In this document: one piece after another, positions 1-64,000 of the stretch
Layout of the letters: each line of letters opens with the position of its first letter
Position numbering within the stretch: the first letter of the stretch is position 1
Assembly: GCA_965203325.1 (NCBI GenBank)
Contig: OZ241875.1
Location: 2,496,001 to 2,560,000 of the forward strand
Direction of reading: 5' to 3'
Length of the DNA: 64,000 bases
Origin: a bacterium
Lineage (GTDB): Bacteria > UBA8248
The notes under the pieces: model-generated
The model's input: the letters and a program-made list of their open reading frames with translations, nothing else
What the model was told of the DNA's origin: nothing
The model's database searches: none
Made by a program: the position numbers and the translations under genes

Positions 1-400
1 CCGCGTTTTGAAGCCCGGTGGACGGCTCGCGGTCAGCGACGCCGACTGGGGCGCCACGGCGTGGCGCAGTGAGGACGCGGCACTCTGCGAGCGGGTGATG
101 GATGGATGGACGTCGGGCTTCGCCCACCTGAGGCTTCCGCTCACGCTCAAACGCAGGATCGAGGCGGCGGGCTTCGTCGATGCGTCCGCCCACGCGATTC
201 CCGTTTTCAATTCCGCCTGCGAACCTGAAGGTTTCAGCTTTCACTTCATCCGTCAGATTCAGGGCGTCGTCCCCGACAGGACGAACCTCACGCAGGAGGA
301 AGTAGACGCATGGGCGCAAGAATTGCGCGGCCTGAACGAGCGGGGTGCATATTTCTTCTCGCAGACGAGGTATCTGTTCGCGGCCGATAAGCCGCGCTGA
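1..400 (+). CDS. Class I SAM-dependent methyltransferase, C-terminal part (5' end outside window)
   Basis: Frame is open from the window edge; RVLKPGGRLAVSDADW is the typical methyltransferase motif. Confidence 0.75.
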   Translation, partial: RVLKPGGRLAVSDADWGATAWRSEDAALCERVMDGWTSGFAHLRLPLTLKRRIEAAGFVDASAHAIPVFNSACEPEGFSFHFIRQIQGVVPDRTNLTQEEVDAWAQELRGLNERGAYFFSQTRYLFAADKPR

Positions 401-404
401 AGAA

Positions 405-1121
405 TCAACCCTCTTTCGATTTCATCTTCTTGTAGACCACGGGGATGAGGGAGAGCGCCGCGAGTCCCACCAGCGCGATCATGACCTGGGGCGTGAGTAT
501 CCCCTTGGCGGAGAACTCGCCCCCCGCCTCGAATATGCTGCCGAGCCCGGCACCCACCGAGGCGAAGACGAACGAGCCGGGAATGATCCCGAAGAATGTG
601 CCGATGACGTAGACGCTCAGGGACACCCCCAGAAAGGCGGGCACGAGGTTCACCACGAAAAAGGGAAAGATCGGAACGAGCCTTAGAACCAGCAGGTAGC
701 TCAGCGCGTTCTCCTGAAAGCCTTCTTCCATCTTCTGAAGCCAGGGGCCGGCCTTCGCGCGCAGGGGGTCGCCGAGCGAGGTCTTGGCCGCGATGAAGAG
801 AACCGTCGCCCCCACCGTCGCGCCCACGACGATATAAAGCGCGCCCCAGACCGTCCCGAACAGGAACCCTCCCGTGATGCTCATCACCAGGCCGCCGGGG
901 AGAGAAAATATCGTCACCGCCGCGTAGGCGAGCATGTAGGAGATGACGGCAAGCGCGCCGTTATCGTGCACCCACCCCTTGAGCAGGCTCTGGTTTTCCC
1001 GCAAGGTCTCGAAAGTGAGGTAGCGGCCCAGCCCCGAGTAGAAGAAAGCGACGAGGACGAGGACGAGGGCAAGCGGAATGACGAAGTTCTTGTAAGAGAG
1101 TTTTTTTTCGGGTTCGCTCAT
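405..1121 (-). CDS. TVP38/TMEM64 (DedA/VTT, SNARE-associated) membrane protein
   Basis: Hydrophobic ORF with SLPGG...GGFLFG and LRLVPIFPFFVVN motifs; start placed at MSEPEKK. Confidence 0.85.
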   Translation of the reverse strand: MSEPEKKLSYKNFVIPLALVLVLVAFFYSGLGRYLTFETLRENQSLLKGWVHDNGALAVISYMLAYAAVTIFSLPGGLVMSITGGFLFGTVWGALYIVVGATVGATVLFIAAKTSLGDPLRAKAGPWLQKMEEGFQENALSYLLVLRLVPIFPFFVVNLVPAFLGVSLSVYVIGTFFGIIPGSFVFASVGAGLGSIFEAGGEFSAKGILTPQVMIALVGLAALSLIPVVYKKMKSKEG

Positions 1122-1373
1122 TTTCGGATGGTTGCTTTCGTTTTTGGGGTGACGTTGTGTGAGGATGCGGCTGCTCCACATGGCTCGCGGCCCGGCGCGC
1201 TACGCCGAAACCGCGATCAGCTTCTATCACATTTCACGCGCGGGTCAAATCGTCCCGCCGTTTTGCGGGTTGTTGGAGAAGTCCTTGCGGGTCGGGCCGG
1301 TGGGGCGAGATTTTCTCTTTGGCATGTCCCCCCACCGATTCGGTTTCGGGTTTTTACCCTCACCTCATCGACT

Positions 1374-1484
1374 CCCCCTCAAGGGGGGAGTGAATCTTGC
1401 TCTTTTATTGGTCGCGTCAAATCCTCGTTAATCGGGGTTTTTCCCTTGACGTGGACTTTTTCAATACCCCCTTTCGGGGGAGGG
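1374..1484. repeat. Degenerate C/G-rich palindromic repeat (MITE/REP family member)
   Basis: CTCCCCCTCAAGGGGGGAG hairpin and a TTTTTCAATACCCC end resembling the repeats at 17.5, 19.6 and 45.0 kb. Confidence 0.5.
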
Positions 1485-1543
1485 GTGGCGCGATTTGCGC
1501 GATTGCGAGAAAATACCCTCTTATGTCGATTGGGGAAGAGTCG

Positions 1544-2008
1544 ATGAATCCGAGGTTGAAACCGTATCAGACATACGGAATCGCCCTGCTTCGCGTCTCA
1601 TTGGGCGCTTATTACGTTCTGCACGGCTATTACGGCTGGCTGGTGATCGGCGTGGAGCGCCTCGCCGCCCTGAACGTGTCGATGGGCATCCCTCTGCCCA
1701 CCATCAGTGCGTGGGCCGTCGTGCTGGGCCATCTGGTCGGCGGAGCGCTCCTGATCATCGGGCTCTACGCACGCCTGGGCGCTTTGATGAACGTTCCCAT
1801 CATGGCGGGCGCCGCCGCGTACGTGCATTTCGACCAGGGCTTTTTCATGCACGGCATCGTCACGAACCCCCAGACCGGCGCCGCCGTCGCCGGCGGATAC
1901 GAATACTCGCTCTTCCTCCTCCTCGCTACGACCGCCATCCTCTTGATGGGAGGCGGCCCCCTCTCCATCGACGCGCGAATGAGAAGCAGAATGCGTATGG
2001 GGGAGTGA
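1544..2008 (+). CDS. DoxX family membrane protein
   Basis: LLRVSLG..HG at the N-terminus, GGYEYSL and GGGPLSID at the C-terminus. Confidence 0.85.
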   Translation: MNPRLKPYQTYGIALLRVSLGAYYVLHGYYGWLVIGVERLAALNVSMGIPLPTISAWAVVLGHLVGGALLIIGLYARLGALMNVPIMAGAAAYVHFDQGFFMHGIVTNPQTGAAVAGGYEYSLFLLLATTAILLMGGGPLSIDARMRSRMRMGE

Positions 2009-2150
2009 GGGGTTAATTTCGAGCAAGGAGCGAGGAATTGCAGTTGTGGCGGCACTTCCTCGGGGAAGCGCAACCGTTCCCTCATCGGGGTTGTTGAAAA
2101 ACCCCTTATGCCACCCCTGTAATCAACCCGACCGGTGGAGGGAAGGTTTT

Positions 2151-2272
2151 GTAGGGGTCAGACATATATGTCTGACTGTGTGTCCGCCCCATGCGGTCGC
2201 CGTGTTTCACCATTCCGTTATCGGTGCAACACAGATATCCAAGGGCGGGCGGACACACGGGTCCGCCCCTAC
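2151..2272. repeat. REPIN-like doublet of GTAG-type REP palindromes
   Basis: GTAGGG-GTCAGACA TATA TGTCTGAC ... GGGCGGAC ACACGG GTCCGCCC-CTAC; preceded by a MITE-like end GGGTTGTTGAAAAA at 2088. Confidence 0.7.
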
Positions 2273-2415
2273 GGAACCGCGACCCTCTCGCTTTCCGGGT
2301 CAGATCATCTCCACAGAGCATGTCCGGTCGCCCGTAGCCCTGGGGTTTTCCGCCGGGTCATGCGATAGTGAGCGCGCTGGTTGATTCTGGAAACGATGGC
2401 CGACAGGACACCCCG

Positions 2416-3216
2416 ATGAATTTGCGCAGGTGGAAGGACAGGATGGTGGCGCGTCTGCTCACGCGCTATCCGGGGCTGGTGAAAAGGTGGGCGGGGGGCA
2501 GGGATTTCTCCGCCGAGATGGCCGGCTGGCGCGCGGGGCCCGCGTTCACGCCCTGGACGCCGCCGGTGAAGCCCGTTCGCGAGTGCAAAGTCGCGCTGGT
2601 GACGACGGGCGGGGTGCATCTCAAGACGCAAACTCCCTTCGACATGGAAAACCCCGACGGCGACCCGACGTTCCGCGAGATTCCGGGCGACGCCGCGCGC
2701 GACGAGATGACGATAACGCACGATTATTACGACCACAGGGGGGCGGATGTGGATTTGAACGTCGTCTTCCCGCACGAGCGGCTTAAGGAAATGGCCGAAG
2801 AGGGCGTGATAGGCGGGGTCTCGCCGGTTCATTTGAGCTTCATGGGCCATATCGATGCGGAGCTCGTCGAGCGGCTCGTGGAGGAGACGGCGCCTGCCGC
2901 GGCGCGGCGGCTGCGCGAGGCGGGGGCGGAGGTCGCGCTGCTGGCGCCTGCCTGAGGGCTTTGCAACCGCTCGGTCGGGCTGATTCAGAACGCTGTGGAA
3001 CGGGAGGGGCTGGCCACCGCGTCGGTGAGCATCGTGAAGGAGATAACGGTCGGGCTTTGCCCGCCGCGTGCGGTGTTCGTGCCCTGGCCGCTGGGCCACC
3101 CCTTCGGACGGGCGGGAAATCTTGAACAGCAGCGCGCCGTGCTGTATGATATGATCGGGTTGCTCGAGACGGCCGAGGATCCGGGAACGCTCATCGAGAG
3201 GGACCATCCCTGGTGA
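2416..3216 (+). CDS. Selenoprotein of the glycine/betaine/proline reductase B (GrdB/PrdB-like) family; in-frame UGA at 2953-2955 read as Sec
   Basis: ORFs 2368..2955 and 2995..3216 share a frame; readthrough gives LAPA-U-GLC-NRSVGLIQNAVEREG (UxxC); family motifs VALVTTGGVH, DPTFREIP, HDYYDH and PPRAVFVPWPLGHPFG. Confidence 0.85.
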
Positions 3217-3396
3217 GTTTTCGGGGCGCAGGAGATTGGCGGCGGGATAATGGAAATTATGCGTTTAGTGAAAATTTCTAAATCTGAAAATATCGATAAA
3301 ATCCGGTAAATTCACGGGGTTTTTCGATAAAAAACTGGTAATTTATCGTATTGATAATGAAGGCGTTATCCCGATTTTTGAGATCAGGAGGCCGCC

Positions 3397-3981
3397 ATGG
3401 ACGCAGTCGCAACCCCCATCACCCGCCTCGCAGAAGAGCTGGCCGGCATCTATGATAAAGGCGCACGCGGCCGGGGATTCATCCGCGCCGCCGAACCCGC
3501 TCTCAAACGCCTGCTGGGCGAGGATTCTTTCCTTCCTCCCGAGGCGCTCGAGCCCTCCGATGAAGGGTATGCGCGGCACCTGCTGTATCGCGACCCCGAG
3601 GAGCGCTTCGTCGTAGCGGCCATGGTGTGGAAGCCCGGGCAGGGCACCCCGATTCACGATCATGACGGCGCCTGGGGAATGCTCGGCATGGTGGAGGGCG
3701 GCCTGGAAGTCGTTAATTATTTTGCGGATGGGGAAATCGCCGAAGGTGAGGTCGAGTTGCGAAACGATGCGCCCCACAATCCTTCGGCAGGCGGGCAGAA
3801 CTCGGTTTGCGGCTGCGCGGACATCCATACGGTGCGCAATCGGCGTGACGATGTGGCGGTTTCCATTCATGTGTATCCGCGCGATTTGGAAGCGTGCCAT
3901 TTCTTCGAGCCCATCAGCGGTGAAAAAAATCGCTTCTGCGCGCGCCGCGTCTCGATTTCCTACACGGGTGATTCTTCCTGA
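3397..3981 (+). CDS. Cysteine/thiol dioxygenase family (cupin)
   Basis: YARHLL, WKPGQGTPIHDH, IHTVRN and SIHVY motifs; GGAGG RBS. Confidence 0.8.
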   Translation: MDAVATPITRLAEELAGIYDKGARGRGFIRAAEPALKRLLGEDSFLPPEALEPSDEGYARHLLYRDPEERFVVAAMVWKPGQGTPIHDHDGAWGMLGMVEGGLEVVNYFADGEIAEGEVELRNDAPHNPSAGGQNSVCGCADIHTVRNRRDDVAVSIHVYPRDLEACHFFEPISGEKNRFCARRVSISYTGDSS

Positions 3982-4199
3982 GCGATTTCCGATCTACGAC
4001 CAAAAAGCCATAGAATAAGATGGAATATCGGGGAGCGAGGCTTTTTCGCTCATGCTTGATAAGGCCTGAAGTCCGGTGGTTTGCAGAATGGGCGGATTGT
4101 GGTTTATCGGCCAATCCTTTAACAGGAGAGTGAGTTATCGATTTCCCGGTTTGAGAAAATTCCCTGCATCATTTCACGTTCTCATCCCAAGAGGTTCAT

Positions 4200-5063
4200 A
4201 TGCGCAGCAAGGGTGGTTGGTATGCCGGTTTTGAGACGGTCTCGAATTTCCAAATGTTTTTCCGGGACTGGAGACCGGCGAAGAAAAATTTGCTTTTGCC
4301 CGTTATCGCATTGCATGGCTCGCTGATTCAGAGCGGTATGTGGAATGCTATGGCGGAAGGCGCGGGCTCGATACGTATTATTAGTCCTGATCAAAGAGGA
4401 TTCGGGCGAACGGATGACCCGGGTGCGGGTGACGCCGCAAAGGATTTCGCAAGAGACGTGATTGGCTTGGCCGACGCGCTTTTGCTGGACCGCTTCGTGG
4501 TGATGGGGCATTCCTTCGCCGCTTCAATCGCTCTGGCCGTCGCTGCGGAACGCCCGGATCGCGTCGCCGCGACCGTGTTGATGGACCCGACAGTGCGTGA
4601 TGCTACGGGCGCCAATGCGAACCTGGAGGCCTCACGAAGTCGCCCGATGGAGTTCGAGGACATCGCGCAGGCCCAGAAATTCATAACACAGAGCGAGGAG
4701 GGAAACTGGCCACCCGCCAGGACGAGACGATTCTTGAGCGATGTATTGGTGCACGATGGCGCAAACGGCGCCTGGAGGGTTCCTTTTGAGAAAAGCAGAA
4801 TCCTGAGATTACGGGAATTTCAAGCCTCTTCCGCGAGCGATTACGACCCCGTTTTCTGGGCGAAGAGAACAAAATGCCCTTCTCTGGTATTTCGTGGAGG
4901 GGAAAGCAAGCGATTTAGCGAGAAATCAGAGAAATTATTGATGAATGTACTACCCACGAAATCAAGAGTGGTCGTATGTGCAAGAGCCGGTCATTTCCCG
5001 AGCGTTTCCGAGCCGACCATCGTGCAGCGAGAACTCAAGGCGTTTTTGGCAGATTTGAAATGA
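4200..5063 (+). CDS. Alpha/beta hydrolase
   Basis: LHG, DQRGFGRT, GHSFA nucleophile elbow, C-terminal AGHF. Confidence 0.85.
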   Translation: MRSKGGWYAGFETVSNFQMFFRDWRPAKKNLLLPVIALHGSLIQSGMWNAMAEGAGSIRIISPDQRGFGRTDDPGAGDAAKDFARDVIGLADALLLDRFVVMGHSFAASIALAVAAERPDRVAATVLMDPTVRDATGANANLEASRSRPMEFEDIAQAQKFITQSEEGNWPPARTRRFLSDVLVHDGANGAWRVPFEKSRILRLREFQASSASDYDPVFWAKRTKCPSLVFRGGESKRFSEKSEKLLMNVLPTKSRVVVCARAGHFPSVSEPTIVQRELKAFLADLK

Positions 5064-7270
5064 ACAAACGAAACGGCAGCAATCTTCATATTGAGACCGA
5101 ACTCAGTCGCGATTTGGGGCTCGCGTCCGCACTTTCGATTGGCGTCGGTACAATGATAGCGGCAGGTATTTTTACTTTATCCGGCCTGGCTGTAAGGGAT
5201 GTCGGCTCATCAGCCGTCATCGCCTTTCTTTTGGCCGCGCTTGTCGCCGGGTTCACTGCGCTCACCTATTGTGAATTCTCATCTCTGTATCCGGAATCCG
5301 GAGAAGGGTATCTCTATGCGAGAAGAACGTTTCCACCGCCACTCGCTTATCTTGTCGGGTGGACACTGGTGCTTGGCTACACTTCTTCATGCGCTTTCTA
5401 CATCAGCAGCCTTTCTTCCTATTTCAATGAATTCGTCTGGCATTCTCCTTATGAGCAAATATCGGGAATCATAGGACTGGTCTGTCTCGTATTGCTTAAC
5501 ATCAAGGGAACAAAGGAATCGGCTCGGTTTCAAATCCTCATTACCGCCGGAAAGGTCATCCTTCTGGTTTGGTTTGTATTTGGCGGGCTAGAAAATGTGG
5601 ACACAAAAGCCCTTGTCGAAAGAATGAGCATGGACATACCAAGGATTGGCGCGACTGCCGGTTTGGTTTTTATTACTTTTTTTGGTTTTTCGGCAATTGC
5701 CGCGTCAGCTGGAGAAATATCGAATCCCACCAAGACAATTCCTCGTGCGATATTTCTTTCCATGGTGATCGTGACGATTCTATATACCATGGTGGTCTTT
5801 GTGATCATTGCCGCCAATCTTACGGAATATACGGAAGCGGCGATGGGTAATGCGGCGCGTCTTTTCCTGGGACCCATCGGCGGTATGGTGATTGTCGTAG
5901 GTGCGCTTTTCTCGATGATTTCTGCATCCAACGCATCGATTTTGGCGGGGTCGCGAGTCGTTTTGTCCATGGCGCAACTGGGACACTTGCCCTCCGGAAT
6001 CTCCGCGATCAACTCACAGACACGCACTCCCATTATTTCGCTTATTCTGGTGGGAGGAACAATTGTTGTCTTTGCGCAAAGTTTTCACCTGGAGAAGCTG
6101 GCGCATTTTGCGGACACCATTCTTTTGCTGGCACTGATATTGGTGAATGCAGCGCTCATCTATCATCGAAAGAAATTTCCAAACCTCAGCAGGACTTTCC
6201 GTGTTCCCTTCGTGCCGCTGTTGCCACTTCTTGGAATTGCCGCAAATATATATCTGCTTTCATTGATACTGCGGCATCCTGAGCCAGTTATCATGGCAGT
6301 CCTTTGGCTGATTGTGGGGATGCTCGGTTTTCTGGCCTGGAAAGGTTCTCAGGTGGAGGAGGAATTCTTGCCAGGTGAACCATCCCGCGTAGCGCAAGTT
6401 CGCGCGGAAGGTCAAGAGAGTGATTTTCGCGTGTTGGTTCCCATCGCCAACCCGACAAATGTGATTCCTCTCATTGATCTGGCCTCGGCGATTGCCAAAG
6501 AAAATGACGGTGAAATCGTTGTCATGCGGGTTGTATCTTTGCCGGAGCAGGCGCCGACGAGTCGCGAGACTTCGTACGTTGAGCGAGAAAGACGAATTTT
6601 GGAGCGGGCCCATATTCACGCCAATTCAAAGGGTGTCAAAATCAGTTCCCTGGTGAGGATCGGACGTAACCCGGCGCGCGCTATTCTGGAGACGGCAAGA
6701 GAACGTCATTGCGATCTGATCGTGCTTGGCTGGAAAGGCTATACTTCTACCGCCAATCGAATTTTAGGTGAAATTGTGGATGATGTCGTAAAACTTGCAC
6801 GGGCGGACATTATGCTGGTGAAACTTGTAAGTGAGATGAAATTCAAGAATATCCTTTTACCAACTACCGGAGGAATACATGCGCGCCTGGCAGAACGATA
6901 TACGGCTCCTATTGCCAGCGCTTACAATGCCAGACTCGTTGTATCGACAATTATTTCTCCAGAGTCGGAAGGAACTCACAAACACTCTGTAGAACAAGCT
7001 TTGAGCGAGGCGGTAGGCAGGATCAACGATGAGAGTAGTGTTCATGTGGAGAGCCGAATCATCACGCATAAATCCGTTTCCGTAGGCATTATCCAGGCAG
7101 CAGAAGAATATGACGCCATTGCAATGGGTGCCGCCGGCGAGAGTTTCTATAAACAGATTCTATTTGGTTCTATCCCTGAAAACGTTGCGAAACACACGGA
7201 CAAAACAGTTATTGTGTACAAACAATATTCGCCAGTGAAAGCATTGGTGGGCCGGGTGATGGAAAACTAA
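5060..7270 (+). CDS. APC-family amino acid permease with C-terminal universal stress protein domains
   Basis: GTMIAAGIF in TM1 and about 12 TM segments, then VLVPIANP and LFGSIPENVAK USP-like domains; ATGA overlap with the upstream gene. Confidence 0.85.
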   Translation: MNKRNGSNLHIETELSRDLGLASALSIGVGTMIAAGIFTLSGLAVRDVGSSAVIAFLLAALVAGFTALTYCEFSSLYPESGEGYLYARRTFPPPLAYLVGWTLVLGYTSSCAFYISSLSSYFNEFVWHSPYEQISGIIGLVCLVLLNIKGTKESARFQILITAGKVILLVWFVFGGLENVDTKALVERMSMDIPRIGATAGLVFITFFGFSAIAASAGEISNPTKTIPRAIFLSMVIVTILYTMVVFVIIAANLTEYTEAAMGNAARLFLGPIGGMVIVVGALFSMISASNASILAGSRVVLSMAQLGHLPSGISAINSQTRTPIISLILVGGTIVVFAQSFHLEKLAHFADTILLLALILVNAALIYHRKKFPNLSRTFRVPFVPLLPLLGIAANIYLLSLILRHPEPVIMAVLWLIVGMLGFLAWKGSQVEEEFLPGEPSRVAQVRAEGQESDFRVLVPIANPTNVIPLIDLASAIAKENDGEIVVMRVVSLPEQAPTSRETSYVERERRILERAHIHANSKGVKISSLVRIGRNPARAILETARERHCDLIVLGWKGYTSTANRILGEIVDDVVKLARADIMLVKLVSEMKFKNILLPTTGGIHARLAERYTAPIASAYNARLVVSTIISPESEGTHKHSVEQALSEAVGRINDESSVHVESRIITHKSVSVGIIQAAEEYDAIAMGAAGESFYKQILFGSIPENVAKHTDKTVIVYKQYSPVKALVGRVMEN

Positions 7271-7352
7271 CCCGATCACCTTGGTTATCAGAATGCAAAC
7301 ACGGGAGTGTTGTGAGCAGGAATAAAAAAATTTTGCCATTGAGGGAGTCCAT

Positions 7353-8072
7353 TTGTCTAAAATCATACCGAGTTCCATGGAAGCCGTTTCGGATATTCCC
7401 GATGGCGCATCGATACTTATCGGTGGGTTTGGGATATGCGGAATGGCGCATAATTTATGTAAAGCGCTTAGCAACCGAAAAGATGTCGGTGATTTCCATC
7501 TGGTGTCGAATGCAGGCGGAATAGACGGTTGGGGTGTGGGCTTGATGTTTCAAAATCGACAGATCCGCTCCATTATCGCAAGCCGTGTGGGCCCGGCTTG
7601 TAAAGCTTATGAAGAACAAGCTTTGAGAGGGGAAATTGAAGTCGAGCTCTCGCCTCAAGGAACATTCATAGAGCGCATTCGAGCGGGCGGGGCCGGCATC
7701 GGTGGTTTCTTTACGCCAACGGGAGCAGGCACCGTAGTAGCTGAAGGAAAAGAGACGAGAATCATCGAGGGGGAAGAACACATTTTTGAAGAGCCCATTC
7801 GAGCGGATTATGCTTTCATCAAGGCCTGGAAGGGAGACGAGCGTGGGAATCTGATATACAGGATGAGCGCGCAGAATTTTAATCCCGTCATGGCCACTGC
7901 CGCCGAGGTGACTATCGCCGAAGTAGAAGAGATTGCTCCCGTCGGTGAAATTGCCCCGGAAAATGTGCATACGCCCGGGATTTTTGTGCAGCGCGTAGTT
8001 TTAGGTGAAGATATAGAGAAACCTATCGAAATCATGACGAACCGGCCCCGGGAAGGCCTTGGGGGGAGATGA
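7353..8072 (+). CDS. scoA: 3-oxoacid CoA-transferase subunit A
   Basis: [23 protein letters not shown] and [12 protein letters not shown] motifs. Confidence 0.85.
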
Positions 8073-8073
8073 T

Positions 8074-8736
8074 TTGCCTTTGAGCAGACACGAAATTGCG
8101 AAGCGGGCAGCCATGGAAGTGCCTCGTGGGGGGTATGTCAATCTCGGGCTAGGCATACCTACCTTGGTGAGCAATTACATACCCGAGGAATATGGCGTCA
8201 CCATACATTCGGAGAACGGTGTGTTGGGGGTAGGGCCATTTCCATACGAAGGAGATGAAGACCCCGACCTGCTGAATGCCAGCAAAGAAACCGTGACGAT
8301 TATGCCGGGAGGTTCGTATTTTGATAGCGCCACTTCATTTTCTATGGTCAGAGGCGGGCATATAGACGTCACCATACTAGGTGCAATGGAAGTCGCCGGG
8401 AATGGTGACCTGGCGAATTGGGCAATTCCCGGCAAAATGATATCCGGCATGGGAGGTGCGATGGATCTCGTCGTGGGCGCCCGAAAAGTTATCCTCACTA
8501 TGGAGCATGTTTCAAAACGGGGTGCGCCGAAGATTGTAAAGGCATGCTCTCTACCTTTAACCGGCAAAGGCGTGGTAGATGTCATCATTACTGATCTCGC
8601 GTTCATCACAGTGGAGACAGACGGGCTCTGGCTGCGTGAACTCGCTCCTGGCGTGAACGAAAGTGAAGTGCGGGATAAAACCGGGGCGCCTTTGAGGGTG
8701 GCCTCGGATTTGCGCGAGATGGATGCGAATGCCTGA
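8074..8736 (+). CDS. scoB: 3-oxoacid CoA-transferase subunit B
   Basis: [13 protein letters not shown] catalytic Glu, [12 protein letters not shown] start chosen after the GGGGAG RBS. Confidence 0.85.
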
Positions 8737-8745
8737 GTTGCGACA

Positions 8746-9669
8746 ATGATTGATCTTGAAAAATACACTCAAGAATACTGGGGGTTGATGCGCCAACATT
8801 CCTATCGACTCACAGGTAGCATTTTGGATGCGGATGATATCGTCCAAGATGCCATGTTGCGAGCGATTGAGATGGGTCCGGCCCTCAATAATATCGAAGA
8901 TCATCCCGAGTGGTTGTATACGGCGTGTACGGAAGCGGCACTTTCTCGATTGCGAGAGAAGAAACCACTGGAGTTAAATGAGTTTGACTTCCCTGATTTG
9001 ATACAAACGGCGGGTTCAAGCGCGAACGGCGCAACCAAATCGATTGAGGCGGGTGCTGTATGGCCGAGCGTTGCGCTCGAGTTTTTGTTCCCCCTCCAAT
9101 ACATGACGCCCGAGCAGCGCGCTGTTGCCGTGCTCAGGGACGGGGTCGAGGATGGTGACCGGATTGCGGCGTCCGCAATGGGAGTAAAGATTCAGGAAAT
9201 TTTCAAAATTGCCGACAATGCGGATAACAAACGTGCGCAAATTCAAAAGCGCTGGGGAAAGAATCTTTTCTGCGCAACCACCGATGATCATGCAAAACTA
9301 GCGAGAGTATTCGAACGATTCGTAGAAGCGCTTGGCTTTCGCGACAAGGTATTGTTGCAAGGACTCATGTCACCGGGTGTAGAGCTTATCGTCCGAGACG
9401 AGAGAAGAACGGGTGACGATTTTGTTGCAATGGCCTGTGTGGAGCTTCTCGGCCAAATGGGAGAAAAACTGACATTCAGCCCTGTTTGGCTCAACGGTTG
9501 CCGAGGTGTGCTTATCTGGACTTGGCGCACCATGAGAAACGAATGGCTGCGGTGTGGCGCCATAATGGTTCTGAATGATGAATTCAATATAAAAGCAATG
9601 AAGTGGTATTTGGATGGTCATCTTCTGCGTGCCATTCAGACCGAAGTTCCTCAGACTTCTTCAAATTGA
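8746..9669 (+). CDS. ECF sigma factor with SnoaL-like C-terminal extension (ECF41/SigJ-like, divergent)
   Basis: YRLTGSILDADDIVQDA (region 2), MTPEQRAVAVLRD (region 4), long C-terminal extension containing LNG. Confidence 0.65.
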   Translation: MIDLEKYTQEYWGLMRQHSYRLTGSILDADDIVQDAMLRAIEMGPALNNIEDHPEWLYTACTEAALSRLREKKPLELNEFDFPDLIQTAGSSANGATKSIEAGAVWPSVALEFLFPLQYMTPEQRAVAVLRDGVEDGDRIAASAMGVKIQEIFKIADNADNKRAQIQKRWGKNLFCATTDDHAKLARVFERFVEALGFRDKVLLQGLMSPGVELIVRDERRTGDDFVAMACVELLGQMGEKLTFSPVWLNGCRGVLIWTWRTMRNEWLRCGAIMVLNDEFNIKAMKWYLDGHLLRAIQTEVPQTSSN

Positions 9670-9771
9670 GCGTCGGAACAATCGAAGATTTCGAATCCAC
9701 AGACAACAAAAATGTCTGGGCAACCGAAGATGTTCATCTTTGTTGTGTCTGCAAGAAGTATATCGCGTTTT

Positions 9772-12024
9772 CTATATTCCGCTCTGTTTTCCGATCGCTC
9801 CGCGTATGTGATGCGGCCCAACCGGCATCTCGAAAAATCGGGCGCCCACCGCATCGGCGATGGCGTTCATGATAGCCGCGGGGGCGGCGAGTATGGGTGG
9901 TTCGCCGACGCCTCTCATGCCAAAAGGCGTATCATCCGGCTTGTTCTCAACCATTACGGTTTTCAGTTCGGGAACGTCCAGACTGGTGGGCAAAAGATAT
10001 TCGTGGAGGGTTCCTCCGTAGATGTTACCGGCGTCGTCTCGAGGCTGTTCTTCCATAAGCGCCAAACCGATTCCCTGAAGCATCCCGCCTTCCATTTGGC
10101 CGACGACGGAAGTCGGGTTCATGGCGAAGCCCACGTCTTGGGAACAGACCAGCCTCAAAACTTTCACCTCACCCGAATACGGGTTTACGGCCACCTCCGC
10201 GATTTGCGCCGCGTAGATGGGGCAAAAAGCCGGCGCCTGTGTTTCACCTTGGCCCATAATATAGCCTGCAATTCCTGGCGCCGCTTTTGCCACTTCACTT
10301 AATGACATGGAACGCTCGGGTGTGGATTGCGAAAAAACACGCCCTCCTTCGATTTTCAGATCGTCCGGGGCGGCTTCGAGTTTTTCGGCGGCAACAACTC
10401 GAATTTTTTCTTTCAGATCGTCTACGGCTAGGATAACGGCGGCGCCCATCGAGCGGGTCAGCATGCTGCCCGCCGCGTGGATAGACTCGGGGGCGGTATC
10501 GGTATCGCCGCTGTCAAAAGATACTTGCTCAAAGCCGATATCCATCATTTCCGCGGCAATCTGGCACATCGAGGTTGTTGCGCCCGTAAGGTTTACGGCG
10601 CCGCTGAGGAGTTGAACGCTCCCGTCCGCGTTTAGGCGCGCCGTGCACGCGGAAGCTCCGCCACTTCCGCGCCAAAAACTAACAGCAAGGCCTCGACCGA
10701 ACTTCCAGCCAGGACCTTCCAAGTCTACATCCGTTTCGATGGTCTCACCCCAGTTTCCTTCTTTGGCGGTGCTTTCCAAAACTTTGAGCATGCCGTCGTC
10801 TTCTTGTGTGCCGAATAATCCGGTGTTGCCTTTTCGAATGGCATTTTTTCGCCTGATTTCAAGGGGGTCGATGCCCAGTTCGTACGCGATGATGTCAAGA
10901 TGCACCTCTGTTGCGAAGAAGCACTGGGGCCCACATGGCCCTCTAACCGATCCGCAGATGGGCCCGTTGGTGTAGACGCTCGCCATTGTCACCGAACAAT
11001 CAGGGATGTTGTAGCAACTGGTGAACATCGGCATGCGGGAACTCGCCTGTGTCGGCGCGCCGGGACCATATGCGCCATGGTCGACGATGACATCTGATTC
11101 GCGGGCTAGAATTTTGCCGTCAGAGGTTACTCCGGTTTTTAAATGTATTCGTAACCCTTGCCTGGGACTGACGCCGTTATGATCGTCTTCCCGAGTCATT
11201 TCATGGCGCACGACGCGCCCGCTTTTGAGAGCCAGCAAGGCGATGATGTGTTCGACAAACGAATGGATCTTGCCTCCGAATCCACCGCCGATTTCTGTGG
11301 GAATGATTTTCACTTTCGTCAGCGGAATCCCCAAAGCCGCAGCGACTTGTTCGCGGATGACGAAGGGTGCTTGCGTCGCTGTCCAGATGGTGATTTTTCC
11401 GTCGGCCCCCGACTCCGCCGTGCAAGCATGAGGCTCGATATATCCAGAGTGCGCGTATGGGGTTTGGAATGTGTGCTCGAATACGTGATCTGCCTTTTCC
11501 ATAGCGGCGCCTACATCGCCTATGGCCATTTCATATCGACCGATTACGTTCCCTTCTCCATTGGGCCCGAGGCCTACTTTTTCCCAATCTGCATGGACGA
11601 GTGGACCCTTGCCGTCGCGCGCTTCTAAAAGATCCACCACAGGTTCCAGGGCTTCGTAGTTCACCTGGATGGAGTCCAGCGCCGCCTGAGCCGCATCCAT
11701 TGATTCCGCGGCAACTGCCGCAACAGGGTCTCCGATGTATCGGACATAACCATCGCGAGCCAGCCAGCACATGTCTTTGATCTCAAGACCGAAACGGTGC
11801 GGGGGGCAATCATTGCCCGTCAATACGCTTCGTACACCCGGTATTTTTGTTGCTTCTTCCGTGCTTATAGAAACGATACGAGCATATGGGAGTGGACTTC
11901 TGAGGATGAAACCAACAAGGGGCTGCGCAGCAGGAACGTCTGCTGCGAATTTAGCCGTGCCAACTGCTTTATCCGGCAGATCGTATCTGGGTATATTTTT
12001 CCCAGCTACTTTGAATTCATTCAT
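9772..12024 (-). CDS. Xanthine dehydrogenase/aldehyde oxidase family molybdopterin-binding large subunit
   Basis: LRSPLPYARI, IGGGFGGK, GQMEGGMLQGIG and RGVGEPP motifs. Confidence 0.9.
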   Translation of the reverse strand: MNEFKVAGKNIPRYDLPDKAVGTAKFAADVPAAQPLVGFILRSPLPYARIVSISTEEATKIPGVRSVLTGNDCPPHRFGLEIKDMCWLARDGYVRYIGDPVAAVAAESMDAAQAALDSIQVNYEALEPVVDLLEARDGKGPLVHADWEKVGLGPNGEGNVIGRYEMAIGDVGAAMEKADHVFEHTFQTPYAHSGYIEPHACTAESGADGKITIWTATQAPFVIREQVAAALGIPLTKVKIIPTEIGGGFGGKIHSFVEHIIALLALKSGRVVRHEMTREDDHNGVSPRQGLRIHLKTGVTSDGKILARESDVIVDHGAYGPGAPTQASSRMPMFTSCYNIPDCSVTMASVYTNGPICGSVRGPCGPQCFFATEVHLDIIAYELGIDPLEIRRKNAIRKGNTGLFGTQEDDGMLKVLESTAKEGNWGETIETDVDLEGPGWKFGRGLAVSFWRGSGGASACTARLNADGSVQLLSGAVNLTGATTSMCQIAAEMMDIGFEQVSFDSGDTDTAPESIHAAGSMLTRSMGAAVILAVDDLKEKIRVVAAEKLEAAPDDLKIEGGRVFSQSTPERSMSLSEVAKAAPGIAGYIMGQGETQAPAFCPIYAAQIAEVAVNPYSGEVKVLRLVCSQDVGFAMNPTSVVGQMEGGMLQGIGLALMEEQPRDDAGNIYGGTLHEYLLPTSLDVPELKTVMVENKPDDTPFGMRGVGEPPILAAPAAIMNAIADAVGARFFEMPVGPHHIRGAIGKQSGI

Positions 12025-12228
12025 AAGGTCCTCAAATATGTGGTGTATCTGAATGCATGGCCCTTGGTGCGATGTTGAACTTTATCAGTTTTCGAGCTCC
12101 TGAAGAGATGTGATGTTCTCTCGATTGCGAATGGGCTCTGAAAACTCTAGTCTATGTATATTTGTAATAGCAACAAGTTCTTCACAAATACGGCATTAAA
12201 CGATGGAGTGATGTTAAGGAGAACATTC

Positions 12229-13107
12229 ATGCCAAATCCGATACCGCTGGGTGTATTTGGATTCCCGGCAGGCCATATTTTATCACCTGTTCTGCATAAT
12301 AAAGCGGCTGAAGAGTTGGGTTTGGACTATCACTATCTTGCCTATGAAGTGCACCCGGATGATTTGGAAGAAGCTGTGCGGGGAGCCCGGACGATGGGAT
12401 TTCGTGGACTCACAATCACGATTCCGCACAAGGTGGCCGTTGTTAAATTCATGGATGAACTGAGTGAGGACGCCCGGTTGATGGGCGCTGTCAACACGAT
12501 AATTTTTGAAGAAGACGGACGCCTTATCGGCCATAATACGGATGGTATCGGTTGGCTCCGGTTTCTGGAGGAAACAACGGGAGAACATCCCAGGGAAAAG
12601 AAATGTCTTATTTTGGGGGCGGGAGGAGCCGCGAGAGCTATTGCCGTCAAAATAGCCCAGTGCGGAGCGGCTCACCTTGAAATTAGAAACCGGACATATG
12701 AAAAAGCGATGGAGTTGGCAGACTTTGTGGAGAAGAGCGTTCCTTCTTCGAAAGTGAAAGGTGGTGGCTTGGACGATCTGTATTCGGCGGCTGATGGTTG
12801 TGAGATCATCGTGAATACGACAAGCCTCGGGATGTGGGGAAACGCTGAACGTATGGCGACCCCTCCGATTCCCGAGGATGCGATACCTAACGGCTGTATC
12901 TGTTCGGATGCGGTCTATATTCCTCCTGATACGGAATTTCTGAAAGCAGCCAGACGGGCTGGCGCTCAAATTGTTCGCGGAACGGGTTGGTTGGTATATC
13001 AAGCAGCGGCTGCATGGAAAATGTGGACGGGAGTGGATATGCCTACGGATACAGTGATGGAAGTTTTACACGAAGCATTAGAATTGCGCCTCGGCGGCGA
13101 GGGTTAA
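12229..13107 (+). CDS. aroE: Shikimate dehydrogenase family
   Basis: SPVLHN, TIPHK, GAVNT, GHNTDGIG and GAGGAARA motifs; AAGGAG RBS. Confidence 0.85.
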   Translation: MPNPIPLGVFGFPAGHILSPVLHNKAAEELGLDYHYLAYEVHPDDLEEAVRGARTMGFRGLTITIPHKVAVVKFMDELSEDARLMGAVNTIIFEEDGRLIGHNTDGIGWLRFLEETTGEHPREKKCLILGAGGAARAIAVKIAQCGAAHLEIRNRTYEKAMELADFVEKSVPSSKVKGGGLDDLYSAADGCEIIVNTTSLGMWGNAERMATPPIPEDAIPNGCICSDAVYIPPDTEFLKAARRAGAQIVRGTGWLVYQAAAAWKMWTGVDMPTDTVMEVLHEALELRLGGEG

Positions 13108-13388
13108 CTATCGAATGTTTTTCGTTTTTTTACACGCTCCTCACATGGGGTTGTCGCATCATTGCCCAGCCATAAATCCCACGCGCCGTGATGACCGATG
13201 TCCACTCCTTCTTTTTGGGCTTTTTTTTGTAGCGCGATTTGTAGCTCGTCCATAAACTCACTATCCATGAGCTCAAGATGCTCTCCGATGTGGCGATGCA
13301 GTATCCTGTAAACAAGTTTCATGTCATCTATGGATGTCTTGAATGAAAATGAATCGCCTTGTTGTGAGAAAGTCATTTTACTTTCCAA
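13104..13388 (-). CDS. Small hypothetical protein
   Basis: 94-aa ORF with protein-like composition, convergent with and overlapping the aroE stop. Confidence 0.55.
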   Translation of the reverse strand: MESKMTFSQQGDSFSFKTSIDDMKLVYRILHRHIGEHLELMDSEFMDELQIALQKKAQKEGVDIGHHGAWDLWLGNDATTPCEERVKKRKTFDS

Positions 13389-13489
13389 TTGAAAAAAGGA
13401 TTTGGAAAAACCACGGACAAATATCTTCTGATTCTACCGGATTATTTTTGACAGTGAAATCTCTGTGCAGTCATTCTATTAAGAAGGGG

Positions 13490-13527
13490 CCGGGAGCCCG
13501 GTGTTGCGCATGGGGCCGGGCTCCCGG
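13490..13527 (-). terminator. Stem-loop downstream of the mreB-like gene
   Basis: Perfect 12-bp inverted repeat CCGGGAGCCCGG/CCGGGCTCCCGG followed on the minus strand by a weak U-rich tail. Confidence 0.55.
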
Positions 13528-13550
13528 TAGGGGGGTGGTGCTCGTGAAGG

Positions 13551-14591
13551 TCAATTCAGACAGACTTGCTTGAAGTCTTTGAAATGGTCCAGAACGTGTC
13601 CAGTTCCACGGACGACGGTGGTTAGTGGGTCTTTTACTCTGTATATGGGGAGACCTGTCTCATCATGAAGCCTGGTGCCGAGTCCTTTCAGGAGTGAACC
13701 CCCACCTGCTAAAACGATTCCTCGGCGATAAATGTCTGTAGCAAGCTCAGGGCTTGTTTTGGCCAGCGCTTTTCGAATGGATTCAACGATGGCTTTCACT
13801 GGACCGTCGAGAGCCTCGCGCACCGACTCATCGGATAGCTTGATGGTGCGGGGTATGCCGGTAGAGACGTCTGAGCCTGAAATTTCCATTTCAAGCGGCT
13901 CTGGGAGCGGGGCTGCTGCTCCAATCTCCATCTTGACACGTTCAGCCTCGAATGAGCCGATCGATAAGCCGTGGCGTCTTTTGATGTGACGTTGTATGCA
14001 TTCGTCCATCGCATCTCCCGCCATGCGTAGAGATTCTGAATATGCAACGGCGTATTGGGAGATGACGGCCATTTCGGTTGTTCCTCCCCCGATATCAACA
14101 ATCATAGAGCCGGCGATTTCATGAATCGGCAGTTTGCTTCCAATGGCCGCCGCCATGGGTTCTTCTATTAGATGGACTTTGCCGGCCCCACATTGAGTGG
14201 CGGAATCAATCACGGCTTTCATTTCCACACTGGTGATCCCTGAGGGAACGCAGACCATCATCGTAGGTCGGCTGAAAGACCGTTTGGGTACAATTGCTCT
14301 AACAAAATGGCGTATCATGGCTTTGGTTACGTCAAAATCGGCGATTACCCCATCTTTCATGGGGCGAATTGTCCGAATGGAATCTGGAGGAGTACGGCCG
14401 TACATTTCCTTGGCTTTTTTGCCTACTGCGAGAACGGCTCCTCCATTTTTCGAGTTCAAGGCGACAACAGAGGGTTCATCAAGAACAATTCCAGCATTTT
14501 TCGTGTAAACCAAGGTGTTCGCTGTCCCTAAATCCATTGCGATATTGGGCCCCATCCAAGCTCTAAGGCGCTTCAAAAAATGCAATTTCAT
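13551..14591 (-). CDS. mreB: Rod shape-determining actin-like protein MreB/Mbl (probably a paralog; no mreCD adjacent)
   Basis: DLGTANT, RPMKDGVIADF, VDIGGGTT and LAGGGSLL motifs. Confidence 0.9.
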   Translation of the reverse strand: MKLHFLKRLRAWMGPNIAMDLGTANTLVYTKNAGIVLDEPSVVALNSKNGGAVLAVGKKAKEMYGRTPPDSIRTIRPMKDGVIADFDVTKAMIRHFVRAIVPKRSFSRPTMMVCVPSGITSVEMKAVIDSATQCGAGKVHLIEEPMAAAIGSKLPIHEIAGSMIVDIGGGTTEMAVISQYAVAYSESLRMAGDAMDECIQRHIKRRHGLSIGSFEAERVKMEIGAAAPLPEPLEMEISGSDVSTGIPRTIKLSDESVREALDGPVKAIVESIRKALAKTSPELATDIYRRGIVLAGGGSLLKGLGTRLHDETGLPIYRVKDPLTTVVRGTGHVLDHFKDFKQVCLN

Positions 14592-16042
14592 GATCCATCT
14601 CCCCCCATAAAACAAAGTTGATTCCCCACGCCCTCTTTTTGAGCGAAACCTAATGCTGCAAGAGATGACTTGATCAGGCTTTTTGAATTTTGAGCGGTTT
14701 CAGGGAAACATGCGGCGCCTATTGAAATTGTGATTTCGGACCCTCTTCCGTCGAGGTAGAAGGGAGTGTGATTGACGACATGCAGGATTCGCTCTGCTAC
14801 AGCCTCGGCATATTCTTGAGAGGAGTCTTGCAGTAACAAGAGAAAACGTGGCCCCTCATGCCGCACCAGAATATCGTTTCCGGCAGCGAATGGTTTAAGC
14901 GAATTTGAGAGATGAAGAATGACTTCTTCCTCGATCGTATCATCAAACTCTGATGAAGCGTCAGGAGCGATGCTGAGCAACGCGAGTTGACGCCCCTTTG
15001 CTTCCGCTTCGCAGATCATTTTATGAAGACGAGAATGTAGATATTCGATATTCTGCTCGCCGGTAAGGGGATCGATTTCTAATCGTGCTTGCCAGCGTGA
15101 CTCGTTTTTCCGATTTGCGATGGCATCCGCCACAAGCGCCGCAATAATTTCTCCGCGCTGGACGGAAGAAGCGTCAAATTGAGCTCGACGTTTGCTTGCG
15201 AACCCCAGGCAACCAAGAATTTCGCCTCTTGAGATAATAGGAAGACATGCGGCGGAACGCGCTTCAAGGCGGGGCTCATCATGATGAAAGAGAGGCCTGG
15301 TTCCTTTTTTCCCCCTCAGGTCGGGGAGTCTTAAGCTTTCTTTTTTGCTTAATACGTAGCCTGCCAGACTTGCATGTTCGCTGATTGTGACTTCACCCAG
15401 GAAAAGTTCCCCAAAACCAGAGGTTCGAACGAGGCGGGGAGAGCCTGCTTCCTCGTCGATGAGGACGAGGAAGCAGGCATCGAAGGGAAGCAACTCGCGC
15501 GGCACCTGGCATATCGCATTCAACAATTGACCTTCATTCTCGCTTGAGCGAAGCGAAGTCAGGTATCTGCTGAAGGCGGGAACGTTCATGGAGCGACGCT
15601 CCACTTGAACGGTCGTCAGGGCACCGTCTGCAAGATAGGCGAATTGCTGGGCGAACCCCGCGAGTATTTTTTGGTCTCTGGACGTGAAACACCAGCTTTT
15701 CTTGCTGTCGATGGCGAGCGCCCCTTTATTGATGGAAGAAGGCAGGGGAGTCGCCATGAAGGACTTGATGTCCTCGTTCCTGCTGTAATAGCCGAGAACC
15801 AGGGTGTCTTTGTCGAATTGATTGACGCTTAACGGCTCGTTATTCTCCAGGACCCAGCCCATGAAGCCCTGGCCCACATCGACCGAGGCATCCGCGAGAA
15901 TGTAGGGGCTCAGGCTGTGGTATGTGGTGAGCTGAAAAGTCTTACGCCTTTTGTTTTCAAGGAATAAGCAGGCGGAGTAAGCCTCCGTGACGTTGCTGAC
16001 GAGCGTGATGAGGGAGAAAAGATCTCTTTCCAGGTTCGTCAT
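14588..16042 (-). CDS. GAF-GAF-GGDEF(degenerate) domain protein
   Basis: Two GAF-like regions, DPLTG, ITISIGAACFP; the active-site motif reads RHEGPRF instead of RxGGDEF. Confidence 0.75.
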   Translation of the reverse strand: MTNLERDLFSLITLVSNVTEAYSACLFLENKRRKTFQLTTYHSLSPYILADASVDVGQGFMGWVLENNEPLSVNQFDKDTLVLGYYSRNEDIKSFMATPLPSSINKGALAIDSKKSWCFTSRDQKILAGFAQQFAYLADGALTTVQVERRSMNVPAFSRYLTSLRSSENEGQLLNAICQVPRELLPFDACFLVLIDEEAGSPRLVRTSGFGELFLGEVTISEHASLAGYVLSKKESLRLPDLRGKKGTRPLFHHDEPRLEARSAACLPIISRGEILGCLGFASKRRAQFDASSVQRGEIIAALVADAIANRKNESRWQARLEIDPLTGEQNIEYLHSRLHKMICEAEAKGRQLALLSIAPDASSEFDDTIEEEVILHLSNSLKPFAAGNDILVRHEGPRFLLLLQDSSQEYAEAVAERILHVVNHTPFYLDGRGSEITISIGAACFPETAQNSKSLIKSSLAALGFAQKEGVGNQLCFMGGDGS

Positions 16043-16394
16043 TGCCAGCATCCAACGGGACGGATTGGAATATTGGAAAATATAACAAGGGTCCCAAATT
16101 TGTTTCAAGTAATTTTTTCATTAACGAATGTATCATATTGTATTTATTTGTTTTATGAGAATTAAAAAATTAAGGCGCTGAAAATGTCCTTAAAGCGATT
16201 CCTGTAATAGTTTTTATAACTTATTGATATTTAACGTGTTATTTGTATAAAATTAACTTTCAGGGCGATTCTGGCGTCTTCGCGGCAAGAACGGCCCATA
16301 TATAGTGTGAGATATCTATTCAAGGGACTGTATATTGTGGAATACGCGGACGCCCGGGATGAACGCCCGGGCGCGCCGGCGTGGAGCCCGGCCG

Positions 16395-17399
16395 TCAGCT
16401 TTCTGTCGGACCCCGGTCGAGAAAACGTCTCGCCGCCAGGTCGAGCGCGTCGATCGCTTCGCGGGCGATCCGCCCGACCAGTTCGCCCGCGCCGGGACGA
16501 TCGGCGATCAGGTCCAGCCCCTCGCCGGCGAAGGTGACCGCCGTATCCGTATCCCCCTCGCGCAGGGCCGCGAAGAAGCGCTCGCGCATCGAGGGGTTCT
16601 GGTCGCGCAACTCCTCGTCGCGGTCATGCCAGGTTTCGGCGAATGCGTTGCGGATGGCCCGCCCGGTGTAAGGCTCCGGCCAGGCGATGCCCCGGGCGGT
16701 GTCGAAGACTTTGGTGCGCAGCGTGTGGTCGCCGCCGGTTCGCTCGAGCAGCGCTTTCTGGTTCGGGTGGCCCAGCGCCTCCTCGGCGGCGAAGAAGCGG
16801 GTGCCGATCAGGGCGGCTTCGGCGCCCAGCATCAGGGCGGCGGCCAGGCCGCGCCCGTCGCTGATGCCGCCCGCGGCGGCGACCGGAACCGGCGCCACCG
16901 CATCGACGACCGCCGGAACGAGCGGCAGCGTGGAGCGCGCCGCCCCGTGGCCCCCGGCTTCCGTGCCCTGGGCGATGATAATCTGGGCGCCCTTCGCCGC
17001 CGCCACCCGGGCGTCTTTCAAGGTCTGTACCTGGCAGATCAGCGCCGCGCCGGCTTCGCGTATCTTCCCGGCGTAGGGTTCGATATCGCCGAAGGAGAGC
17101 ATGACGGCCCTGGGTTTGCATTCAAGCGCCGCGTCGAGCGCGCCGGGCCGCTCGGCCAGCGCCCAGGTGATGAAGCCGATTCCGACCGGGTGATCGCCCG
17201 CCTCCTCGAACTCCCCGCGAATCCACTCGTTCGAGCCGTAGCCGAACGAAGGGTCGGCGTAGCCCGCGCCGATGAGGCCCAACCCGCCTGCGGCGGAGAC
17301 CTCGCGGGCCAGCGCGCCGCCCGCGACGCCGCCCATCGGGGCGAGCAGGACGGGATGTTCGATGTCCAGCAGCCGGGTGATCGCGGTGGAGAGTTTCAT
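16395..17399 (-). CDS. Nitronate monooxygenase family flavoenzyme
   Basis: LAPMGG, QGTEAGGH, AAGGISDGRG and GTRF motifs. Confidence 0.9.
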   Translation of the reverse strand: MKLSTAITRLLDIEHPVLLAPMGGVAGGALAREVSAAGGLGLIGAGYADPSFGYGSNEWIRGEFEEAGDHPVGIGFITWALAERPGALDAALECKPRAVMLSFGDIEPYAGKIREAGAALICQVQTLKDARVAAAKGAQIIIAQGTEAGGHGAARSTLPLVPAVVDAVAPVPVAAAGGISDGRGLAAALMLGAEAALIGTRFFAAEEALGHPNQKALLERTGGDHTLRTKVFDTARGIAWPEPYTGRAIRNAFAETWHDRDEELRDQNPSMRERFFAALREGDTDTAVTFAGEGLDLIADRPGAGELVGRIAREAIDALDLAARRFLDRGPTES

Positions 17400-17509
17400 G
17401 GGCGATAACATAGCGGCCCCGCCGGGGGTTGTAAACGAGGCGCCTGACCTTGAGAGATGTTCCGTTCGGGACGTTCACAGGGGAGCCTTGTTTTCACTCT
17501 CCCTTGGGG

Positions 17510-17676
17510 GGGTTGTTGAAAAAGCCTTTGTCAAAGGAGCAACCCCCTTGACGGGGGACAAAGGCAACCCCCCCTACCCCCCCTTGTCAGGGGGCAAGAA
17601 AAAGCAAAAACCCCTCTACCGGCGGCGGGGCGTCGCCTTTTTATACCCCCCTGTCAAGGGGGGGTAGGGGGGGTTG
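17510..17676. repeat. MITE-like repeat carrying CCCCCCTACCCCCCTTGTCAGGGGG palindromes
   Basis: Starts GGGTTGTTGAAAAAG; 17567-17645 is an inverted homolog of ~45140-45220. Confidence 0.75.
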
Positions 17677-18200
17677 GTTTTCAGCCGGGAGCGGGTGAGC
17701 CGCGGCCGCCCCCGCATTTCCCCGCATTTGGCGTTACCGGGCTTGCGCCCGCACGGGGCAGAATCGGGCGCGCGAACGGGAGGAGTTCCGGTGGACCTGG
17801 AAAAAGCGGAAAGAGCGAAGCGAACGGACTCGGCGGCCCGGGTTCGGCCGGCGAACGGACCCGGCGTTTTCCGCGCAATGGGAATTCCTGAAAAATACGA
17901 TAAATTCACGGGGTTTTTCGATAAATTCCTGAAAAATAACGTCCAGATAAATGACTGTAATCAAAAGGGTTATCATTCAAATCTTAGCGCAGCGCACTTA
18001 GATCCAGCGAGAAAAAAAGTTTTTCGGGCGCCCGCGCATTTGCCCGCAACTGCCCGCATCTGCGCGCCGAACGAGCCGGTCGGCTTCACCGGCATACCGG
18101 AGACCGCGAGGCGCCGGAGTCACCGTGCGCAAGCTTTTGCCGGTCGGACCATGATAGAGTCGACACGGATTCAAGCGGCATCGAGACCCTGGGAGGAAGA

Positions 18201-19418
18201 ATGAGCAAGACGTCCATCAAACCCGCCCTTCGTCCCGGCGAATTCGTCCCCCTCATCGCCCTCCTGATGGCGCTCGTCGCGCTTTCTATCGACGCGATAC
18301 TGCCGGCGCTGCCCGTGATAGGCCAAGACCTCGGGGCACCGCGCCGGAACGACGTTCAGTTCGTCGTCACGGCCGTGCTTCTGGGGCTCGGCCTCGGGCA
18401 GATCGTTTTCGGCCCCCTCTCCGACAGGATCGGGCGCAAGCCCTCCATCAATATCGGCCTCGTTCTGTTCATGTCGGGATGCGTCATGAGCACCTTCGCA
18501 TCCACCTTCGAGGTGATGATTGCGGGCCGCGTGCTGCAGGGGGCCGGAATCGCGGGACCGCGCATCGTGACCGTCGCCCTGGTGCGCGACCAGTACGAAG
18601 GACGCCAGATGGCCCGTCTCATGTCCTTTGCGATGGCCGTGTTCATTCTCGTTCCCACCGTCGCGCCTGCCCTCGGGCTGGGGATACTGTGGCTGGGCGG
18701 CTGGCGCGCGATATTCGCCGCCTTCTTCATCATCGCCATGGTCACGCTCGCGTGGTTTTCACTTCGCCAGCCCGAAACCCTGCCCCCCGCCCGTCGGCGG
18801 CCCCTCTCCCCGCGCGCCATCGGCGGCGCCGTCCTGGAGGTCCTGCGGATCCGGGCCGCGCTCGGATATACCGTGGCCACCGGATGCGTGTTCGCGCCGT
18901 TCGTGGCCTACTTGAGCTCCTCCCAGCAAATCTTCCAGGAGGCCTACAATACCGGCGCGCTTTTCCCGGCCTATTTCGGCGTGCTGGCGCTCGCTTTCGG
19001 CGGCGCCTCGCTCGTGAACGGGTGGCTCGTCATGAAGTACGGGATGCGCCGGCTCTCGCGGAGGGCGACGGCCTCCATGACGCTGGTCTCGGTCGTCGCC
19101 CTGGCGCCGGCCTTCGCCTTCGAGGGGCTTCCTCCGCTCTGGATGTTCATGACCTACCTGCTCCTCGTCTTTCTCTGCATCGGGCTCCTCTTCGGAAACC
19201 TCAATGCGCTCGCCATGGAACCCATCGGCCACATCGCCGGCGTGGGAGCGGGGGTGGTCGCCACGCTCTCTACCTTCATCTCGGTGCCGTTCGGCGCGCT
19301 CGTGGGCCACAGTTTCGATGGCACCATGTACGCGCTGATCGCCGCTTTCGGGGTCTTCGGGGCAGGGACCTACGCCGCCATGAGATGGGCCGAGGGAGGG
19401 GGATACGGTTCTTCGTAG
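18201..19418 (+). CDS. Bcr/CflA family drug-resistance MFS transporter
   Basis: SIDAILPALP, GPLSDRIGRKP and PETLP motifs; about 12 TM segments. Confidence 0.9.
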   Translation: MSKTSIKPALRPGEFVPLIALLMALVALSIDAILPALPVIGQDLGAPRRNDVQFVVTAVLLGLGLGQIVFGPLSDRIGRKPSINIGLVLFMSGCVMSTFASTFEVMIAGRVLQGAGIAGPRIVTVALVRDQYEGRQMARLMSFAMAVFILVPTVAPALGLGILWLGGWRAIFAAFFIIAMVTLAWFSLRQPETLPPARRRPLSPRAIGGAVLEVLRIRAALGYTVATGCVFAPFVAYLSSSQQIFQEAYNTGALFPAYFGVLALAFGGASLVNGWLVMKYGMRRLSRRATASMTLVSVVALAPAFAFEGLPPLWMFMTYLLLVFLCIGLLFGNLNALAMEPIGHIAGVGAGVVATLSTFISVPFGALVGHSFDGTMYALIAAFGVFGAGTYAAMRWAEGGGYGSS

Positions 19419-19472
19419 GGGAACGGGACTTCACCGCTTGCGTGGGAATCACCTTGAATGTCTGGTTTTTCC

Positions 19473-19651
19473 GTAGGGACAGGCCTCCGTGCCTGTCCTG
19501 ATTGCAACCATCCTGCAAAGGGACAACCACGGAGGGCAGGACAACCCGAAAGGGTTGTCCCTACAGCGGCGGAAAACCGCCATCTCGACCGGAGCAGAGT
19601 TTTCAACAGCCCCCTCAAGGGGGGGTAGGGGGAGGCTTTTTCACCAGTCCC
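19473..19651. repeat. REPIN-like GTAG REP doublet plus MITE end
   Basis: GTAGGGACAGGC..GCCTGTCC ... GGACAACCC GAA AGGGTTGTCCCTAC, followed by TTTTCAACAGCCCC and GGGGGGTAGGGGG. Confidence 0.7.
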
Positions 19652-19775
19652 ATAACTTGGATTTGCTGCGACAAATTCGAGCGTCCCACAGGGTGTGCCC
19701 GCATGAAACGGCTGCCAAACACGAGGATGTTCCACGGAGCCTGCCAGTATTCAAACTGGCGGAAAGGCGTGGAGC

Positions 19776-20141
19776 GTGACACGTCTGCGCTGCCTCGTCA
19801 GGTGGGTTTGGAAGTGGGCCGTGCATTGCTTCCTCCGCCCCTACCGAACGTTGGTTGTCGAAGAAACATTACCGGATCGACTTGAGCGGCGTATCCTATA
19901 CATAGTTCGTGAGGACGGGTTCAACGAGCAGACTGCGTTGCTGTGTCCATGTGGTTGCGGTTCTATTCTCCACATTAACTTGCTACCCGATGAATACCCT
20001 TGCTGGCGTGTGACGCAGAATATCGATGGGACGGCGACACTCTACCCATCGGTTTGGCGGAAAAAGGGCTGCGGCTCGCATTTTTGGCTTCGGAATGGTC
20101 ACATCCAATGGTGTCAGGTAGCGAAACTATCTGCGCGCTGA
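19776..20141 (+). CDS. DUF6527-like small Cys/His protein
   Basis: LCPCGCG...INLLP...W...TLYPSVW..GCGSHFWLRNG.I.W pattern. Confidence 0.7.
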   Translation: MTRLRCLVRWVWKWAVHCFLRPYRTLVVEETLPDRLERRILYIVREDGFNEQTALLCPCGCGSILHINLLPDEYPCWRVTQNIDGTATLYPSVWRKKGCGSHFWLRNGHIQWCQVAKLSAR

Positions 20142-20553
20142 TCGTGGCACAAACCATCGTCAACTACTTTATACCCGAATAGTTTCCCCCAGCTTTACGA
20201 TGGCCGATATCTTCTATGCCTAGCTAGACTGCAAGCGTATAGACTCGCATTCGTTCGGTAAGCAGGACGAGGTGCACTTCGCCAAGGGTGTGGACCGGAG
20301 CATTTGGATAAAATTTATAGGTGTCTGAGCATGGTCATAATGAAGCCATTACGGGCTGGATTTTGGAAGATTGTCCGACAGGACCCCGCTTAGACACTCA
20401 GAAGTTGTAATTCATCCGCTTTCGTTTTGATTACGTCCTTTGAACAACGAATCCCGAGCGAAAACAGGAACAATGAGCCTTTCCAAATAATATCAACGGG
20501 ATAAGTCAATGAGCAAAAGCTCTGCACCGGATGATTTTCGTGAAGATGCGCTA

Positions 20554-21144
20554 TCACGTGATGAATTCGATGATCAGGCGCGCCGCCTCTTCGGGGGAAA
20601 GGTTCGTGGTGTCCAGTCTAATATCGGGGTTCTCGGGCGCCTCGTAGGGCGAGTCGAGGCCAGTGAAGTTCTTGATCTCCCCTGCGCGGGCGCGCGAGTA
20701 GAGGCCCTTGGGGTCGCGTGATTCGCAAACTTCGAGCGGCGCGTCGACGAAGATCTCGACGAACTCGCCCTCGCCCACCATCCGGCGAACCATGCCGCGG
20801 TCCGCCCGGAAGGGCGAGATCAAAGAAACCAGCACGATCAGCCCGGCGTCGAGCATCATCTTCGCCACCTCGCCCACGCGGCGGACGTTCTCCACCCGGT
20901 CGGCGTCGGTGAAGCTGAGATCGCGGCTCAGTCCGCGGCGCACCTTGTCGCCGTCAAGGAGGTACGTGTGTCGCCCGGCGTTGAACAACAGGCGCTCCAC
21001 GCGGTTGGCGATGGTCGTCTTGCCCGAGCCGGAAAGACCCGTGAACCAGAGTATGCGGGGCGTCTGGCGCTTCCGGCTCACGCGGGCGCGCTTGTCAACC
21101 TCGCCCGCCTCTTCCAAATCGACAACGCGTCCCTCTTCGCTCAT
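20554..21144 (-). CDS. cysC: Adenylyl-sulfate (APS) kinase
   Basis: [23 protein letters not shown] and [11 protein letters not shown] motifs. Confidence 0.92.
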
Positions 21145-21479
21145 CGGAAACAGCGCTCCCGCTTCTTCGGTTTTATTGACACCTCGCCATCATGGCCCAT
21201 CACGTGGCCCTCGCGCCGGGATTTGCGCGCTGCGGACTTCACGGCTGTCGAATTCCGGAAGGCGATCATCTCGCGGAACTTCCAGGTGGTGTCGACGTGC
21301 ATGAGGGGAAACGGCGGCGGGGCAGGATAAAACGCCTTCGTCGCCAGATGCAGCATGACGGAGGAGTCCTTGCCGATGGAATAGAGCATGACGGGACGGC
21401 GGCACTCGGCCATCACTTCCCGCATGATGTGGATGCTCTCCGCTTCAAGGCGCTGAAGGTGGCTGGGCTTGCGCATCAT
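21141..21479 (-). pseudogene. cysD: Truncated sulfate adenylyltransferase subunit 2 (first ~74 codons only)
   Basis: [44 protein letters not shown], then unrelated sequence. Confidence 0.85.
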
Positions 21480-21920
21480 ATCCCATCGATTTCATGAGGT
21501 GGGCGGCAATTCCGTTCAATGTTTGCGCGCGCTCAGCTTGGCTGTGAGGCCATCCTTGAACCGATAGATTCCAAACGTGATGATTTCCGGGAATTCGTCT
21601 GAAATTACGTCGAGTCACCGCCGGCACAGGGTCGCCAGAGAGAGCACTACCGCCATCTTGCCGAATCCCGACCCGACGCGTATGTGATCGCCGCCGCCGG
21701 TCTGTTGCCGGATCTTCCAAGAGGGCGAAGGAGTCGATGCCCTGTAGCTGGACCCGGCAGTTCTCGCAGGCGACGTGGGTGGGCATATTTGGTAAGGGCG
21801 TGAACCGAATAACCATCTCATATCCTGATCGTGATTACCGTGAGTTTTGAAATCTGACAGTGGAGAATATAGCATTGGAAACGACCCGGTGAAATCAATT
21901 TCTCAGGCCTTGAGCAGGCA

Positions 21921-23309
21921 ATGGAGGATATGCAAGTGGCCAGGACAATCGACCTGAGCGTTGGCCCGATACCCGGCCATTTCCGCAAAATGGCGATTCC
22001 CGCCGCGATCGGAGTTGCGGTCACCAGCCTGTACAACGTCGTGGACAATTATTTCGCGGGCCTGCTGTCGGTGGAAAGCCTCGCCGTGCTCTCGCTCGCC
22101 ACCACCGTGATCTTCCTGCTCACCGTGCTGTCTATCGCCACGAACGCCGCGATAGTCGCTCTCGTCGGCAACGCCCTGGGCGCGCAGAAATTCGCGGATG
22201 CGAAACGATTGGCTTGCCAGGGGCTGAGCTACGCGGTCATCCTCTCGCTCGCGCTGGCCATCGTCTTCCTGGCGCTTGCACCCTCGCTTATAGGCGCGAT
22301 TTCGGTGCCGGGAAGCCTTAGAGAGACGACCATCGCCTATCTGAATATCGCTATTCTATCCACGCCCGCGTTTATTGTGGCGTTCAGCGCCAACGGGATT
22401 CTGATGACGCAGGGCCAGGCGGTCCACATGCTGCGCGCCCAGACAGCGTCCTGCATCGCGAACATCGGCCTGAACCCGCTCTTCATGTTCGGATTTCCGG
22501 GCGTGATCCCGGGACTTGGCATCATCGGCATCGCCGTCTCGACCCTGGTCTGTCAGGCCGGCGTGATGGTTTTCATCCTCCGCCAAGCCCTGAACTCGGA
22601 TCTCATGCGCAAGGGCGGATCGTCGACCTACCGTCCGATACGGGAGGATTTCGCCAGCATCGCGAAAATGGCGCTTCCCATCGGCACGGGCTACGCCCTG
22701 ATCGTGATCGGCATATTCGTCGTGCAGGTTTATCTCAAAAAATTCGGCCCAGAGGCGATAGCCGCGTTCGGGGTCGGATTCAGAATCCAGCAGATCCTCC
22801 TGATGGCGGGACTTGCCATGGCGACCACGCTGCGCGCGATTGCCGCTCGGAACTTCGGAGCGGGCGAATACGACCGCGTACGCGAGGCGTTCCGGTTCTG
22901 CATCAGGGCCGGAGCCGGGTTCATGTTCCTGGCGGCGCTGCTCCTCTGGATGGCCGGCCGTCCGCTCATGACCTTGTTCGCGGACGATAAGGAGGTCGTT
23001 CGCATCGGCGCCGACTTTCTGAGGGTATACGGATTGTTGCTGCCGGTTCACCTATTCACTTTCTCCATGGATTCGCTGCTCCAGGCCTTCAAGCGTCCGG
23101 CGATTACGCTCTTCGTCACCATATACAGGGAAATATTCGGTATCGCGTTCTTCGTGGGCGTATTCGTACTTGCCCTGGGAATGGATACGCTGGGCGTCTG
23201 GCTCGGAGTCGCCGCGAGCGTCGTCACCGCATGTCTTCTGGCTTTGCTCACCACGATGCGAGTCGCACGTCAGGAGATGGGCGGGCTGTTCCGAGCCAAG
23301 ACTGGTTGA
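21921..23309 (+). CDS. MATE family efflux transporter
   Basis: LYNVVDNYFAG, NIGLNPLFMFG and ARNFGAGEYDR motifs; about 12 TM segments. Confidence 0.88.
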   Translation: MEDMQVARTIDLSVGPIPGHFRKMAIPAAIGVAVTSLYNVVDNYFAGLLSVESLAVLSLATTVIFLLTVLSIATNAAIVALVGNALGAQKFADAKRLACQGLSYAVILSLALAIVFLALAPSLIGAISVPGSLRETTIAYLNIAILSTPAFIVAFSANGILMTQGQAVHMLRAQTASCIANIGLNPLFMFGFPGVIPGLGIIGIAVSTLVCQAGVMVFILRQALNSDLMRKGGSSTYRPIREDFASIAKMALPIGTGYALIVIGIFVVQVYLKKFGPEAIAAFGVGFRIQQILLMAGLAMATTLRAIAARNFGAGEYDRVREAFRFCIRAGAGFMFLAALLLWMAGRPLMTLFADDKEVVRIGADFLRVYGLLLPVHLFTFSMDSLLQAFKRPAITLFVTIYREIFGIAFFVGVFVLALGMDTLGVWLGVAASVVTACLLALLTTMRVARQEMGGLFRAKTG

Positions 23310-23792
23310 CGATGACGGACATCCCCGAAACCTGTGCGGGTCGAGATTCGTTATACTCGCGTTGATGCAGCAGGGTCGCGGCGCTCGACCGCGAGATGCG
23401 CTTGCGCACCTCGCCAGCCTCTCGTGCGGGTTCGTCGCTTCACTTCATCGTCCTTGCCTACCCGGGGCAGAAAATACTGCAGAAAACTAAAAATACACGA
23501 TAATGCTATGATAATAAGGATATTAAATACGAAAAAAATAAGCGGCTATTGTATAATTGAACATGAATCAGGATCAGGATTTCCATTTAGCATAAGGGGA
23601 GGTTCTTCGCCGCCCGGGAGGGACTCGGCGAAGCCCGGGGAGACCGTGGAATCATGGATTGTGAGTTCTCGACGCTGAACGATAGCGACGCGTCCGTGGT
23701 ATACCGCCCTAGGCAATCCGCTAGGAAACCGCGAGCGTACCGGACACGGCCGAAGTGTCCTCGCTCGCAAGAGGCGCCGCTCGTTCCCCATA

Positions 23793-24180
23793 CTCGGTTT
23801 TTCCACCGCCGCGTGGAAGCTCGCCCCGCGCGAGGGCTTTATGGGCTGGACGCCGCAGTTGCGCGAGAAGAACCTCTCTCCTCGTGGTCGACAACCCGAG
23901 GTTCCTCATCCTGCCATGGATCAAGGTCCCCGGCCTCGGCTCGCACCTCATCGCCATCATCCGCAGGCGCCTGCCCGGAGACTGGACCCAGCGCTATGGC
24001 ATCACCCCCGTGTTCATCGAGACCTTCGTCGAGACGCCGCGCTACACCTTCACCGTCTACAGGGCATCGGGATGGATCCGCGTTGGAACCACACAGGGAC
24101 GAGGGCGCTACGACAGGGACAGAAAGGATGTCCGGCTGCGGCCGCTCCGCAGCGACTGGAAGCAAGTCCTCAACCGCTGA
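23793..24180 (+). pseudogene. DUF4338 (DruA-like, usually transposase-associated) fragment, frameshifted near 23880
   Basis: LGFSTAAWKLAPREGFMGW..REKNL in one frame, then VVDNPRFLILPW...ETFVETPRY..YRASGW..VGTTQGRGRYDR in another. Confidence 0.75.
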
Positions 24181-24252
24181 AACAATCTCCATCACCCCAC
24201 GACCGAATCGATTACCCATCTACTAATCCACCCAATTCATGAAGGAAGCGAT

Positions 24253-24600
24253 ATGTCGATTGATATAGCATGGGAGCGAAGCGGCGATTTGTTGGTTGCC
24301 TTGATATCGGGCCGTCTCGACGGCAGCACCGCCGATTTGTGCGATAGCGCGCTCGAATCCGGTGTTGACGATGATGATCATGGACTCGTCATAGATTTCG
24401 AGAACTTGTCCTACATCAGCAGCGCGGGCCTTCGGATCGTCTTGAGAGCCGCAAGGAAGTTCACCGGACCGGACAAGAAATTCGCGATCTGCTCGCTGTC
24501 CGATTCCGTAAGGGAGATTGTGGCGATCAGCGGTTTCGACAAGCTCATCGCGGTTCACGGTTCACGGGAAGAGGCGATCAGCGAACTCAACAAAGGCTAA
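24253..24600 (+). CDS. STAS-domain anti-sigma factor antagonist
   Basis: GRLDGST, DFENLSYISSAGLR and ISGFDKL motifs. Confidence 0.9.
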   Translation: MSIDIAWERSGDLLVALISGRLDGSTADLCDSALESGVDDDDHGLVIDFENLSYISSAGLRIVLRAARKFTGPDKKFAICSLSDSVREIVAISGFDKLIAVHGSREEAISELNKG

Positions 24601-24658
24601 GCCTTCTCCACTTTCGGAGACGCAAAGAGCGTGGAGAACATTTTTAGGGAGATCCAGA

Positions 24659-24946
24659 ATGAATGACACCAACCGTGAAGAAAAAGTCGTTTCCATAAAA
24701 AGTGCCGTCGATTTCGACATCGTGGCGGACAACATGCTCGAGATCGCGGAATTTACGGTCGAGAAGTACGAATTCAGAAATGACACCACGCTTCCCGCCG
24801 AAGTGCGCGAGGAGGCGATGGCGCAGATCAGAAACGTCCTGTGGGCGAAAGTCGAGGAACTGAAACAGCGGCGCAAGGAGATTCTCGAAGATATGTTCAA
24901 CATGGCGGAACAAGCACTCGATAACATCGTGGAGAACAAGGACTAG
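24659..24946 (+). CDS. Small acidic helical hypothetical protein upstream of the PKS
   Basis: GGGAG RBS, 95-aa ORF with coding-like codon usage. Confidence 0.7.
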   Translation: MNDTNREEKVVSIKSAVDFDIVADNMLEIAEFTVEKYEFRNDTTLPAEVREEAMAQIRNVLWAKVEELKQRRKEILEDMFNMAEQALDNIVENKD

Positions 24947-25086
24947 CACGAATTGCGCGGCGCACGCGGCACTGGCCGGGATCACCGAGGCCAACCAAAG
25001 GCGAGAATCATGATGGAGCAGGCCGCTGTTCCTGATGCGCGTATCCGGGGATATGGCCGGGAATCCAGAGCGCTGAGGAGGGCTCT

Positions 25087-28000
25087 ATGGGCTCTGCCGA
25101 ACCAGATTATCCGGTAGCGATTGTAGGCTACAGCTACCGTATGCCGGGCGGGATCCATACCGATGACGATTTCTGGCGTCTGCTCAGCGAACGCGAAATC
25201 GTCCAGGAGCCGGTAGCGGACCGCTACGGCAGAGGCTACCAGCCGATCGGCGGATTCTCCGGCCTGGGCCGCTTCGCCAGTCCGTATGAGGGGCTGATTC
25301 GGGAGGACGGAGAAAAGCTCATCGATCGCGGTCTTTTCGGCTTGTCGCAGGACGAAGTGGTTTCGATGGACGCGCAGGTGAAGATGCTGTTGTCTTGCTC
25401 CTGGGAGACCTTCGAGCGCGTCGGTTGGGACATGCATTCGTTGCGCAACAGTCCTACGGGCGTTTTCATCGGAGGTCAGACCCCGGCAACGGCCAACTGG
25501 CGCCCGATGCAGGGCGCCGGCCCGTTTGACGTCATGAACACCAGTCTCGCCATGCTGGCCAACCGCATTTCCTACCACTTCAATCTGATGGGACCGTCGG
25601 CCACCTATTGCACCGCATGTTCCGCCAGTCTCACCGCCTTGCACGCGGCTGTCGCCGCGCTCCGCTCGGGTGACTGCGAACAAGCCCTCACCGGGTCTGT
25701 GAACTACCTGGTAGGGTCCCGATTGAGCGCCGCATTCAACGTTCTTGGCGTCATCAGCCCGGACGGCAAGTGCCATTCCTTCGATGCGGAGGCCAACGGG
25801 TACATGCGCTCGGAAGGGGCCTTCGTATTTGCGTTGAAGCCCCTCGAGGCGGCCGAACGGGACGGGGACCCCATCCACGCCGTAGTGGAGGCGACGGCCG
25901 TCAATTCGGCCGGCGCCGCCGACGGCAGCAGCGGCCTGGCCCAAGGGCGGTACATTACCGCGCCCACTCGTCATGCGCAGATTGAGCTGATGCGCACGGC
26001 CCGTGAACGCGCCGGCAGGTCGCCGCAGGACTTCGACTATGTAGAAGCCCACGCCACCGGGACCGTGGTGGGTGATCGAATCGAAGGCAATGCCATTTCA
26101 GAGGCGTTCGGCGGAGTCGAACGCGAGGTTCCCCTCCGGATTTCCAGCGTGAAGAGCAACGTCGGACACATGGAAGCCGCCGCTTTCCATTGCGCCCTGC
26201 TCAAGGTCATCCTGATGATGCAGCGGCGCACGTTCGCGCCGAACTCCAAGAATTTCCTGGTGCCGAATCCGGAGATCGACTTCGAGAGCTGCCCCATACA
26301 GGTGCAGACGATCTGCGAATCCTTCCCTGAGCGCCCTGCCGTGGTCGGCGTCAATTCGTTCGGCTTCGGCGGTGCGAACGGACACTGCGTGGTGCGTGAG
26401 TACGCTCCCGAGAAGCCGCGGAGCTGGTCGTCAGCCCTGGCCCCGAAAGCCGGATTCATGATTCCGCTCTCGGCGCGAACCTCCGGCGCATTGACCCGGA
26501 GCGCGCGGCAACTGCGCGAAGCGCTGGACGAGCAGGAGATGGACCTCTATACGCTGGCCGGGAACCTCAGCCGCCGCCGCACCCATTTCGCCACCCGCAC
26601 TGCCTTTGCAGCGCGTGACCAACGGGAACTGGTAGAGGCGCTGGACGCCTTCATCGAAGACCCCGCGCCGGTCGCCACCGTAGATGATCGCGAGCGACGG
26701 GTGGCTTTGGTCTTCTCCGGGCAGGGCACGCAATGGGCCGGTTGCGGCCGCGCGCTCTACGATGCGGACCCCGTTTTCCGCCGCACGGTCGACGCCATCG
26801 ACGAGCACTGGCGGGAGCACTCGGACTTCTCGCTGCGTGAAGCCTGTTTTTCCGTCTCCCAGGAGGAAATCAACGAAGTCCAGTTGGCCCAGCCCGTCAT
26901 TTTCATGATCCAGTGCGCGCTGGTGGAGCTGCTTAAAACCTGGGGCGTCTATGCGGATTGCGTGGTCGGCCACAGCTCCGGGGAGGTCGCCGCCGCATAC
27001 GCCTGCGGAGCGCTCTCGCTGGCGGAGTCGACGCGCCTGGTGTTCCATCGCGCCACGCTGCAGCAGCGCGTGGCCGGTTCGGGCCGCATGTTGGCGGTCG
27101 GCCTCGACCGGGCGGGCGTGGAGGAAATGCTCGAAGCGCTGCGCGTTCCCTTCCGACCCGAAGAAGGACCGACTCAGGTGGAGGTCGCCTGCGAGAACGC
27201 GCCGGCCAACACCGTCATCTGCGGCAAGGAGGCCTCCCTGCGGCCCATCATGGAGGAACTCGAGCGGCGCCGCCTGCAGAATCAACTGCTGCCGGGCAAT
27301 ATCGCTTTCCACTCCAGCGCCATGGACCCGCTCGAAGACGACGCGCTGGCGGCCCTCTCCTTCCTCAACGATTGCGTCTTCGAGGCCGAGGCGCCGTTCG
27401 TCTCTTCGGTGAGCGGCGTGAAGACGGAGCGGCTGGAGGGCGCCTACTGGTGGTCGAATATCCGCAAGCCTGTGCAGTTCGCTGCGGCGATGGAAACCAT
27501 CAAGCAGGATTACCGGCCCGACGTGGTGCTGGAAATCGCGCCCCACAGCGCCTTGCAGCCCATCATCGCACAATGTCTGGAAGACGCTCCGGCGATGGCA
27601 TGCATCCCGACGCTGATGAGAAACACGGATGTATGCCTCGGCTTTCAGCAGACTCTGGGCGCCCTTTTCCGGGCCGGCGTACCACTGGATTTCGCCGCCC
27701 AGTATCCGCGTCCCGAGCCTGTCGCCCATGTGCTTCCCGGATATCCGAGAGAAGAGCAGGCTGTGGTGGACATCATGCGCGACGACGAGTTCTACGTTCG
27801 GCAGGGGGAGTATTCGCATGGCCCGCTGGTCGGGCACAGAGTGCCTAGTGAGCACATGCTCTTCGAAGCAAGGCTTTCCGAGGCGGACTTTCCCTGGCTG
27901 GCGGATCACCGCGTCCATCATGCGGCGATCTTGCCGGGGGCCGGCTACATCGAACTGATCCTGGAAGCTCTTGGGGGCGTTCCCGTTTACTTCGACGTGA

Positions 28001-31000
28001 TCGAGTTCCTACAGCCCTGTCCCATCCCCAAGGAACCGGTCCGCCTGCAAACGGCCCTGTATCCGGTAGCCAATGACCCGGATGCATTCACGTTCACGAT
28101 CACCTCGCGGTCATACGACCCCGAGGCTAGGAGCGAGGTCCATTGCCGCGGCAAGGTGCGTCTGGTGAATGACGACCACATGGTGGACGTGCCAAGTCGG
28201 CTGGCTGATATCGATACGACCTGCTTTGAGTCCTCTATTCTCGCCGACGACCGTGATTTTTACGAGCGCCTGGAAGCAGTCCTTAGCGGGACTTTCGAAT
28301 ACGGACCCTATTTCAGGACTATCAGGCGCGTTCTGGTAGACAAGATATCCCGGGCTTCTCTCTTTGACGTAGAGATGGATGAGGGATTATGGGCGACGGG
28401 CAAAGAGGAGGGCTATGTCTCGTGTCCCCCCTTGTTCGACGGGGGATTGCAGATATTTCTCTACCATTTGCTGAACGCCGCCGACCTTTTCGCCATTCCG
28501 CAGCGAGCCGAATACGTTACTTTCCTTCGTCCGCCCACCGGACCGCGGATCACCTGCCATGTGACGAAGCCTGCTGAAAATAGGAGCGATGTGGACGAAA
28601 AGGGTCAGTATTCCATTGGTCGCGGCGAAACAGCAGGGGGCAGCATCAGTTTCTACGATGGCGCCACGGGTGATCTCCTCGCCCACATCGGCGAATACAC
28701 TTATTTCACGTCCAATCCGAGTTGGAACGACTTGCCCGAGAGCAAACACAGGATTTCCTGGCAGCCGAAATTCGTCCCCGAGGGGAAACCACTTGCGGAT
28801 CGATTGCCCGACGGAGAGATCGAACCCGCCGCCTTGATTGCCGCTCTCGAGCAGCCGCAAGGGCGGGAGCGCTACGCCTGCCACGTCGTAGAGTTCGCAG
28901 GGAGTCGAGAGCCCGAGCAGACCGTCCTCGAACAGTGTGCCGACCACCTCTCGAACGGCGGCGCACAGACCGAATTCTGGCTGCTCGGCGATACGGAAGA
29001 GAGCACTCGCTCCTGCTACGACGCTTTCGGTCAACGCGATGCCGCGCTGCGTTTCGAGTGCCTCGATCCGGCCGCTCAGCCGGAACTGGATTCAGGCCTG
29101 CTGCGCCCGGGCGTCGCGGAAATCCTTTTCCTGCACGCAGATGGCGAGGCGCCTGGAGCGGAGCAATGGGGACTCGCGAGGCAGCTGGCTGTGGCCGGAG
29201 GCTTGGCGCTGGTCTCTCACGGCGAAGGCGGTGTCATCGAACCGGGCGACGGTTGGACCATGGTCCGAGCCGGTCGACGGACAACCCTGCTGCAGGCGCC
29301 TCAGTCCCTGCCGGAAATCGCCGAAACTGCCGAGCTGCCGGGGCCGCGATGGGTGCTGGGCGAACAGGGTAGTTGGGCGGCTGACTGGGCGGGCATGCTC
29401 AATGCGCCGGACGTGCATACAATTCCCGATGAAGCTCTCGCCATCGACGTCATCCACTTGCTCGAAACGTGGCCGCAGGCGGCCGAGGTCCGGGCAATCG
29501 ATTTCTTCTGCGGCGCGGATCCCGAGGATCCGACGGGAGAAAAGGCCGTATCTCGTTTTGTCGCCCTTGTCCAGGCGCTGGTCTATTGCAGGATGGAGAA
29601 CGCGAATCACCCGTGCCGGCTGACCGTGGTGACGCACGGCGCCGCCCTCGATGTCGAGAACCCGAGCGCGTGTGCTCTGTGGGGAGCGGTTCGGAGCATG
29701 GCCGTGGAAATCAACGAGGAAGCCCGGATTGATTTCCGTCTGGTGGACCTTGGCGATTCGGATGACTTGAAGACTTTGGCATGGCTTGCCCGGTGCGATT
29801 TGCGTGAGCGCGAACTTGCGGTGCGGGAGAACCGCTTGTGGGCGCCGCGGATGGTCAGCATTCCGGAGCGGTATTCCCGGGCGCCTGCCGGTGAGAAGCC
29901 CGCCTACCGCCTCGCTCTCGAAAATCCGGGGCAGATCGCCGGCCTCGAGATGAAGACCTGCGAACTCCCTCCGTTGGGGCCGGATGACGTGGAGATCGAG
30001 GTGACGGCGGCGGCCCTCAATTTTCGCGACGTCATGGTCACGCTGGGCCTGTTGCCCGCGTTGGCCTATGAACGCTCCGCCCTCGGGCGTGAAGTCGGCA
30101 TGGAAGGAAGCGGGACCGTCCGCCGCGTCGGGTCGGGGGTGCGGGGTTTCCGCGCCGGTGACGAGGTAGCGTTCATACAGGGCGGCTGCATCGCGAATCG
30201 CGTCGTGGTCAACCGGCACCTCGTCTTCGCCAAGCCTGGCCGCCTGAGCATGGAAGAAGCCGCGTCAGTCCTGTCGGTCTACGTCACCGCTTACTATTCG
30301 CTGATTCACCTGGCCCGTCTGCGCAAGGGCCAGCGCGTCCTCATCCACTCAGGGATGGGCGGCGTCGGACAGGCCGCCATCGCACTGGCCAGGCATGTGG
30401 GCGCGGAGATTTACGCCACGGCAGGCAGCGAAAGCAAGCGGGAGCAATTGCTGTCGCTGGGTGTGCGAGCGGCCTTCGATTCGCACAGCCACGTCTGGTA
30501 CGACGACCTGATGGAGGCGACCGAGGGCGAGGGAGTGGACGTCGTGCTGAACTCCCTGGCCGGCCGCCACGTCGAACTTTGCCTGAAGGCCCTGCGTCCG
30601 AGCGGCTGGCACTGCGAGATCGGCAAAGTCGACATCTATGCCGACAACGACCTCGGCCTGCGCGTCTTCCGCAAGAACCTGCGCTTCGCTGCCATCGACG
30701 TGGACCGCCTGATGATTGACGACCCGCTCCTCTCGCATGAACTCTCTCAGGCTTGCCTGGACTTGCTCGATGAGGGCGCGTTGCCGCCGCTTCCGGTTAC
30801 CGTCTTTCCGTTCAAGGACTACGCCAAGGCCCTTCGCCTGATGACCACAGGCCGGCATCAGGGGAAACTCGTGCTGAAAGCCCCGGAGGCTTCCGGCGAA
30901 CCCGGATTTCCGATTGCCGACGTGCGTCCGCTGTTCGATCCCGATGCGACTTATCTGGTCACGGGCGGCCTCGGCGGGTTCGGGCTGCGGCTGTTGCCCT

Positions 31001-32127
31001 ATCTGGTGGCGTCGGGGGCGCGCCATATCACCCTGATGGACCGCGACCCCGAGCGCCTCCGGGACGCCGACTGGATCCGTCAGTCGAGCGCTCTCGTCTT
31101 CATGGATGAGGATGCCGAATTCGACATCGTATCGGGTGACGTGGCGGTGGAAGAAGACGTCCGGCGCTGCATATCTCAGTTAAAGAGGCCACTCAAGGGC
31201 GTATTCCACCTCGCCGCCGCGCTGGACGACCGTCTGCTGGCCGACATCACCAACAAATCCATAGGAAAGGTTTTCGCGCCCAAGGCGGAAGGCGCCCTGC
31301 ATCTCCACCGCGCCACGGCCGGCTATCCTCTCGATTGCTTCGTTCTTTTTTCCTCTACGGCCTCGGCACTGGGCAACCCCGGCCAGATCAACTATAGCGC
31401 GGCCAACGCATTCCTGGACGGGCTGGCCGCAAATCGCCTGCGGAAGGGTCTGCCATGTCTCTCCTACAACATGGCCGCCGTCGCCGACGCCGGCATGGCC
31501 GCACGCAGTCTTCCCGTTTTGCGGATCATGAGGGCCACCGGCATGCCGCCGGTGAGCAGCGACTTCGCCATCACCAACCTGGATTACGCCCTGCGCTCTA
31601 TGAGGGGGGAGCACCACCTGATCACGGCCATGTTCAAGCGCCTGGTGTGGACGGTCGACTACCCGGATTACATGCGCATCGGGCGTTTGATGAACAATCA
31701 GGATGCCTTCGAGGCCGGCGTGGACAGCGAGTTGAAGTTCGAGAGCGTCGTGGCGCAGATTGCGGCCAAGGTCGCCGAGCTCTGCGGCCACGAGGAGGGC
31801 GGCGTGGAAGAACCGCTGGCCAGTTTCGGGCTCACGTCCATCTCGGTCGCCGAGCTGGGCACGTTCATCCAGACGCAGTTCAACTACCGGGTGAGCGCGC
31901 TCGAACTGATGACCACGGCGTCGGCCATGTCGCTGGCGCAGGGCATCATCCAAGGCAAAAATGATGTGGAAGAGGAGCAAGCCGAAACGGATACGGTCGA
32001 CCTCGCGGACGCTTCCCAAGATGTCAATCAGCGCGTCCGCCGTGCGCCATCGGCTTTCGCCAATGCGCTCGAAGACCATTTTCCGGATGGAAACAGCGCT
32101 GCGTCAGGCGCTTTCGCTATTCGCTAA
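25087..32127 (+). CDS. swfA: Mono-modular type I PKS/FAS (KS-AT-DH-linker/pseudo-MT-ER-KR-ACP), SwfA-like
   Basis: KS TACSAS/HATGT/GHME; AT GHSSG and AFHS; DH HRVHHAAILP and DGGLQ; ER LIHSGMGGVG; KR TGGLGGFG, LDD, YSAAN; ACP GLTS; no TE. Confidence 0.85.
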   Translation: MGSAEPDYPVAIVGYSYRMPGGIHTDDDFWRLLSEREIVQEPVADRYGRGYQPIGGFSGLGRFASPYEGLIREDGEKLIDRGLFGLSQDEVVSMDAQVKMLLSCSWETFERVGWDMHSLRNSPTGVFIGGQTPATANWRPMQGAGPFDVMNTSLAMLANRISYHFNLMGPSATYCTACSASLTALHAAVAALRSGDCEQALTGSVNYLVGSRLSAAFNVLGVISPDGKCHSFDAEANGYMRSEGAFVFALKPLEAAERDGDPIHAVVEATAVNSAGAADGSSGLAQGRYITAPTRHAQIELMRTARERAGRSPQDFDYVEAHATGTVVGDRIEGNAISEAFGGVEREVPLRISSVKSNVGHMEAAAFHCALLKVILMMQRRTFAPNSKNFLVPNPEIDFESCPIQVQTICESFPERPAVVGVNSFGFGGANGHCVVREYAPEKPRSWSSALAPKAGFMIPLSARTSGALTRSARQLREALDEQEMDLYTLAGNLSRRRTHFATRTAFAARDQRELVEALDAFIEDPAPVATVDDRERRVALVFSGQGTQWAGCGRALYDADPVFRRTVDAIDEHWREHSDFSLREACFSVSQEEINEVQLAQPVIFMIQCALVELLKTWGVYADCVVGHSSGEVAAAYACGALSLAESTRLVFHRATLQQRVAGSGRMLAVGLDRAGVEEMLEALRVPFRPEEGPTQVEVACENAPANTVICGKEASLRPIMEELERRRLQNQLLPGNIAFHSSAMDPLEDDALAALSFLNDCVFEAEAPFVSSVSGVKTERLEGAYWWSNIRKPVQFAAAMETIKQDYRPDVVLEIAPHSALQPIIAQCLEDAPAMACIPTLMRNTDVCLGFQQTLGALFRAGVPLDFAAQYPRPEPVAHVLPGYPREEQAVVDIMRDDEFYVRQGEYSHGPLVGHRVPSEHMLFEARLSEADFPWLADHRVHHAAILPGAGYIELILEALGGVPVYFDVIEFLQPCPIPKEPVRLQTALYPVANDPDAFTFTITSRSYDPEARSEVHCRGKVRLVNDDHMVDVPSRLADIDTTCFESSILADDRDFYERLEAVLSGTFEYGPYFRTIRRVLVDKISRASLFDVEMDEGLWATGKEEGYVSCPPLFDGGLQIFLYHLLNAADLFAIPQRAEYVTFLRPPTGPRITCHVTKPAENRSDVDEKGQYSIGRGETAGGSISFYDGATGDLLAHIGEYTYFTSNPSWNDLPESKHRISWQPKFVPEGKPLADRLPDGEIEPAALIAALEQPQGRERYACHVVEFAGSREPEQTVLEQCADHLSNGGAQTEFWLLGDTEESTRSCYDAFGQRDAALRFECLDPAAQPELDSGLLRPGVAEILFLHADGEAPGAEQWGLARQLAVAGGLALVSHGEGGVIEPGDGWTMVRAGRRTTLLQAPQSLPEIAETAELPGPRWVLGEQGSWAADWAGMLNAPDVHTIPDEALAIDVIHLLETWPQAAEVRAIDFFCGADPEDPTGEKAVSRFVALVQALVYCRMENANHPCRLTVVTHGAALDVENPSACALWGAVRSMAVEINEEARIDFRLVDLGDSDDLKTLAWLARCDLRERELAVRENRLWAPRMVSIPERYSRAPAGEKPAYRLALENPGQIAGLEMKTCELPPLGPDDVEIEVTAAALNFRDVMVTLGLLPALAYERSALGREVGMEGSGTVRRVGSGVRGFRAGDEVAFIQGGCIANRVVVNRHLVFAKPGRLSMEEAASVLSVYVTAYYSLIHLARLRKGQRVLIHSGMGGVGQAAIALARHVGAEIYATAGSESKREQLLSLGVRAAFDSHSHVWYDDLMEATEGEGVDVVLNSLAGRHVELCLKALRPSGWHCEIGKVDIYADNDLGLRVFRKNLRFAAIDVDRLMIDDPLLSHELSQACLDLLDEGALPPLPVTVFPFKDYAKALRLMTTGRHQGKLVLKAPEASGEPGFPIADVRPLFDPDATYLVTGGLGGFGLRLLPYLVASGARHITLMDRDPERLRDADWIRQSSALVFMDEDAEFDIVSGDVAVEEDVRRCISQLKRPLKGVFHLAAALDDRLLADITNKSIGKVFAPKAEGALHLHRATAGYPLDCFVLFSSTASALGNPGQINYSAANAFLDGLAANRLRKGLPCLSYNMAAVADAGMAARSLPVLRIMRATGMPPVSSDFAITNLDYALRSMRGEHHLITAMFKRLVWTVDYPDYMRIGRLMNNQDAFEAGVDSELKFESVVAQIAAKVAELCGHEEGGVEEPLASFGLTSISVAELGTFIQTQFNYRVSALELMTTASAMSLAQGIIQGKNDVEEEQAETDTVDLADASQDVNQRVRRAPSAFANALEDHFPDGNSAASGAFAIR

Positions 32128-32159
32128 CCCTGAAAAGGGGTGCACAGGAGAAAGTTGCC

Positions 32160-33902
32160 ATGCCTAATGCGCTTCTTGTCAGCCCCGAGCAGCCCCCTAC
32201 CTACTGGGGCGCGAACTATGCTCTCGGGATTTCGGGCGTGAAGGCGACATTTCCGCCCCTGGGTCTGCTGACCGTGGCCGCGATGTTCCCACCGGAATAC
32301 GACCTGCGCGTCGTGGACATGAACGTGGCTGCCCTCGAGGATTCTGACATCGAATGGGCGGATGTGGTGTTTACCTCCACCATGATCGTTCAACGCGTCT
32401 CCCTGCAAGCCGTCATCGAGCGATGCAACCGGGCCGGGGTTCCCGTAGTGGCCGGGGGGCCTCACCCCACCACGTTTCACGACGAGATCGAAGGCGTGGA
32501 CCATTTTGTGCTGGATGAGGTCGAGGAGATCTTCCCTGATTTTCTGCGTGACCTGGAGAACGGTGCGGCCAAAGTCATCTACCGGGAGCCGGGAAAGCCT
32601 GACGTGACGCAAACGCCCGTGCCGCGCTTCGACCTCATCGACACGGAGAACTATTACTCCATGGGCGTTCAGTTCTCCCGGGGGTGCCCGTTCGACTGCG
32701 AGTTCTGCGACATCACCAAACTCTATGGCCGCGTGCCCCGGACCAAGGCGCCCGCACAGATCGTGGAGGAGTTCGAATCGCTGTATCGACTGGGCTGGCG
32801 AGGTCCTGTTTTCATGGTCGACGATAATTTCATCGGCAACAAGGCGGAGGCGATGAAGCTGCTGCCGGTGGTCACCGAGTGGCAAAAGGCCCATGGATAT
32901 CCGTTCTCCCTGTCCACGGAGGCGAGTCTGAATCTTGCCCGCATGGATGACCTGATGGACGAGATGATCGAGGCCGGGTTCAATACCGTGTTTTTGGGCA
33001 TCGAAACCCCCACCCCCAAGGCCTTGCTCAAGACCAAGAAACCGCAGAACGTCAACGAGCGGGAAGAAAATTTTCTCCTCAATTCCATTCGCAAAATCCA
33101 GCACAAGGGGATGCAGGTACAGGGTGGGTTCATCCTCGGCCTTGATGGTGACGATGAGAGCGTGTTCGATGCTCAAATCGATTTTATCCAGGAGGCGGGC
33201 ATTCCCGTTGCCCCGATCTTTCTGCTGACCGCTCTCAAGGGTACGGACATGTACAACCGCCTGATGTCGGAGAAGCGGCTCCTGGAGGTTTCCATCGGAA
33301 CTCACTCCATGACCCTCAACTTTCAGCCGGAGATGAATCCCCAGACCCTTATCGAGGGATATCAAAGGGTCACAGCCACCCTCTACGACGCGACCCTGGA
33401 GAATTACCTGAAGCGCTGCCTGACCTTGTTCGAGCACCAGAAGCCCGTCCCGCACCTGCTGAAACGGATGAGCAAGACTGCGATGGCCGTGGCCGTTATG
33501 AGCGTGCGCCGGGAGCTATCCGCAGAGCAAATCCCGGCCTTTACGAAATTCATCGCCAAAGTCTCCGAGGATTATCCCCGCATGCTGCCTGAGGCGATTC
33601 GCCTCGCCGCCATGGGTTACCATTTTGATATTATCAACCGCCAGCAAACCATGCTCCATGACTTCAAGGAATTTCTGGCGGCCGAATTGAAAGTGTTCAA
33701 GAAAGCGGCATCTCACCGACTCCAGAAAACGGAAGAAATCAGGAGTCGGCGGCAAGCGCTGTTCGCACAGACCGATGCGCGCTATCAATCGATACCCGAT
33801 GACTTCCGCTACCTTGGAGACGGGATCGAAGATTCTTTGGAATCCTTCCGGTCCGCCGTGGATGCGCAGGTAGAGCAAAGCGCACATTCGGCAGCGGTGT
33901 AA
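32160..33902 (+). CDS. swfC: B12-binding radical SAM protein (SwfC-like, probable methyltransferase)
   Basis: N-terminal PPLGLLTVAA/GGPHPT cobalamin-binding region; SRGCPFDCEFC CxxxCxxC motif. Confidence 0.8.
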   Translation: MPNALLVSPEQPPTYWGANYALGISGVKATFPPLGLLTVAAMFPPEYDLRVVDMNVAALEDSDIEWADVVFTSTMIVQRVSLQAVIERCNRAGVPVVAGGPHPTTFHDEIEGVDHFVLDEVEEIFPDFLRDLENGAAKVIYREPGKPDVTQTPVPRFDLIDTENYYSMGVQFSRGCPFDCEFCDITKLYGRVPRTKAPAQIVEEFESLYRLGWRGPVFMVDDNFIGNKAEAMKLLPVVTEWQKAHGYPFSLSTEASLNLARMDDLMDEMIEAGFNTVFLGIETPTPKALLKTKKPQNVNEREENFLLNSIRKIQHKGMQVQGGFILGLDGDDESVFDAQIDFIQEAGIPVAPIFLLTALKGTDMYNRLMSEKRLLEVSIGTHSMTLNFQPEMNPQTLIEGYQRVTATLYDATLENYLKRCLTLFEHQKPVPHLLKRMSKTAMAVAVMSVRRELSAEQIPAFTKFIAKVSEDYPRMLPEAIRLAAMGYHFDIINRQQTMLHDFKEFLAAELKVFKKAASHRLQKTEEIRSRRQALFAQTDARYQSIPDDFRYLGDGIEDSLESFRSAVDAQVEQSAHSAAV

Positions 33903-33927
33903 GTCGTATCACCGTTGAAATAGCAAG

Positions 33928-36453
33928 ATGGAAGAAAAAGGAAACATGACCGAAAAAACAGTCGCCGACACGGCAGTACCCCCGCTCGTTGGAAACTTGC
34001 CGCCGTATTGCCGAAGAGACGTCGATACCCTACGCCGATACGTTCATGCGGTGGTCAGTGAGGAAGCACCGACAGCCGCTGTATCGCCAGATGATTTCAA
34101 AAATGTATTGCTGACCGGGGCGACAGGATTCATCGGGCGTTTCTTCCTGCACGACCTCCTGCGGCAAAACGCCGAACTCATCGTGCACTGCATTGTCCGG
34201 CCCCCGGAAGCGCCCGGGCCCGAGAGCATTCGCACCGTTCTCGAGCAGGCCGACATCTGGGACGAATCCTTCGCGCCGCGCATACGCGTCATGGTCGGTG
34301 ACGTCGCCGAGTCGAGATTCGGGTTGAGCGAAACGGATTTCGATGTTCTGTGCCGGCAGATCGACGCAGTCTATCATCTTGCGGCCGATATCAATCTCTC
34401 GTCTTCTTATCTCGCCATACGCAAGGTCAATACGTTCAGCATCCGCAACGTACTCGAATTGTGCTTGCGCAATCGCTTCAAGCACTTGTTCTACGCTTCG
34501 ACCATGGGCGTGTTCCCCCAGTATTTCTGCGGCTTCGCTCATGAATTCAAGGACAGCCGCATCGACCACCAGATGCAACCCGACCTTGCGAGTATGAAGA
34601 GAATGTTCCCGCTCGGTGGTTTGCTCGGCTACCCGTGGAGCAAGCTGACATCCGAGCAGATCCTGCTGTTCGCGCAACAGGCCGGTATGCCGCTGGCGAT
34701 TTTTCGGCTGCCGCAAACCAGTCTTTCCAGCAAGGGGTATACCCAGGCGAACGATCTGGGTGTGCGGATGTTTGCTGGAGTTGTCGATAGCGAAACGCTA
34801 CCGGCAGAATACACGTTTCGATCAAGCAACGAAGCGGTCGATACGTTGAGCGAGGTTTGTACGGCCATTTCCCTGAATCCTGAACGGCGTTTCACCATCT
34901 ACCATTGCTGCAACCCGCAGTTGGACCCTTACGACCTGGAACCTGCCGATTTCGGGTTATATTGGCCCGAGGTTTCCAGCGAGTCGTTCAAACGCGCCTG
35001 TCAGGCCCGCGGTGAAAACTCGCCGCTCCATGGCTACTGGGCCGTGCTGGATCATCTGGGGAAATACTGGCTCAGCAAAGACAAGCCGACGGACAGGTTG
35101 CCCATTTGTGACCGTGCCATCCGGGAGGATTGTCCTCAACCGATTAAGTGGCCGGGCACATTGCCCACGCTCAGACGCTCAATCCAATGGGTCAAGGCTC
35201 ATCGATGTGAATGGCCATATCCCATTCCGCAAAGTCGCTTGGACTTCGACTGCCTGATTGCCCAGGCCAAGGGCTACGCTGAGGAGCAGGAGGTTCCCTT
35301 CGACTCGGCTTACCCGGCGTGGATTCGTCAAAATCTGCAACAACTGGTAGGGGCATTGAATGCGCCCGATACACGACTGATTAAAGATAAGATTCACGAC
35401 ATCGTCTTCGAACTGAGTCGTTTTTTGCGCAGCAACGCAGGGTTGGCCCGCGAACGGCGGCTGCATCCGGAGATCGAACGCGAGGAGATCACACGGCCGG
35501 TCTTTATAATCGGGATCAATCGCACCGGCACCACCTACCTGCACCGCCTGATGTCGCGCGACAATCGTTTCTGGGCGTTACGGTTATACGAGTGCATAGA
35601 ACCGGTCCTCCCGAAGGATGATTACGCCACTGTGGCGGGCACTCCCGACGACCCCCGCCGCTCGCGAACCGACGAAGCAGTGCGCTCCTCCGACATCTTC
35701 AAGGTTTTGGAGGGTGTTCATGATGTTAGTGTCGATGAACCAGAGGAGGATTTTCAGATTTTTCGAATGGCATTTTCGGCATGGGTCTATACCGCTCAGT
35801 TCCATATACCGGAATATGGCCGGTGGCTGAACGCGAACGGTTCGGAGGATGCCTATGCCTACCACCGCCGCACCATGCAGCATTTCACCTGGCAGCGCCG
35901 CCAGCGTGAGCCCGGGCACCAGGGCCAATGGCTGCTCAAGATGCCCTTTCATCTCATGGAGCTGGACTCCCTGATCAAGACCTATCCGGACGCCCTGTTC
36001 ATCCAGACCCATCGAGAACCCACCCAGTTCATGGGATCCTGTAACAGCCTCGTGGAGCGAGTACGCTCCATTTGCAGCGAGCCCCTGCCGCCGAACGAGT
36101 TTGGCGCCGAGCAGTTGGCCTTCATGAGCGGCATGCTCGATAAGGCCGTGGACTTTCGGCTGGCCCATCCCGGGCTGGAAGACCGCTGGGTTGACGTGAA
36201 CTACATTGATCTGGTCGAGAATCCGTTTGGTGTGATTCGCGGAATCTACGAACACTTCGGCTGGACACTCGGGCAGGCGGCATCCGGTACGATGGAGGAG
36301 TGGCATGAACGCCAGATCGAAAAACGGCGCACCGAGACGCGGCATCGCTACGCTCTCGAGGACTACGGCCTTACGCCCGAGGCGGTCAACGCCGCATTTG
36401 CCCGCTACCGGGACTTCATCACCAGCCGCGGGATTCGTTCCTCGGGATTTTGA
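33928..36453 (+). CDS. swfB: Thioester reductase (R) domain fused to a sulfotransferase (SwfB-like)
   Basis: LTGATGFIG and GYPWSK SDR motifs; C-terminal half has INRTGTT PAPS loop, WLLKMPFH and THREP. Confidence 0.8.
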   Translation: MEEKGNMTEKTVADTAVPPLVGNLPPYCRRDVDTLRRYVHAVVSEEAPTAAVSPDDFKNVLLTGATGFIGRFFLHDLLRQNAELIVHCIVRPPEAPGPESIRTVLEQADIWDESFAPRIRVMVGDVAESRFGLSETDFDVLCRQIDAVYHLAADINLSSSYLAIRKVNTFSIRNVLELCLRNRFKHLFYASTMGVFPQYFCGFAHEFKDSRIDHQMQPDLASMKRMFPLGGLLGYPWSKLTSEQILLFAQQAGMPLAIFRLPQTSLSSKGYTQANDLGVRMFAGVVDSETLPAEYTFRSSNEAVDTLSEVCTAISLNPERRFTIYHCCNPQLDPYDLEPADFGLYWPEVSSESFKRACQARGENSPLHGYWAVLDHLGKYWLSKDKPTDRLPICDRAIREDCPQPIKWPGTLPTLRRSIQWVKAHRCEWPYPIPQSRLDFDCLIAQAKGYAEEQEVPFDSAYPAWIRQNLQQLVGALNAPDTRLIKDKIHDIVFELSRFLRSNAGLARERRLHPEIEREEITRPVFIIGINRTGTTYLHRLMSRDNRFWALRLYECIEPVLPKDDYATVAGTPDDPRRSRTDEAVRSSDIFKVLEGVHDVSVDEPEEDFQIFRMAFSAWVYTAQFHIPEYGRWLNANGSEDAYAYHRRTMQHFTWQRRQREPGHQGQWLLKMPFHLMELDSLIKTYPDALFIQTHREPTQFMGSCNSLVERVRSICSEPLPPNEFGAEQLAFMSGMLDKAVDFRLAHPGLEDRWVDVNYIDLVENPFGVIRGIYEHFGWTLGQAASGTMEEWHERQIEKRRTETRHRYALEDYGLTPEAVNAAFARYRDFITSRGIRSSGF

Positions 36454-36716
36454 GGCGAGCGCGCGCAGAAACGGGAAGCATATCCTCAATCGGTAAAATC
36501 AAACCCCCATCACCCTACGACTGAACGGATACGAACGTTTACCGGCACGGACGCTACGAGATACGCGTGAGTTAGAATTCGTCCGCATCCGATTTGATTA
36601 CATATCGTAGATAACCGAACCTCGGCTGAAACTCAAAATAAACAAATACCCACAATACTTTCAGCAGACTACAAGGATTCTAAGCCCGCTGAAAACCCCC
36701 CACCCTCTGAAAACAC

Positions 36717-36869
36717 GCGAAATACCCGAAAGCCGCTGAGTGCCTGGCAGGAGACCGGGAGGAGTTGCTCGCCTTCTACGACTTCCAGGCGGGGCACTGG
36801 CAGAGCCTTCGGACGACGAACCCCATCGAGTCGACCTTCGTCACCATTCGCTTGCGAACGGCGAAGACG
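36717..36869 (+). mobile_element. IS256-family transposase internal fragment
   Basis: AKYPKAAECLAGDREELLAFYDFQAGHWQSLRTTNPIESTFVTIRLRTAKT. Confidence 0.8.
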
Positions 36870-38408
36870 GTCTCCGTGCCGGTACTGGACGACGCCATCG
36901 ACGAGGGCAAGGAGGTCATGCGGCTCCTGCTCTCGAACCCGAAGGGGGCGTATCTCAGGAACGTCCACAGGAAGGCGCGGGGGGTCATCACGAACGACGA
37001 CCCGCTGCAAAGGATGTGGCTCGCGCGCTTCGGCCGCGCGGCGGCGGGCCACGTCGCCGAGGCGATTGACGGACGCCTTTCGGGCGGCGGCGCTGCGGGC
37101 GTCGTGCTGGGCGGCCACAGCCTCACGGGCGGGGCGGAGCGCGATGCTCTCGAGTCGCGCCTCGCCGAGGCCCTGCTTGAGGAGAGGGAGGCCCGGCTCG
37201 GGCGCGGCGAGGAGGCGCCGGCGCCTTCGGTGCGCGAGGTCGCGATGTCCGATCTCCTCCTCGCGAGTTCGTTTCACATGGCCTCGGCGGAGAAGGTGGA
37301 CGCCGGCTCGCGCTGGTCGCTGTGGGGCCGGGGCGCGCGCTCCTCGTTCGAGGGCGCCGAGGGCGAACTCTCGCTGGATGGCGACGTGACGACGGCGACC
37401 GTGGGCTTCGACTACGAGCGGGCGCGCTGGCTGGTGGGCGTGGCGCTCTCGCGGAGTTCGGGCGACGGCTCATACAAAATGGGCGGCGCGTGCGACGCGG
37501 GCTGCGCGGGCGAGGTCGAGAGCGCCCTGACGGGTGTCTACCCCTACGCGCGCTACCGTGTGAGCGGGACGTTCTCGCTCTGGGGCGCGGTGGGCCACGG
37601 GCAGGGGGAGATGACGCTCACGCCCGGGGGGTCGTCCCCGCTGGAGGCCGACGTCGCGATGGGCATGGCGGCGGCGGGGGCGCGCGGGGTCGTTCTGCCC
37701 GCGCGCGAGGCGGGCGGGTTCGAGCTCGCGCTCCGCGCGGACGTCCTGGTGACGAACACGCGCTCGGACGCTGCGGCGGGCCTCGCGGAGACCGAAGCGC
37801 AGACGAGCCGCGTGCGCCTCGTGCTGGAGGGTTCGCGCTCGCTCAGGTTCGGCGATGCGGTGCTGACGCCCTCGCTGGAGATAGGGTTCCGGAACGATTC
37901 GGGCGACGCGGAGACGGGCGGCGGGGTGGAGGCCGGCGGCTCTGTCCGCTGGGCCTCGGGGGCCCTGACGACGGAGTTGCGCGCGCGGAGCCTGCTCTCC
38001 CACGGCGAGAGCGGTTATGAGGAATGGGGCGTGAGCGCCTCGGTGGCGTACGCTCCCGGCTCCGGGGGACGGGGCCTCACGCTGCGGGCGGGCTCCTCGT
38101 GGGGCGCCTCCACGGGCGGTGCGGAGCGGCTCTGGTCGCAGGCGGCGGGCCTGGCGCCTGCCGGTGCGTTCGAGCCGGGCGGTGCGGGCTTCGAGGCCGA
38201 GGCGGCCTGGGGCCTCGACGCCCCGCGGGGGCTGCTGACGCCCTATACGGGCGTGGCGGTCACCGGGGACGCGGAGACCTGGCGCGCGGGCGCGCGGTGG
38301 AAGCCCGGTGCGGCCACGGAGGTGAGCCTCGAGGCGAGACTCACCGAACAGGCCGGCGGCGGGAGACCCGAAGGCGGCCTCCTGCTCAAAGGCTCGAAGC
38401 GGTGGTAG
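36858..38408 (+). pseudogene. 5'-truncated Calx-beta/autotransporter beta-domain gene fused in frame to the IS256 fragment
   Basis: Near-identical to 63056-64000; WSLWGRG, GVYPYARY, LTPSLEIGFRND, terminal W; lacks signal peptide and passenger domain. Confidence 0.8.
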
Positions 38409-38857
38409 GGGCCGAACCGGCTGGCCGCGCGGGCCGTGGAGCGGACTTTTTCAACGGAACCTGGCACCTTGTGAAGTCAAGGCGCCAGATTCCCGGTGTT
38501 GCCTGAAGCGATCTCCGGTGCAGGCGCGGACCACAGCTCTCCTGAGTGAGTGTCAACGACGCGGGCCGATGTCCCCCACGGTCAGCGAGAATGCTGCTGA
38601 TTCACCGGGACCACCTGAATCACCTGCCACTGCCGAAGTGGTGAGGGTACAGGTCTGACTCCTTTCGGACAATACTTCATGCAACCGCCGGTTTCAGCGC
38701 GGCCATCACCCTGCCACCGAATCGTTACACCGTTAGTAACCATTCAGTCGTCGGGTAATAGCGTCCCCGACTTCAGAAGCAGTTCATTGTATATTGCAGG
38801 AAAGTTAGTTTGAACCGATGTTTTTCTGACCTATATCACCCCACGAGAGAACGGTTA

Positions 38858-40882
38858 TTGCGCCAGGCGAAGCCCTGGAGAGGAGGATGCCATGACCTGA
38901 AACCTCTTATAGCGACTCAGCGGGTTCGACCCCCGCCCGGCAAAGGCGCAGCCCGTCAGCCGGAAGCGAGTCTTGCATGGCGTGCGGCAACGCGCGTCGT
39001 GAAGCGTAGACAGCAGGTGACGAAGCGGCGGGGGAAGCCTCGAAATCGGTCAATCGATGACGCCTTCATTGTTAACCATGTGGGGGCAGCACCGGAAGCG
39101 CCGCTATCGGCGAGGCGCAACGGGTCGTCCGGGGTCGTGGGCCGGCGCAAAGTCACGGGATGGGTCGCCAGGGAACCTGGGAGATCCTGCTCCTGCCCGT
39201 GGGCAAGGACGCTGGAAAGGGGATGCCAGCATGCAAATCCAGACCCCGGCCCGTCGCCGGGCCTGTACGGCGGCGGGAGCGCCTCATGGCGGACACGAAC
39301 CCGGCAGGCGCCCGCGGAGCCGGTTGGCGAAAACAATAAGCCGAAGGACATGCAAGGGCAGGAAGTCGTAGCGCCCTGATAGTATCGCTGAAGGCGGGGA
39401 ACCGTGGCCATCGGGACCCGCTGGAGGGAAGCGGGGCGTCATCTGTACAGAGCCACTGATGGGAAACGTTGGAGGAAACCCTGAGTTCCACAAACACGTA
39501 CACGAAACAGCAGTGGATAGCCGAACAGGCGAGGGAGCATCCGGAACGGGTGTTCACGTCCCTGCACCACCTCATCGACGGCGAGTGGATGCGCGAAGCG
39601 TACCGCCGCACGCGCAAGGATGGGGCGACGGGCATTGACCGCGTGAGTGCTGCCGACTACGAGAAGGACCTGGAGGCGAATCTTGACGACCTCCTGAGCC
39701 GGATGAAGTCGGGTCGCTACTTTGCGCCGCCGGTGCGTCGGCGCTACATCCCGAAGGCGGACGGCACGAAACGACCGCTTGGCATTCCGACGTTCGAAGA
39801 CAAGGTGGCGCAACGGGCAATCCTGATGCTGCTGGAGCCGATTTACGAGACGGACTTTTTGACGTGCTCGTACGGCTTCCGGCCCGGACGGTCGGCTCAC
39901 GATGCCCTGGACGCACTTCGCACGGGCATCATCGAGCAGCGCCAACGATGGGTGATAGACGCGGATTTGAAAGCGTACTTCGACTCAATCCCGCACACCC
40001 ACCTGCGGTCATTCCTCGACCTGCGGATTAAGGACGGCGTCGTAAGGCGCATGATTGACAAATGGCTGAAAGCGGGGGTGCTCGAAGAGGGCACCGTTCA
40101 CAGGCCGGTCGCCGGTACTCCTCAAGGTGGGGTCATCTCGCCGATGCTCTCGAACATCTTCCTGCACCATGTGCTGGACGAGTGGTTCGAGGAAGTGGCG
40201 AGGCCGCGCCTGCGCGGAAACTGCCAGCTGGTGCGATACGCCGATGACTTTGTCATCGCCTGCGAAGACCGCCACAGCGGCAAGCGATTGCTTAACGTGC
40301 TGGGCAAACGTCTCGGTCGATACGGACTCACGCTCCATGGGGCCAAGACGCGCTACGTGGACTTCCGCCGGAGGCGTCCCTACGGGCGTCACTGGATGGC
40401 GTCGGCCACGACGTTCGACTTCCTCGGCTTCACCCACGCTGGGGGCGGTCGATGCAAGGCAAGGACGTCGTTCGCCAAATCACGGCGAAAGGCCGCTTCG
40501 CCCGCGCGCTGAAATCGGTGCACGAGTGGTGCAAGAGACATCGGCACCTGCCGGTCAAGGCGCAGCATGACTATCTCGTCCGGGTGATACGAGGCCACTG
40601 CGCATATTACGGTCTGACAGGGAACGGCAAGCGTCTTCGGTGGTTCCGCTACCAGGTGGCTCGCACGTGGCGGAAGTGGCTTGCGCGCCGCAGCCGCCTG
40701 CGCCGGATGAACTGGGACCGGATGAACGCGCTTCTCTTGCGATACCCCCTTCCATTTGTCTCGTACGTGCGTTCTCGGCAAAGCTCCTTGAGCGAACCTG
40801 TCAGGTGAGGAACCGAGTGCGTCAATCGCGCACGCTCGGCTCTGTGGGGGGCGGGGCGCAGCGATGCCCCCGCCTACCCGGC
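38858..40882 (+). mobile_element. Group II intron (boundaries approximate)
   Basis: 5' TTGCG-CCAGG..CCTGG; domain V GAACCGAGTGCG..CGCACGCTCGGCTC (40810-40842); domain VI ending CCTACCCGGC; internal RT gene. Confidence 0.8.
39469..40808 (+). pseudogene. ltrA: Group II intron reverse transcriptase/maturase, frameshifted near 40440, no endonuclease domain
   Basis: RPLGIPTFEDK, SYGFRPGRS, GTPQGGVISP, RYADDFV, FDFLGFTH; maturase region (GHCAYYG) continues in another frame. Confidence 0.85.
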
Positions 40883-41062
40883 CGTCGCTTCCAGGACGAT
40901 CGCTCGAATGGATGCGCGGGCGTTGGAATCAATCCGCTTTCGGTTTGATTACAAGCAATGATTAACAGATTTTATTCGATATTGATCAAGACAGATAACA
41001 AGTATAATTTCAATAAGTTACATCGAAAACACAGGCAATGAATGCGGTACTGCATATCGAAC

Positions 41063-41154
41063 TGGCGGAGAGGGAGGGATTCGAACCCCCGGTGCAGTTG
41101 CCTGCACAACAGATTTCGAGTCTGCCGCCTTAAACCGGACTCGGCCACCTCTCC
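41063..41154 (-). tRNA. tRNA-Ser(CGA)
   Basis: GGAGAGG acceptor stem, anticodon arm GCAGA-CT CGA AA-TCTGT, long variable arm, GGTTCGAATCC T-loop, encoded CCA. Confidence 0.95.
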
Positions 41155-41169
41155 GTAAGAATCGTCACG

Positions 41170-41652
41170 TCAGCGCGCGGCCTGCCTCGCCTCACGCGCG
41201 ATGCGTCGGCGCTCCTCGAAAAAGGCGCGCAGCATCGCGGCGCTCTCCTCGGCCAATACGCCCGAGGTTATCGGCACGCGGTGGTTCACGCGCGGGTCCG
41301 AGGGAATGTCGAACAACGAGCCGCAGGCCCCGCCCTTGGGGTCCGTGGCCCCGAAGACGAGCCGCGCGATCCGCGAGTTGACGACCGCGCCTGCGCACAT
41401 GGGGCACGGCTCGAGCGTGACATATAAGGTCGCGCCGTCGAGCCGCCAGATGCCGTCTGTCTGGGCGGCTTCTCTGAGCGCCAGGACTTCCGCGTGCGCG
41501 GTGGGGTCGCAGGCGGCTTCGCGCCTGTTGTAGCCACGGCCCAGCACCCGGCCCTCGCGCACCACCAGCGCGCCCACGGGCACGTCGCCCGCCTCTTCGG
41601 CCATCCCGGCCAGCGCCAGCGCCTCCGCCATCCAGCGCTCGTCTTCTCTCAT
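41170..41652 (-). CDS. tadA: tRNA-specific adenosine(34) deaminase
   Basis: VPVGAL, DPTAHAE, TLEPCPMC and DPKGGA motifs. Confidence 0.92.
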   Translation of the reverse strand: MREDERWMAEALALAGMAEEAGDVPVGALVVREGRVLGRGYNRREAACDPTAHAEVLALREAAQTDGIWRLDGATLYVTLEPCPMCAGAVVNSRIARLVFGATDPKGGACGSLFDIPSDPRVNHRVPITSGVLAEESAAMLRAFFEERRRIAREARQAAR

Positions 41653-41843
41653 CTGATCGGTTGAATACACTTGTCCTTCTCCATCCGGTTGTTCTCGCGG
41701 CTCCTAAAAGACCACGAATCGAAACCGCTGGCAAGCGGGGGAGGCGTTTCCCGCGCATGAGGCATCGCTCTTGCCGGATGCGGAAAAACCTGAGAGGCTT
41801 GGGGCCTTACCCGTCACTCACACTATTTTTGAAGGATGCCCCT

Positions 41844-42599
41844 ATGCTTTGGGAAGAACTCAGCTGGCCGCAGCACAAGGAAATGGCCCAAAACGGGGCC
41901 GTGGTCGTCATCCCCTTCGCCTCGATGGAACAGCACGGGCCGCACAGCCCCGTGGTGGTGGACACGCTGCTTTGTGAGAGCGTCTGCCGCAAGGCGGTGG
42001 ATGGACTCGAGAACGTGCTGCTGACCCGCACGATGTGGACGGGCACGTCGCACCACCATTTCGAGTACCCGGGAACCATCTCCTTGCGTCTGGAAACCTA
42101 TGTCGCCCTCGTCAAAGACATCATCCGCTCCGTCGCCCATCACGGCTACAAGAAGATATTCGTCGTGAACGGCCACGGCGGTAACGTGCAGCCGCTCCAG
42201 GCCACGCTGAACGACATCGGCTACGACATCGAACTCACCATCTGGATGATCACCTACTTCCATCTGGGGAACGAAATTTCCGCGCAGATCCGGAAAACGC
42301 CCGTCGGTGGCATGGCCCACAGCGGGGAGTTCGAAACCGCCATGATGCTCCACCTGCGCCCCGACCTGGTGAACATGGACGAGGCGGTGGATCAGGTCAA
42401 CGAGAACCCCCATCCCCTGGGGACGAAGGACATGCACCACCGCGGAATGCTCTTCCGCCCCGTGGACTTCAACAGGCACCGCGCGCCCTCGGGCGTAGCG
42501 GGCATGCCCACGGCGGCCACGGCGGAGAACGGGGCGCAATACTTCGAGGCCGTATCCGCCCGCCTGCGCGGGCTGATTGAAGAACTGGCTGCGCTCTAG
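41844..42599 (+). CDS. Creatininase family amidohydrolase
   Basis: EQHGPH, PGTISL, NGHGGN and HSGEFET motifs. Confidence 0.9.
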   Translation: MLWEELSWPQHKEMAQNGAVVVIPFASMEQHGPHSPVVVDTLLCESVCRKAVDGLENVLLTRTMWTGTSHHHFEYPGTISLRLETYVALVKDIIRSVAHHGYKKIFVVNGHGGNVQPLQATLNDIGYDIELTIWMITYFHLGNEISAQIRKTPVGGMAHSGEFETAMMLHLRPDLVNMDEAVDQVNENPHPLGTKDMHHRGMLFRPVDFNRHRAPSGVAGMPTAATAENGAQYFEAVSARLRGLIEELAAL

Positions 42600-42601
42600 G
42601 C

Positions 42602-43483
42602 ATGGTCCGGGTCGCAGGCGAGTCCTCCCGAACGGCCAGATACCTGAACCTGAGCCGCGCGGGGGAGAACGACCCCGTCATCATCTGCTACGAGGCCGCA
42701 GGCGACGGCACGCCGATCCTCTGCGTGCCGGGGCTGGGCGATACGGTATGGGTGTGGCGGGAGATCGTCCCCACGCTCACGAGCATGCACCGCGTGGTCG
42801 CGGTGGAGCCGAGGGGGCACGGGCGCTCCTCGAACCCGCCGGGGAAATACACGCTCGCCGAGATGGCGGGGGATATCGGGGCCGTCGCCTCCCGCCTGGG
42901 CCTGAACCGCCCCGTCCTCATCGGGCACGGTCTGGGGGCGAGGGCGGCGCTTCTGCTCGCCATCGAGCAGCCCCGCCTGCCGGGCGCGCTCATTCTCATC
43001 GCGACGGGTGCGGCGCCCGCCGCCAAGAGCGTGCGCAGGGGCGTGGCCGAGCGCATCCATCTGGCCGAGGCGGGCGACATGCAGGAGGCATACCGGAACA
43101 GAAAGAGCGAGGGCAGAGGACCCAGGGGGATGACCCCCAAAGAGCGCGCGGAGCATCACCGCCTGTTTCTGCGGGGCGACCCTTCGGGATACGCCTCGGC
43201 GGGATACGCGGAGCTTCTCGCGCCCGACCTCACCGCGCGACTCGGCGAAGTCGCCTGTCCCGTGCTCGCCCTCACCGGCGAGGAAGACCCCGAATACCAT
43301 GAGGATGCACGAACCCTCTCGGCGGGGATTCCCCGGTGCGAGTCCATTCTCATCGAGGGGGCGGGCCGCTACGCGCAACTCGACAGGCCCGAGGCCGTGC
43401 TCGCTCTCATCCATGATTTTTTCAGGAAACACCATCTTTCAGTCGCCAAATCGACGGAGGAAACCCATGAGCCGATTAATTGA
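42602..43483 (+). CDS. Alpha/beta hydrolase-fold protein lacking the catalytic Ser/His
   Basis: PRGHGRS motif; the elbow reads GHGLG and the C-terminal motif reads AGRY. Confidence 0.75.
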   Translation: MVRVAGESSRTARYLNLSRAGENDPVIICYEAAGDGTPILCVPGLGDTVWVWREIVPTLTSMHRVVAVEPRGHGRSSNPPGKYTLAEMAGDIGAVASRLGLNRPVLIGHGLGARAALLLAIEQPRLPGALILIATGAAPAAKSVRRGVAERIHLAEAGDMQEAYRNRKSEGRGPRGMTPKERAEHHRLFLRGDPSGYASAGYAELLAPDLTARLGEVACPVLALTGEEDPEYHEDARTLSAGIPRCESILIEGAGRYAQLDRPEAVLALIHDFFRKHHLSVAKSTEETHEPIN

Positions 43484-44147
43484 TCTTACAGCCCCCCTGG
43501 GACATCCCGACCTTTGCGAGGTGCCGACGTTTCCGCCTGTGGAATACTGGCGGTTTCACGAACATCCCACGCACGGCCGCCAGAACAGCGCGGTCCGGAT
43601 GGCGATCCACCAGGGAACGCACCTGGACGCGCCCAGCCATTTCTTTCCCGACGGCGCCAACATCGACGAGATGCCGCTCGAGACCTTCTGCGGACGCGCC
43701 GTGAAGATCGACCTGAGGGAAACCGTGCAGGAGGCAGGCCCCATCACCCGGGCTATGATCGAAGCAAGCCCCGGCTTCGAACCCGGACGCCTGGACGGGG
43801 CCATCGCCGTCACGTGGACGGGCTGGGCGAAGGAGAAGCTCTTCACGCCCGGTTACTTCGCCACCAACCCCTACCTGGACACGGAGGCGTGCCACTTCCT
43901 GTGCGATTGCGGCATGAAGGCCCTTTGCATGGACCACGGGATCGACCCGGGCATGCAGGACGACTTCGTCGCCCACCACGAGGACTCCCCCGGCCACCGC
44001 GCCGTGCTGGGCCGGGGCGTTCCGCTCATCGAGCACGTCATCAACCTGGAAACTTTCGAGGAGAGCGAATTCGAGATGTTCGCCTTTCCGGTGAAACTCT
44101 ACAGAATCGAGGGTGCGCCCGCGCGCGTGGTCGCGCGTCTCGATTGA
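43467..44147 (+). CDS. Cyclase/kynurenine formamidase family metal hydrolase
   Basis: HQGTHLDAPSHF, LIEHVINL and GAPARVVA motifs; GGAGG RBS. Confidence 0.9.
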   Translation: MSRLIDLTAPLGHPDLCEVPTFPPVEYWRFHEHPTHGRQNSAVRMAIHQGTHLDAPSHFFPDGANIDEMPLETFCGRAVKIDLRETVQEAGPITRAMIEASPGFEPGRLDGAIAVTWTGWAKEKLFTPGYFATNPYLDTEACHFLCDCGMKALCMDHGIDPGMQDDFVAHHEDSPGHRAVLGRGVPLIEHVINLETFEESEFEMFAFPVKLYRIEGAPARVVARLD

Positions 44148-44164
44148 AAGGGAGGAACTTAAGC

Positions 44165-44557
44165 TTGCCGTTTTACCGAATATCCGAGATGGAAACGAAG
44201 TACATCGACATGGGCAAGGCGCAGACGCAAAGCGTCGCCGGAGAACTCATGAAGGCGGGCATGATCACCTATCCCGCGGACGGCGGCCCGCCGCCTCATT
44301 ACCACCCGAACGAGGAGCAGTTTCTGCTGGTGATGGAGGGAAAGGCGAACGTGATCCTGGGGGATGAGACCCGCGTCGTCGAGCCCGGCGATCTGGTGCA
44401 CATCCGCCGCAACGAGCGCCACGGCCTCCGCATCACCGAGGGGCCGTTCGCCTTCTTCACCGTGAAGAGCCCCGCAGGCGACGGTGACCTCTACCAGGAC
44501 TACAACAAGGCCGATGACGCCGAAGCGGCGCGGGAGAAACTGGAATCCACATTATAG
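44165..44557 (+). CDS. Cupin domain protein
   Basis: PPHYHPNEEQ..PGDLVHI..RHG; TTG start after GGAGG. Confidence 0.85.
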   Translation: MPFYRISEMETKYIDMGKAQTQSVAGELMKAGMITYPADGGPPPHYHPNEEQFLLVMEGKANVILGDETRVVEPGDLVHIRRNERHGLRITEGPFAFFTVKSPAGDGDLYQDYNKADDAEAAREKLESTL

Positions 44558-44586
44558 GATCACTTTTTTGACCAAGGAGATTTTGC

Positions 44587-44973
44587 ATGCCGTTTTATAA
44601 AATGGAAGACCTTCCTCAGGGGTCCTCATCGGTAGGCCCCGCCGTGAGCCACGCGACGGCGGGCGAGTTGATGAAGGTGGGCTGGGTGATCTATCCGCAG
44701 GGAGACGGCCCGCCGCCGCACTTTCATCCCAACGAGGAACAGTACATCCTGATGCTCGAGGGAAAGATGAACATGATCTGCGGCGAGGAGACGCGCGAGA
44801 TCGGCCCGGGCGAACTGGTGCACATCCCCAGAAACACGCGCCACGGCATCTACATCACCGAAGGCCCGGCGAAATTCTTCGCGGTGAAAAGCCCGGCTGG
44901 TGACGGCACGCTGGATCAGGACTACAACAAGGCGTCCGATGCCGACGAGGTGGCCGAACAGCTCAAGAACTAG
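44587..44973 (+). CDS. Cupin domain protein (tandem paralog of the previous gene)
   Basis: PPHFHPNEEQ..PGELVHI..RHG and the shared KSPAGDG..QDYNKA. Confidence 0.88.
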   Translation: MPFYKMEDLPQGSSSVGPAVSHATAGELMKVGWVIYPQGDGPPPHFHPNEEQYILMLEGKMNMICGEETREIGPGELVHIPRNTRHGIYITEGPAKFFAVKSPAGDGTLDQDYNKASDADEVAEQLKN

Positions 44974-44989
44974 AAAGCGGAACGGGAAG

Positions 44990-45279
44990 GGGTTGTTGTA
45001 AAAGTCCCTTTTCAAGGGGGTAGAGGGAACACCCTCTCACGACTGGAAAAGCACCCCCCCTACCCCTCCTTGTCAGGGGGGTAAAGGCGATGCCCCCCGA
45101 CGAGGAGGTGGAAGAAAAGCCCCCTTGTCAGGGGGATAGGAAAAGGCGACGCTCGCCGCTGGTAAAGGGATTTTTGTTTTTTCTTGCCCCCCTGACAAGG
45201 GGGGGTAGGGGGGGTGCCTTTATCCCCTGACAAGGGGGGCGAAAGCGGTGCCTCCGGCGAGGGGCTTTTTCAACAGCCC
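44990..45279. mobile_element. 290-bp MITE with terminal inverted repeats and internal REP-like palindromes
   Basis: TIRs GGGTTGTTGTAAAAG / CTTTTTCAACAGCCC; internal CCCCTTGTCAGGGGG units in both orientations. Confidence 0.75.
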
Positions 45280-45280
45280 G

Positions 45281-45315
45281 AAAAAAGCCGGTGGAACGCC
45301 CCACCGGCTTTCTTT
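45281..45315. terminator. Bidirectional intrinsic terminator
   Basis: AAAGCCGGTGG-loop-CCACCGGCTTT with A/T tails between convergent genes. Confidence 0.8.
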
Positions 45316-45321
45316 GTGTTT

Positions 45322-45855
45322 TTACTGCTGTGACTGCTGTGCCGCCTGCGCCATCCGCTGTTTCCGGAACTGCACGGCCTGGATGACGTCCTGCCAGACG
45401 AGACGCCCGAGGGGGCCCGAACTGTAGAGCGAGATGTTCACCTTCCCGTCGGGTGATAGCAGAAAGTTGGTGGCGTGGAGAAACGTCCTCGGCTTATCGC
45501 CCGCCTCGGGTGCGTAGAAAGCGCCCGTCGCTTCTGATATCCGCGCGGGGTCCAGGCTGTGGCCGACCGGAAAGTTCACCTTGCCGGCTTCGATGGACTG
45601 CAATGCTTCCTCTTCGGGGTCGGTGGACGCCGCGACGACCTTGATGCCCTCTGCTTCGAGTCTTTCTCCCGCCCGGGAGAATCCCGCCATCTGGGCGATG
45701 CAGTAGGGTCACCAATGGCTGCGGTAGAAAATGACGACGCCCCACGAGCCCAGCAAGTCGCCGGGCAGGGAGATTTTTCCGCCGCCCACCTTGGGAATAT
45801 CGAGACTCGGGAAATCATCCCCGGTGTCGAGGAACAACTGGCTCACTTTCGGCAT
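45322..45855 (-). CDS. Peroxiredoxin-like (AhpC/TSA) selenoprotein; UGA at 45709-45711 (codon 49) read as Sec
   Basis: MPKVSQLFLDTGDDFPSL...FYRSHW-U-PYC-IAQMAGF continues in frame into ORF 45322..45690. Confidence 0.85.
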
Positions 45856-45960
45856 GACGAACTCCACTGTTGTTCAGAAAAATGAATTCGGCTGAATCGA
45901 GTGCGCTCGATGTTACATCTCCCACAAAACAAAGAAAACCGGCCAGTTCAATCTTTGCGC

Positions 45961-45998
45961 AAAAAAACACCCCCTCGAAGCCTTAAGCCAAGGGGGTG
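45961..45998 (-). terminator. Intrinsic terminator after the second peroxiredoxin-like gene
   Basis: CACCCCCT..AGGGGGTG stem followed by T7 on the minus strand. Confidence 0.65.
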
Positions 45999-46015
45999 CC
46001 CGAAAAAGATGCGCG

Positions 46016-46516
46016 CTAGTTTTGGGACGCCATCATCTTCTTTTGGAACTGAACCAGACCCACCACGTCCTGCCAGACGAGGCGGCCGATGGGGCCCGTG
46101 CTGTAGACGGCGACGGCCACCGTTCCGTCGGGCTTTAAGACATAACCCGTGCTGTGAATGATCTGGCGTTTTTCCTCATAGAAACACCCCGTGAGTTCGG
46201 AAATATGCTTGTTGTCCAAGCCATAGCCCACGGGGAAATTGAGTCCGCATTCCTCAATCGTTCCCTTCGCGTTCTCCTCCGTGTCCACGGAGGCTGCAAC
46301 AACCTTGACGCCTTCTTCGGCGAGCTTCGCCGATCTGTCGAAGGCCGTAAGCTGCTGCTTGCAGTACGGTCACCAGTGTCCCCGGTAGAGCAGAACCACT
46401 CCCCAGTCGCCCGCGAGGTCGCCGGGCAGGGAGATTTTTCCACCTCCTACCCGGTCCACCTCGAGGCTCGGGAAGGGATCGCCCGAGTCGATCATCTTGT
46501 CCGTCATACGTGGCAT
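46016..46516 (-). CDS. Peroxiredoxin-like (AhpC/TSA) selenoprotein, tandem paralog; UGA at 46370-46372 (codon 49) read as Sec
   Basis: LYRGHW-U-PYC-KQQLTAF joins ORFs 46370..46603 and 46016..46288 in frame. Confidence 0.85.
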
Positions 46517-46671
46517 CAATGCGCCCTCCAGAAATGAATGAAGAAAAAACCTGAGACGAAGCGTTCCGAAACCCGACCATTTATACCCCTGCGGGAGAGA
46601 CAATTCAAACCGAATCGCACATCACACGCTCCATCGCGCCGATGATCATTGCGTTTTTCATCCCGGCGGTC

Positions 46672-46700
46672 TTGACAGGCCGAAGCCTCCTTTTTAGCAT
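46672..46700 (+). promoter_or_regulatory. Sigma70-type promoter
   Basis: TTGACA-17 bp-TAGCAT upstream of 46746. Confidence 0.6.
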
Positions 46701-46745
46701 AGGCCCACTTTTCAGAAGGCTCTCAATGAGCACAGGAGACCCTCG

Positions 46746-47024
46746 ATGAGCAACGCGATTTCTTGTGAATGCAAGACCATTAAGCTGCAGGGTGAATTCG
46801 AAACGGCGGCCGACGCCTGCAACACTGAGGTTCACCTGTCCGATGAGGACGCGGAGCGCTATCTCCCCCGAGATGAATCCCAGGAAAACATGGTCATCTC
46901 GAAAGATTGCCGGATTCCCCCTCTCACCAGCGTCATCCGCTACGGCGAGGGTTATTACGTGCTCAAGAAAGGCCGGGTCATGCGGGAGGGCTTCAGCAGA
47001 ACGCTTCCCGAATACAAGCAGTAA
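46746..47024 (+). CDS. Small hypothetical protein
   Basis: AGGAG RBS, upstream promoter, 92 aa. Confidence 0.65.
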   Translation: MSNAISCECKTIKLQGEFETAADACNTEVHLSDEDAERYLPRDESQENMVISKDCRIPPLTSVIRYGEGYYVLKKGRVMREGFSRTLPEYKQ

Positions 47025-47088
47025 ATGCGCCGGCGGGTTTCGCCGACTTCCAGAAATGAATCGTCACCCAACCCCGAGGAGATGACCC

Positions 47089-47451
47089 ATGCGCGCCCAA
47101 AAATACAGTTGGGACGAGATGCCCGAGGAGGTCCTGAACGATACCCTGTCGCGGAAGATGGTGGTGGGCGAAAAAGAGATGCTTTGCTGGCTCAAGCTCA
47201 AGCCCGGCTGCGTTGTACCCCTGCACAGCCACGAACACGAGCAGATATCCCATGTTTTACAGGGTAAGCTCCGGTTCCACATCGACGATGAGACCGTGGA
47301 TATCGGGCCGGGCGAAACGCTCCTCATCCCCCCGCACGTCCCCCACTCCGTGGAAGTCGTGGGCGATGAAACGGCGATTGACTACGACATCTTCAGCCCC
47401 ATCCGAGAAGACTGGGTCGACGGGACAGATAATTATCTGAGAGACGGCTAG
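47089..47451 (+). CDS. Cupin domain protein
   Basis: PLHSHEHEQ, IPPHVPHS and DIFSPIREDW motifs. Confidence 0.88.
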   Translation: MRAQKYSWDEMPEEVLNDTLSRKMVVGEKEMLCWLKLKPGCVVPLHSHEHEQISHVLQGKLRFHIDDETVDIGPGETLLIPPHVPHSVEVVGDETAIDYDIFSPIREDWVDGTDNYLRDG

Positions 47452-47602
47452 CGGGAAATTTCCGCAGGGCGGCCAGGAGGACAAAGGGTGCAGGGCGCAG
47501 GAGTGGTTCGGACTCGCACCCGGATGCTCCCCGCCCCCGATTTGCCGCCTGGCCAGACAAACACGAATCAAAGAAAAACCCCAAAACGGCGCTTTCTCTC
47601 AA

Positions 47603-47772
47603 TCCCAAGATATTGTATCCACAATTCATCGCAACACTATATATAGAATCTACGTAAATGATTGCTTTATTTGCGCTAATGCGGTTATCCCCATCTGGAT
47701 AACCTGTGGGTAAAATCACCTTTTTAACCCAATATATTGTGCAGTTATACGAAAATATACTATATTTTGTAT
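47603..47772. promoter_or_regulatory. Cluster of four NrdR-box-like palindromes and four DnaA-box-like 9-mers
   Basis: CAAGATATTG 47606, CTATATATAG 47637, CAATATATTG 47730, CTATATTTTG 47760; GTATCCACA 47615, TTATCCCCA 47685, TCTGGATAA 47694, TGTGGGTAA 47705. Confidence 0.6.
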
Positions 47773-47780
47773 CAAATTTC

Positions 47781-47809
47781 TTGACAGACGCGAGGATTCA
47801 GCTTACATT
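47781..47809 (+). promoter_or_regulatory. Strong sigma70-type promoter with no convincing downstream ORF
   Basis: TTGACA-17 bp-TACATT. Confidence 0.7.
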
Positions 47810-47814
47810 GTCGG

Positions 47815-47970
47815 GGAAGGGTAGCAGAGCAAAGTCACTTCAGCACGAGTTCAGGTAGGCGCGTCCGCCCCTCATCTTCGCTGGAAAAGCAATTTTTGCA
47901 GGCAAGTCGTCGACGTTTTGCGTGATGATTGGCGGAAGAGTGATCCCTCCGGGCATCGCCTGCCCTTTCC
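47815..47970 (+). ncRNA. Candidate structured non-coding RNA (family not identified)
   Basis: Begins at the expected TSS; 5' GGAAGGGTAG pairs with CTGCCCTTTCC (47960-47970); nested GTCACT/AGTGAT stem. Confidence 0.45.
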
Positions 47971-48078
47971 TTCCAGAGGATGCCCCTATCCTACCCAGGG
48001 GCCCCCACGGGGCCCCATAAATATGAAAAGCCGGGAAACGAGACCCTGCGCCGGACGCTTGCATGCGCCGTTCAGGAC

Positions 48079-48113
48079 AAAAAAGCCCCCCTCGCCGTGA
48101 GGGGGGCATTCTT
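48079..48113. terminator. Bidirectional intrinsic terminator
   Basis: AAAAAA-GCCCCCCTC..GAGGGGGGC-ATTCTT. Confidence 0.75.
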
Positions 48114-48126
48114 GTTCGTCGCGTAA

Positions 48127-49038
48127 TTACTCGGGTTTCTTCACGTCTTTGTTTACGGAGCCTTGCAGGAAGCGCAGGAAATCACTGCTTGCGGGCAGCA
48201 CGAGAGTCGTCTTGTCCTTGAGCGAGCCCTCATACACCTCCAGGCTCTTCAGGAAGGCGTAGAATTCCTCATCCTGCCCGAACGCCTGGGCGTTGATGTC
48301 GATGCTCTTGGCGTCGCCCTCGCCCTTGATAGTCTGCTCTTTCTCATACGCTTCCGCGAGGAGCACGTCGCGCTCGCGGTTGGTTTCGGCCCGTATCTTC
48401 TCGGCCTGCTCTTTTCCCTCCGAGCGGTACTGGCGGGCGATTCTCTGCCGCTCGGCCCGCATGCGTCCGTAAATGGCCTTCAGGTTCTCGGCGGGCAAAT
48501 CGGCGCGCTTCAAGCGCACGTCCATAATCTGGATGCCGTAGGCGCGCGCTTTCTTGTCGCTTTCTTCTCTGACCTTGGCCATTAACTGCGCGCGTTCTTT
48601 CGCCACGATGTCGATCAAGTCCTTACGGCCGAGCTCCAGGCGCAGTTCACTGTAGATGATGTCGTCGAGGCGGGCCTGCGCCCCGGTCTCGTTGCGCACG
48701 GTGCGCAGAAACTGCAGCGGGTCGATAATGCGCCAGCGCGAGAAGTTGTCCACCACCAGGGATTTCTTGTCCTGCGTGATGATCTCCGTCGGGTTGGAGT
48801 CGTATTCGAGCAGGCGGCGGTCGAAGAACGTGAGTTGTTCCACGAACGGCAGCCGGTAGTGGAGGCCCGCGTCCCGCAAGACACGGACGGGTTTGCCGAA
48901 CCGGGTGACGACCACTTGCCTGTCTTCACGAATCGTGAACAGAAGCGAATTGAGGGCGAATACAACTATCAGGATCAAGACGAACAAGGCGATCGTCTTT
49001 TTGGGCAATTTTCTGGCTCCGGCTTCTTCGGCGCTCAT
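48127..49038 (-). CDS. hflC: FtsH protease modulator HflC
   Basis: SPFH domain; RMRAER and FYAFLKSLEVY motifs; ATGA-coupled to hflK. Confidence 0.92.
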   Translation of the reverse strand: MSAEEAGARKLPKKTIALFVLILIVVFALNSLLFTIREDRQVVVTRFGKPVRVLRDAGLHYRLPFVEQLTFFDRRLLEYDSNPTEIITQDKKSLVVDNFSRWRIIDPLQFLRTVRNETGAQARLDDIIYSELRLELGRKDLIDIVAKERAQLMAKVREESDKKARAYGIQIMDVRLKRADLPAENLKAIYGRMRAERQRIARQYRSEGKEQAEKIRAETNRERDVLLAEAYEKEQTIKGEGDAKSIDINAQAFGQDEEFYAFLKSLEVYEGSLKDKTTLVLPASSDFLRFLQGSVNKDVKKPE

Positions 49039-50081
49039 CGTTTCGTCACTCCTTCGATTCCGTTGCCCCGAAGCGGGAGGATGGGCAGCACGCCGGATTT
49101 ACCCTGATCGAGAATAACCTTGTCCACGGTCGGCATCACCTCTTTCATCATCTCCAGGTAGAGCCGCTCGCGCGTAATGGCCGGCGCTTTTTTGTATTCC
49201 TTGAGCGTCGCCAGGAAGCGATTCGCATCGCCTCGCGCGTGGCGGATCTTGGTCTCGCGGTAGGCTTCCGATTTCCTGATGATGGCGGCCACCTTGCCCC
49301 GCGTCTCCGGTATCACCTGGTTCTGGTAGCCCTGCGCCTCGTTCACGAGGCGGTTCCTGTCCTCACGGGCGCTGGCTACGTCCTTGAAGGCGTCGATGAC
49401 TTCTTTGGGCGGCGTCACGTCCTGTAGCTGCACCGCCACCACGCGCAATCCGGTTTCGTAGCGATCCAGTATCTTCTGAAGCTCCACGAGCGTCTCTTGC
49501 TGAATCGCGCCCTTTCCGGTGGTGAGCGCTTCGTCGATGGGCTTGCTGCCCACCACCTGCCGGATGGCGGCCTCGGCCGCGTGCACCACCGTCTCCCTGG
49601 GATTGCGCACCTTGAAGAGATATTTGTCCGCCTCCACGATGAGATACTGGACAATCATGTCCACATCCACCATGTTCTCGTCTCCGGTCAGCATTCTCGA
49701 CTCGTGGGGTTTGTCCGAATATCTGGCGGGAGGACCCGGGTCGATGGTGCGGAAGCCGATCTCCACGCGCTTCACTTCCGTCACCTTCGGCGTGTAGGCG
49801 GTCTCTATCGGAAACGGCATGTGGTAGTTCAAACCCGAGGACACCACCCGTTCGATGCGCCCGAACCGGAGAACGATCCCCTGCTCGTCCGGACCCACGC
49901 TGAAAATGCCCGATGCCAGCCAGATCAGGGCCACCACCACGAAAATGGCGGCAGAGGGAAGCTTGAAATTCGGCATGCGGAACTGCGGTATCTTGATCTG
50001 CGGCGGTATGCCGCCGCCACCGCCTCCTCCTCCGCTGCCCCCTTGTCTTCTCGATTTGAACTCATCCCAATCCATTGGCAT
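49035..50081 (-). CDS. hflK: FtsH protease modulator HflK
   Basis: Gly-rich N-terminus; MLTGDENMVDV, AFKDVASARED and TRERLYLE motifs. Confidence 0.92.
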   Translation of the reverse strand: MPMDWDEFKSRRQGGSGGGGGGGGIPPQIKIPQFRMPNFKLPSAAIFVVVALIWLASGIFSVGPDEQGIVLRFGRIERVVSSGLNYHMPFPIETAYTPKVTEVKRVEIGFRTIDPGPPARYSDKPHESRMLTGDENMVDVDMIVQYLIVEADKYLFKVRNPRETVVHAAEAAIRQVVGSKPIDEALTTGKGAIQQETLVELQKILDRYETGLRVVAVQLQDVTPPKEVIDAFKDVASAREDRNRLVNEAQGYQNQVIPETRGKVAAIIRKSEAYRETKIRHARGDANRFLATLKEYKKAPAITRERLYLEMMKEVMPTVDKVILDQGKSGVLPILPLRGNGIEGVTKR

Positions 50082-50187
50082 GAGCGTCTCTCCTATTGGC
50101 GACGTGTGATGTTTGGTCGGAAAGAGCGCGAAATGTCACCTCATCAAGCGCCCATCCGCCTCACCCTATGCGGGTTATGGATTGAAG

Positions 50188-51156
50188 TCAACCAACCCGA
50201 ATTCGTTTTTGGCGCACTTGGCGCCGGTTTTCCAGGATTTGCCTGCGCGAAGGCAGCCCGCCCTGCGCGCCGTGTTTTCTCACCGAACACGATCCGGCGC
50301 TGACGGCGAAGCGCACCGCTTCTCCAAACGCCGCACCCTCGGCCAGTTTCACTGCCAGCGCGCCGCAAAACGCATCGCCCGCGCCTGTCGTATCCACTGC
50401 CTCGACCTCGGGAGGAGGCCTCATCCAGGAGGCTCCTTCCTCATCCAGGAGAAATGCCCCTTTTTCACCCGCGGTAATGACGACCTGCGAAGGCCCCAAA
50501 TCCCGTAAAGCGCGCGACGCGCGCAGGAACTCCGCATCGGTTTCGGGTATTTCCCCGAGTCCGGCCAGATGCGCCGCCTCGGTTTCGTTGGGTGCGAGCA
50601 CGTCGGTCAGGCGGAGCAATTCATCGGGCAATTCCCCCGCCGCCGGAGCCGGGTTCAGGACGTTGCGGGCGCCGCGCCTTCTTCCTCTTTCGAATGCGGC
50701 CATGCCCGACGCGACCGGAACCTCGAGCTGCGCCAGAACGACGTCGCCGTAATCGAGAAGTCCCACCCTTCTTCTCATTCGCCCGGGCGTGAGAAGCGCG
50801 TTTGAACCGGGGGCCACGGCGATCTGGTTCTCGCCTTTCGCGTCCACCACGATCAGTGCGGCTCCCGTGCTCGCCTTGCAACGCAGTATTCCACCGGACG
50901 ATATCCCGCTCTCCGCCAGGTAGCGGCCATAGGCGTCTCCGCCCGCGTCGTTTCCCAGCATGGTGACGAAACGAACCTCGGCGCCGGCGCGGACGGCCGC
51001 CAGGGCCTGATTCGCCCCTTTGCCTCCCCAGAACTCACGCCGCTCATCCCCCATGACGGTCTCGCCGGCGGAGGGGAGCCTGTCCACGCGAACGACGATG
51101 TCGATGTTCGAACTCCCCAGCACCAAAACGGCGCTCTTTTTATTTTTCATCGTCAT
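50188..51156 (-). CDS. rbsK: Ribokinase (PfkB family)
   Basis: GSSNID, GGKGANQA, PNETEA and DTTGAGDAF motifs. Confidence 0.9.
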   Translation of the reverse strand: MTMKNKKSAVLVLGSSNIDIVVRVDRLPSAGETVMGDERREFWGGKGANQALAAVRAGAEVRFVTMLGNDAGGDAYGRYLAESGISSGGILRCKASTGAALIVVDAKGENQIAVAPGSNALLTPGRMRRRVGLLDYGDVVLAQLEVPVASGMAAFERGRRRGARNVLNPAPAAGELPDELLRLTDVLAPNETEAAHLAGLGEIPETDAEFLRASRALRDLGPSQVVITAGEKGAFLLDEEGASWMRPPPEVEAVDTTGAGDAFCGALAVKLAEGAAFGEAVRFAVSAGSCSVRKHGAQGGLPSRRQILENRRQVRQKRIRVG

Positions 51157-52153
51157 CCCATCCGCGATACCTGCGCAGATGCGAGGTGAAAAACGCCAGA
51201 AAACCCTCCACATCCAGGTCCAGGGCCACGTCGACGGGGTTCTTGACCCGTGCGTCCCTGTATTCGCGCAAATCCACCACCGTCATTCCGCGCGCAATGC
51301 CTTTACTTGCGTCCACGTCCACGCGGCAGGGGGCGGTCTCCACCAAATCCGGCTCCATCGCGACGGCCAGCGCCAGGGGATCGTGCAGGGTGATGTCGTC
51401 GGCACCCCGCCGTTTCCGGGAGAACCGCGCGTAGACTTTGATGAGGTCTCTCAGCGCAGCGCGGAACGACCCGCCGCCCCCCAATTCATCGACGCTCATG
51501 AGCGCGCGCCTCGTCACGTCCAGACCCACCATGGTGACGGGCAGACCGGATGAGAACACCTCCTTCGCCGCCAGAGGGTCGCAATAGATGTTGAACTCGG
51601 CCGCAGGCGTTACGTTCCCGGGCATCCGGGCGGCTCCTCCCATGACCACAATCCGCTTCACGCGGGAGAAGACCCCGGGCGCGCGCCGAAGCGCCAGGGC
51701 CAGATTCGTGAGCGGCCCCAGCGTGATGATGGTCAACGCCGAACCCCGCCTTGCAGCCTCCTCGACGATTACCTCCCAGGCCGGTTTCGAACTCCCCCCG
51801 CCCAGGCGGCGCAAGCGCTTGTTGTCGTCGAACATCGCTCCCATGCCCTCGGCCCCGTGAATCATTCGTGATTCGCTCCGGTTCAGGCGGCTCCCGTCCA
51901 GGGCCAGTGAGGCGCCCGGATAAACGGGAACTTCCGGAGCGTGAGGTTCGAGATGATCGCGCAGGAACGAGACGAGCCTCCTCGCGTTCCGGTAGGCCAG
52001 ACGCGCGGAAACGTTGCCGTGCACGGTCGTCACGGCGTCATACCGGAAAAAAGGCGATGCGAAACCCATCGCCAGAGCCAGCGCGTCATCCACGCCCGGG
52101 TCGCAATCCACCAGCGCGTACCGGACCGGCGATTCGCTTTTATTTCCCGTCAT
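51140..52153 (-). CDS. Nucleoside hydrolase (IUNH family)
   Basis: DCDPGVDD, LGPLTNLA, AEFNIYCDP and LHDPLA motifs. Confidence 0.92.
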   Translation of the reverse strand: MTGNKSESPVRYALVDCDPGVDDALALAMGFASPFFRYDAVTTVHGNVSARLAYRNARRLVSFLRDHLEPHAPEVPVYPGASLALDGSRLNRSESRMIHGAEGMGAMFDDNKRLRRLGGGSSKPAWEVIVEEAARRGSALTIITLGPLTNLALALRRAPGVFSRVKRIVVMGGAARMPGNVTPAAEFNIYCDPLAAKEVFSSGLPVTMVGLDVTRRALMSVDELGGGGSFRAALRDLIKVYARFSRKRRGADDITLHDPLALAVAMEPDLVETAPCRVDVDASKGIARGMTVVDLREYRDARVKNPVDVALDLDVEGFLAFFTSHLRRYRGWDDDEK

Positions 52154-52570
52154 CACACAAGGCCTCACGCGTTATTGTGAAAATTCGTATCCTATCGTAT
52201 GGACTTCAGGCTTTTTGATGCAAACAACAATGATTTGCCCGGTGATGCAATGTTTCTCACCTCTCAAGATTCGGCCGAGCAAGGCGAAACGAGAGCTTAT
52301 CATTCAATAACGATAAATATATCAATGAGTTAATCTTAACCGCCCGTTATATTTCATAATTTATATTATTGCCCCTTCTTTCACAAAATCAGATAATTCA
52401 TTAAATTTCAATATTTTAGCTGGAATTGCTCCTGCCGATAATTGACAAAGCGCCTGTTTTCATATACTTATGTCTGGTTTATAGAATTTGAGTTGCGCAG
52501 AATTACCCTTAATTACATGGTGCCGCAAATCTTTTGATCTCCACTCGAGAGGCTTCCCCATAACTTAGAA

Positions 52571-54670
52571 ATGGCCAAATCCGCATCGTCTTCCACGACA
52601 AGAAGAAGAATTGTAGCCGCAATCGACATTGGTGGCACGTTTACCGACATCGCGATTTACAATCCATCGAACGGAAAAACCGCTGTGGGCAAGTATCTCA
52701 CGACGCCCAACGATCCTTCCATCGGCGCGCTTGCGGGTCTTCGAACGCTGCTCGACGAGGAAAGCCTGCGGTTCCGTGATCTCGGTCAGGCGATTCATGC
52801 GACCACCCTCGCCACCAACGCGATTATCGAGAAAAAAGGAGCGGCCACCGGTCTTCTCGCAACGAAGGGATTCGCCGACATCTTGTTGATGGGCCGTGAA
52901 TCCAGATATGACATCTACGACCTCGTGCCGGAATTCCCGGTACCTCTGGTCTCCGGGCCTTATCGCCGCGAGTTGACCGAGCGGATTTCCGCGACCGGGG
53001 AGATCCTCCAGCCCCTCAGCACCCAGGAGGTGAAGGTAACGATTCAGGAACTCGTGGAAAAAGGGGCGAAATCCATAGCGGTCTGCCTCTTGCACTCCTA
53101 CGCCAATCCGGCCCATGAGACCGAAGTCGGCGAAGCGATAGCGCAATCGTTTCCCGATGTGAGCTTCAGCCTCTCCTCACAGGTTTGCCCGGAGATCAGG
53201 GAATACGAAAGGACTTCCACCACGGTAGCCAACGCCTACATACAGCCCATCGTCTCGAAGTATCTCGAAGATCTGGAAGTCAACCTCGAAAACGTCTCGC
53301 TCTACATCATGCTGTCGAACGGCGGCATCGCCACGGCGCAATCCGCCGGACGCAGCCCCATACGCATGTTCGAATCGGGACCTGCGGCGGGGGCGCTCTC
53401 CTCGGCCTATTTCGGGAAACTCGGCGGATTCGAGAATCTCATCGCCTTCGACATGGGCGGCACCACCGCCAAATCCTGCATCATTGAGAACGGCGAACCG
53501 CACCTGTCCGTCCAATTCGAGATTGCGCGCGTCAAGCGCTTCACCAAGGGCAGTGGAATGCCCATCCAGGTGCCGTGCATCGATCTCATCGAAGTCGGCG
53601 CCGGCGGAGGCAGCATCGCGCGAATCGACGATCTGGGGCTGCTCAAGGTCGGCCCCGAGAGCCAGGGAGCATCCCCCGGACCCGCCTGCTACGGCCTCGG
53701 CGGAGAAGAGCCCACGGTGACCGACGCCAACCTGCTTCTCGGCTACATCAATCCCGATTATTTCCTGGGCGGCGAGATGCCGGTTTTCCCCGAGGCGGCA
53801 TCCGAAGCCATTCGCACCAAAATCGCCGAGCCGATGAAGATCGAAGAGATCCAGGCGGCCTGGGGCATTCATGAACTCGTGAATGAAACGATGGCCGCCG
53901 CCGCGCGCATCAAGCTCTCGGAGCGCGGAAAAGACCCGCGCAACTTCACCCTCATGGCCACCGGCGGCGCGGGACCCGTTCACGCCTTCCGGCTTGCGCG
54001 CAAGGTGGGGCTCAAGCGCATCGTCTGCCCGCCGGGCGCGGGATTGGCTTCCAGCCTGGGGCTCCACACCGTCCCTTTCAAGGTGGACACCGTGGACAGC
54101 CAGGTGATGCCGCTCGAAGACGTGAACCTCACCAAACTGAACGACACGTTCAACCGGCGGGAAAAGCGGCTTCGCCAGGTACTCACCGACGCAGGCGTGC
54201 GGGAACGCGAAATCCGGATTCAGCGTATGGCGGACATCAGCTTCGAGGGGCAGGGCTTCCCGCTGACCATTCCCATACCGAGCGGAAAACTGACGCGAAA
54301 CCATTTTGGAGAAATCAGCGAAACCTATCGCGAACACTACGCCTCGGCTCATGGGCGCGCCATCGACGAAGTGCCGCTGCAAGTGTTCGGCTGGCGCATC
54401 TTCGGCATGGGGCCGGAACCCAACGTGCGGTTTGATTTCTCGAATCTACCCGAAACAGAAGTGAAAAACGCTTTGAAGGGCAACCGTCGCATCTACATGC
54501 CGGAAAACAAGGGATTCCGGAAGGTAAACATTTTCGACCGCTATCTGTTGAAACCGGGACAGAAGACCAAAGGGCCGGCGTTGGTGGAAGAGAAAATGAC
54601 GACGACCGTCATCGGGCCGCGCTCGAACTTCCAGGTCGATAAATTCCAGAACCTGATCATCGAACTCTAG
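52571..54670 (+). CDS. Hydantoinase/oxoprolinase family subunit A
   Basis: DIGGTFTD, HATTLATNA, ESGPAAG, DMGGTT and GAGGGSIA motifs. Confidence 0.92.
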   Translation: MAKSASSSTTRRRIVAAIDIGGTFTDIAIYNPSNGKTAVGKYLTTPNDPSIGALAGLRTLLDEESLRFRDLGQAIHATTLATNAIIEKKGAATGLLATKGFADILLMGRESRYDIYDLVPEFPVPLVSGPYRRELTERISATGEILQPLSTQEVKVTIQELVEKGAKSIAVCLLHSYANPAHETEVGEAIAQSFPDVSFSLSSQVCPEIREYERTSTTVANAYIQPIVSKYLEDLEVNLENVSLYIMLSNGGIATAQSAGRSPIRMFESGPAAGALSSAYFGKLGGFENLIAFDMGGTTAKSCIIENGEPHLSVQFEIARVKRFTKGSGMPIQVPCIDLIEVGAGGGSIARIDDLGLLKVGPESQGASPGPACYGLGGEEPTVTDANLLLGYINPDYFLGGEMPVFPEAASEAIRTKIAEPMKIEEIQAAWGIHELVNETMAAAARIKLSERGKDPRNFTLMATGGAGPVHAFRLARKVGLKRIVCPPGAGLASSLGLHTVPFKVDTVDSQVMPLEDVNLTKLNDTFNRREKRLRQVLTDAGVREREIRIQRMADISFEGQGFPLTIPIPSGKLTRNHFGEISETYREHYASAHGRAIDEVPLQVFGWRIFGMGPEPNVRFDFSNLPETEVKNALKGNRRIYMPENKGFRKVNIFDRYLLKPGQKTKGPALVEEKMTTTVIGPRSNFQVDKFQNLIIEL

Positions 54671-54683
54671 GAGAGATTACAAT

Positions 54684-56345
54684 ATGGCCCGCAAGGGTAT
54701 CGATTCCATTACCCTGGAAGTCCTCTGGAACCGCTTCATCGCCATCGCCGAGGAAGCGGCCACCGAGATCGTCCGCACCGCTTTTTCGACCACGATACGC
54801 GAATCGAGAAATTTCTCCGTCATCATATTGAACCCCAATGGACAGTCCATCGCCCAGGCCAGATCCACCATGCCCAGTTTCGTGGGCGCGTTGCCGATTA
54901 CGGCCAAAAAACTTCTTCAGATTTTCCCGCAGGACACGTTTGAACCCGACGATCTCATACTCACGAACGACCCGTGGATGGGAACCGGTCACCTCCAGGA
55001 TCTCACTTCGCTCACGCCGGTGTTCTACAAATCGAAGCTGGTCGCTCTCATCGGCATCACCACCCAGGTGACGGACATGGGGGGAAAACTGCGTTCCCCC
55101 GAAGTGCGCGAGATTTACGAAGAAGGCCTCCAGCTTCCGCCCTGCAAGTACATGTCGGCGGGCCAGATCAACGAGGATATCCTGAGAATCATCAGAAAGA
55201 ACGTGCGCGTGCCGAACCAGGTGGAGGGAGACATGATCTCCCACATGTCCGCCGGGAGGCTCGCCGCCCGGCGCATCGGCGAGATGCTCGAAGAATATAA
55301 GCTCGCCGACATCGAGGCGCCGGCCACCACGATCTTCCAGCGTTCCGAAAACGCCATGCGCGAGGCCATCAAGAAAGTGGAGGACGGGGAATACCGCTTC
55401 CAGGTATCCACCGACGGATATGACGAGCCGCTCGTCATCCGTGTGGAGGTCAAGGTGCGCGGCAGCAGCATTCTGGTGGACTATACGGGGTCATCCCCTC
55501 AGGTCGACCGCGGCCTGAACGCCGTTTTGAGCTACGTCTATTCCTATTCCGCCTATTCGCTCAAATGCCTGTTCTGTCCGCAGATTCCCAACAACGAGGG
55601 CAACTTCCGGCCCGTGACGGTATCGGCGCCCGAGGGCAGCATCCTGAATCCGCGTTATCCGGCTCCCGTGAACGGCCGCTCCATGGTGGGGCACTTCATT
55701 CCCTCGGCCATTTTCGGCGCGCTGTGCAAGGCGGTTCCCAATCTCGTGCAGGCGGCCAGCGGCAGCCCCACGTGGGCCATCAACGCGGCGGGCATCACCA
55801 AGGAGAGCAGGCGCTTCGCCGGCAATTTCTTTCTCCACGGAGGACAGGGCGCGACGGACAGACACGATGGGCGCGTATGTCTCGATTTCCCCTCGAACAC
55901 GTCGAACACGCCCATCGAAATCCTGGAGCATCTCGTCCCCTTGCTGGTGGAGCGAAAGGCGTCCATCAGAGACAGCGGTGGCTCGGGCAAGTACGCTGGC
56001 GGCAACGGCCAGCAGGTCATCGTGAAATCGCTCTCCGACGGACCGATTCTCCTCACCTTCATGAGCGAGCGCACACGGCATCCCGCCTACGGGCTGTTCG
56101 GCGGAAAAAACGGGCGCGTCGGCAAGGTGACCCTGAACGGCCGCCCCATCAACCCCAAGCGCCAATGGGTGATGAACCAAAGCGACAGGCTCGTGCTCGA
56201 AGTGCCGAGCGGGGGCGGTTACGGCGACCCGAAGGACCGCTCCTTCTACTCCATCGAACGCGACCTGCAGGAAGGGCTGCTCTCCGTACAAAAAGCCAGA
56301 GCCGAATACAACTACGACGGCGATTTCACCGCCGTCGACCTGTAG
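54684..56345 (+). CDS. Hydantoinase B/oxoprolinase family subunit
   Basis: RTAFSTTIRE, NDPWMGTGHLQD, DSGGSGKYAGG and GGGYGDP motifs. Confidence 0.92.
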   Translation: MARKGIDSITLEVLWNRFIAIAEEAATEIVRTAFSTTIRESRNFSVIILNPNGQSIAQARSTMPSFVGALPITAKKLLQIFPQDTFEPDDLILTNDPWMGTGHLQDLTSLTPVFYKSKLVALIGITTQVTDMGGKLRSPEVREIYEEGLQLPPCKYMSAGQINEDILRIIRKNVRVPNQVEGDMISHMSAGRLAARRIGEMLEEYKLADIEAPATTIFQRSENAMREAIKKVEDGEYRFQVSTDGYDEPLVIRVEVKVRGSSILVDYTGSSPQVDRGLNAVLSYVYSYSAYSLKCLFCPQIPNNEGNFRPVTVSAPEGSILNPRYPAPVNGRSMVGHFIPSAIFGALCKAVPNLVQAASGSPTWAINAAGITKESRRFAGNFFLHGGQGATDRHDGRVCLDFPSNTSNTPIEILEHLVPLLVERKASIRDSGGSGKYAGGNGQQVIVKSLSDGPILLTFMSERTRHPAYGLFGGKNGRVGKVTLNGRPINPKRQWVMNQSDRLVLEVPSGGGYGDPKDRSFYSIERDLQEGLLSVQKARAEYNYDGDFTAVDL

Positions 56346-56353
56346 TTCTCCCG

Positions 56354-57358
56354 ATGCCTTCGAAAAAACGGTGGGCCGCCGTCACCTCCACACCCGATTT
56401 GCCCATCGCCATGGCGCCCGTGAAAAGGGCGATGGCGGGCGTCGCGCCCGTTCGCGCCGTGGCGCTGCCCTTTCGGCCCCTGGACAAGGCGGAAGAGGCC
56501 GCCTTCGCCAGGAAACTGCGAGGCGCGGAAGGGATTCTTCTGCGCCCGGGCTACATCACCGCCTCTTTGCTTGACCTGCTGCCGGACCTGCGGGTCGTGG
56601 CCGTGCACGGCGCGGGCGTGGACCAGGTCGACGTGGCCGCCTGCACGGAGCGCGGCGTACTCGTCACCAACACGCCGGGGGCCAACGCGAACGCCGTGGC
56701 CGAACTGACGCTTGCGTTGATCCTTTCTCTGGCCAGACGCATTCCACAGGCGGCCTCCCGGGTGGAAGCGGAGCGGGTATGGGGCGAGGCGCGCCACACT
56801 GGGGTGGAACTCAAGGGAAAAACGCTGGGGCTCATCGGGGTCGGACAAATCGGGAGCCGGCTCGCGAAAATGGCGCTTGGGATGGGCATGAAGGTCCTCG
56901 CCCATGACCCGGGCGTCAGTAGCGAGGACATCAGGGCGCGCGGCGCAAGACCCGCGCGATTCGAGACCCTCCTGGGCCGGGCCGATTTCATCTCGCTTCA
57001 CGCGCCGCTCACGCCCGAGACCCATCACCTGATCGACAAACAAGCGATCTCGAAAATGAAAAAAGGCGCGTTTCTCATAAACGCCGCGAGGGGCCCGCTG
57101 GTGGATGAGGCGGCGCTGGCGCGCGCGCTGGGGAGCGGCAAAATCGGCGGGGCGGCCCTCGACGTGCTCGAAGGCGAACCGCCCGATCCCGAAAGCCCCA
57201 TCTTCGATGCGCCCAACCTCATCCTCACGCCGCACATGGCGGGTTCCACGCACGAGTGTCTCGAAGCCATCGCCGCGTGGGCGGGGGAGGACATCGCCCG
57301 CGTCATGAGCGGCAAGAAGCCGAAATATCCGGTGAACGAACCCGGGAAACCCGCCTGA
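56354..57358 (+). CDS. D-isomer specific 2-hydroxyacid dehydrogenase (SerA-like)
   Basis: GAGVDQVD, GVGQIG, INAARG, LDVLEGEP and TPHMAG motifs. Confidence 0.9.
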   Translation: MPSKKRWAAVTSTPDLPIAMAPVKRAMAGVAPVRAVALPFRPLDKAEEAAFARKLRGAEGILLRPGYITASLLDLLPDLRVVAVHGAGVDQVDVAACTERGVLVTNTPGANANAVAELTLALILSLARRIPQAASRVEAERVWGEARHTGVELKGKTLGLIGVGQIGSRLAKMALGMGMKVLAHDPGVSSEDIRARGARPARFETLLGRADFISLHAPLTPETHHLIDKQAISKMKKGAFLINAARGPLVDEAALARALGSGKIGGAALDVLEGEPPDPESPIFDAPNLILTPHMAGSTHECLEAIAAWAGEDIARVMSGKKPKYPVNEPGKPA

Positions 57359-57539
57359 CCCCCGTTTCGGCCGAAAACCACGTAAGTCCTTGTACATCAA
57401 ATATATAAATTACCATTTATTTATCGAAAGACACGTTCATAGTCCCGCCCTATAGACAATCGTACGACTGGATACCCATAAACACGATAAACTCCTGTAT
57501 TAAAAGCGATAATTATCATATTTTCTTTTTCACCTCCCC

Positions 57540-57568
57540 TTGCATTTACGTCATATTTACGCTATAAC
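57540..57568 (+). promoter_or_regulatory. Sigma70-type promoter of the integrase pair
   Basis: TTGCAT-17 bp-TATAAC. Confidence 0.6.
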
Positions 57569-57655
57569 GGACGCATATTTGATGCCGGACGTATGCGATT
57601 TGATTACGGATCGTCCATATCCTCCGGCCTGTGCCACGATTTCCTGGGAGTCCCC

Positions 57656-58837
57656 ATGCCGAAAAGAAGCGAACGCAAGCTTACCAAACGCGTGGTCGAT
57701 GCGCTATCCGTCGAGACGAACGACGCCGTCTTCTGGGACCGGGAGCTGGCGGGCTTCGGAGTGCGGGTCTACGCCACGGGCCGGAAGGTCTACGTGGTGC
57801 AGTCACGGGGTCCGTGGGGTCCCAAACGCGTGGCGCTGGGCAAACACGGCGAGATGTCCACTGATGAGGCGAGGAAGACGGCGGCCGGCGTCATCGACCG
57901 CATCAAGCGGGGCGAGGAGCCCGAGCCCAAGCCGCCCGAGGCGGCGCCCACGGTGGAGGGGCTTGCCGGGCGTTTCATGCGCGACCATGCCGAAACGCAC
58001 TGCAAGCCCGACACCGTCAGACTGTACAGTTCCCTGCTCGGGAACCACATCGTTCCGGCGCTGGGCGGGACCAGGCTCGCCGATGTCGGCCGTGCGGAGG
58101 TATCGGAGTTGCACCACCGGTTGCGTGAGACGCCCGCCGTGGCCAACGCGGTGGCGGGCCTTCTCTCCAGAATGTTCAAGATGGCCGAGGCGTGGGGACT
58201 GGTTCCGCCCGGGGAGAACCCGTGCCGGGGGCTGCGCCGCTACCGGACGCGCAAGCGCGAGCGGTTCCTGACGCCAGAGGAGTTCCGCCGCCTGGGCCGG
58301 GCGCTCAGGGAGATTGAGGCCGAGGGGAATGCGTGGCCGGCCGCGGCCGCGGCGATCAGGCTCCTGGCGCTGACCGGGTGCAGGCGGGGCGAGATACTGG
58401 ATCTGAGGTGGGACGACGTGGACCGCACGACGGGTGAACTCAGGCTCCGGGACGCCAAGGCGGGCCCGCGCATGGCGCCCCTGACCAAACCCGTATCGAG
58501 GGTGCTGGAGGGGATCCCCCGCTTGTCGGACAACCCCTGGGTGATCTCTTCAAGGCATGGGAGGGGCCGCCTGGGGAACCTCTCCTACTACTGGGGGGCC
58601 GTGAGGGAGCGGGCGGGGCTTCATGATGTCCGCATTCATGACCTTCGGCACTCGTACGCCAGCCGGGCGCTGGCGCTAAACGAGAGTCTGTCCGCGATCG
58701 GCAGGCTGCTCGGACACCATCACGTGGTGAGCACGGCGCGCTACGCGCACCTGATGCGGGACGCCGAGAAGGCGGCGGCCGCCCGGGTGGGCGAGAGCAT
58801 CGGCGTCCACGTCACGAACGGGAGGATGGAGCGATGA
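57656..58837 (+). CDS. Tyrosine integrase with N-terminal arm-DNA-binding (DUF4102-like) domain
   Basis: WDRELAGFGVRV; catalytic TGCRRGE, HDLRH, LLGH..TARY; GGGAG RBS. Confidence 0.9.
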   Translation: MPKRSERKLTKRVVDALSVETNDAVFWDRELAGFGVRVYATGRKVYVVQSRGPWGPKRVALGKHGEMSTDEARKTAAGVIDRIKRGEEPEPKPPEAAPTVEGLAGRFMRDHAETHCKPDTVRLYSSLLGNHIVPALGGTRLADVGRAEVSELHHRLRETPAVANAVAGLLSRMFKMAEAWGLVPPGENPCRGLRRYRTRKRERFLTPEEFRRLGRALREIEAEGNAWPAAAAAIRLLALTGCRRGEILDLRWDDVDRTTGELRLRDAKAGPRMAPLTKPVSRVLEGIPRLSDNPWVISSRHGRGRLGNLSYYWGAVRERAGLHDVRIHDLRHSYASRALALNESLSAIGRLLGHHHVVSTARYAHLMRDAEKAAAARVGESIGVHVTNGRMER

Positions 58838-60000
58838 CGAAGCCCGCCATGAAAACGCTATCGAACCGGCTGGTGAGGAAACTCACTGTCGAGAAGGACA
58901 CTGTTTTCTGGGACCGCGATCTGACCGGCTTCGGGGTCCGGGTCTATCCCACCGGCTCAAAAGTCTACATCGCCCAGGCGCGGGGTCCCGAGGGCCCCAA
59001 ACGCGTGGCGGTGGGCCGCCACGGCGTTATCCATGCGGAGGAGGCCAGGAAGCGCGCGGCGCTCGTCATCGCGCGCATCAAGGCGGGCGAGGAACCTGTG
59101 CCCGAGCCGATGAAGCCGGCCTGCGGTCCCACGGTGGCCGGGCTGGCGAGGCGCTATCTCGAAGAATACGTTTCCGTGCGGTGCAAGCCGCGCACCGTGA
59201 AGACGCTCCGCTCCGTGGTCGGCAGGAACATCGTCCCGGCGCTGGGCGCAATGCCGATATCCGCGGTCGAGCGCAAACACGTGGCGGAACTCCACGGGCG
59301 GCTGAGCGCCACGCCCGCGTCGGCGAACCATGCCGTCCGGGCGCTGTCCGCGATGTACCGCCTCGCAGGTGAATGGGGTCTCGTGCCCGAGGGCATGAAC
59401 CCGTGCCGCGCCATCGCCGAATACCCGGTCGGCCGGCGGGAGCGCTTCCTCACCGAGGCGGAATTCGACCGACTGGGACGCGCACTCGACAAAGTCGAGA
59501 CGGAGGGCGGCGCGTCCGCGTCAGCCGTGGCCGCCATCCGTCTCCTGATGCTGACCGGGTGCCGGAAGTCGGAAATCCTCACGCTGCGCTGGGAGGAGGT
59601 GACGCTCGATCAGGCGGAACTGCGGCTCACCGACTCCAAGACGGGCGCACGCGTCGTTTCGCTCTCGGAGCCCGCGGTGAAACTCCTCGCGGGTCTGCCG
59701 CGCACCCCCGGGGATCCCTGGGTCATTCCCGGTAGGAAGCCGGGAACGCACCTGCGGAAGCTCGACGACGCCTGGCAGGCCGTCCGCTCGCGTGCGGGGC
59801 TCGCCGACATGCGCCTCCATGACCTGCGCCATTCGTTCGCATCGCGCGCTCTCGCGCTCGGCGAGGGACTTTCTGTGATAGGCAAACTCCTTGGCCACGC
59901 CAGGATCGAGACCACCTCGCGCTACGCCCATCTCGCGCGCGATTCGGTGCGCGAATCAGCCGAGCGGGTCGCCGAGAGCATCGCCGAAGACATGCTGTAG
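58834..60000 (+). CDS. Second tyrosine integrase, paralog of the first, translationally coupled
   Basis: WDRDLTGFGVRV; TGCRKSE, HDLRH, LLGH..TSRY; ATGA overlap. Confidence 0.9.
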   Translation: MTKPAMKTLSNRLVRKLTVEKDTVFWDRDLTGFGVRVYPTGSKVYIAQARGPEGPKRVAVGRHGVIHAEEARKRAALVIARIKAGEEPVPEPMKPACGPTVAGLARRYLEEYVSVRCKPRTVKTLRSVVGRNIVPALGAMPISAVERKHVAELHGRLSATPASANHAVRALSAMYRLAGEWGLVPEGMNPCRAIAEYPVGRRERFLTEAEFDRLGRALDKVETEGGASASAVAAIRLLMLTGCRKSEILTLRWEEVTLDQAELRLTDSKTGARVVSLSEPAVKLLAGLPRTPGDPWVIPGRKPGTHLRKLDDAWQAVRSRAGLADMRLHDLRHSFASRALALGEGLSVIGKLLGHARIETTSRYAHLARDSVRESAERVAESIAEDML

Positions 60001-60112
60001 GCCACCGGGCGCAACTCCCGGGAAACCCGGCCGATGATAAGCGGTTTTCCTGTATCTCAATCCCCGGCCCCGAACGGGTCTTCTCCATCGCGTTGTCTCA
60101 CGTTTTTTGTCA

Positions 60113-60185
60113 TACCCCTACGCGCGCTACCGTGTGAGCGGGACGTTCTCGCTCTGGGGCGCGGTGGGCCACGGGCAGGGGGAGA
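60113..60185 (+). repeat. 73-bp copy of an internal piece of the autotransporter beta-domain gene
   Basis: Identical to 37539-37611; one mismatch to 63734-63806. Confidence 0.9.
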
Positions 60186-60190
60186 CGTCG

Positions 60191-60417
60191 ATGAACGCGC
60201 GGGGGAGAACCACCTGAACACGCGGGAGGCGGCCGCCTGGCTCGGCCTCTCGCCCAAGACGCTGGAGCGCTACCGCGTGAGCGGAGAGGGACCGGATTTT
60301 CTTCGCACCGGATACCGGGTGCGCTACCTGCTCGAAGACCTCGAGAAGTGGGCCTCCGCCCGGAGGTGGACTTCCACGTCCGAGGAGAGAGCCGCCCGGA
60401 GGAGGAAGAGGCGGTAG
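60191..60417 (+). CDS. Excisionase-like HTH (MerR/HTH_17) protein; start uncertain, ATG 60191 is out of frame by one base at a G5 run
   Basis: LNTREAAAWLGLSPKTLERYRVSGEGPDF...VRY..EDLEKW. Confidence 0.75.
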
Positions 60418-60499
60418 AGGGATATTCGGGAGAAGACGGGCGTCCTGCACGCGGCGGACCTCCCGGGAACCAGGGACATGCTCACGACGAAACGCCGGA

Positions 60500-60809
60500 T
60501 GGCCTCACAGGCCGTAGCGCAGCCTCGCCATCGCGGCCACGGCCGCCGAGTGCCCCCCTCGTAGATATCCCCCAGGTACGCCGCTATCCCGGCGTCGGTC
60601 TCGGGGTTTCCCGAGCGCTCGAATCCCCTGAGCGCCGTCTCGTACACTCGCCGCGTGTTCTCAGACATCGACGCCTTCGCCAGGTCGGCGGCCGCACGGG
60701 CCGGTCGGGCCGGCCTCCTCGTCAAAGCGATGTCCTGCGTCGGGTCGGATGGTCTTGCCCCCGTCGTCATGGCGAGAAGCCAACCTTCCAGATCGGCGAC
60801 CGTGTCCAT
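60500..60809 (-). pseudogene. N-terminal fragment of a Cre-like tyrosine recombinase (catalytic domain absent)
   Basis: ASMSENTRRVYETALRGF..DAGIAAYLGDIYEGG; after a G-run frameshift it continues HSAAVAAMA and then similarity ends. Confidence 0.6.
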
Positions 60810-60917
60810 TGCCTAGGGCCGCCCGAGCGCCTCCTTGATTGCCAAGTATGGACGACGACGGGGAATTTCCATAAAAAAAGCCGTTTCGCAAACGAATACC
60901 GGCGAAACGGCGGGTTT

Positions 60918-61130
60918 CTGGAGTCCGATAATTGCCATTATCGGAAAACATAACACCTCTGAAAGCCATGTCAAGCGCGATTTCGGGGTCCCCGGAGGGG
61001 TTTCGGGCGCCTTTTTGCGTCTTTTTTCGCTCATGTTTCGCTCATTTGCGGCCCGAATGCGCCCCGAAACGGGTTTTTCGGCGGAAAACAAGGCTTCTGG
61101 GGGCCAATAATGGCAATTAGCGGACACCAG
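60918..61130. promoter_or_regulatory. Candidate invertible promoter: inverted lox/dif-like sites flanking a sigma70 promoter
   Basis: 27-bp inverted repeats with 3 mismatches (60918-60944 / 61104-61130) sharing the TTGCCA spacer; internal minus-strand TTGACA-16 bp-TATGTT with extended TG. Confidence 0.6.
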
Positions 61131-61237
61131 CCCGGGTTCGAGGTGGGCGCATACCGCAGGAACATGTGTCTCGCGGAAAGACTCACTACCGGCTGCGTCA
61201 GCTTGAACCCGAAATCACGGAACAGGGGGCATTCCAA

Positions 61238-64000
61238 ATGAAGAACATTGCACGGATTTCGATGCTGCCGGCGGCGGCGTTCTGCAGCGCGGCCCGGCGG
61301 CGTGAAGTGCGCCCCGCCGGAGTGCGCGAGCCGGCTTCTCCGACGGGATCATACCAGCGGTCTGACCCGCGTCCCGGGCGCTTCCGCGCCCGCCTCTTCG
61401 GTCTCCTCCCCGTCCTTGCGTTGCTGGTAGGCGCCCTGTTCCTCCTCACCGCCGCGCCGGTCGAGGCACAGACCAAGACCTTCTCCATCACCGAGAGAGC
61501 CCGCGCTGCGGAGGGTGCCAGCGCCTCCCTGACTATCACCCTGAGCGAGGACGCGCCAAGCGCCGGGGTCGCGTTCACGGTCACCGCCGGATTCGGCGGT
61601 TCGTCGACCGCAGAGGCGGCGGACGTGATGTCCATCGACTCGCCGGTGACAATTCCCAGCGGCACCAGGAGCCTGAGTATCGCAATTCCCCTGACCGACG
61701 ACGACATGGATGAGGACGAGGAGACTTTCACTGTCACTATCGCCACTACGGCCGAGGGCTGGATGAAGGAAGGGGATGGCAAGGATACTGCCGTGGTCTC
61801 CATCGACGACGACGACAACGCCGGAGTCAACCTCATCGGTGTCAGTACCATCAGTAACGATAAGGGCCCAAAGATCGGGCATCTCAACGTGTACCAAAAC
61901 ACTCCGGCGACCTACCAAGTGGTGCTGACCAGCCGGCCGGTTGCGGATGTGACCATCAATGTGTCTGCGACGATGTGGAACAGTGTGTCCCCGGCGTCGC
62001 ACACCTTCGCCGCGAGTTCCGCGAATGACTGGAGGGAGCCGAAGGAGTTCACCGTAACTGCCGGTAGTCGCATCGGTAGTGCGCTCATCCTTCACACCGT
62101 GACAACTAGCGACCCCAACTACGGCACTCTTCAGTACAGCGACTGGTCTCACACTTCCAACAAACTACTACTGGACATCCGACCGCCCTTGCCGATGCCG
62201 ACTCGCCTGACGCTGCGCGCCGATCGCCTGCCGGCCGAGGGCGAAGGGGCAGTGACGGTGACGGCGACGCTGGACAATCCAGCGCCCTGGAGCGGCACGA
62301 CGGTCAGGCTCACCCTCTCGGGCACAGCCGCTGGTGAAGGAACCGACTACACGCTGTCGTCGACCACGATCAGCATCGGTGCAGCCCAGACGACCGGGAC
62401 GACGACCATCACGGTCACCGACGACAGCGCGGACGACGACGACGAGACCATCGTGCTGGAGGCGAGCAGCGGTAACCCGGAGCTGACTTCAAACAAGCTG
62501 ACGCTGACCATTGAGGACAACGACCAGACGGCGCAGCAGCAGCGCACGGAGCCGCTGACGGCGGCGTTCGAGCGGGCGCCGGCGGCGCATGACGGCACGG
62601 AGACGTTCCGGTTCAACGTGCGCTTCAGCGAGGCGCTGGGCGAGACCGCGAACGCCCCAGAGGTCGCCTCGTTCGCCGTGCGGGGCGGCAAGGTGAAGCG
62701 CGTGCGAAAGGTGGAGTCCGGCCTGTGGCGGGTGCGCATCGCGCCGAAGTCGTGGAAGGACGTGACGGTGACGCTGGCGGGCGGCCGCGCCTGCGATGAG
62801 GCGGGCGCGGTGTGCACGGCCGACGGGAGGTCCGTGTCGAACACGTCGACGATGACCATCGGCGGCCCGGTGCGGATCCGGGTCGAGGGCGCCCGGGCGA
62901 AGGAAGGCAGGGACGCATCGCTCGACTTCGCGGTGACGCTCAACCGCGCGGCGGCGCACGAGGTCTCGGTGGACTATGAGACCGCCGACGAGACGGCGAC
63001 GGCGGGGGCCGACTACACGGCGGTCTCCGGCACGCTGACCTTCGCGGCCGGCGAGACGGCGAAGACGGTCTCGGTCCCTGTGCTCGACGACGCCATCGAC
63101 GAGGGCAAGGAGGTCATGCGGCTCCTGCTCTCGAACCCGCAGGGGGCGTTCCTGCGAGGCGTGCACACCAAGGCGCGGGGGGTCATCCGCAACGACGACC
63201 CGCTGCAAAGGATGTGGCTCGCGCGCTTCGGGCGCGCGGCGGCGGGCCACGTCGCCGAGGCGATTGAAGGACGCCTTTCGGACGCCGCCGCGGGCGTCGT
63301 GCTGGGCGGCCACAGCCTCTCAGGCGGGCCGGAGCGCGAGGCCATCGAGTCGCGCCTCGCCGAGGCCCTCCTCAAGGAGAGGGAGGTCCGGCTCGGGCGC
63401 GGCGGGGAGGCGCCGGCGCCTTCGGTGCGCGAGGTCGCGATGTCCGACCTCCTCCTCGCGAGTTCGTTTCATATGGCCTCGGCGGAGAAGGTGGACGCCG
63501 GCTCGCGCTGGTCGCTGTGGGGCCGGGGCGCGCGCTCCTCGTTCGAGGGCGTCGAGGGTGATCTCTCGCTGGAGGGCGACGTGACGACGGCGACCGTGGG
63601 CTTCGACTACGAGCGGGCGCGCTGGCTGGTGGGCGTGGCGCTCTCGCGAAGCGCGGGCGACGGCTCGTACAAGGCGGGCGGCGCGTGCGATACGGGCTGC
63701 GCGGGCGAGGTGGAGAGCACGCTTACGGGTGTCTACCCCTACGCGCGCTACCGTGTGAGCGGGACGTTCTCGCTCTGGGGCGCTGTGGGCCACGGGCAGG
63801 GGGAGATGACGCTCACGCCCGGGGGGTCGTCCCCGGTGGAGGCCGACGTCGCGATGGGCATGGCGGCGGCCGGGGCGCGCGGGGTCGTTCTGCCCGCGCG
63901 CGAGGCGGGCGGGTTCGAGCTCGCGCTCCGCGCGGACGTCCTGGTGACGAACACGCGCTCGGACGCTGCGGCGGGCCTGGCGGAGACCGAGGCGCAGACG
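61238..64000 (+). CDS. Large surface protein with Calx-beta-like repeats and a C-terminal autotransporter beta-domain (3' end outside window)
   Basis: ATG 61238; signal peptide LLPVLALLVGALFLLTAAPVEA|Q; DDDMDEDEETFTV and ATAGADY..GTLTFAAGETAKTVSVPVLDDAIDEG motifs; same frame at both ends, no stop seen. Confidence 0.85.
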   Translation, partial: MKNIARISMLPAAAFCSAARRREVRPAGVREPASPTGSYQRSDPRPGRFRARLFGLLPVLALLVGALFLLTAAPVEAQTKTFSITERARAAEGASASLTITLSEDAPSAGVAFTVTAGFGGSSTAEAADVMSIDSPVTIPSGTRSLSIAIPLTDDDMDEDEETFTVTIATTAEGWMKEGDGKDTAVVSIDDDDNAGVNLIGVSTISNDKGPKIGHLNVYQNTPATYQVVLTSRPVADVTINVSATMWNSVSPASHTFAASSANDWREPKEFTVTAGSRIGSALILHTVTTSDPNYGTLQYSDWSHTSNKLLLDIRPPLPMPTRLTLRADRLPAEGEGAVTVTATLDNPAPWSGTTVRLTLSGTAAGEGTDYTLSSTTISIGAAQTTGTTTITVTDDSADDDDETIVLEASSGNPELTSNKLTLTIEDNDQTAQQQRTEPLTAAFERAPAAHDGTETFRFNVRFSEALGETANAPEVASFAVRGGKVKRVRKVESGLWRVRIAPKSWKDVTVTLAGGRACDEAGAVCTADGRSVSNTSTMTIGGPVRIRVEGARAKEGRDASLDFAVTLNRAAAHEVSVDYETADETATAGADYTAVSGTLTFAAGETAKTVSVPVLDDAIDEGKEVMRLLLSNPQGAFLRGVHTKARGVIRNDDPLQRMWLARFGRAAAGHVAEAIEGRLSDAAAGVVLGGHSLSGGPEREAIESRLAEALLKEREVRLGRGGEAPAPSVREVAMSDLLLASSFHMASAEKVDAGSRWSLWGRGARSSFEGVEGDLSLEGDVTTATVGFDYERARWLVGVALSRSAGDGSYKAGGACDTGCAGEVESTLTGVYPYARYRVSGTFSLWGAVGHGQGEMTLTPGGSSPVEADVAMGMAAAGARGVVLPAREAGGFELALRADVLVTNTRSDAAAGLAETEAQT

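Follow-up and report, generated by a model that had tools for sequence, protein, structure and literature searches.

Gene content of the locus

Three large ORFs lie on the + strand of the window (the whole 64,000-nt stretch of DNA that was analysed), in the order swfA (25087–32127), swfC (32160–33902) and swfB (33928–36453). swfA encodes a 2346-aa iterative mono-modular PKS/FAS with the domain order KS-AT-DH-pseudoMT-pseudoKR-ER-KR-ACP, as judged by Pfam matches, motifs and the predicted fold. Pfam found its KS, AT, DH, ER, KR and PP-binding domains and no thioesterase model, in agreement with the first-pass annotation, which had described an intact PKS without TE. Its calls of a cobalamin radical SAM protein and a reductase-sulfotransferase fusion also held. 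SwfC (580 aa) has B12-binding, Radical_SAM and DUF4070 domains, the HpnP-like three-domain type, together with the expected motifs, and SwfB (841 aa) joins a thioester reductase (NAD_binding_4) to a sulfotransferase (Sulfotransfer_3), a reading shared by its motifs and its nearest solved relatives. The cluster had been started at 24253, which is the start of a STAS gene; a gene for a 95-aa hypothetical protein (hyp) comes next.

The swf family and the idea of a methylated alkyl sulfate were introduced by Della Sala et al. (2013; PMC3908369), and the available text of that paper describes fosmids pPS11G3 and pPSA11D7 and the genes POR_0547-0550. The same domain orders and the same KS and AT signatures occur here, with protein sizes of 2346/841/580 aa versus 2349/839/585 aa, a likeness of described architecture and motifs. 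POR_0547-0550 shows the A-C-B order found here, and pPS11G3 has an upstream anti-anti-sigma gene and a 92-95-aa hypothetical gene (ORF18, ORF19), also as here. Architecture, gene set and every published signature motif bear out the assignment to swf, which together with one other PKS family dominates sponge metagenomes. Read from its sequence, the locus is thus confirmed as swf, the lipid cluster already known from sponge bacteria, in an intact copy. Unlike the published examples, this copy comes from a host lineage outside those named in the available part of PMC3908369, one in which TadA shares 95% identity with a protein that carries the label 'Nitrospinae bacterium', and it lies within a bounded insert at tRNA-Ser that also holds an APS kinase gene. 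New here are an island cysC as the genome's only APS kinase, SwfA-SwfB fusions, a pseudo-methyltransferase in SwfA and swf MAGs in 10 named phyla, some of which may already be among the published swf hosts (10.1101/2022.04.01.486688).

The STAS protein (24253–24600, +; TIGR00377 above cut-off) is of the anti-sigma antagonist type. Its Ser57 was invariant (19/19 aligned), and the gene occurs in 29 of 78 swf loci. hyp (24659–24946, +) encodes a two-helix protein that belongs to no known family and is probably of the POR_0546 type (model pLDDT 88), with no match in Pfam, the Atlas or the PDB. It was found in 41 of 78 swf loci, and in 15 loci it shares a single open frame with STAS. The STAS-hyp pair is not strictly swf-specific: swf adjoins hyp in 11 of the 28 metagenome loci where hyp was found, and several such loci with full flanks lack swf. 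A predicted STAS-hyp complex scored 0.30 against a mark of 0.32.

Farther upstream is a MATE transporter gene (21921–23309, +; TIGR00797 above cut-off), a possible exporter but not a conserved part of swf: none was seen within the fetched flanks of the 78 loci, and a homolog lies farther upstream in G016. A frameshifted DruA/DUF4338 (PF14236) remnant occupies 23790–24207 (+), with a second 3' tail at 36464–36525; DruA tails were rejected as a general vehicle, being present in 1 of 78 loci. A small DUF6527 ORF (19776–20141, +; PF20137) looks like a passenger. Downstream, an IS256 scrap (NF033543 over residues 1-39 only) is joined to an autotransporter-like C-terminal remnant (36765–38408, +), a name read from the sequence of a remnant that has no Pfam match; its repeats recur at 63056–63826. 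A group II intron with approximate limits (38927–40883, +; RF02005) carries a reverse transcriptase ORF at 39469–40512 (TIGR04416 above cut-off).

SwfA is intact but its methyltransferase-like region is probably degenerate

Alignment with relatives showed intact catalytic motifs in all domains of SwfA. The KS contains Cys178 and, at position 322, HATGT in place of HGTGT (59/59 aligned), as well as KSNxGH. At 95-99 it has DAQVK, in which the second Q of DPQQR is replaced (I/V expected); relatives have DPQVR, DPHVR or DPQMR. The AT motifs QCALVEL, GHSSGE and IAFH are at 609, 628 and 739 (GHSSG 58/59, IAFH 59/59). His941 and DGGLQ mark the DH, Tyr2103 the KR, and a conserved Ser2251 in GLTS the ACP; phosphopantetheinylation of the ACP was demonstrated for another SwfA in the available text of PMC3908369. 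Full-length relatives are 60–94% identical to SwfA, compared with 30–36% for this genome's other PKSs. The tree of swf relatives was built without an outgroup and without the published SwfA sequences, which were looked for among 10 homolog clusters and not found there.

Residues 1215-1600 are predicted to adopt the fold of the pseudoMT/pseudoKR region in LovB, PsoA and FAS. VVEFAGSRE stands at the place of VLEVGAGTG in the genome's SupA-type PKS, and in a profile alignment of the two regions only the pseudoKR part matched, at a probability of 1%; a PDB sequence search with this region gave no match. The central methyltransferase-like region is therefore modelled as a degenerate pseudo-domain, so that SwfA probably does not itself branch the chain, and any branching would be assigned to SwfC. 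Because the His of LHxD and the acidic residue after beta2 are retained, some residual activity is possible.

The sup cluster (SupA) is likewise a sponge-symbiont type I PKS/FAS system for lipid-like chains. Two PKSs of this genome (~3480 aa, with adjacent PPTases) were assigned from their sequence as SupA-type. Unlike SwfA, to which they are 30–36% identical, they have DPQQR/HGTGT and an intact methyltransferase motif, and they lack a reductase-sulfotransferase or radical SAM partner.

SwfC is a candidate methylase

The radical SAM motif CxxxCxxC (CX3CX2C) of SwfC was conserved in 59/59 aligned sequences. No NCBIfam model scored above cut-off and no characterised close relative was found. The three domains, B12, radical SAM and DUF4070, are common to SwfC and the HpnP hopanoid C-2 methylase clade, a likeness of domain architecture; unlike HpnP, SwfC belongs to a PKS operon. 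Methyl transfer has been confirmed for only several HpnP-clade proteins (PMC10697835), and hopanoid C-2 methylase activity for SwfC was judged unlikely in the available part of PMC3908369. In the fetched DNA, 15 of 78 loci had swfA and swfB without swfC, whereas at least four had two copies (among L007, L020, L032, L033 and L061). Since some clusters have no SwfC, the protein is best regarded as optional tailoring.

These observations also bear on an improbable alternative, in which the alkyl sulfate backbone stands but SwfC, instead of acting as a simple methylase, performs ring formation, chain coupling or a reaction on another lipid substrate. The lack of a characterised close relative and the two-copy loci would fit it; the HpnP-like architecture, whose tested members methylate, argues for methylation.

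SwfB and natural SwfA-SwfB fusions

SwfB contains TGxTGFxG, YxxSK (67/68 aligned) and NR[TS]GTT (68/68). Its nearest solved relatives are the reductase MxaA (E 6.5e-34) and, over the sulfotransferase half, 2zq5 (E 2.7e-40). The terminal reductases MxaA and TgTR share the reductase fold and motifs, and TgTR turns octanoyl-CoA into octanol. Protist multimodular PKSs have the same two end domains, reductase and sulfotransferase, at ~30% identity. In contrast to all of these, SwfB stands as a protein by itself and works with one iterative module. Two- and four-electron reduction cannot be told apart from sequence (10.1101/2023.05.23.541938).

Among 35 long proteins drawn from the best 150 SwfB matches, we found SwfA-type PKSs with a reductase-sulfotransferase directly behind the ACP: P0401, P0405, P0408 and P0413, together with the N-terminally cut P0404 and P0414. 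These fusions are 39–52% identical to SwfA and have HATGT, IAFH or GLNS motifs.

An APS kinase gene in the insert

Two sulfate-donor genes are on the - strand of the insert. cysC (20554–21144; TIGR00455, 248.8 bits vs a cut-off of 138.7) encodes the APS kinase domain of CysNC, and a mini-cysD (21141–21476), whose stop overlaps the cysC start, matches only the N-terminal part of the CysD model, under cut-off. cysC is 82.7% identical to the C-terminus of CysNC in the congener that carries swf. It was left by two in-frame deletions of cysD-cysNC, one internal to cysD and one removing CysN. The dN/dS of cysC against the congener was 0.17, a value that mostly predates the deletions. It is the genome's single PF01583 match and the only APS kinase found; Sat is elsewhere in the genome. 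Among 23 genus genomes, apsK was above cut-off in three, including both swf carriers (the third, G015, has apsK without swf), and cysD was present in exactly the two swf carriers.

cysC adjoins swf in 13 of 78 loci. In 5/5 Nitrospirales genomes tested, the swf-adjacent copy was the only one above cut-off; this link is that of one clade and could reflect a native neighbour. Nine of 10 swf hosts without an adjacent cysC had one elsewhere, and in one swf host, G045, no apsK was found. The searchable literature outside subscription journals yielded no paper linking swf with an APS kinase. The kept APS kinase argues for sulfation as the real output.

Proposed pathway

On balance, we favour a functional swf cluster that makes a long-chain primary alkyl sulfate, usually methyl-branched, through SwfA, SwfC and SwfB with PAPS. 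As suggested by the intact domains, a host phosphopantetheinyl transferase would prime SwfA, which would condense malonyl-CoA iteratively, with KR, DH and ER acting in each cycle, to a saturated acyl-ACP. SwfC would then methylate an unactivated carbon by B12/radical chemistry. The SwfB reductase would release the chain as an alcohol, to which the fused sulfotransferase would add sulfate from PAPS, a step that the natural fusions support. PAPS would be supplied by the chromosomal Sat and the island APS kinase, both present as genes. The genome also has three PPTases, CobS and MetH. A methyl-branched alkyl sulfate had been named as a putative product in the first-pass annotation; this reading is reasonable and is strengthened by the present results, but according to the available text the authors of the 2013 paper had already proposed it. 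Against it, such sulfates are not known to be widespread in sponges (PMC3908369, accessible text). We found no paper that names a swf product in the searchable literature outside subscription journals.

Two other end products were considered. In one, which we regard as unlikely, sulfate is only a leaving group, and the alkyl sulfate is eliminated or displaced to give an alkene or an ether/thioether lipid. Curacin provides a precedent (PMC3908369, available part): like the proposed swf enzyme, the CurM sulfotransferase-thioesterase uses PAPS-dependent sulfation at chain release. Such a fate would also account for the scarcity of sponge alkyl sulfates in the literature (PMC6780655, available part). 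Curacin, however, needs a sulfotransferase and then a thioesterase acting on a beta-hydroxyacyl-ACP, whereas swf has no TE and places reductive release before sulfation, and no eliminating or displacing enzyme recurs near the 78 loci, as read from representatives of the neighbour clusters.

In the other, SwfA skips reductive steps, and sulfate ends up on a secondary hydroxyl of a hydroxylated or unsaturated chain, or on a sugar/lipid acceptor, instead of a terminal alcohol. Iterative PKSs can program their domains (PMC3908369, available part), and the congener's locus additionally encodes a P450, an MpaB-like oxygenase and a further sulfotransferase. These extras are absent from the island and from the recurring neighbour clusters read, and reductase and sulfotransferase are fused family-wide and joined to the ACP in the natural fusions, which makes this outcome quite unlikely. 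The terminal alkyl sulfate remains our preferred product.

The cluster is in an insert at tRNA-Ser(CGA)

The 3' end of tRNA-Ser(CGA) (41063–41154, -) is 4.6 kb from swfB and anchors a 21.3-kb insert (19757–41062), which was absent at this site in 11/11 congeners fetched. In congener G012, the 69-nt stretch leading up to the tRNA 3' end agrees with window positions 19699–19767 at 63/69 positions. The matching stretch closes with the last 11 nt of the tRNA, copied with one mismatch (19757–19767, -, vs 41063–41073), a degenerate duplication of the tRNA 3' end (10/11 nt) that marks the left island end. The 11-nt repeat alone was not above chance, because a site inside swfA scored equally (26); the empty site is thus the real evidence for an island. 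An exact search had found no duplication of the tRNA 3' end of >=12 nt on the swfB side, a negative that the empty-site alignment overturned. The tRNA-anchored island described in the first-pass annotation is therefore real, and the empty site illustrates one concrete way in which such clusters land in symbiont genomes. A second tRNA call (Ala, 63617) falls within an autotransporter-like repeat and is probably spurious.

No integrase was found among the island ORFs scanned by family, and the window's recombinases had no tblastn match inside the island. Contigs over 19300–39200, a range that ends before the right island end, gave no credible excision joint. The joints 20504-36685 and 36722-20505 (run X3) had equal depth and are best read as a repeat copy longer by 50 nt, not a 16.2-kb loss; the joint 20440-36686 was rejected because its 35-nt side is within a multi-copy repeat. 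A dispersed repeat core (20404–20434, +; ~63 genome copies, same-strand copies also at 36571 and 40922) was rejected as a unit border, being absent beside the congener's swf and from all 78 loci.

Distribution, transfer and selection

All 78 genome loci are titled MAG, and swf is present in MAGs of 10 named phyla; taxon-independent swf distribution was already reported in the available part of 10.1101/2022.04.01.486688. Intact swfB was found in 1 of 22 congeners, and congener G014 has only a broken swfB tail. The congener copy is 93% identical over 12.6 kb of nucleotide sequence and is not at tRNA-Ser. In Nitrospirota, swf forms one clade at a conserved locus and looks vertical. The island had been suggested as the route by which swf spreads. 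In favour, the insert is real, and swf has a patchy distribution that crosses phyla; against this, there is no integrase, the congener copy is elsewhere, and none of 72,556 plasmid records covers 80% of SwfB. With no integrase in the island, and with swf at another site in the one congener that has it, the island is a landing site and not a shown vehicle. We propose that swf came by lateral transfer and now lies at a tRNA-Ser hotspot, in a decaying insert that lacks an integrase.

Against the congener, dS was 0.11 for swfA, 0.08 for swfC and 0.32 for swfB, with a reference median of 0.22 over 50 genes (of 57 pairs found, 7 were left out because their ORFs were probably in the wrong frame); five of the 50 had dS <=0.112 and one had dS <=0.078. 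Recent transfer between the two genomes was rejected: swfA and swfC have low values, but that of swfB leaves shared ancestry possible.

Near-identical DNA was detected in nine runs containing at least half of the words (five labelled sponge metagenome, four coded organisms; runs with small word shares, X17-X24, were excluded), in keeping with an association with sponge symbionts. RNA contigs of related strains, from two sponge metatranscriptomes of one study, cover STAS-hyp, swfA and swfC and barely cover swfB and the island cysC; such contigs cannot prove transcription.

This swf copy could be a silent passenger in a decaying island, which we consider very improbable. The island does hold a group II intron and the broken remains of cysD/cysN, DruA, IS256 and an autotransporter, G014 retains just a swfB tail, and a promoter scan gave 4 sites vs 5.3 in shuffles (a terminator scan was also at chance level). 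On the other side, all three large ORFs are uninterrupted and their active sites intact, their dN/dS values against the congener were 0.27 (swfA), 0.19 (swfC) and 0.29 (swfB), and the nine runs and the RNA contigs point the same way. We thus keep to a functional cluster.

More broadly, swf may be a sulfolipid module traded among at least 10 phyla of the sponge microbiome, bringing an APS kinase where the host is without one; SwfC may be a source of odd-position mid-chain methyl branches, and the fusions may extend the family beyond sponges. Taken jointly, these propositions are a long shot. Such branches (9-Me-C16, 11-Me-C18) are abundant in sponge lipids (PMC7840048). By reasoning, a SupA-like PKS alpha-methyltransferase would not easily be their source, because in an even chain it methylates the even-numbered carbons.

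Whole-cluster expression in E. coli gave no product, according to the available text of PMC3908369. If SwfC branches and the product is sulfated, an expression host needs B12 and PAPS, and both may have limited that 2013 attempt. This copy narrows the test for the swf product. The natural SwfA-SwfB fusions, which fix SwfB as the release enzyme, offer a one-gene expression target and the easiest route to the product.

A complete swf cluster

Three genes lie head to tail on the + strand: swfA (25087-32127, 2346 aa), swfC (32160-33902, 580 aa) and swfB (33928-36453, 841 aa). Pfam analysis identified KS, AT, DH, ER, KR and ACP domains without a TE in SwfA, B12-binding, radical SAM and DUF4070 domains in SwfC, and reductase and sulfotransferase domains in SwfB, confirming the intact A-C-B trio of the first-pass annotation. 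In the accessible text of Della Sala et al. (PMC3908369), swf is defined by domain order and by SwfA motifs (DPQQR altered at the second Q, HATGT, QCALVEL, GHSSGE and IAFH). The window SwfA contained all of them, including the changed DPQQR, and was 60-94% identical to full-length relatives versus 30-36% to the two other PKSs of the genome. By these motifs and this identity gap, SwfA probably belongs to the swf clade; the swf assignment held, and judged by its sequence the cluster is a true, intact swf cluster. The same text describes POR_0547-0550, with the same A-C-B order, and fosmid pPS11G3, in which swfA is preceded by a gene for an anti-anti-sigma factor and one for a 92-aa hypothetical protein, much as a STAS gene and a 95-aa gene precede it here. 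It also reports that E. coli expression yielded no product; the accessible parts of PMC4245539 and PMC9864124 name none. The swf family, its proposed product (a methylated alkyl sulfate, PMC3908369) and its cross-taxon spread were already in print (PMC3908369; 10.1101/2022.04.01.486688).

The host genome is a single contig of 4.39 Mb (95.5% complete). It also encodes two PKSs of the SupA type (458024-468479 and 2825890-2836315 of the genome), each about 3480 aa long and adjoined by a PPTase.

Insertion at tRNA-Ser(CGA)

All 11 fetched congeners carry tRNA-Ser(CGA) without this insert. Congener G012 has an empty site with flanks 97% identical to the window; 63 of 69 nt there match window 19699-19767, directly abutting the tRNA 3' end, and the last 11 nt of the tRNA are repeated at 19757-19767 with one mismatch. 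By the empty site and the repeated tRNA end, the insert spans 19757-41062. DruA remnants flank STAS-hyp-swfACB on either side, and the further debris in the insert includes an IS256 scrap, a remnant resembling an autotransporter and a group II intron; no integrase was found within these limits. Of 22 congeners, only G016 has an intact swfB, and G014 retains a broken tail; no intact copy was found in 11 more genomes sampled from the family, order and class. The G016 cluster (93% nucleotide identity over 12.6 kb) is located away from tRNA-Ser. At this tRNA, congener G010 instead carries a halogenase, a C39 ABC transporter and YcaO, and the site is a cargo hotspot. Of the tRNA-anchored island claimed earlier, the insertion stood, given the empty site and its absence from the 11 congeners. 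Spread by way of the island is partly supported: the insert itself and the patchy, cross-phylum occurrence of swf favour it, and the different G016 site and the missing integrase argue against it.

The G010 cargo (locus L115:1755-16330) is a RiPP-like halogenase/C39 ABC transporter/desaturase/YcaO cluster, and ORFs of similar size in G011 (locus L117) are a candidate counterpart. A dispersed repeat, whose inverted core is imperfect, occurs at window 20404, 36571, 40922 and 57590, with about 63 copies in the genome. Ten of the 63 matches directly precede tandem tyrosine-recombinase cassettes, other copies flank accessory blocks (sat, a SupA-type cluster, swf), and the repeat lies by tRNA-Ser at the same spot in three congeners.

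Distribution and phylogeny

The best 80 of 84 matches in a SwfB scan gave 78 loci, all titled as MAGs, from 10 named phyla plus three unnamed records; the accessible text of Loureiro et al. (10.1101/2022.04.01.486688) reports swf from three phyla, independent of taxonomy. Gene order in these 78 loci was ACB in 53, AB in 15, B only in four, CB in four, ABC in one and BAC in one; short contigs explain some partial sets. We built a KS-AT tree without outgroup from 57 rows (59 near-full-length SwfA, two dropped for length), which required 15 phylum changes (minimum 8, shuffled mean 30.4); Acidobacteriota and Pseudomonadota required five each. In it the Nitrospirota SwfA formed a single clade, and neighbour genes were common to 11 Nitrospirota loci. 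By these patterns, swf combines transfer between phyla with inheritance inside some clades; in Nitrospirota the cluster is probably vertically inherited.

In acidobacterial loci L007, L020, L032, L033 and L061, swfC is doubled in tandem. Putative efflux-pump genes lie 3' of swfB in several Alphaproteobacteria and Bryobacterales loci.

Sulfate donor supply

In G016, intact cysD and cysNC lie upstream of swf. The window block is inverted relative to G016, and both genes have in-frame internal deletions: cysD is reduced to a 111-aa mini-CysD in which the native end and the stop-start overlap are preserved, and the first part of CysN is fused to the APS kinase domain of the island CysC. Two in-frame joins would arise by chance in about 1 in 9 cases. 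This CysC is the sole APS kinase found in the genome, which encodes a Sat-type ATP sulfurylase elsewhere. Among 23 genus genomes, Sat occurred in 13, apsK over the cut-off in three (both swf carriers among them) and cysD in exactly the two swf carriers. The simplest reading is that a redundant sulfurylase was lost and the predicted APS kinase kept because SwfB would need PAPS. In the 78 loci (best 80 of 84 matches), cysC adjoins swf in 13, 11 of them Nitrospirota, which are counted as one event; the adjacent copy was the only one over the cut-off in 5/5 Nitrospirota genomes tested. Nine of 10 hosts without a swf-adjacent cysC have one elsewhere.

Upstream of swf, G016 (locus L085:1297-10290) also encodes a P450, a MATE protein, a second sulfotransferase and an MpaB-like oxygenase beside cysD-cysNC, possibly for a further-tailored product.

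Chain release and branching

We searched 1.84 billion representatives for SwfB homologs; 35 of the best 150 were long proteins. Among these 35, SwfA-type PKSs joined after the ACP to a reductase-sulfotransferase were P0401 (3179 aa; 52% to SwfA, 47% to SwfB), P0405, P0408 and P0413, with P0404 and P0414 cut. Since such natural fusions exist, they support SwfB as the putative release module. The fusion-protein clusters looked up had one member each and no recorded habitat. In the accessible text of 10.1101/2023.05.23.541938, a related reductase converts octanoyl-CoA to octanol, and sequence did not let the authors separate 2- and 4-electron reductases.

SwfA 1215-1600, between DH and ER, gave a predicted structure (pLDDT 87) matching the pseudoMT/pseudoKR regions of LovB, PsoA and FAS, and the CurJ methyltransferase. 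Its SAM loop is degenerate; His and Asp remain at catalytic-like positions. Because this region is degenerate, branching, if any, is most likely the work of SwfC. Three PPTases, CobS and MetH are encoded in the genome. Searches of open-access papers and bioRxiv main texts turned up no mention of the APS kinase link, of the fusions or of the pseudo-methyltransferase.

The divergent single-chain fusions also include P0444, which stops after the reductase, and P0482, which carries HGTGT. Compared with the congener copy, swfB is a mosaic (dS 0.57-0.69 at residues 351-650, 0.13-0.34 elsewhere).

Accessory pair and expression

Upstream of swfA lie a STAS gene (24253-24600) and a gene (24659-24946) for a 95-aa protein that belongs to no known family. 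In the 78 loci (best 80 of 84 matches), the 95-aa protein occurred in 41 and STAS in 29, and both lay within one open frame in 15. Only the two swf carriers among 41 genomes searched had the 95-aa protein; its predicted fold is a two-helix hairpin, for which no known relatives were found. We read the pair as a frequent putative regulatory companion of swf. Exclusivity of the 95-aa protein to swf was ruled out, as the fetched DNA of just 11 of 28 metagenome loci found through it contained swf.

In two metatranscriptomes from one study, contigs covered STAS-hyp with about 92% identity and swfA and swfC in part, with 93-99.9%. The contigs left swfB, whose sequence varies more from strain to strain, almost uncovered, and had zero depth in bins 36564-37227 and 37892-38555, both covered by the paired DNA run. 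These contigs from related strains hint at swf expression. Nine sequencing runs contained at least half of the window's words, five labelled sponge metagenome and four with coded organisms.

Other features of the window

The window TadA is 95% identical to a protein labelled 'Nitrospinae bacterium'. A low-GC block (4000-16100, 49-55%) with CoA transferases, a molybdopterin oxidoreductase, an MreB-like gene and a GAF-GGDEF gene is probably another acquired segment. A tandem tyrosine recombinase pair occupies 57593-60000, with about a dozen such pairs genome-wide. The ARAGORN tRNA-Ala(cgc) call at 63617-63688 lies within an autotransporter-like repeat; the genome has four 72-nt calls of this kind, and they are probably false.

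Follow-up and report, generated by a model that had tools for sequence, protein, structure and literature searches.

A probable hybrid of two twin-integrase islands, joined at a predicted oriT to part of an autotransporter-like adhesin gene

Direct repeats beside tyrosine integrases are familiar as att cores and as the cassette sites of integrons and shufflons, and a fimS-like invertible promoter is the comparison for a type Va autotransporter gene with a switch. The classical type Va barrel has 12 strands. Three reports on TrwC of R388 (MOBF) describe how this enzyme recombines DNA site-specifically and integrates it at oriT copies that are minimal or mismatched (PMC3264647, PMC6049929, PMC4176350), mismatched acceptors being accepted at the final strand transfer (PMC3264647). 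Related SXT/R391 elements in one cell recombine via shared backbone genes and give new cargo combinations (PMC2786100), and homology-facilitated illegitimate recombination has been described for natural transformation (PMC6382021).

The window, a stretch of 64,000 nucleotides, belongs to a genome (G000) assembled as one 4.39-Mb contig; the orthologous locus was found in a relative (G012), and the genus set comprised 23 genomes. The right end of the window is the left end of one among about 10 paralogous twin-integrase islands, island H (G000 2553.4-2588.5 kb), which begins at window position 57419 with the 10-mer ATTTATCGAA (57419..57428, + strand); a second copy lies at the other end of the island (G000 2588520). 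Tyrosine integrase 1 (57656..58837, +; Arm-DNA-bind_3 and Phage_integrase in Pfam) and tyrosine integrase 2 (58834..60000, +; Pfam) form one of about 11 paralogous pairs in G000, and both share 96% nucleotide identity with the G012 island, where they are followed by an intact oriT-like core and then by genes for TrwB and TrwC (Pfam). Island H kept the integrases and is without trwB, trwC and half of the oriT-like motif. An integrative mobilizable element (IME) combines an integrase with a relaxase and an oriT and has no mating-pair system of its own; this gene content occurs in the G012 relative and in islands A, B, C, E, J and K. Island H is a decayed member of this family and not an IME, the relaxase, trwB and half of the origin being gone. 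As no VirB4 or TraC match was found in G000, transfer would require a helper. In its layout, island H combines type-2 ends with the type-1 middle of adhesin then cargo, and the flank behind the adhesin gene can be matched to type-1 islands for 309-332 nt and to type-2 islands for about 190-207 nt. Backbone ancestry is mosaic all along the island, so that the second crossover of a hybrid cannot be placed. Hybrid SXT/R391 elements resemble this locus in the backbone recombination of related elements giving new cargo sets (PMC2786100); they differ in that the islands here are dispersed, carry twin integrases and have no mating-pair genes that we could find, and in that one island crossover lies at the origin instead of in homologous genes.

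Downstream of the integrases lies a gene for an autotransporter-like adhesin (61238..64000, +, continuing to G000 2560603; 1,121 aa from Met 61238) with Calx-beta repeats and a C-terminal beta-barrel, the part shared with its paralogues starting at about 62530. A long signal peptide, a passenger and a C-terminal outer-membrane beta-barrel ending in Trp are predicted in one chain, as in type Va autotransporters. The C-terminal domain itself had no Pfam or NCBIfam match, and PF03797 was matched by 10 of its 45 aligned relatives. Modelling suggested an all-beta barrel with low-rmsd matches to the beta-domains of BrkA, EspP and Hbp (BrkA: TM 0.63 by target, rmsd 5.0), a PDB sequence search with the beta region found no barrel, and the single-sequence fold of this region reached a pLDDT of 35. 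Unlike in the type Va class, the barrel region of about 370 aa has 19-20 predicted strands (over 369 aa, the upstream helix lying outside the modelled part), and the adjacent recombinase is truncated: the remnant at 60324..60809 (-) had no Pfam match and falls into the same protein cluster as a whole 322-aa tyrosine recombinase (putative invertase; Phage_integrase match in Pfam) at the right end of island H. The adhesin gene is preceded by an invertible promoter segment (60918..61130) with 27-bp arms (60918-60944 and 61104-61130), in which a sigma70-like site (60974 to 60947) faces away from the adhesin. The segment occurs in 16 copies in G000 and is inverted relative to the window copy in islands F and J and in G012; a promoter between inverted repeats, with both orientations among paralogues, is as in a fimS-like switch.

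The initial annotation had noted a 73-bp stretch of the beta-domain gene in three direct copies, which we confirmed at 37539-37611 (+, in a headless paralogue), 60113-60185 (+, the lone fragment YPYARYRVSGTFSLWGAVGHGQGE) and 63734-63806 (+, the native place in the adhesin gene). The match is far above chance (E 2e-32), and in the whole genome we counted 10 copies of 97-100% identity, nine of which lie within complete beta-domain coding sequence, the tenth being the fragment at 60113. This fragment had been described as isolated between integrase 2 and an excisionase-like HTH, but it does not lie in empty spacer: adjoining it on the left is half of an oriT-like motif (60078..60119, +; core TTTTTTGTCATACCCCT at 60103-60119), itself overlapping the 3'-end remnant of a TrwC-type relaxase gene (60049..60091, -; 79-81% match to relaxase gene ends) that is also present in G012 and therefore predates the rearrangement. 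The 73-mer starts inside the conserved core, and its left end is a chimeric joint, the 7 bp TACCCCT (60113..60119, +) being common to the oriT core and the beta-domain gene. The left flank of the window matches G012 up to the motif. A search for homologues of this flank gave 10 matches, two of which were set aside as chance; in seven of the eight analysed the motif follows, with trwB 338-510 nt further, and the window alone is interrupted. One contig of sequencing run X1 also runs on into the intact motif.

On the minus strand the motif reads TGCGCAGGGGTAT/G (the slash marks the nick) compared with TGCGTGGGGTGT/G in F, with one extra base (PMC2504302), and its core resembles mapped MOBF nic sites (TGCG..G-T-N-T/purine). 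The G after the predicted nick was invariant in 25 of 25 distinct sequences and the next two bases vary, two positions at which R388 tolerates variation (PMC4176350). With up to four mismatches, the motif was found in 16 of 72 relaxase-upstream regions on one strand and in none on the other, the remaining 56 regions having no recognisable copy; of 30 right-anchored loci, 13 have a relaxase after the motif, in every case on one and the same side and strand, and the other 17 contain neither a relaxase nor trwB in the adjoining 1.5 kb. The copy in island K is altered in the core. Folding gave a 4-bp stem in the island E copy and no hairpin that beats shuffles, and a de novo k-mer search in 59 non-redundant relaxase-upstream regions returned mainly GC-rich words. 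Overall the motif resembles a MOBF nic region in its behaviour and is a predicted oriT. A sigma70 promoter was rejected as its explanation, none being called there in a scan of 59950-61300. A top-strand nick by likeness to R388 TTGTCT/ATAGCCC was also considered and rejected, since relaxase genes would then fall in the leading region, contrary to the usual arrangement.

The minus-strand nick is predicted between 60112 and 60111 from the sequence register of F and R388 or, alternatively, between 60113 and 60112 from the distance register, which places the 7-bp crossover 0-1 nt from the nick. The joint is exact only under the A/T register. Under the better-supported T/G register it is one base off and keeps one extra origin base, and thus is not a letter-perfect product of strand transfer. 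Its polarity, with the origin on the 3' side of the nick and the degenerate site on the 5' side, fits relaxase termination and recalls the R388 TrwC system, where the true origin is likewise 3' of the nick and the degenerate acceptor 5'; a TrwC-family relaxase and a TrwB coupling protein on the ancestral island and a joint at a nic-like core are further likenesses. The differences are that the TrwC activity is known from engineered plasmids and targets, compared with a natural, single and presumed event in coding sequence here, and that the island joint is exact under one of two nick registers and the core sequence differs. A natural junction of an oriT with a coding mimic was not found in our search of the openly available literature.

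No other place in the adhesin gene resembles the G012 oriT core as closely as the start of the 73-mer. Equally good matches occurred in 87-111 of 810 and in 299 of 1,351 control windows (replaced 20-kb segment), and microhomology alone thus does not pick out the origin. To a joint without a relaxase, made by ordinary microhomology-mediated deletion or template switching and placed at the origin by chance or by easy melting next to the T-run, we give something like one chance in four. TGTC(A)TACCCCT.CGC is common to the two sites, as is a second box, TGTGAGCG, their similarity score of 15-16 lies in the top 11-14% of control windows, bases are retained on both sides of the likelier nick, and the right joint, described below, shows that microhomology joining happens at this locus. 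On the other hand, hundreds of equal microhomologies were available in the replaced 20 kb, yet the joint lies no more than 1 nt from the predicted nick (the post hoc chance of its falling there is about 1 in 100-300) and has the polarity of relaxase termination. A motif evolved as an oriT mimic was rejected, as the bases encode the near-invariant residues P, Y and R and a mimic with up to three mismatches exists in just four of 23 genomes. It is unlikely that beta-domain genes carry a working mimic by which the island TrwC captures phase-variable adhesin genes and cargo from sister islands; if they did, this would be a natural footprint of relaxase-driven adhesin shuffling, and the joint would restore a nearly whole nic core, so that relaxases acting in trans could still use the hybrid island.

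At its right end the 73-mer is fused to another gene. Eleven of 13 bases agree between the beta-domain gene and the gene of a 239-aa multi-HTH regulator (60173..60185, +), with an exact GGGAGA at 60180-60185; among the 11 copies of this regulator gene elsewhere, eight have GGGAGA at the corresponding place. What follows (60186..60417, +; codons 164-239, HTH_17) is the 3' third of this gene and likely a remnant, all 11 other HTH copies lying inside the 239-aa gene, which is whole at other loci. The excisionase-like HTH of the initial annotation is therefore probably a remnant, since the 6-bp (11/13) microhomology fuses the 73-mer into codon 164. A stand-alone excisionase was rejected as well: the frame 60034-60417 has HTH_17 but begins in non-coding remnant DNA.

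The ends of the 73-mer are thus two unrelated microhomology joints, which bears on the earlier proposal that the integrases use it as crossover site or att core, excise a 3.6-kb module and re-insert it in beta-domain genes. The copies at 60113 and 63734 are spaced 3,621 bp apart and exactly bracket the module of HTH remnant, switch, signal peptide and passenger, which means that these 3,621 bp could be looped out by host recombination; a circle of this kind would, on insertion, produce the structure now seen. The 73-mer belongs to the best-conserved 4% of windows of the paralogue-shared region, and recombination among the nine beta-domain paralogues is evident, with 61% of site pairs incompatible and none of 2000 permutations as clustered. 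The two copies also differ in allele, as they would had a circle come from another paralogue. The noted bases, T at 63784 and G at both 37589 and 60163, are correct, but G occurs in three of nine gene copies and hence gives no pointer to the 37.5-kb copy, which was rejected as donor for this reason and for its different truncation point. Against a dedicated exchange, each joint was found in one of the 23 genus genomes and in none of the 22 others, and reciprocal scars of either joint were absent from G000. Passengers change about 1.2 kb upstream of the 73-mer (-1198 to -1204 in six of eight paralogues, the shared sequence starting at -1068 and -683 in the remaining two). The stretch from +120 to +230 is conserved to the same degree, and the conservation is accounted for by bases that encode near-invariant P, Y and R. 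The headless gene (36854..38408, +), suggested as a place where the module could re-enter, was cut by an IS256 remnant (36717-36869) 683 nt upstream of its 73-mer. Like att cores and integron or shufflon sites, the 73-mer repeats adjoin tyrosine integrases; unlike them, they are protein-coding with ragged microhomology ends, are not recurrent and do not lie at the element ends, where the 10-bp ATTTATCGAA is a candidate that fits an att core better, the flanks being joined without island H in G012. Integrase-driven exchange at the 73-mer is very improbable, and the 73-mer is best read as a leftover between two joints.

An assembly artefact, with the fragment or its left joint absent from the cell, would also account for joint patterns that, among the genomes searched, are known solely from this assembly. 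A misjoin at a 73-bp repeat, as feared in the initial annotation, swaps native flanks, but here neither flank is native, each joint has only 7 or 6 bases in common with the native context, too few for an overlap misjoin, the left flank follows G012 as far as the motif, and the genome is a single contig. Run contigs show presence only, and low-depth links may be pruned. In X15, possibly the source sample, a 70-nt contig is identical to 60156-60225 at a depth of 12.5 (12.9 for its integrase-2 contig), with 30 letters on one side of the right joint, below our 31-letter rule; two 59-nt contigs carry the native beta sequence across 60113, and no contig covers 60020-60073. Listed contigs of five runs (X1, X15, X16, X17 and X19) did not cross the left joint, and neither the left flank nor the left joint had a match in scans of metagenome contigs. 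Taken together, we regard an artefact as very improbable.

We favour, with a probability of roughly 0.6, a one-off hybrid island in which a relaxase-linked break was joined to the oriT look-alike of an adhesin gene and the gene was re-headed, earlier or later, by a promoter-switch-passenger module. The partners would have been a G012-like island (int1-int2-oriT-trwB-trwC-cargo) and a sister island laid out as regulator-switch-adhesin-cargo-backbone, and the first would have been joined, at its nick, to the look-alike in the beta-domain gene of the second. The joint itself is observed, and a TrwC-type relaxase is its likely trigger. The hybrid would have been completed by homologous recombination at a second place in the common backbone, with loss of trwB, trwC and the old cargo. 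The module from another paralogue would have entered by way of GGGAGA at one end, a joint seen in the sequence, and of the extended homology between beta-domains at the other, restoring a whole, switchable adhesin gene. Its route may have been homology-facilitated illegitimate recombination, which likewise pairs long homology at one end with GC-rich microhomology (6 exact, 11/13) at the other; a circle of 3.6 kb entering through the 73 bp yields the same product here, and SNPs around the two 73-mer copies did not discriminate between these routes. The present repeat would have no dedicated role and permit merely rare RecA-type loss of 3,621 bp. Against this reading stands that the event is single, with one occurrence in 23 genomes and none in metagenome contigs.

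The finding does not reveal a new antigenic-variation machine; it shows at fine resolution how a mobile-island family rebuilds itself. If a relaxase made the left joint, this would be a natural case of an activity otherwise shown, in the accessible literature, with engineered targets. As the likely nick site of the family is placed within one or two bases, the transfer origin that mobile DNA uses in an uncultured symbiont becomes directly testable.

The 73-bp piece of the autotransporter beta-domain gene (73-mer) was confirmed in three direct copies in the window (G000:C1 2,496,001-2,560,000, on a single contig of 4.39 Mb in the source genome, G000), at 37539, 60113 and 63734, with base 51 being G in the first two and T in the third, as initially annotated. 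A genome-wide count by BLAST led to ten copies in G000; nine are embedded in native beta-domain sequence, and the lone copy at 60113-60185 is the only one whose flanks are foreign. The G allele is common to three of the nine gene copies. The adhesin containing the 73-mer (1,121 aa) is autotransporter-like, with a long signal peptide and Calx-beta repeats. Of 45 relatives aligned to its C-terminal region, 10 matched PF03797 and 16 matched PF13505, and a model built from an alignment (pLDDT 83) predicted an all-beta barrel with low-rmsd matches to BrkA, EspP and Hbp. With roughly 370 aa and 19-20 strands predicted, this barrel region (window 37299-38405 and paralogues) may be an enlarged barrel or two tandem barrels. 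A tRNA-Ala called by ARAGORN within the beta-domain coding sequence (63617-63688), likewise in four paralogues, is likely a false positive.

The integrase pair starts island H, whose beginning the window shows; G000 has about ten such paralogous islands (35-95 kb), designated by letters. A pair of tyrosine integrases forms one end of every island, and the opposite end holds genes for a 239-aa multi-HTH regulator, a tyrosine recombinase and a surface protein together with an invertible promoter; all share a small backbone (ssb, DUF4326, SLOG, NikA-like). A TrwC relaxase is present in several, two of which also have TrwB. In the type 1 layout (A, B, C, J) an oriT-like motif and relaxase lie beside the backbone and the adhesin is followed by cargo, and in type 2 (D, E, F, K and the relative G012) the motif and trwB-trwC, where present, directly follow the integrases and the adhesin abuts the backbone. 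In island H there is no relaxase; its right end holds a module of its own that includes two lipoprotein-like genes, and a further module stands immediately after integrase 2. Beside gene f7, the oriT-like core is kept in A, B, C and J, and was lost together with the adjacent relaxase by a short deletion in D, E, F, H and K. Two right-end modules (adhesin and lipoprotein) stand in tandem at G012:C2 2391.8k and 2398.5k, so module accretion occurs in relatives also. One integrase subfamily begins within a GGATTCCGGC...GCCGGAATGAC palindrome (G000 473k, 1861k, 1957k, 2033k, 4271k), which suggests insertion into a dispersed repeat. The adhesin is split over two adjacent genes in islands C, E and K, and K also encodes consecutive 988-, 297- and 101-aa proteins (G000 4244396-4248574), whose N-termini appear to resemble those of Cas9, Cas1 and Cas2.

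The sequence before 60113 matches the motif, which precedes trwB in islands E and K and the relaxase in A, B and C. In G012, an integrase pair 96% identical to that of the window is followed by the same flank, then TGTCATACCCCTGCGCAG, trwB and trwC, and in a contig of sequencing run X1 this flank also continues as an intact motif of the TGTCATACCCCTGCGCAG type. The assembled window departs from the motif inside TACCCCT (60113-60119) and continues as beta-domain DNA, the sole exception among eight left-flank homologues; among the contigs listed for five sequencing runs, none crosses this joint. Upstream of related relaxases the motif was strand-biased (16 versus 0 of 72 regions, at most 4 mismatches), and on the minus strand it is similar to the F nic site as described (PMC2504302). 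At loci anchored only on the right half, all 25 distinct sequences have the same base after the predicted nick and differ at the following two positions, consistent with reported R388 nick rules (PMC4176350). This pattern would place the nick of the predicted origin between 60112 and 60111; with the spacing of eight bases from TGCG that F and R388 have, it would fall one base further, exactly at the border of the 7 bp common to both sequences. As the two registers differ by one base, the left joint lies 0-1 nt from the predicted nick. Of 30 motif loci, 17 are without a nearby relaxase, and G000 yielded no hit for a mating-pair ATPase. The motif copies at G000 3837827 (J) and 4261855 (K) both deviate directly at the predicted nick: the change in J is on the side of the T-run, a variant also seen in relatives, and K differs in four core bases. 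Nowhere else in the adhesin gene is the G012 core matched as well as at the beta site, second box TGTGAGCG included, a likeness due to the near-invariant residues encoded there. Since control windows taken across the replaced 20 kb matched the adhesin gene equally well in 11-22% of cases, a factor beyond microhomology probably picked this position.

At the right joint, the supposed excisionase-like HTH turned out to be part of the 239-aa gene, as the sequence from 60186 on extends upstream into this gene at all 11 other loci. The joint cuts codon 164, where the beta sequence and the regulator gene are in different frames. Eight of these 11 loci have GGGAGA just before this sequence, the hexamer with which the 73-mer also ends, and 11 of 13 bases are identical across the joint. 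Because the HTH sequence belongs to the regulator gene and GGGAGA is common to both sides, the sequences indicate that the 73-mer is fused into the middle of this gene via microhomology. In run X15, a 70-nt contig of single-copy depth reproduces 60156-60225 exactly, but is one letter shorter than required to count as bridging the joint.

The dedicated cassette exchange proposed in the initial annotation is not supported, with each joint present in one of 23 genus genomes and neither reciprocal product in G000. Paralogous beta-domain barrels do recombine, but passengers switch at a point some 1.2 kb before the 73-mer, which is therefore not their boundary. The headless adhesin gene (about 36.9-38.4 kb), regarded as a possible partner, was interrupted by an IS256 remnant, 683 nt before its 73-mer. 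A group II intron reverse transcriptase (TIGR04416, 39469-40808) lies between this gene and tRNA-Ser; its frame ends at 40512, past which similar coding seems to resume in another frame. As att core, instead of the 73-mer, the 10-bp repeat ATTTATCGAA bounding island H at both ends, whose flanks are joined in G012, fits as a candidate.

Both joints being observed in the assembly, we infer their agents and order as follows. TrwC is reported to recombine oriT copies and to pass its bound strand to mismatched acceptors (PMC3264647, PMC6049929); on the window's minus strand the left joint has the same polarity, with the acceptor (beta) 5' and the origin 3' of the predicted nick. Type 1 islands have cargo and an opposed backbone after the adhesin gene; the same order follows the joint in H, and the post-adhesin flank of H is of type 1. 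A co-integrate of a G012-like and a type 1 island, resolved at the look-alike, would yield an island H in which the barrel gene is headless and trwB-trwC are missing, resembling SXT/R391 hybrids, described as forming through shared backbones (PMC2786100). Later, the module of another paralogue would have been joined through GGGAGA on one side and through long homology on the other, a type of insertion reported before (PMC6382021); alternatively, the 73 bp may have served as the entry point for this module in the form of a 3.6-kb circle. Either route would restore a whole adhesin gene and leave the 73-mer behind, and the opposite order of the two steps is also possible. The sole promoter-like site in the restored gene's switch is directed away from the gene, and the adjacent recombinase is truncated, with whole copies elsewhere in trans.

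The 73-mer feature is real and mostly a historical scar, of an event seen once. The rearrangement belongs to known kinds, and the worth of the finding is that the junction is located at the predicted nick.

Follow-up and report, generated by a model that had tools for sequence, protein, structure and literature searches.

RESULTS

Features of the locus

The right end of the 64-kb stretch of DNA that we analysed (the window) carries the remnant of a Cre-like recombinase gene, two lox-like sites in inverted orientation with a predicted promoter between them, and the start of a gene for a large Calx-beta repeat protein (Table 1). Further left lie fragments of two other genes.

Table 1. Features of the switch locus in window coordinates, with the evidence for each
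Feature	Position	Strand	Evidence
Orphan autotransporter barrel-coding fragment	60108..60183	+	Repeat and paralogue comparison
5'-truncated HTH_17 (excisionase-like) gene copy	60183..60417	+	Profile and paralogue comparison
Cre-like recombinase gene remnant	60505..60809	-	Comparison with intact paralogues
Possible weak recombinase-gene promoter	60845..60872	-	Sequence inference; conserved block
Predicted intrinsic terminator between site A and recombinase gene	60873..60911	-	Folding and conservation
Site A, lox-like, 34 bp	60918..60951		Sequence reading, repeat search, 16-locus alignment
Putative invertible segment, 179 bp between the core centres	60935..61113		Strongly conserved across 16 paralogous switches (alignment)
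Predicted invertible promoter	60947..60974	-	Consensus scan; -35 hexamer identical in 16/16 aligned loci
Terminator-like hairpins with T runs, right-facing, inside the segment	60982..61032	+	Three pattern matches against 1.2 expected from shuffles; region conserved
Site B, lox-like, 34 bp, inverted orientation	61097..61130		Sequence reading, repeat search, 16-locus alignment
Adhesin gene leader, 113 nt	61125..61237	+	Promoter scan, alignment
Large, probably secreted Calx-beta repeat protein with a predicted C-terminal outer-membrane beta-barrel (probable autotransporter adhesin)	61238..64000	+	ORF, profile, model

In its 22-bp form, site A reads TCCGATAA-TTGCCA-TTATCGGA (60924-60945, with the 6-bp core at 60932-60937), and site B reads GCCAATAATGGCAATTAGCGGA on the + strand (61103-61124), the reverse complement of which is TCCGCTAA-TTGCCA-TTATTGGC; its core, at 61111-61116, appears as TGGCAA on the + strand. 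Divided as 13-8-13, the sites are CTGGAGTCCGATA / ATTGCCAT / TATCGGAAAACAT (site A) and, in reverse complement, CTGGTGTCCGCTA / ATTGCCAT / TATTGGCCCCCAG (site B), a layout that fits the 13-bp arms and asymmetric 8-bp spacer of lox-type sites. A repeat search returned 60918-60944 and 61104-61130 as inverted repeat arms of 27 nt, 89% complementary and 159 nt apart, confirming, along with the sequence itself, the inverted sites with a shared TTGCCA core in a 27-bp repeat that a first-pass annotation had described. Used as a query with up to three mismatches, site A matched only itself (on both strands) and site B (on the minus strand) in the window, and matched nothing in any of 100 dinucleotide shuffles. 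Site A is nearly palindromic (20/22 positions), so that its asymmetry is confined to two core positions and its orientation is set by the core together with the non-identical arms. Three arms, the well-kept outer (left) arm of site A and both arms of site B, share CTGGnnnCCnnTA; the remaining one, the inner arm of site A, is conserved only over the 7 bases next to the core and overlaps the -10 element of the promoter. We discarded a directional bias of the LE/RE type arising from this single degenerate arm, because in either orientation exactly one site carries the weak arm.

The minus-strand promoter within the segment consists of a -35 hexamer TTGACA (60974-60969), a 16-nt spacer, a TG element and a -10 hexamer TATGTT (60952-60947), with 10 of 12 matches to the consensus, and it was the only sigma-70-like promoter that the consensus scan recovered in 60600-61400. 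The near-consensus leftward promoter proposed between the sites was therefore found again, and the ATG positions 60809 and 61238 agree with the site-to-ATG distances given earlier. Because the predicted promoter is directed away from the adhesin gene, this copy is OFF as assembled, in keeping with the original proposal. The right-facing hairpins inside the segment would, in the present orientation, block read-through from the left side into the adhesin gene.

The intrinsic terminator to the left of site A has a stem GCCGUUUCGC...GCGAAACGGC followed by U7, on the strand that would be transcribed from the OFF-state promoter, and its predicted fold is unusually stable (MFE -32.8 kcal/mol, z -3.15, with 0 of 200 shuffles as stable). 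The same hairpin is present in 11 of 16 paralogous loci of this genome and a T7-8 run in 15 of 16; the T run persists even at two loci without any recombinase remnant. Since this conserved element separates site A from the recombinase gene, the OFF-state promoter is probably not driving that gene, transcription from it more likely ending at the terminator, and the earlier notion of a promoter toggling between the recombinase and adhesin genes probably does not hold. Promoter and terminator calls here are consensus or folding predictions. A candidate promoter for the recombinase gene itself (ATGGAA, 16 nt, CATACT; TTGGAA/TATACT in some paralogues) was not picked up by the consensus scan of 60600-61400.

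On the left border of the module, the orphan barrel-coding fragment is about 92% identical to 63730-63825 and to eight other copies in the genome, and it is joined to the truncated HTH_17 gene, which in its full form encodes 239 aa and at 10 further switch loci lies in convergent orientation to the recombinase gene. As judged from these comparisons, the junction is a rearrangement scar. HTH_17 was rejected as a conserved accessory factor, as just 4 of 41 related loci have it, and these belong to a single MAG record.

The putative adhesin gene

The open reading frame of the adhesin gene remains open beyond the window to position 64603 (window numbering) and encodes 1121 aa. Its leader has no consensus promoter of its own in the scan, and the first ~60 nt of the leader are conserved across both cargo classes of the family. 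A profile search found Calx-beta matches in three stretches (E 1.5e-29), and by eye the N-terminus looks like a signal sequence. The translocator of type Va autotransporters is a C-terminal 12-stranded beta-barrel (PF03797). In this copy the barrel gave no Pfam match even at E 5 and no NCBIfam match even at E 1. Support from other sources is indirect: Atlas features assign it at 0.97 to PF03797 clusters (29/30 matches), and PF03797 occurs in 20 of 120 homologues among those listed. With a 52-sequence alignment, AlphaFold predicted an all-beta barrel of about 18 strands (pLDDT 82.8); a single-sequence model of the barrel region gave no usable fold (pLDDT 33.5). Foldseek matches to the model include the beta-domains of BrkA, EspP and Hbp (TM over target 0.47-0.58), with TonB-dependent receptor barrels ranking first. 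The model and the homologues suggest that the cargo is a probable autotransporter adhesin; the Calx-beta repeats of the Calx-beta autotransporter adhesin named by the first-pass annotation stand, whereas the autotransporter barrel has indirect support and did not emerge from profile searches of this copy.

The recombinases

The local recombinase gene keeps its N-terminal ~85 codons up to a 1-nt deletion (60559/60558) that shifts the frame, and a second lesion, an internal deletion of 675 bp with its junction at 60536/60535, takes out the entire catalytic domain and leaves the final 9 codons with the stop. The gene is truncated, as had been noted before, and with the local enzyme dead, flipping here would need a paralogue acting in trans. 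Uninterrupted recombinase ORFs are found at 6 of the 16 switch loci of this genome and are missing from the other 10. The six intact enzymes are 79-94% identical to one another, and the sister switches next to them have the same arm sequences.

Intact recombinases match Pfam Phage_integrase (3e-17), and their best solved relative is Cre (1.7e-14), with residues 57-309 aligned to Cre 66-338. In the paralogue g1827, the stretches LLRVSE, RRSKT, GHSLRVG, GRW and GRY align with their Cre equivalents, which we take to be the catalytic R, K, H-x-x-R, W/H and Y. Of the 19 matches of the PDB search, the top 17 are Cre or Tre (1.7e-14 to 2.2e-12) and span both domains, followed by XerC-like proteins (3e-6) and XerA (1.6e-3). 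An NCBIfam search returned no model at its cut-off, with FimB/E-type models at E 8e-4 to 3e-3. By sequence comparison, the family enzyme is a Cre-type tyrosine recombinase, nearer to Cre than to Xer, integrase or FimB-type proteins. The PDB search and the motif alignment of the intact paralogues support the Cre-like label of the neighbouring gene, and the fallback reading as a res-like site of a dead resolvase falls away, the enzyme being a tyrosine recombinase.

Orientations and cores across the switch family

The genome contains 16 paralogous switches, always with a site spacing of 179 bp. When these were oriented by their conserved flanks, the promoter end lay at the recombinase side in 13 and at the cargo gene in 3 (i2078, l2672 and o3869), although a predominance of 13/16 copies in one orientation would also be expected of a relic family that switches rarely or never. 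In the three inverted paralogues only the inner half-sites are swapped and the outer half-sites remain with their flanks; blastn places the middle piece on the strand opposite to both flanks, and the breakpoints fall within the sites. One of 13 loci is inverted in the related genome G012, and among 41 loci from other MAGs, 17 of them scorable, the promoter points towards the recombinase in 15 and away in 2. The claim that the segment is invertible is thus borne out for the family, in 3/16 paralogues and 1/13 loci of G012, with breakpoints inside the sites.

The 6-bp core occurs in eight types among the 16 loci, and the two sites of a pair carry the same core in 15, the exception being a single mismatch at n3371. 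With permuted partners, the mean number of matching pairs was 2.57 and the maximum 10 in 100,000 trials, a comparison that overstates the significance because the paralogues are related by duplication and the loci are not independent. The 8-nt arms of paired sites are identical in 0 of 16 loci. In G012, where the search pattern left the core free, both cores match in 13 of 13 loci and represent 11 core types. The family occurs in MAGs labelled with many phyla and has two classes of cargo, adhesins and lipoproteins; the left flanks differ at f1713, l2672 and m2765. In the window copy, the -10 and the promoter spacer carry changes absent from the other 15 copies.

Orientation of the window copy

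Of the 21 sequencing runs listed, none is registered as RNA. No flipped form of the window locus was seen in the short contigs of four public runs (X1-X4), and no contig over either site contained a strand-changing joint; since contigs drop minority variants, they cannot decide whether this copy flips. In run X1, a 144-nt contig over site A (60907-61050) and a 75-nt contig over site B (61062-61136) both have the assembled orientation. Loose contig ends at 60934 in X3 and X4 resemble the core of a paralogue. Flipped segments were found at paralogues and in related genomes, and intact Cre-like genes at paralogues, but no flipped orthologue of the window copy: locus L227 of G012, which is flipped and has the core TTGCCA, was rejected as an orthologue because its flanks best match the paralogues h1995 and p4230 and its passenger differs.

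In a metagenome scan, a locus-specific 26-mer of the adhesin gene had 0 matches. A 16-mer from the conserved leader had at least 118, mostly from unrelated habitats, and was set aside as too short a pattern; among 80 loci examined there was one weak motif match, which on reading was no family member.

DISCUSSION

We consider it likely, with a probability of roughly 0.8, that this region represents an inverton, a phase switch based on DNA inversion that controls a large surface protein, here seen in its OFF orientation. A Cre-type tyrosine recombinase would pair sites A and B and exchange strands within the matching core, so that the segment inverts. In the OFF state the promoter would fire to the left through site A into the terminator, while the internal hairpins would shield the adhesin gene; after inversion, transcription from it would cross site B and the 113-nt leader and enter the Calx-beta/beta-barrel gene. 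The enzyme for this copy could be one of the six intact paralogous recombinases acting in trans, by analogy with E. coli ipuS, an autotransporter switch that is inverted by four of the five recombinases of the strain (PMC6083910).

The strongest alternative is that the locus goes back to a genuine switch that has ceased to flip, its own enzyme being gone and the paralogues not serving it, with the adhesin gene permanently silent or using another signal. The frameshift and the 675-bp deletion in the recombinase gene, the rearranged left edge, the altered -10 and promoter spacer, and the lack of a flipped form of this copy in the contigs and the related genome are all in its favour. However, both sites are intact with identical cores, a match that drift should lose, and n3371 is an example of a single mismatch having arisen; the promoter still scores 10/12 and the 1121-aa cargo ORF is open. 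Intact recombinases are also lacking at 10 of 16 loci, including two of the three flipped ones (l2672 and o3869), which are hard to explain without trans-action. We therefore regard a frozen relic as unlikely, while still giving it some weight.

Sixteen copies of fixed length with ends like terminal inverted repeats, differing left flanks (f1713, l2672, m2765), two cargo classes and a presence in MAGs of many phyla could also suggest a MITE-like mobile element that inserted either way round, with no programmed inversion. Insertion would carry whole ends, whereas here the outer repeat halves stay with the flanks and the inner halves move; the conserved unit extends beyond the repeats on both sides (terminator, recombinase promoter region and cargo leader), target-site duplications are absent, covariation within pairs holds for the cores but not for the arms, and the constant neighbour is a Cre-type recombinase, not a transposase. 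These observations make a mobile element very improbable. Even less credible are operators for a dimeric regulator, such as the HTH_17 protein, that would govern divergent transcription without DNA rearrangement: the palindromic site A (20/22), the nearby HTH_17 gene and the position of the sites overlapping or flanking the promoter would suit such a role, but it leaves unexplained both the inverted segments with exchanged half-sites and the pair-matched, locus-specific cores, and HTH_17 is present at 4/41 related loci while the recombinase and the sites go together.

That tyrosine recombinases can invert promoters is long established, and the proposed inverton resembles several known systems in part. 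The fimS switch of E. coli type 1 fimbriae, a segment of a few hundred bp with 9-bp repeats that needs IHF and Lrp, shares with it the inverted repeats around a promoter, the adjacent tyrosine recombinase (FimB/FimE) and the ON/OFF control of a surface adhesin, whereas the present switch has ~34-bp lox-like sites, a 179-bp segment, many copies and a predicted terminator past the OFF-side exit. IpuA and IpuB, which act on ipuS, are small FimB/FimE-type invertases, in contrast to the Cre-type enzyme here. The ipuS/IpuA/IpuB-UpaE system of uropathogenic E. coli also has a short promoter element beside tyrosine recombinase genes, the orientation of ipuS sets transcription of the autotransporter UpaE, and several paralogous recombinases flip it (PMC6083910). 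Unlike ipuS, the window locus has no regulator gene between the switch and the adhesin gene, and the three switches of E. coli CFT073 compare with 16 of one family, with locus-specific cores, in this genome.

Cre/loxP of phage P1 is the nearest solved relative, with the motif stretches kept and 13-bp arms around an 8-bp asymmetric spacer as found here, although in the window copy one arm is degenerate and also serves as the -10 region, and the arm sequences are unrelated to those of loxP. Cre resolves plasmid dimers and circularises P1, and to our knowledge it is not known as a promoter invertase. Recombination between lox sites, including the engineered heterospecific lox511 and lox2272, requires matching cores in the two partners. 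The invertible promoters that Bacteroides uses for capsules and surface proteins (Mpi, Tsr) are likewise numerous in a genome, lie ahead of surface-structure genes with few of them ON, and are served by multi-site recombinases; Mpi belongs to the serine recombinases and uses a single repeat consensus common to its sites, whereas the present family has Cre-type tyrosine recombinases and crossover cores that differ between switches. Neither invertible promoters of sponge symbionts nor Cre-like promoter invertases were the subject of any paper in our full-text literature search, and the terms 'Nitrospin' and 'sponge' have 0 occurrences in the main text of DeepInverton (PMC11602134).

The window locus is a degenerate member of its family, without its own enzyme and with its left side rearranged, and its present activity is putative. 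What the family adds to the known biology is the use of a Cre-clade enzyme as a promoter invertase, a set of 16 switches whose cores differ between loci and match within them, in parallel with the lox variants made by engineers, and evidence that uncultured bacteria, apparently associated with sponges, vary their adhesins and lipoproteins by combinatorial phase variation. We tentatively propose, at somewhat less than even odds, that the 16 switches form a natural heterospecific lox-like network, in which a shared recombinase pool and common arms are combined with locus-specific cores and independent flips, and that the module has passed by horizontal transfer between sponge symbionts belonging to many phyla. 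A natural set of compatible and incompatible cores on one arm type could also be a source of orthogonal recombination sites. If the network exists, most recombination from one switch to another, and with it scrambling of the chromosome, would be kept in check by the differences between cores. About 9 giant adhesins and 7 lipoproteins would then be displayed in varying combinations by an uncultured sponge-associated bacterium, and changes of the surface of this kind may play a part in recognition by the host or escape from phages.

The switch and its paralogues

The first-pass annotation had described an inverted pair of sites sharing a TTGCCA core, and direct reading of the sequence, a repeat search and shuffling all bore this out (Table). 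Sites A and B pair as an inverted repeat of 27 nt (89% complementary), their arms separated by 159 nt; a site A query allowing up to 3 mismatches recovered just these two sites in the window, and no match in 100 shuffles. The near-consensus, left-pointing promoter reported between them stood as well, being the sole sigma-70-like match of a consensus scan of 60600-61400. When the sites are read as 13-8-13, CTGGnnnCCnnTA is common to three of the four arms; in the remaining one, next to the promoter, just 7 core-proximal bases are retained and the outer part is the -10 hexamer.

Table. Features of the switch and its left edge (window positions)
Feature	Position	Strand	Sequence or content	Basis
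Integrase genes	57593-60000		two overlapping P4-type genes, preceding the barrel fragment	Arm-DNA-bind_3 + Phage_integrase
HTH_17 ORF	60034-60417		3' part of 239-aa gene	
Predicted terminator	60911-60873	minus	GCCGUUUCGC-loop-GCGAAACGGC, then U7; 12 nt past site A	
Site A	60924-60945		TCCGATAA-TTGCCA-TTATCGGA	sequence reading
Promoter	60974-60947	minus	TTGACA from 60974, 16-nt spacer, TG, TATGTT to 60947	consensus scan
Site B	61103-61124		+ strand GCCAATAATGGCAATTAGCGGA; reverse complement TCCGCTAA-TTGCCA-TTATTGGC	sequence reading

A genome-wide fuzzy search with site A in the window's genome (G000, one contig of 4.39 Mb; the window is G000:C1:2496001-2560000) found 16 switch loci whose paired sites have starts exactly 179 bp apart, 14 pairs at first pass and two with a more diverged partner site. 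Their alignment showed a conserved unit exceeding the repeat-bounded segment, with ~85 bp of flank before the recombinase gene start on one side (L) and ~60 nt of leader preceding a large gene on the other (R), so that each locus could be oriented independently of its segment. Oriented in this way, the promoter end adjoins L at 13 of 16 loci, including the window, and R at three, i2078, l2672 and o3869 (2.078, 2.672 and 3.869 Mb). At these three each flank retains its outer half-site (TCCGATAA for L, TTAGCGGA or TTAACGGC for R); the inner half-sites alone are exchanged, so the breakpoints fall inside the sites' central ATAA-N6-TTAT. Independently of the half-site reading, blastn put the middle piece of all three on the strand opposite to both flanks.

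Within the genus, 12 of 22 other genomes contain the module, as does one of two representing other genera of the same family; all 16 more distant genomes examined lack it. Flipped family members, which the first-pass annotation had proposed to look for in relatives, were found there too: one of 13 loci read in the related genome G012, and two among species-representative genomes, where 41 loci reached via the recombinase included 21 in which paired repeats, spaced 154-183 bp, lie no more than 1 kb upstream of the recombinase gene (promoter towards the recombinase in 15, away in 2, none detected in 4). The window locus is a genuine member of a genuine invertible-promoter family, in the OFF state, and we put the probability of the promoter-inversion mechanism at about 0.8.

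Across the 16 switches the -35 TTGACA is invariant, and the -10 hexamer, which overlaps the degenerate arm for the recombinase, takes several forms (TATGTT, TATATT, TAAATT, TTAACT, TACGTT and others), so ON-state strength may differ between them.

Core covariation

The central 6 bp fall into eight types in G000 (TTGACG, TTGCCG, TTGATG, TTACTG, TTGTCG, TTGCTG, TTGCCA and TTGCTA), and at 15 of 16 loci the two paired sites have identical, inversely oriented cores. Random re-pairing of cores gave a mean of 2.57 matches and a maximum of 10 in 100,000 trials, a generous figure because the loci are related by duplication. By contrast, the flanking 8-nt arms are identical between paired sites at none of the 16, on either side. 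With the core left unspecified in the search pattern, G012 had matched cores in 13 of 13 loci, of 11 types. Cre, Flp and lambda Int exchange strands across an overlap in a homology-dependent manner, and the contrast between arms and core is what such strand exchange would predict.

The sole switch with unequal cores is n3371 (3371525/3371704), where TTGCCA faces TTGCCG, a one-base difference; it may be midway through a core change, or impaired. Unlike n3371, the window's switch (W2556) has TTGCCA at both sites. TTGACG is common to four switches (a705, i2078, o3869 and p4230), TTGCCG to three, and TTGATG, TTGCTG and TTGCCA to two each; as several cores recur, insulation between loci would be no more than partial. 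Recombination between switches with equal cores would delete or invert megabase segments.

Predicted transcription out of the segment

The promoter had been proposed to toggle between the Cre-like gene and the adhesin. Its leftward direction held, but a predicted terminator lies in the exit path: an OFF-state transcript would leave the segment leftward, cross site A and meet this hairpin, whose fold has -32.8 kcal/mol (z -3.15; 0 of 200 shuffles equally stable). This hairpin recurs at 11 of 16 switches and variants with the same T7-8 run at four more, f1713 alone being without one. At l2672 and m2765, where nothing of a recombinase gene is left, the T run persists together with a variant hairpin; we therefore interpret the element as a stop that belongs to the switch, on its OFF side, and not to the recombinase gene. 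Downstream of it, a conserved block (ATGGAA-16 nt-CATACT in the window, TTGGAA/TATACT elsewhere) could serve the recombinase gene as a weak promoter of its own.

Within the segment, 60982-61032 holds three right-facing matches to a hairpin plus T run, against 1.2 expected from shuffles, in a stretch conserved in the 16-switch alignment. As the segment now lies, transcription entering from the left would be stopped by them before it reached the cargo gene. A promoter scan found no consensus promoter in the 113-nt leader right of the segment.

Recombinases and activity of the window's copy

The ORF left of site A (60324-60809, minus) had no Pfam match. Against an intact paralogue, it lacks 1 nt at 60559/60558 and a further 675 bp across the junction 60536/60535, leaving ~85 N-terminal codons and the last 9, which confirms that the local recombinase is truncated. 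The intact gene to be sought among relatives turned up in paralogues within G000, as uninterrupted ORFs of 290-326 aa adjoining six sister switches, 79-94% identical to each other. The one at g1827 matched Pfam Phage_integrase (3e-17), and its best solved relatives are Cre and the engineered derivative Tre (1.7e-14 to 2.2e-12), with residues 57-309 aligned to Cre 66-338 and the stretches LLRVSE, RRSKT, GHSLRVG, GRW and GRY to Cre's catalytic motifs. Since Xer proteins trail at 3e-6 and worse and no NCBIfam model reached its cut-off, the name "Cre-like" is fair.

An intact recombinase is also absent at nine further G000 loci. Two of the three flipped loci, l2672 and o3869, lack one, which argues that the enzymes act in trans, and the window's copy would depend on such trans-acting paralogues. 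Its two sites are intact with identical cores, its promoter scores 10/12, its cargo ORF is open, and the six intact recombinases are predicted to recognise its arm type, all favouring competence. In short contigs from the public runs that contain this stretch, both sites are crossed in the orientation of the assembly and no joint changes strand, although contigs of this kind are silent on minority forms. A metagenome collection yielded no match to a locus-specific 26-mer, and a second metagenome scan with a 16-mer gave chance matches only. We consider it fairly likely that the window's copy still flips. A flipped G012 locus with the window's core, tried as a flipped orthologue, proved non-orthologous.

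In the public run X1, one contig skips 105 nt at 60631-60737, where the recombinase remnant encodes its N-terminus. This stretch is variably present in paralogues (i2078 has no equivalent of 60695-60802), and the contig may derive from a paralogue or a strain variant.

Cargo genes

The cargo had been called a Calx-beta autotransporter adhesin. The gene, starting at 61238 and extending beyond the window end, encodes 1121 aa with three Calx-beta stretches (E 1.5e-29). Its C-terminal 420 aa matched nothing in Pfam (to E 5) or NCBIfam (to E 1). A phmmer search of the PDB with this region gave nothing relevant. Support for an autotransporter barrel was indirect. Language-model features placed the region at 0.97 to clusters with up to 100% PF03797 members (29 of 30 matches), and among 207 homologues at E <=1e-3, PF03797 occurs in 20 of the 120 listed and Calx-beta in many. 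The structure predicted from 52 sequences is an all-beta barrel of ~18 strands (pLDDT 82.8), for which Foldseek ranked TonB-dependent receptors first at low TM and found the BrkA, EspP and Hbp translocators among solved outer-membrane barrels (TM over target 0.47-0.58). We regard the cargo as a probable autotransporter.

Seven of the 16 switches have cargo with the N-terminus of the window's gene, two another giant protein of ~1695 aa, and seven lipoproteins in which signal peptide and lipobox are conserved (MMFKDK...LAGCGGGGG). The lipoproteins, for example L051:2840-5128, belong to no Pfam family; the one sub-threshold NCBIfam match reported, to "lipo-invert putative C-terminal anchoring domain" (E 0.002), involves the signal-peptide region. 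Eukaryote-like domains have been discussed in sponge symbionts; a weak phmmer match of the adhesin C-terminal region (residues 73-164 of L004:1112-2371, slightly past the end of the window) to the eukaryotic F-actin-capping protein beta subunit (E ~0.005, 19 bits) is probably chance.

Left edge of the module

At 10 other switch loci, a 239-aa HTH_17 gene is convergent to the recombinase gene. In the window its 5' half is replaced at ~60183 by a 75-bp barrel-coding fragment (60108-60183), ~92% identical to 63730-63825 and eight other copies. This left edge is a rearrangement scar outside the switch proper. The direct repeat 60108-60205/63730-63826 (93-98 nt, 89-92% identity), whose left copy is an orphan autotransporter barrel-coding piece fused to the truncated HTH_17 gene, resembles a recombination scar between adhesin paralogues and does not resemble an attachment site. 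The HTH gene was rejected as a family-wide companion, being present at just 4 of 41 related loci.

The P4-type integrase pair is a repeated unit with ~12 further G000 copies (73-75% identity, one partial at 87-89%), lying 31-93 kb from a switch module in nine cases. This spacing suggests that large integrative elements form a family in which every member carries a phase-variable gene for a surface protein. The pair in the window appears to be associated with the switch lying 32 kb to its right, at 2.585 Mb.

Known systems and significance

The ipuS switch of uropathogenic E. coli controls an autotransporter and is flipped by four of the strain's five recombinases (PMC6083910). The window family represents the same functional switch type as fimS/ipuS, but its enzyme clade is Cre, not FimB/FimE, its sites are lox-like, and the window's switch belongs to a 16-member family with locus-specific cores. 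Full-text literature searches found no account of such a system in sponge symbionts, nor of Cre-like promoter invertases; the main text of a large inverton survey mentions neither Nitrospinota nor sponges (PMC11602134). MAGs with the label Nitrospinota or Nitrospinae supplied the named homologues; for the recombinase, further ones occur in MAGs labelled Binatia, Entotheonella/Tectimicrobiota, Dehalococcoidia, Terriglobia, Vicinamibacterales, Longimicrobiales and Rhodobacteraceae. Sponge metagenomes are among the runs containing a small share of the window sequence, a hint at most.

The significance of the finding lies mainly in the family-level design of the switches.
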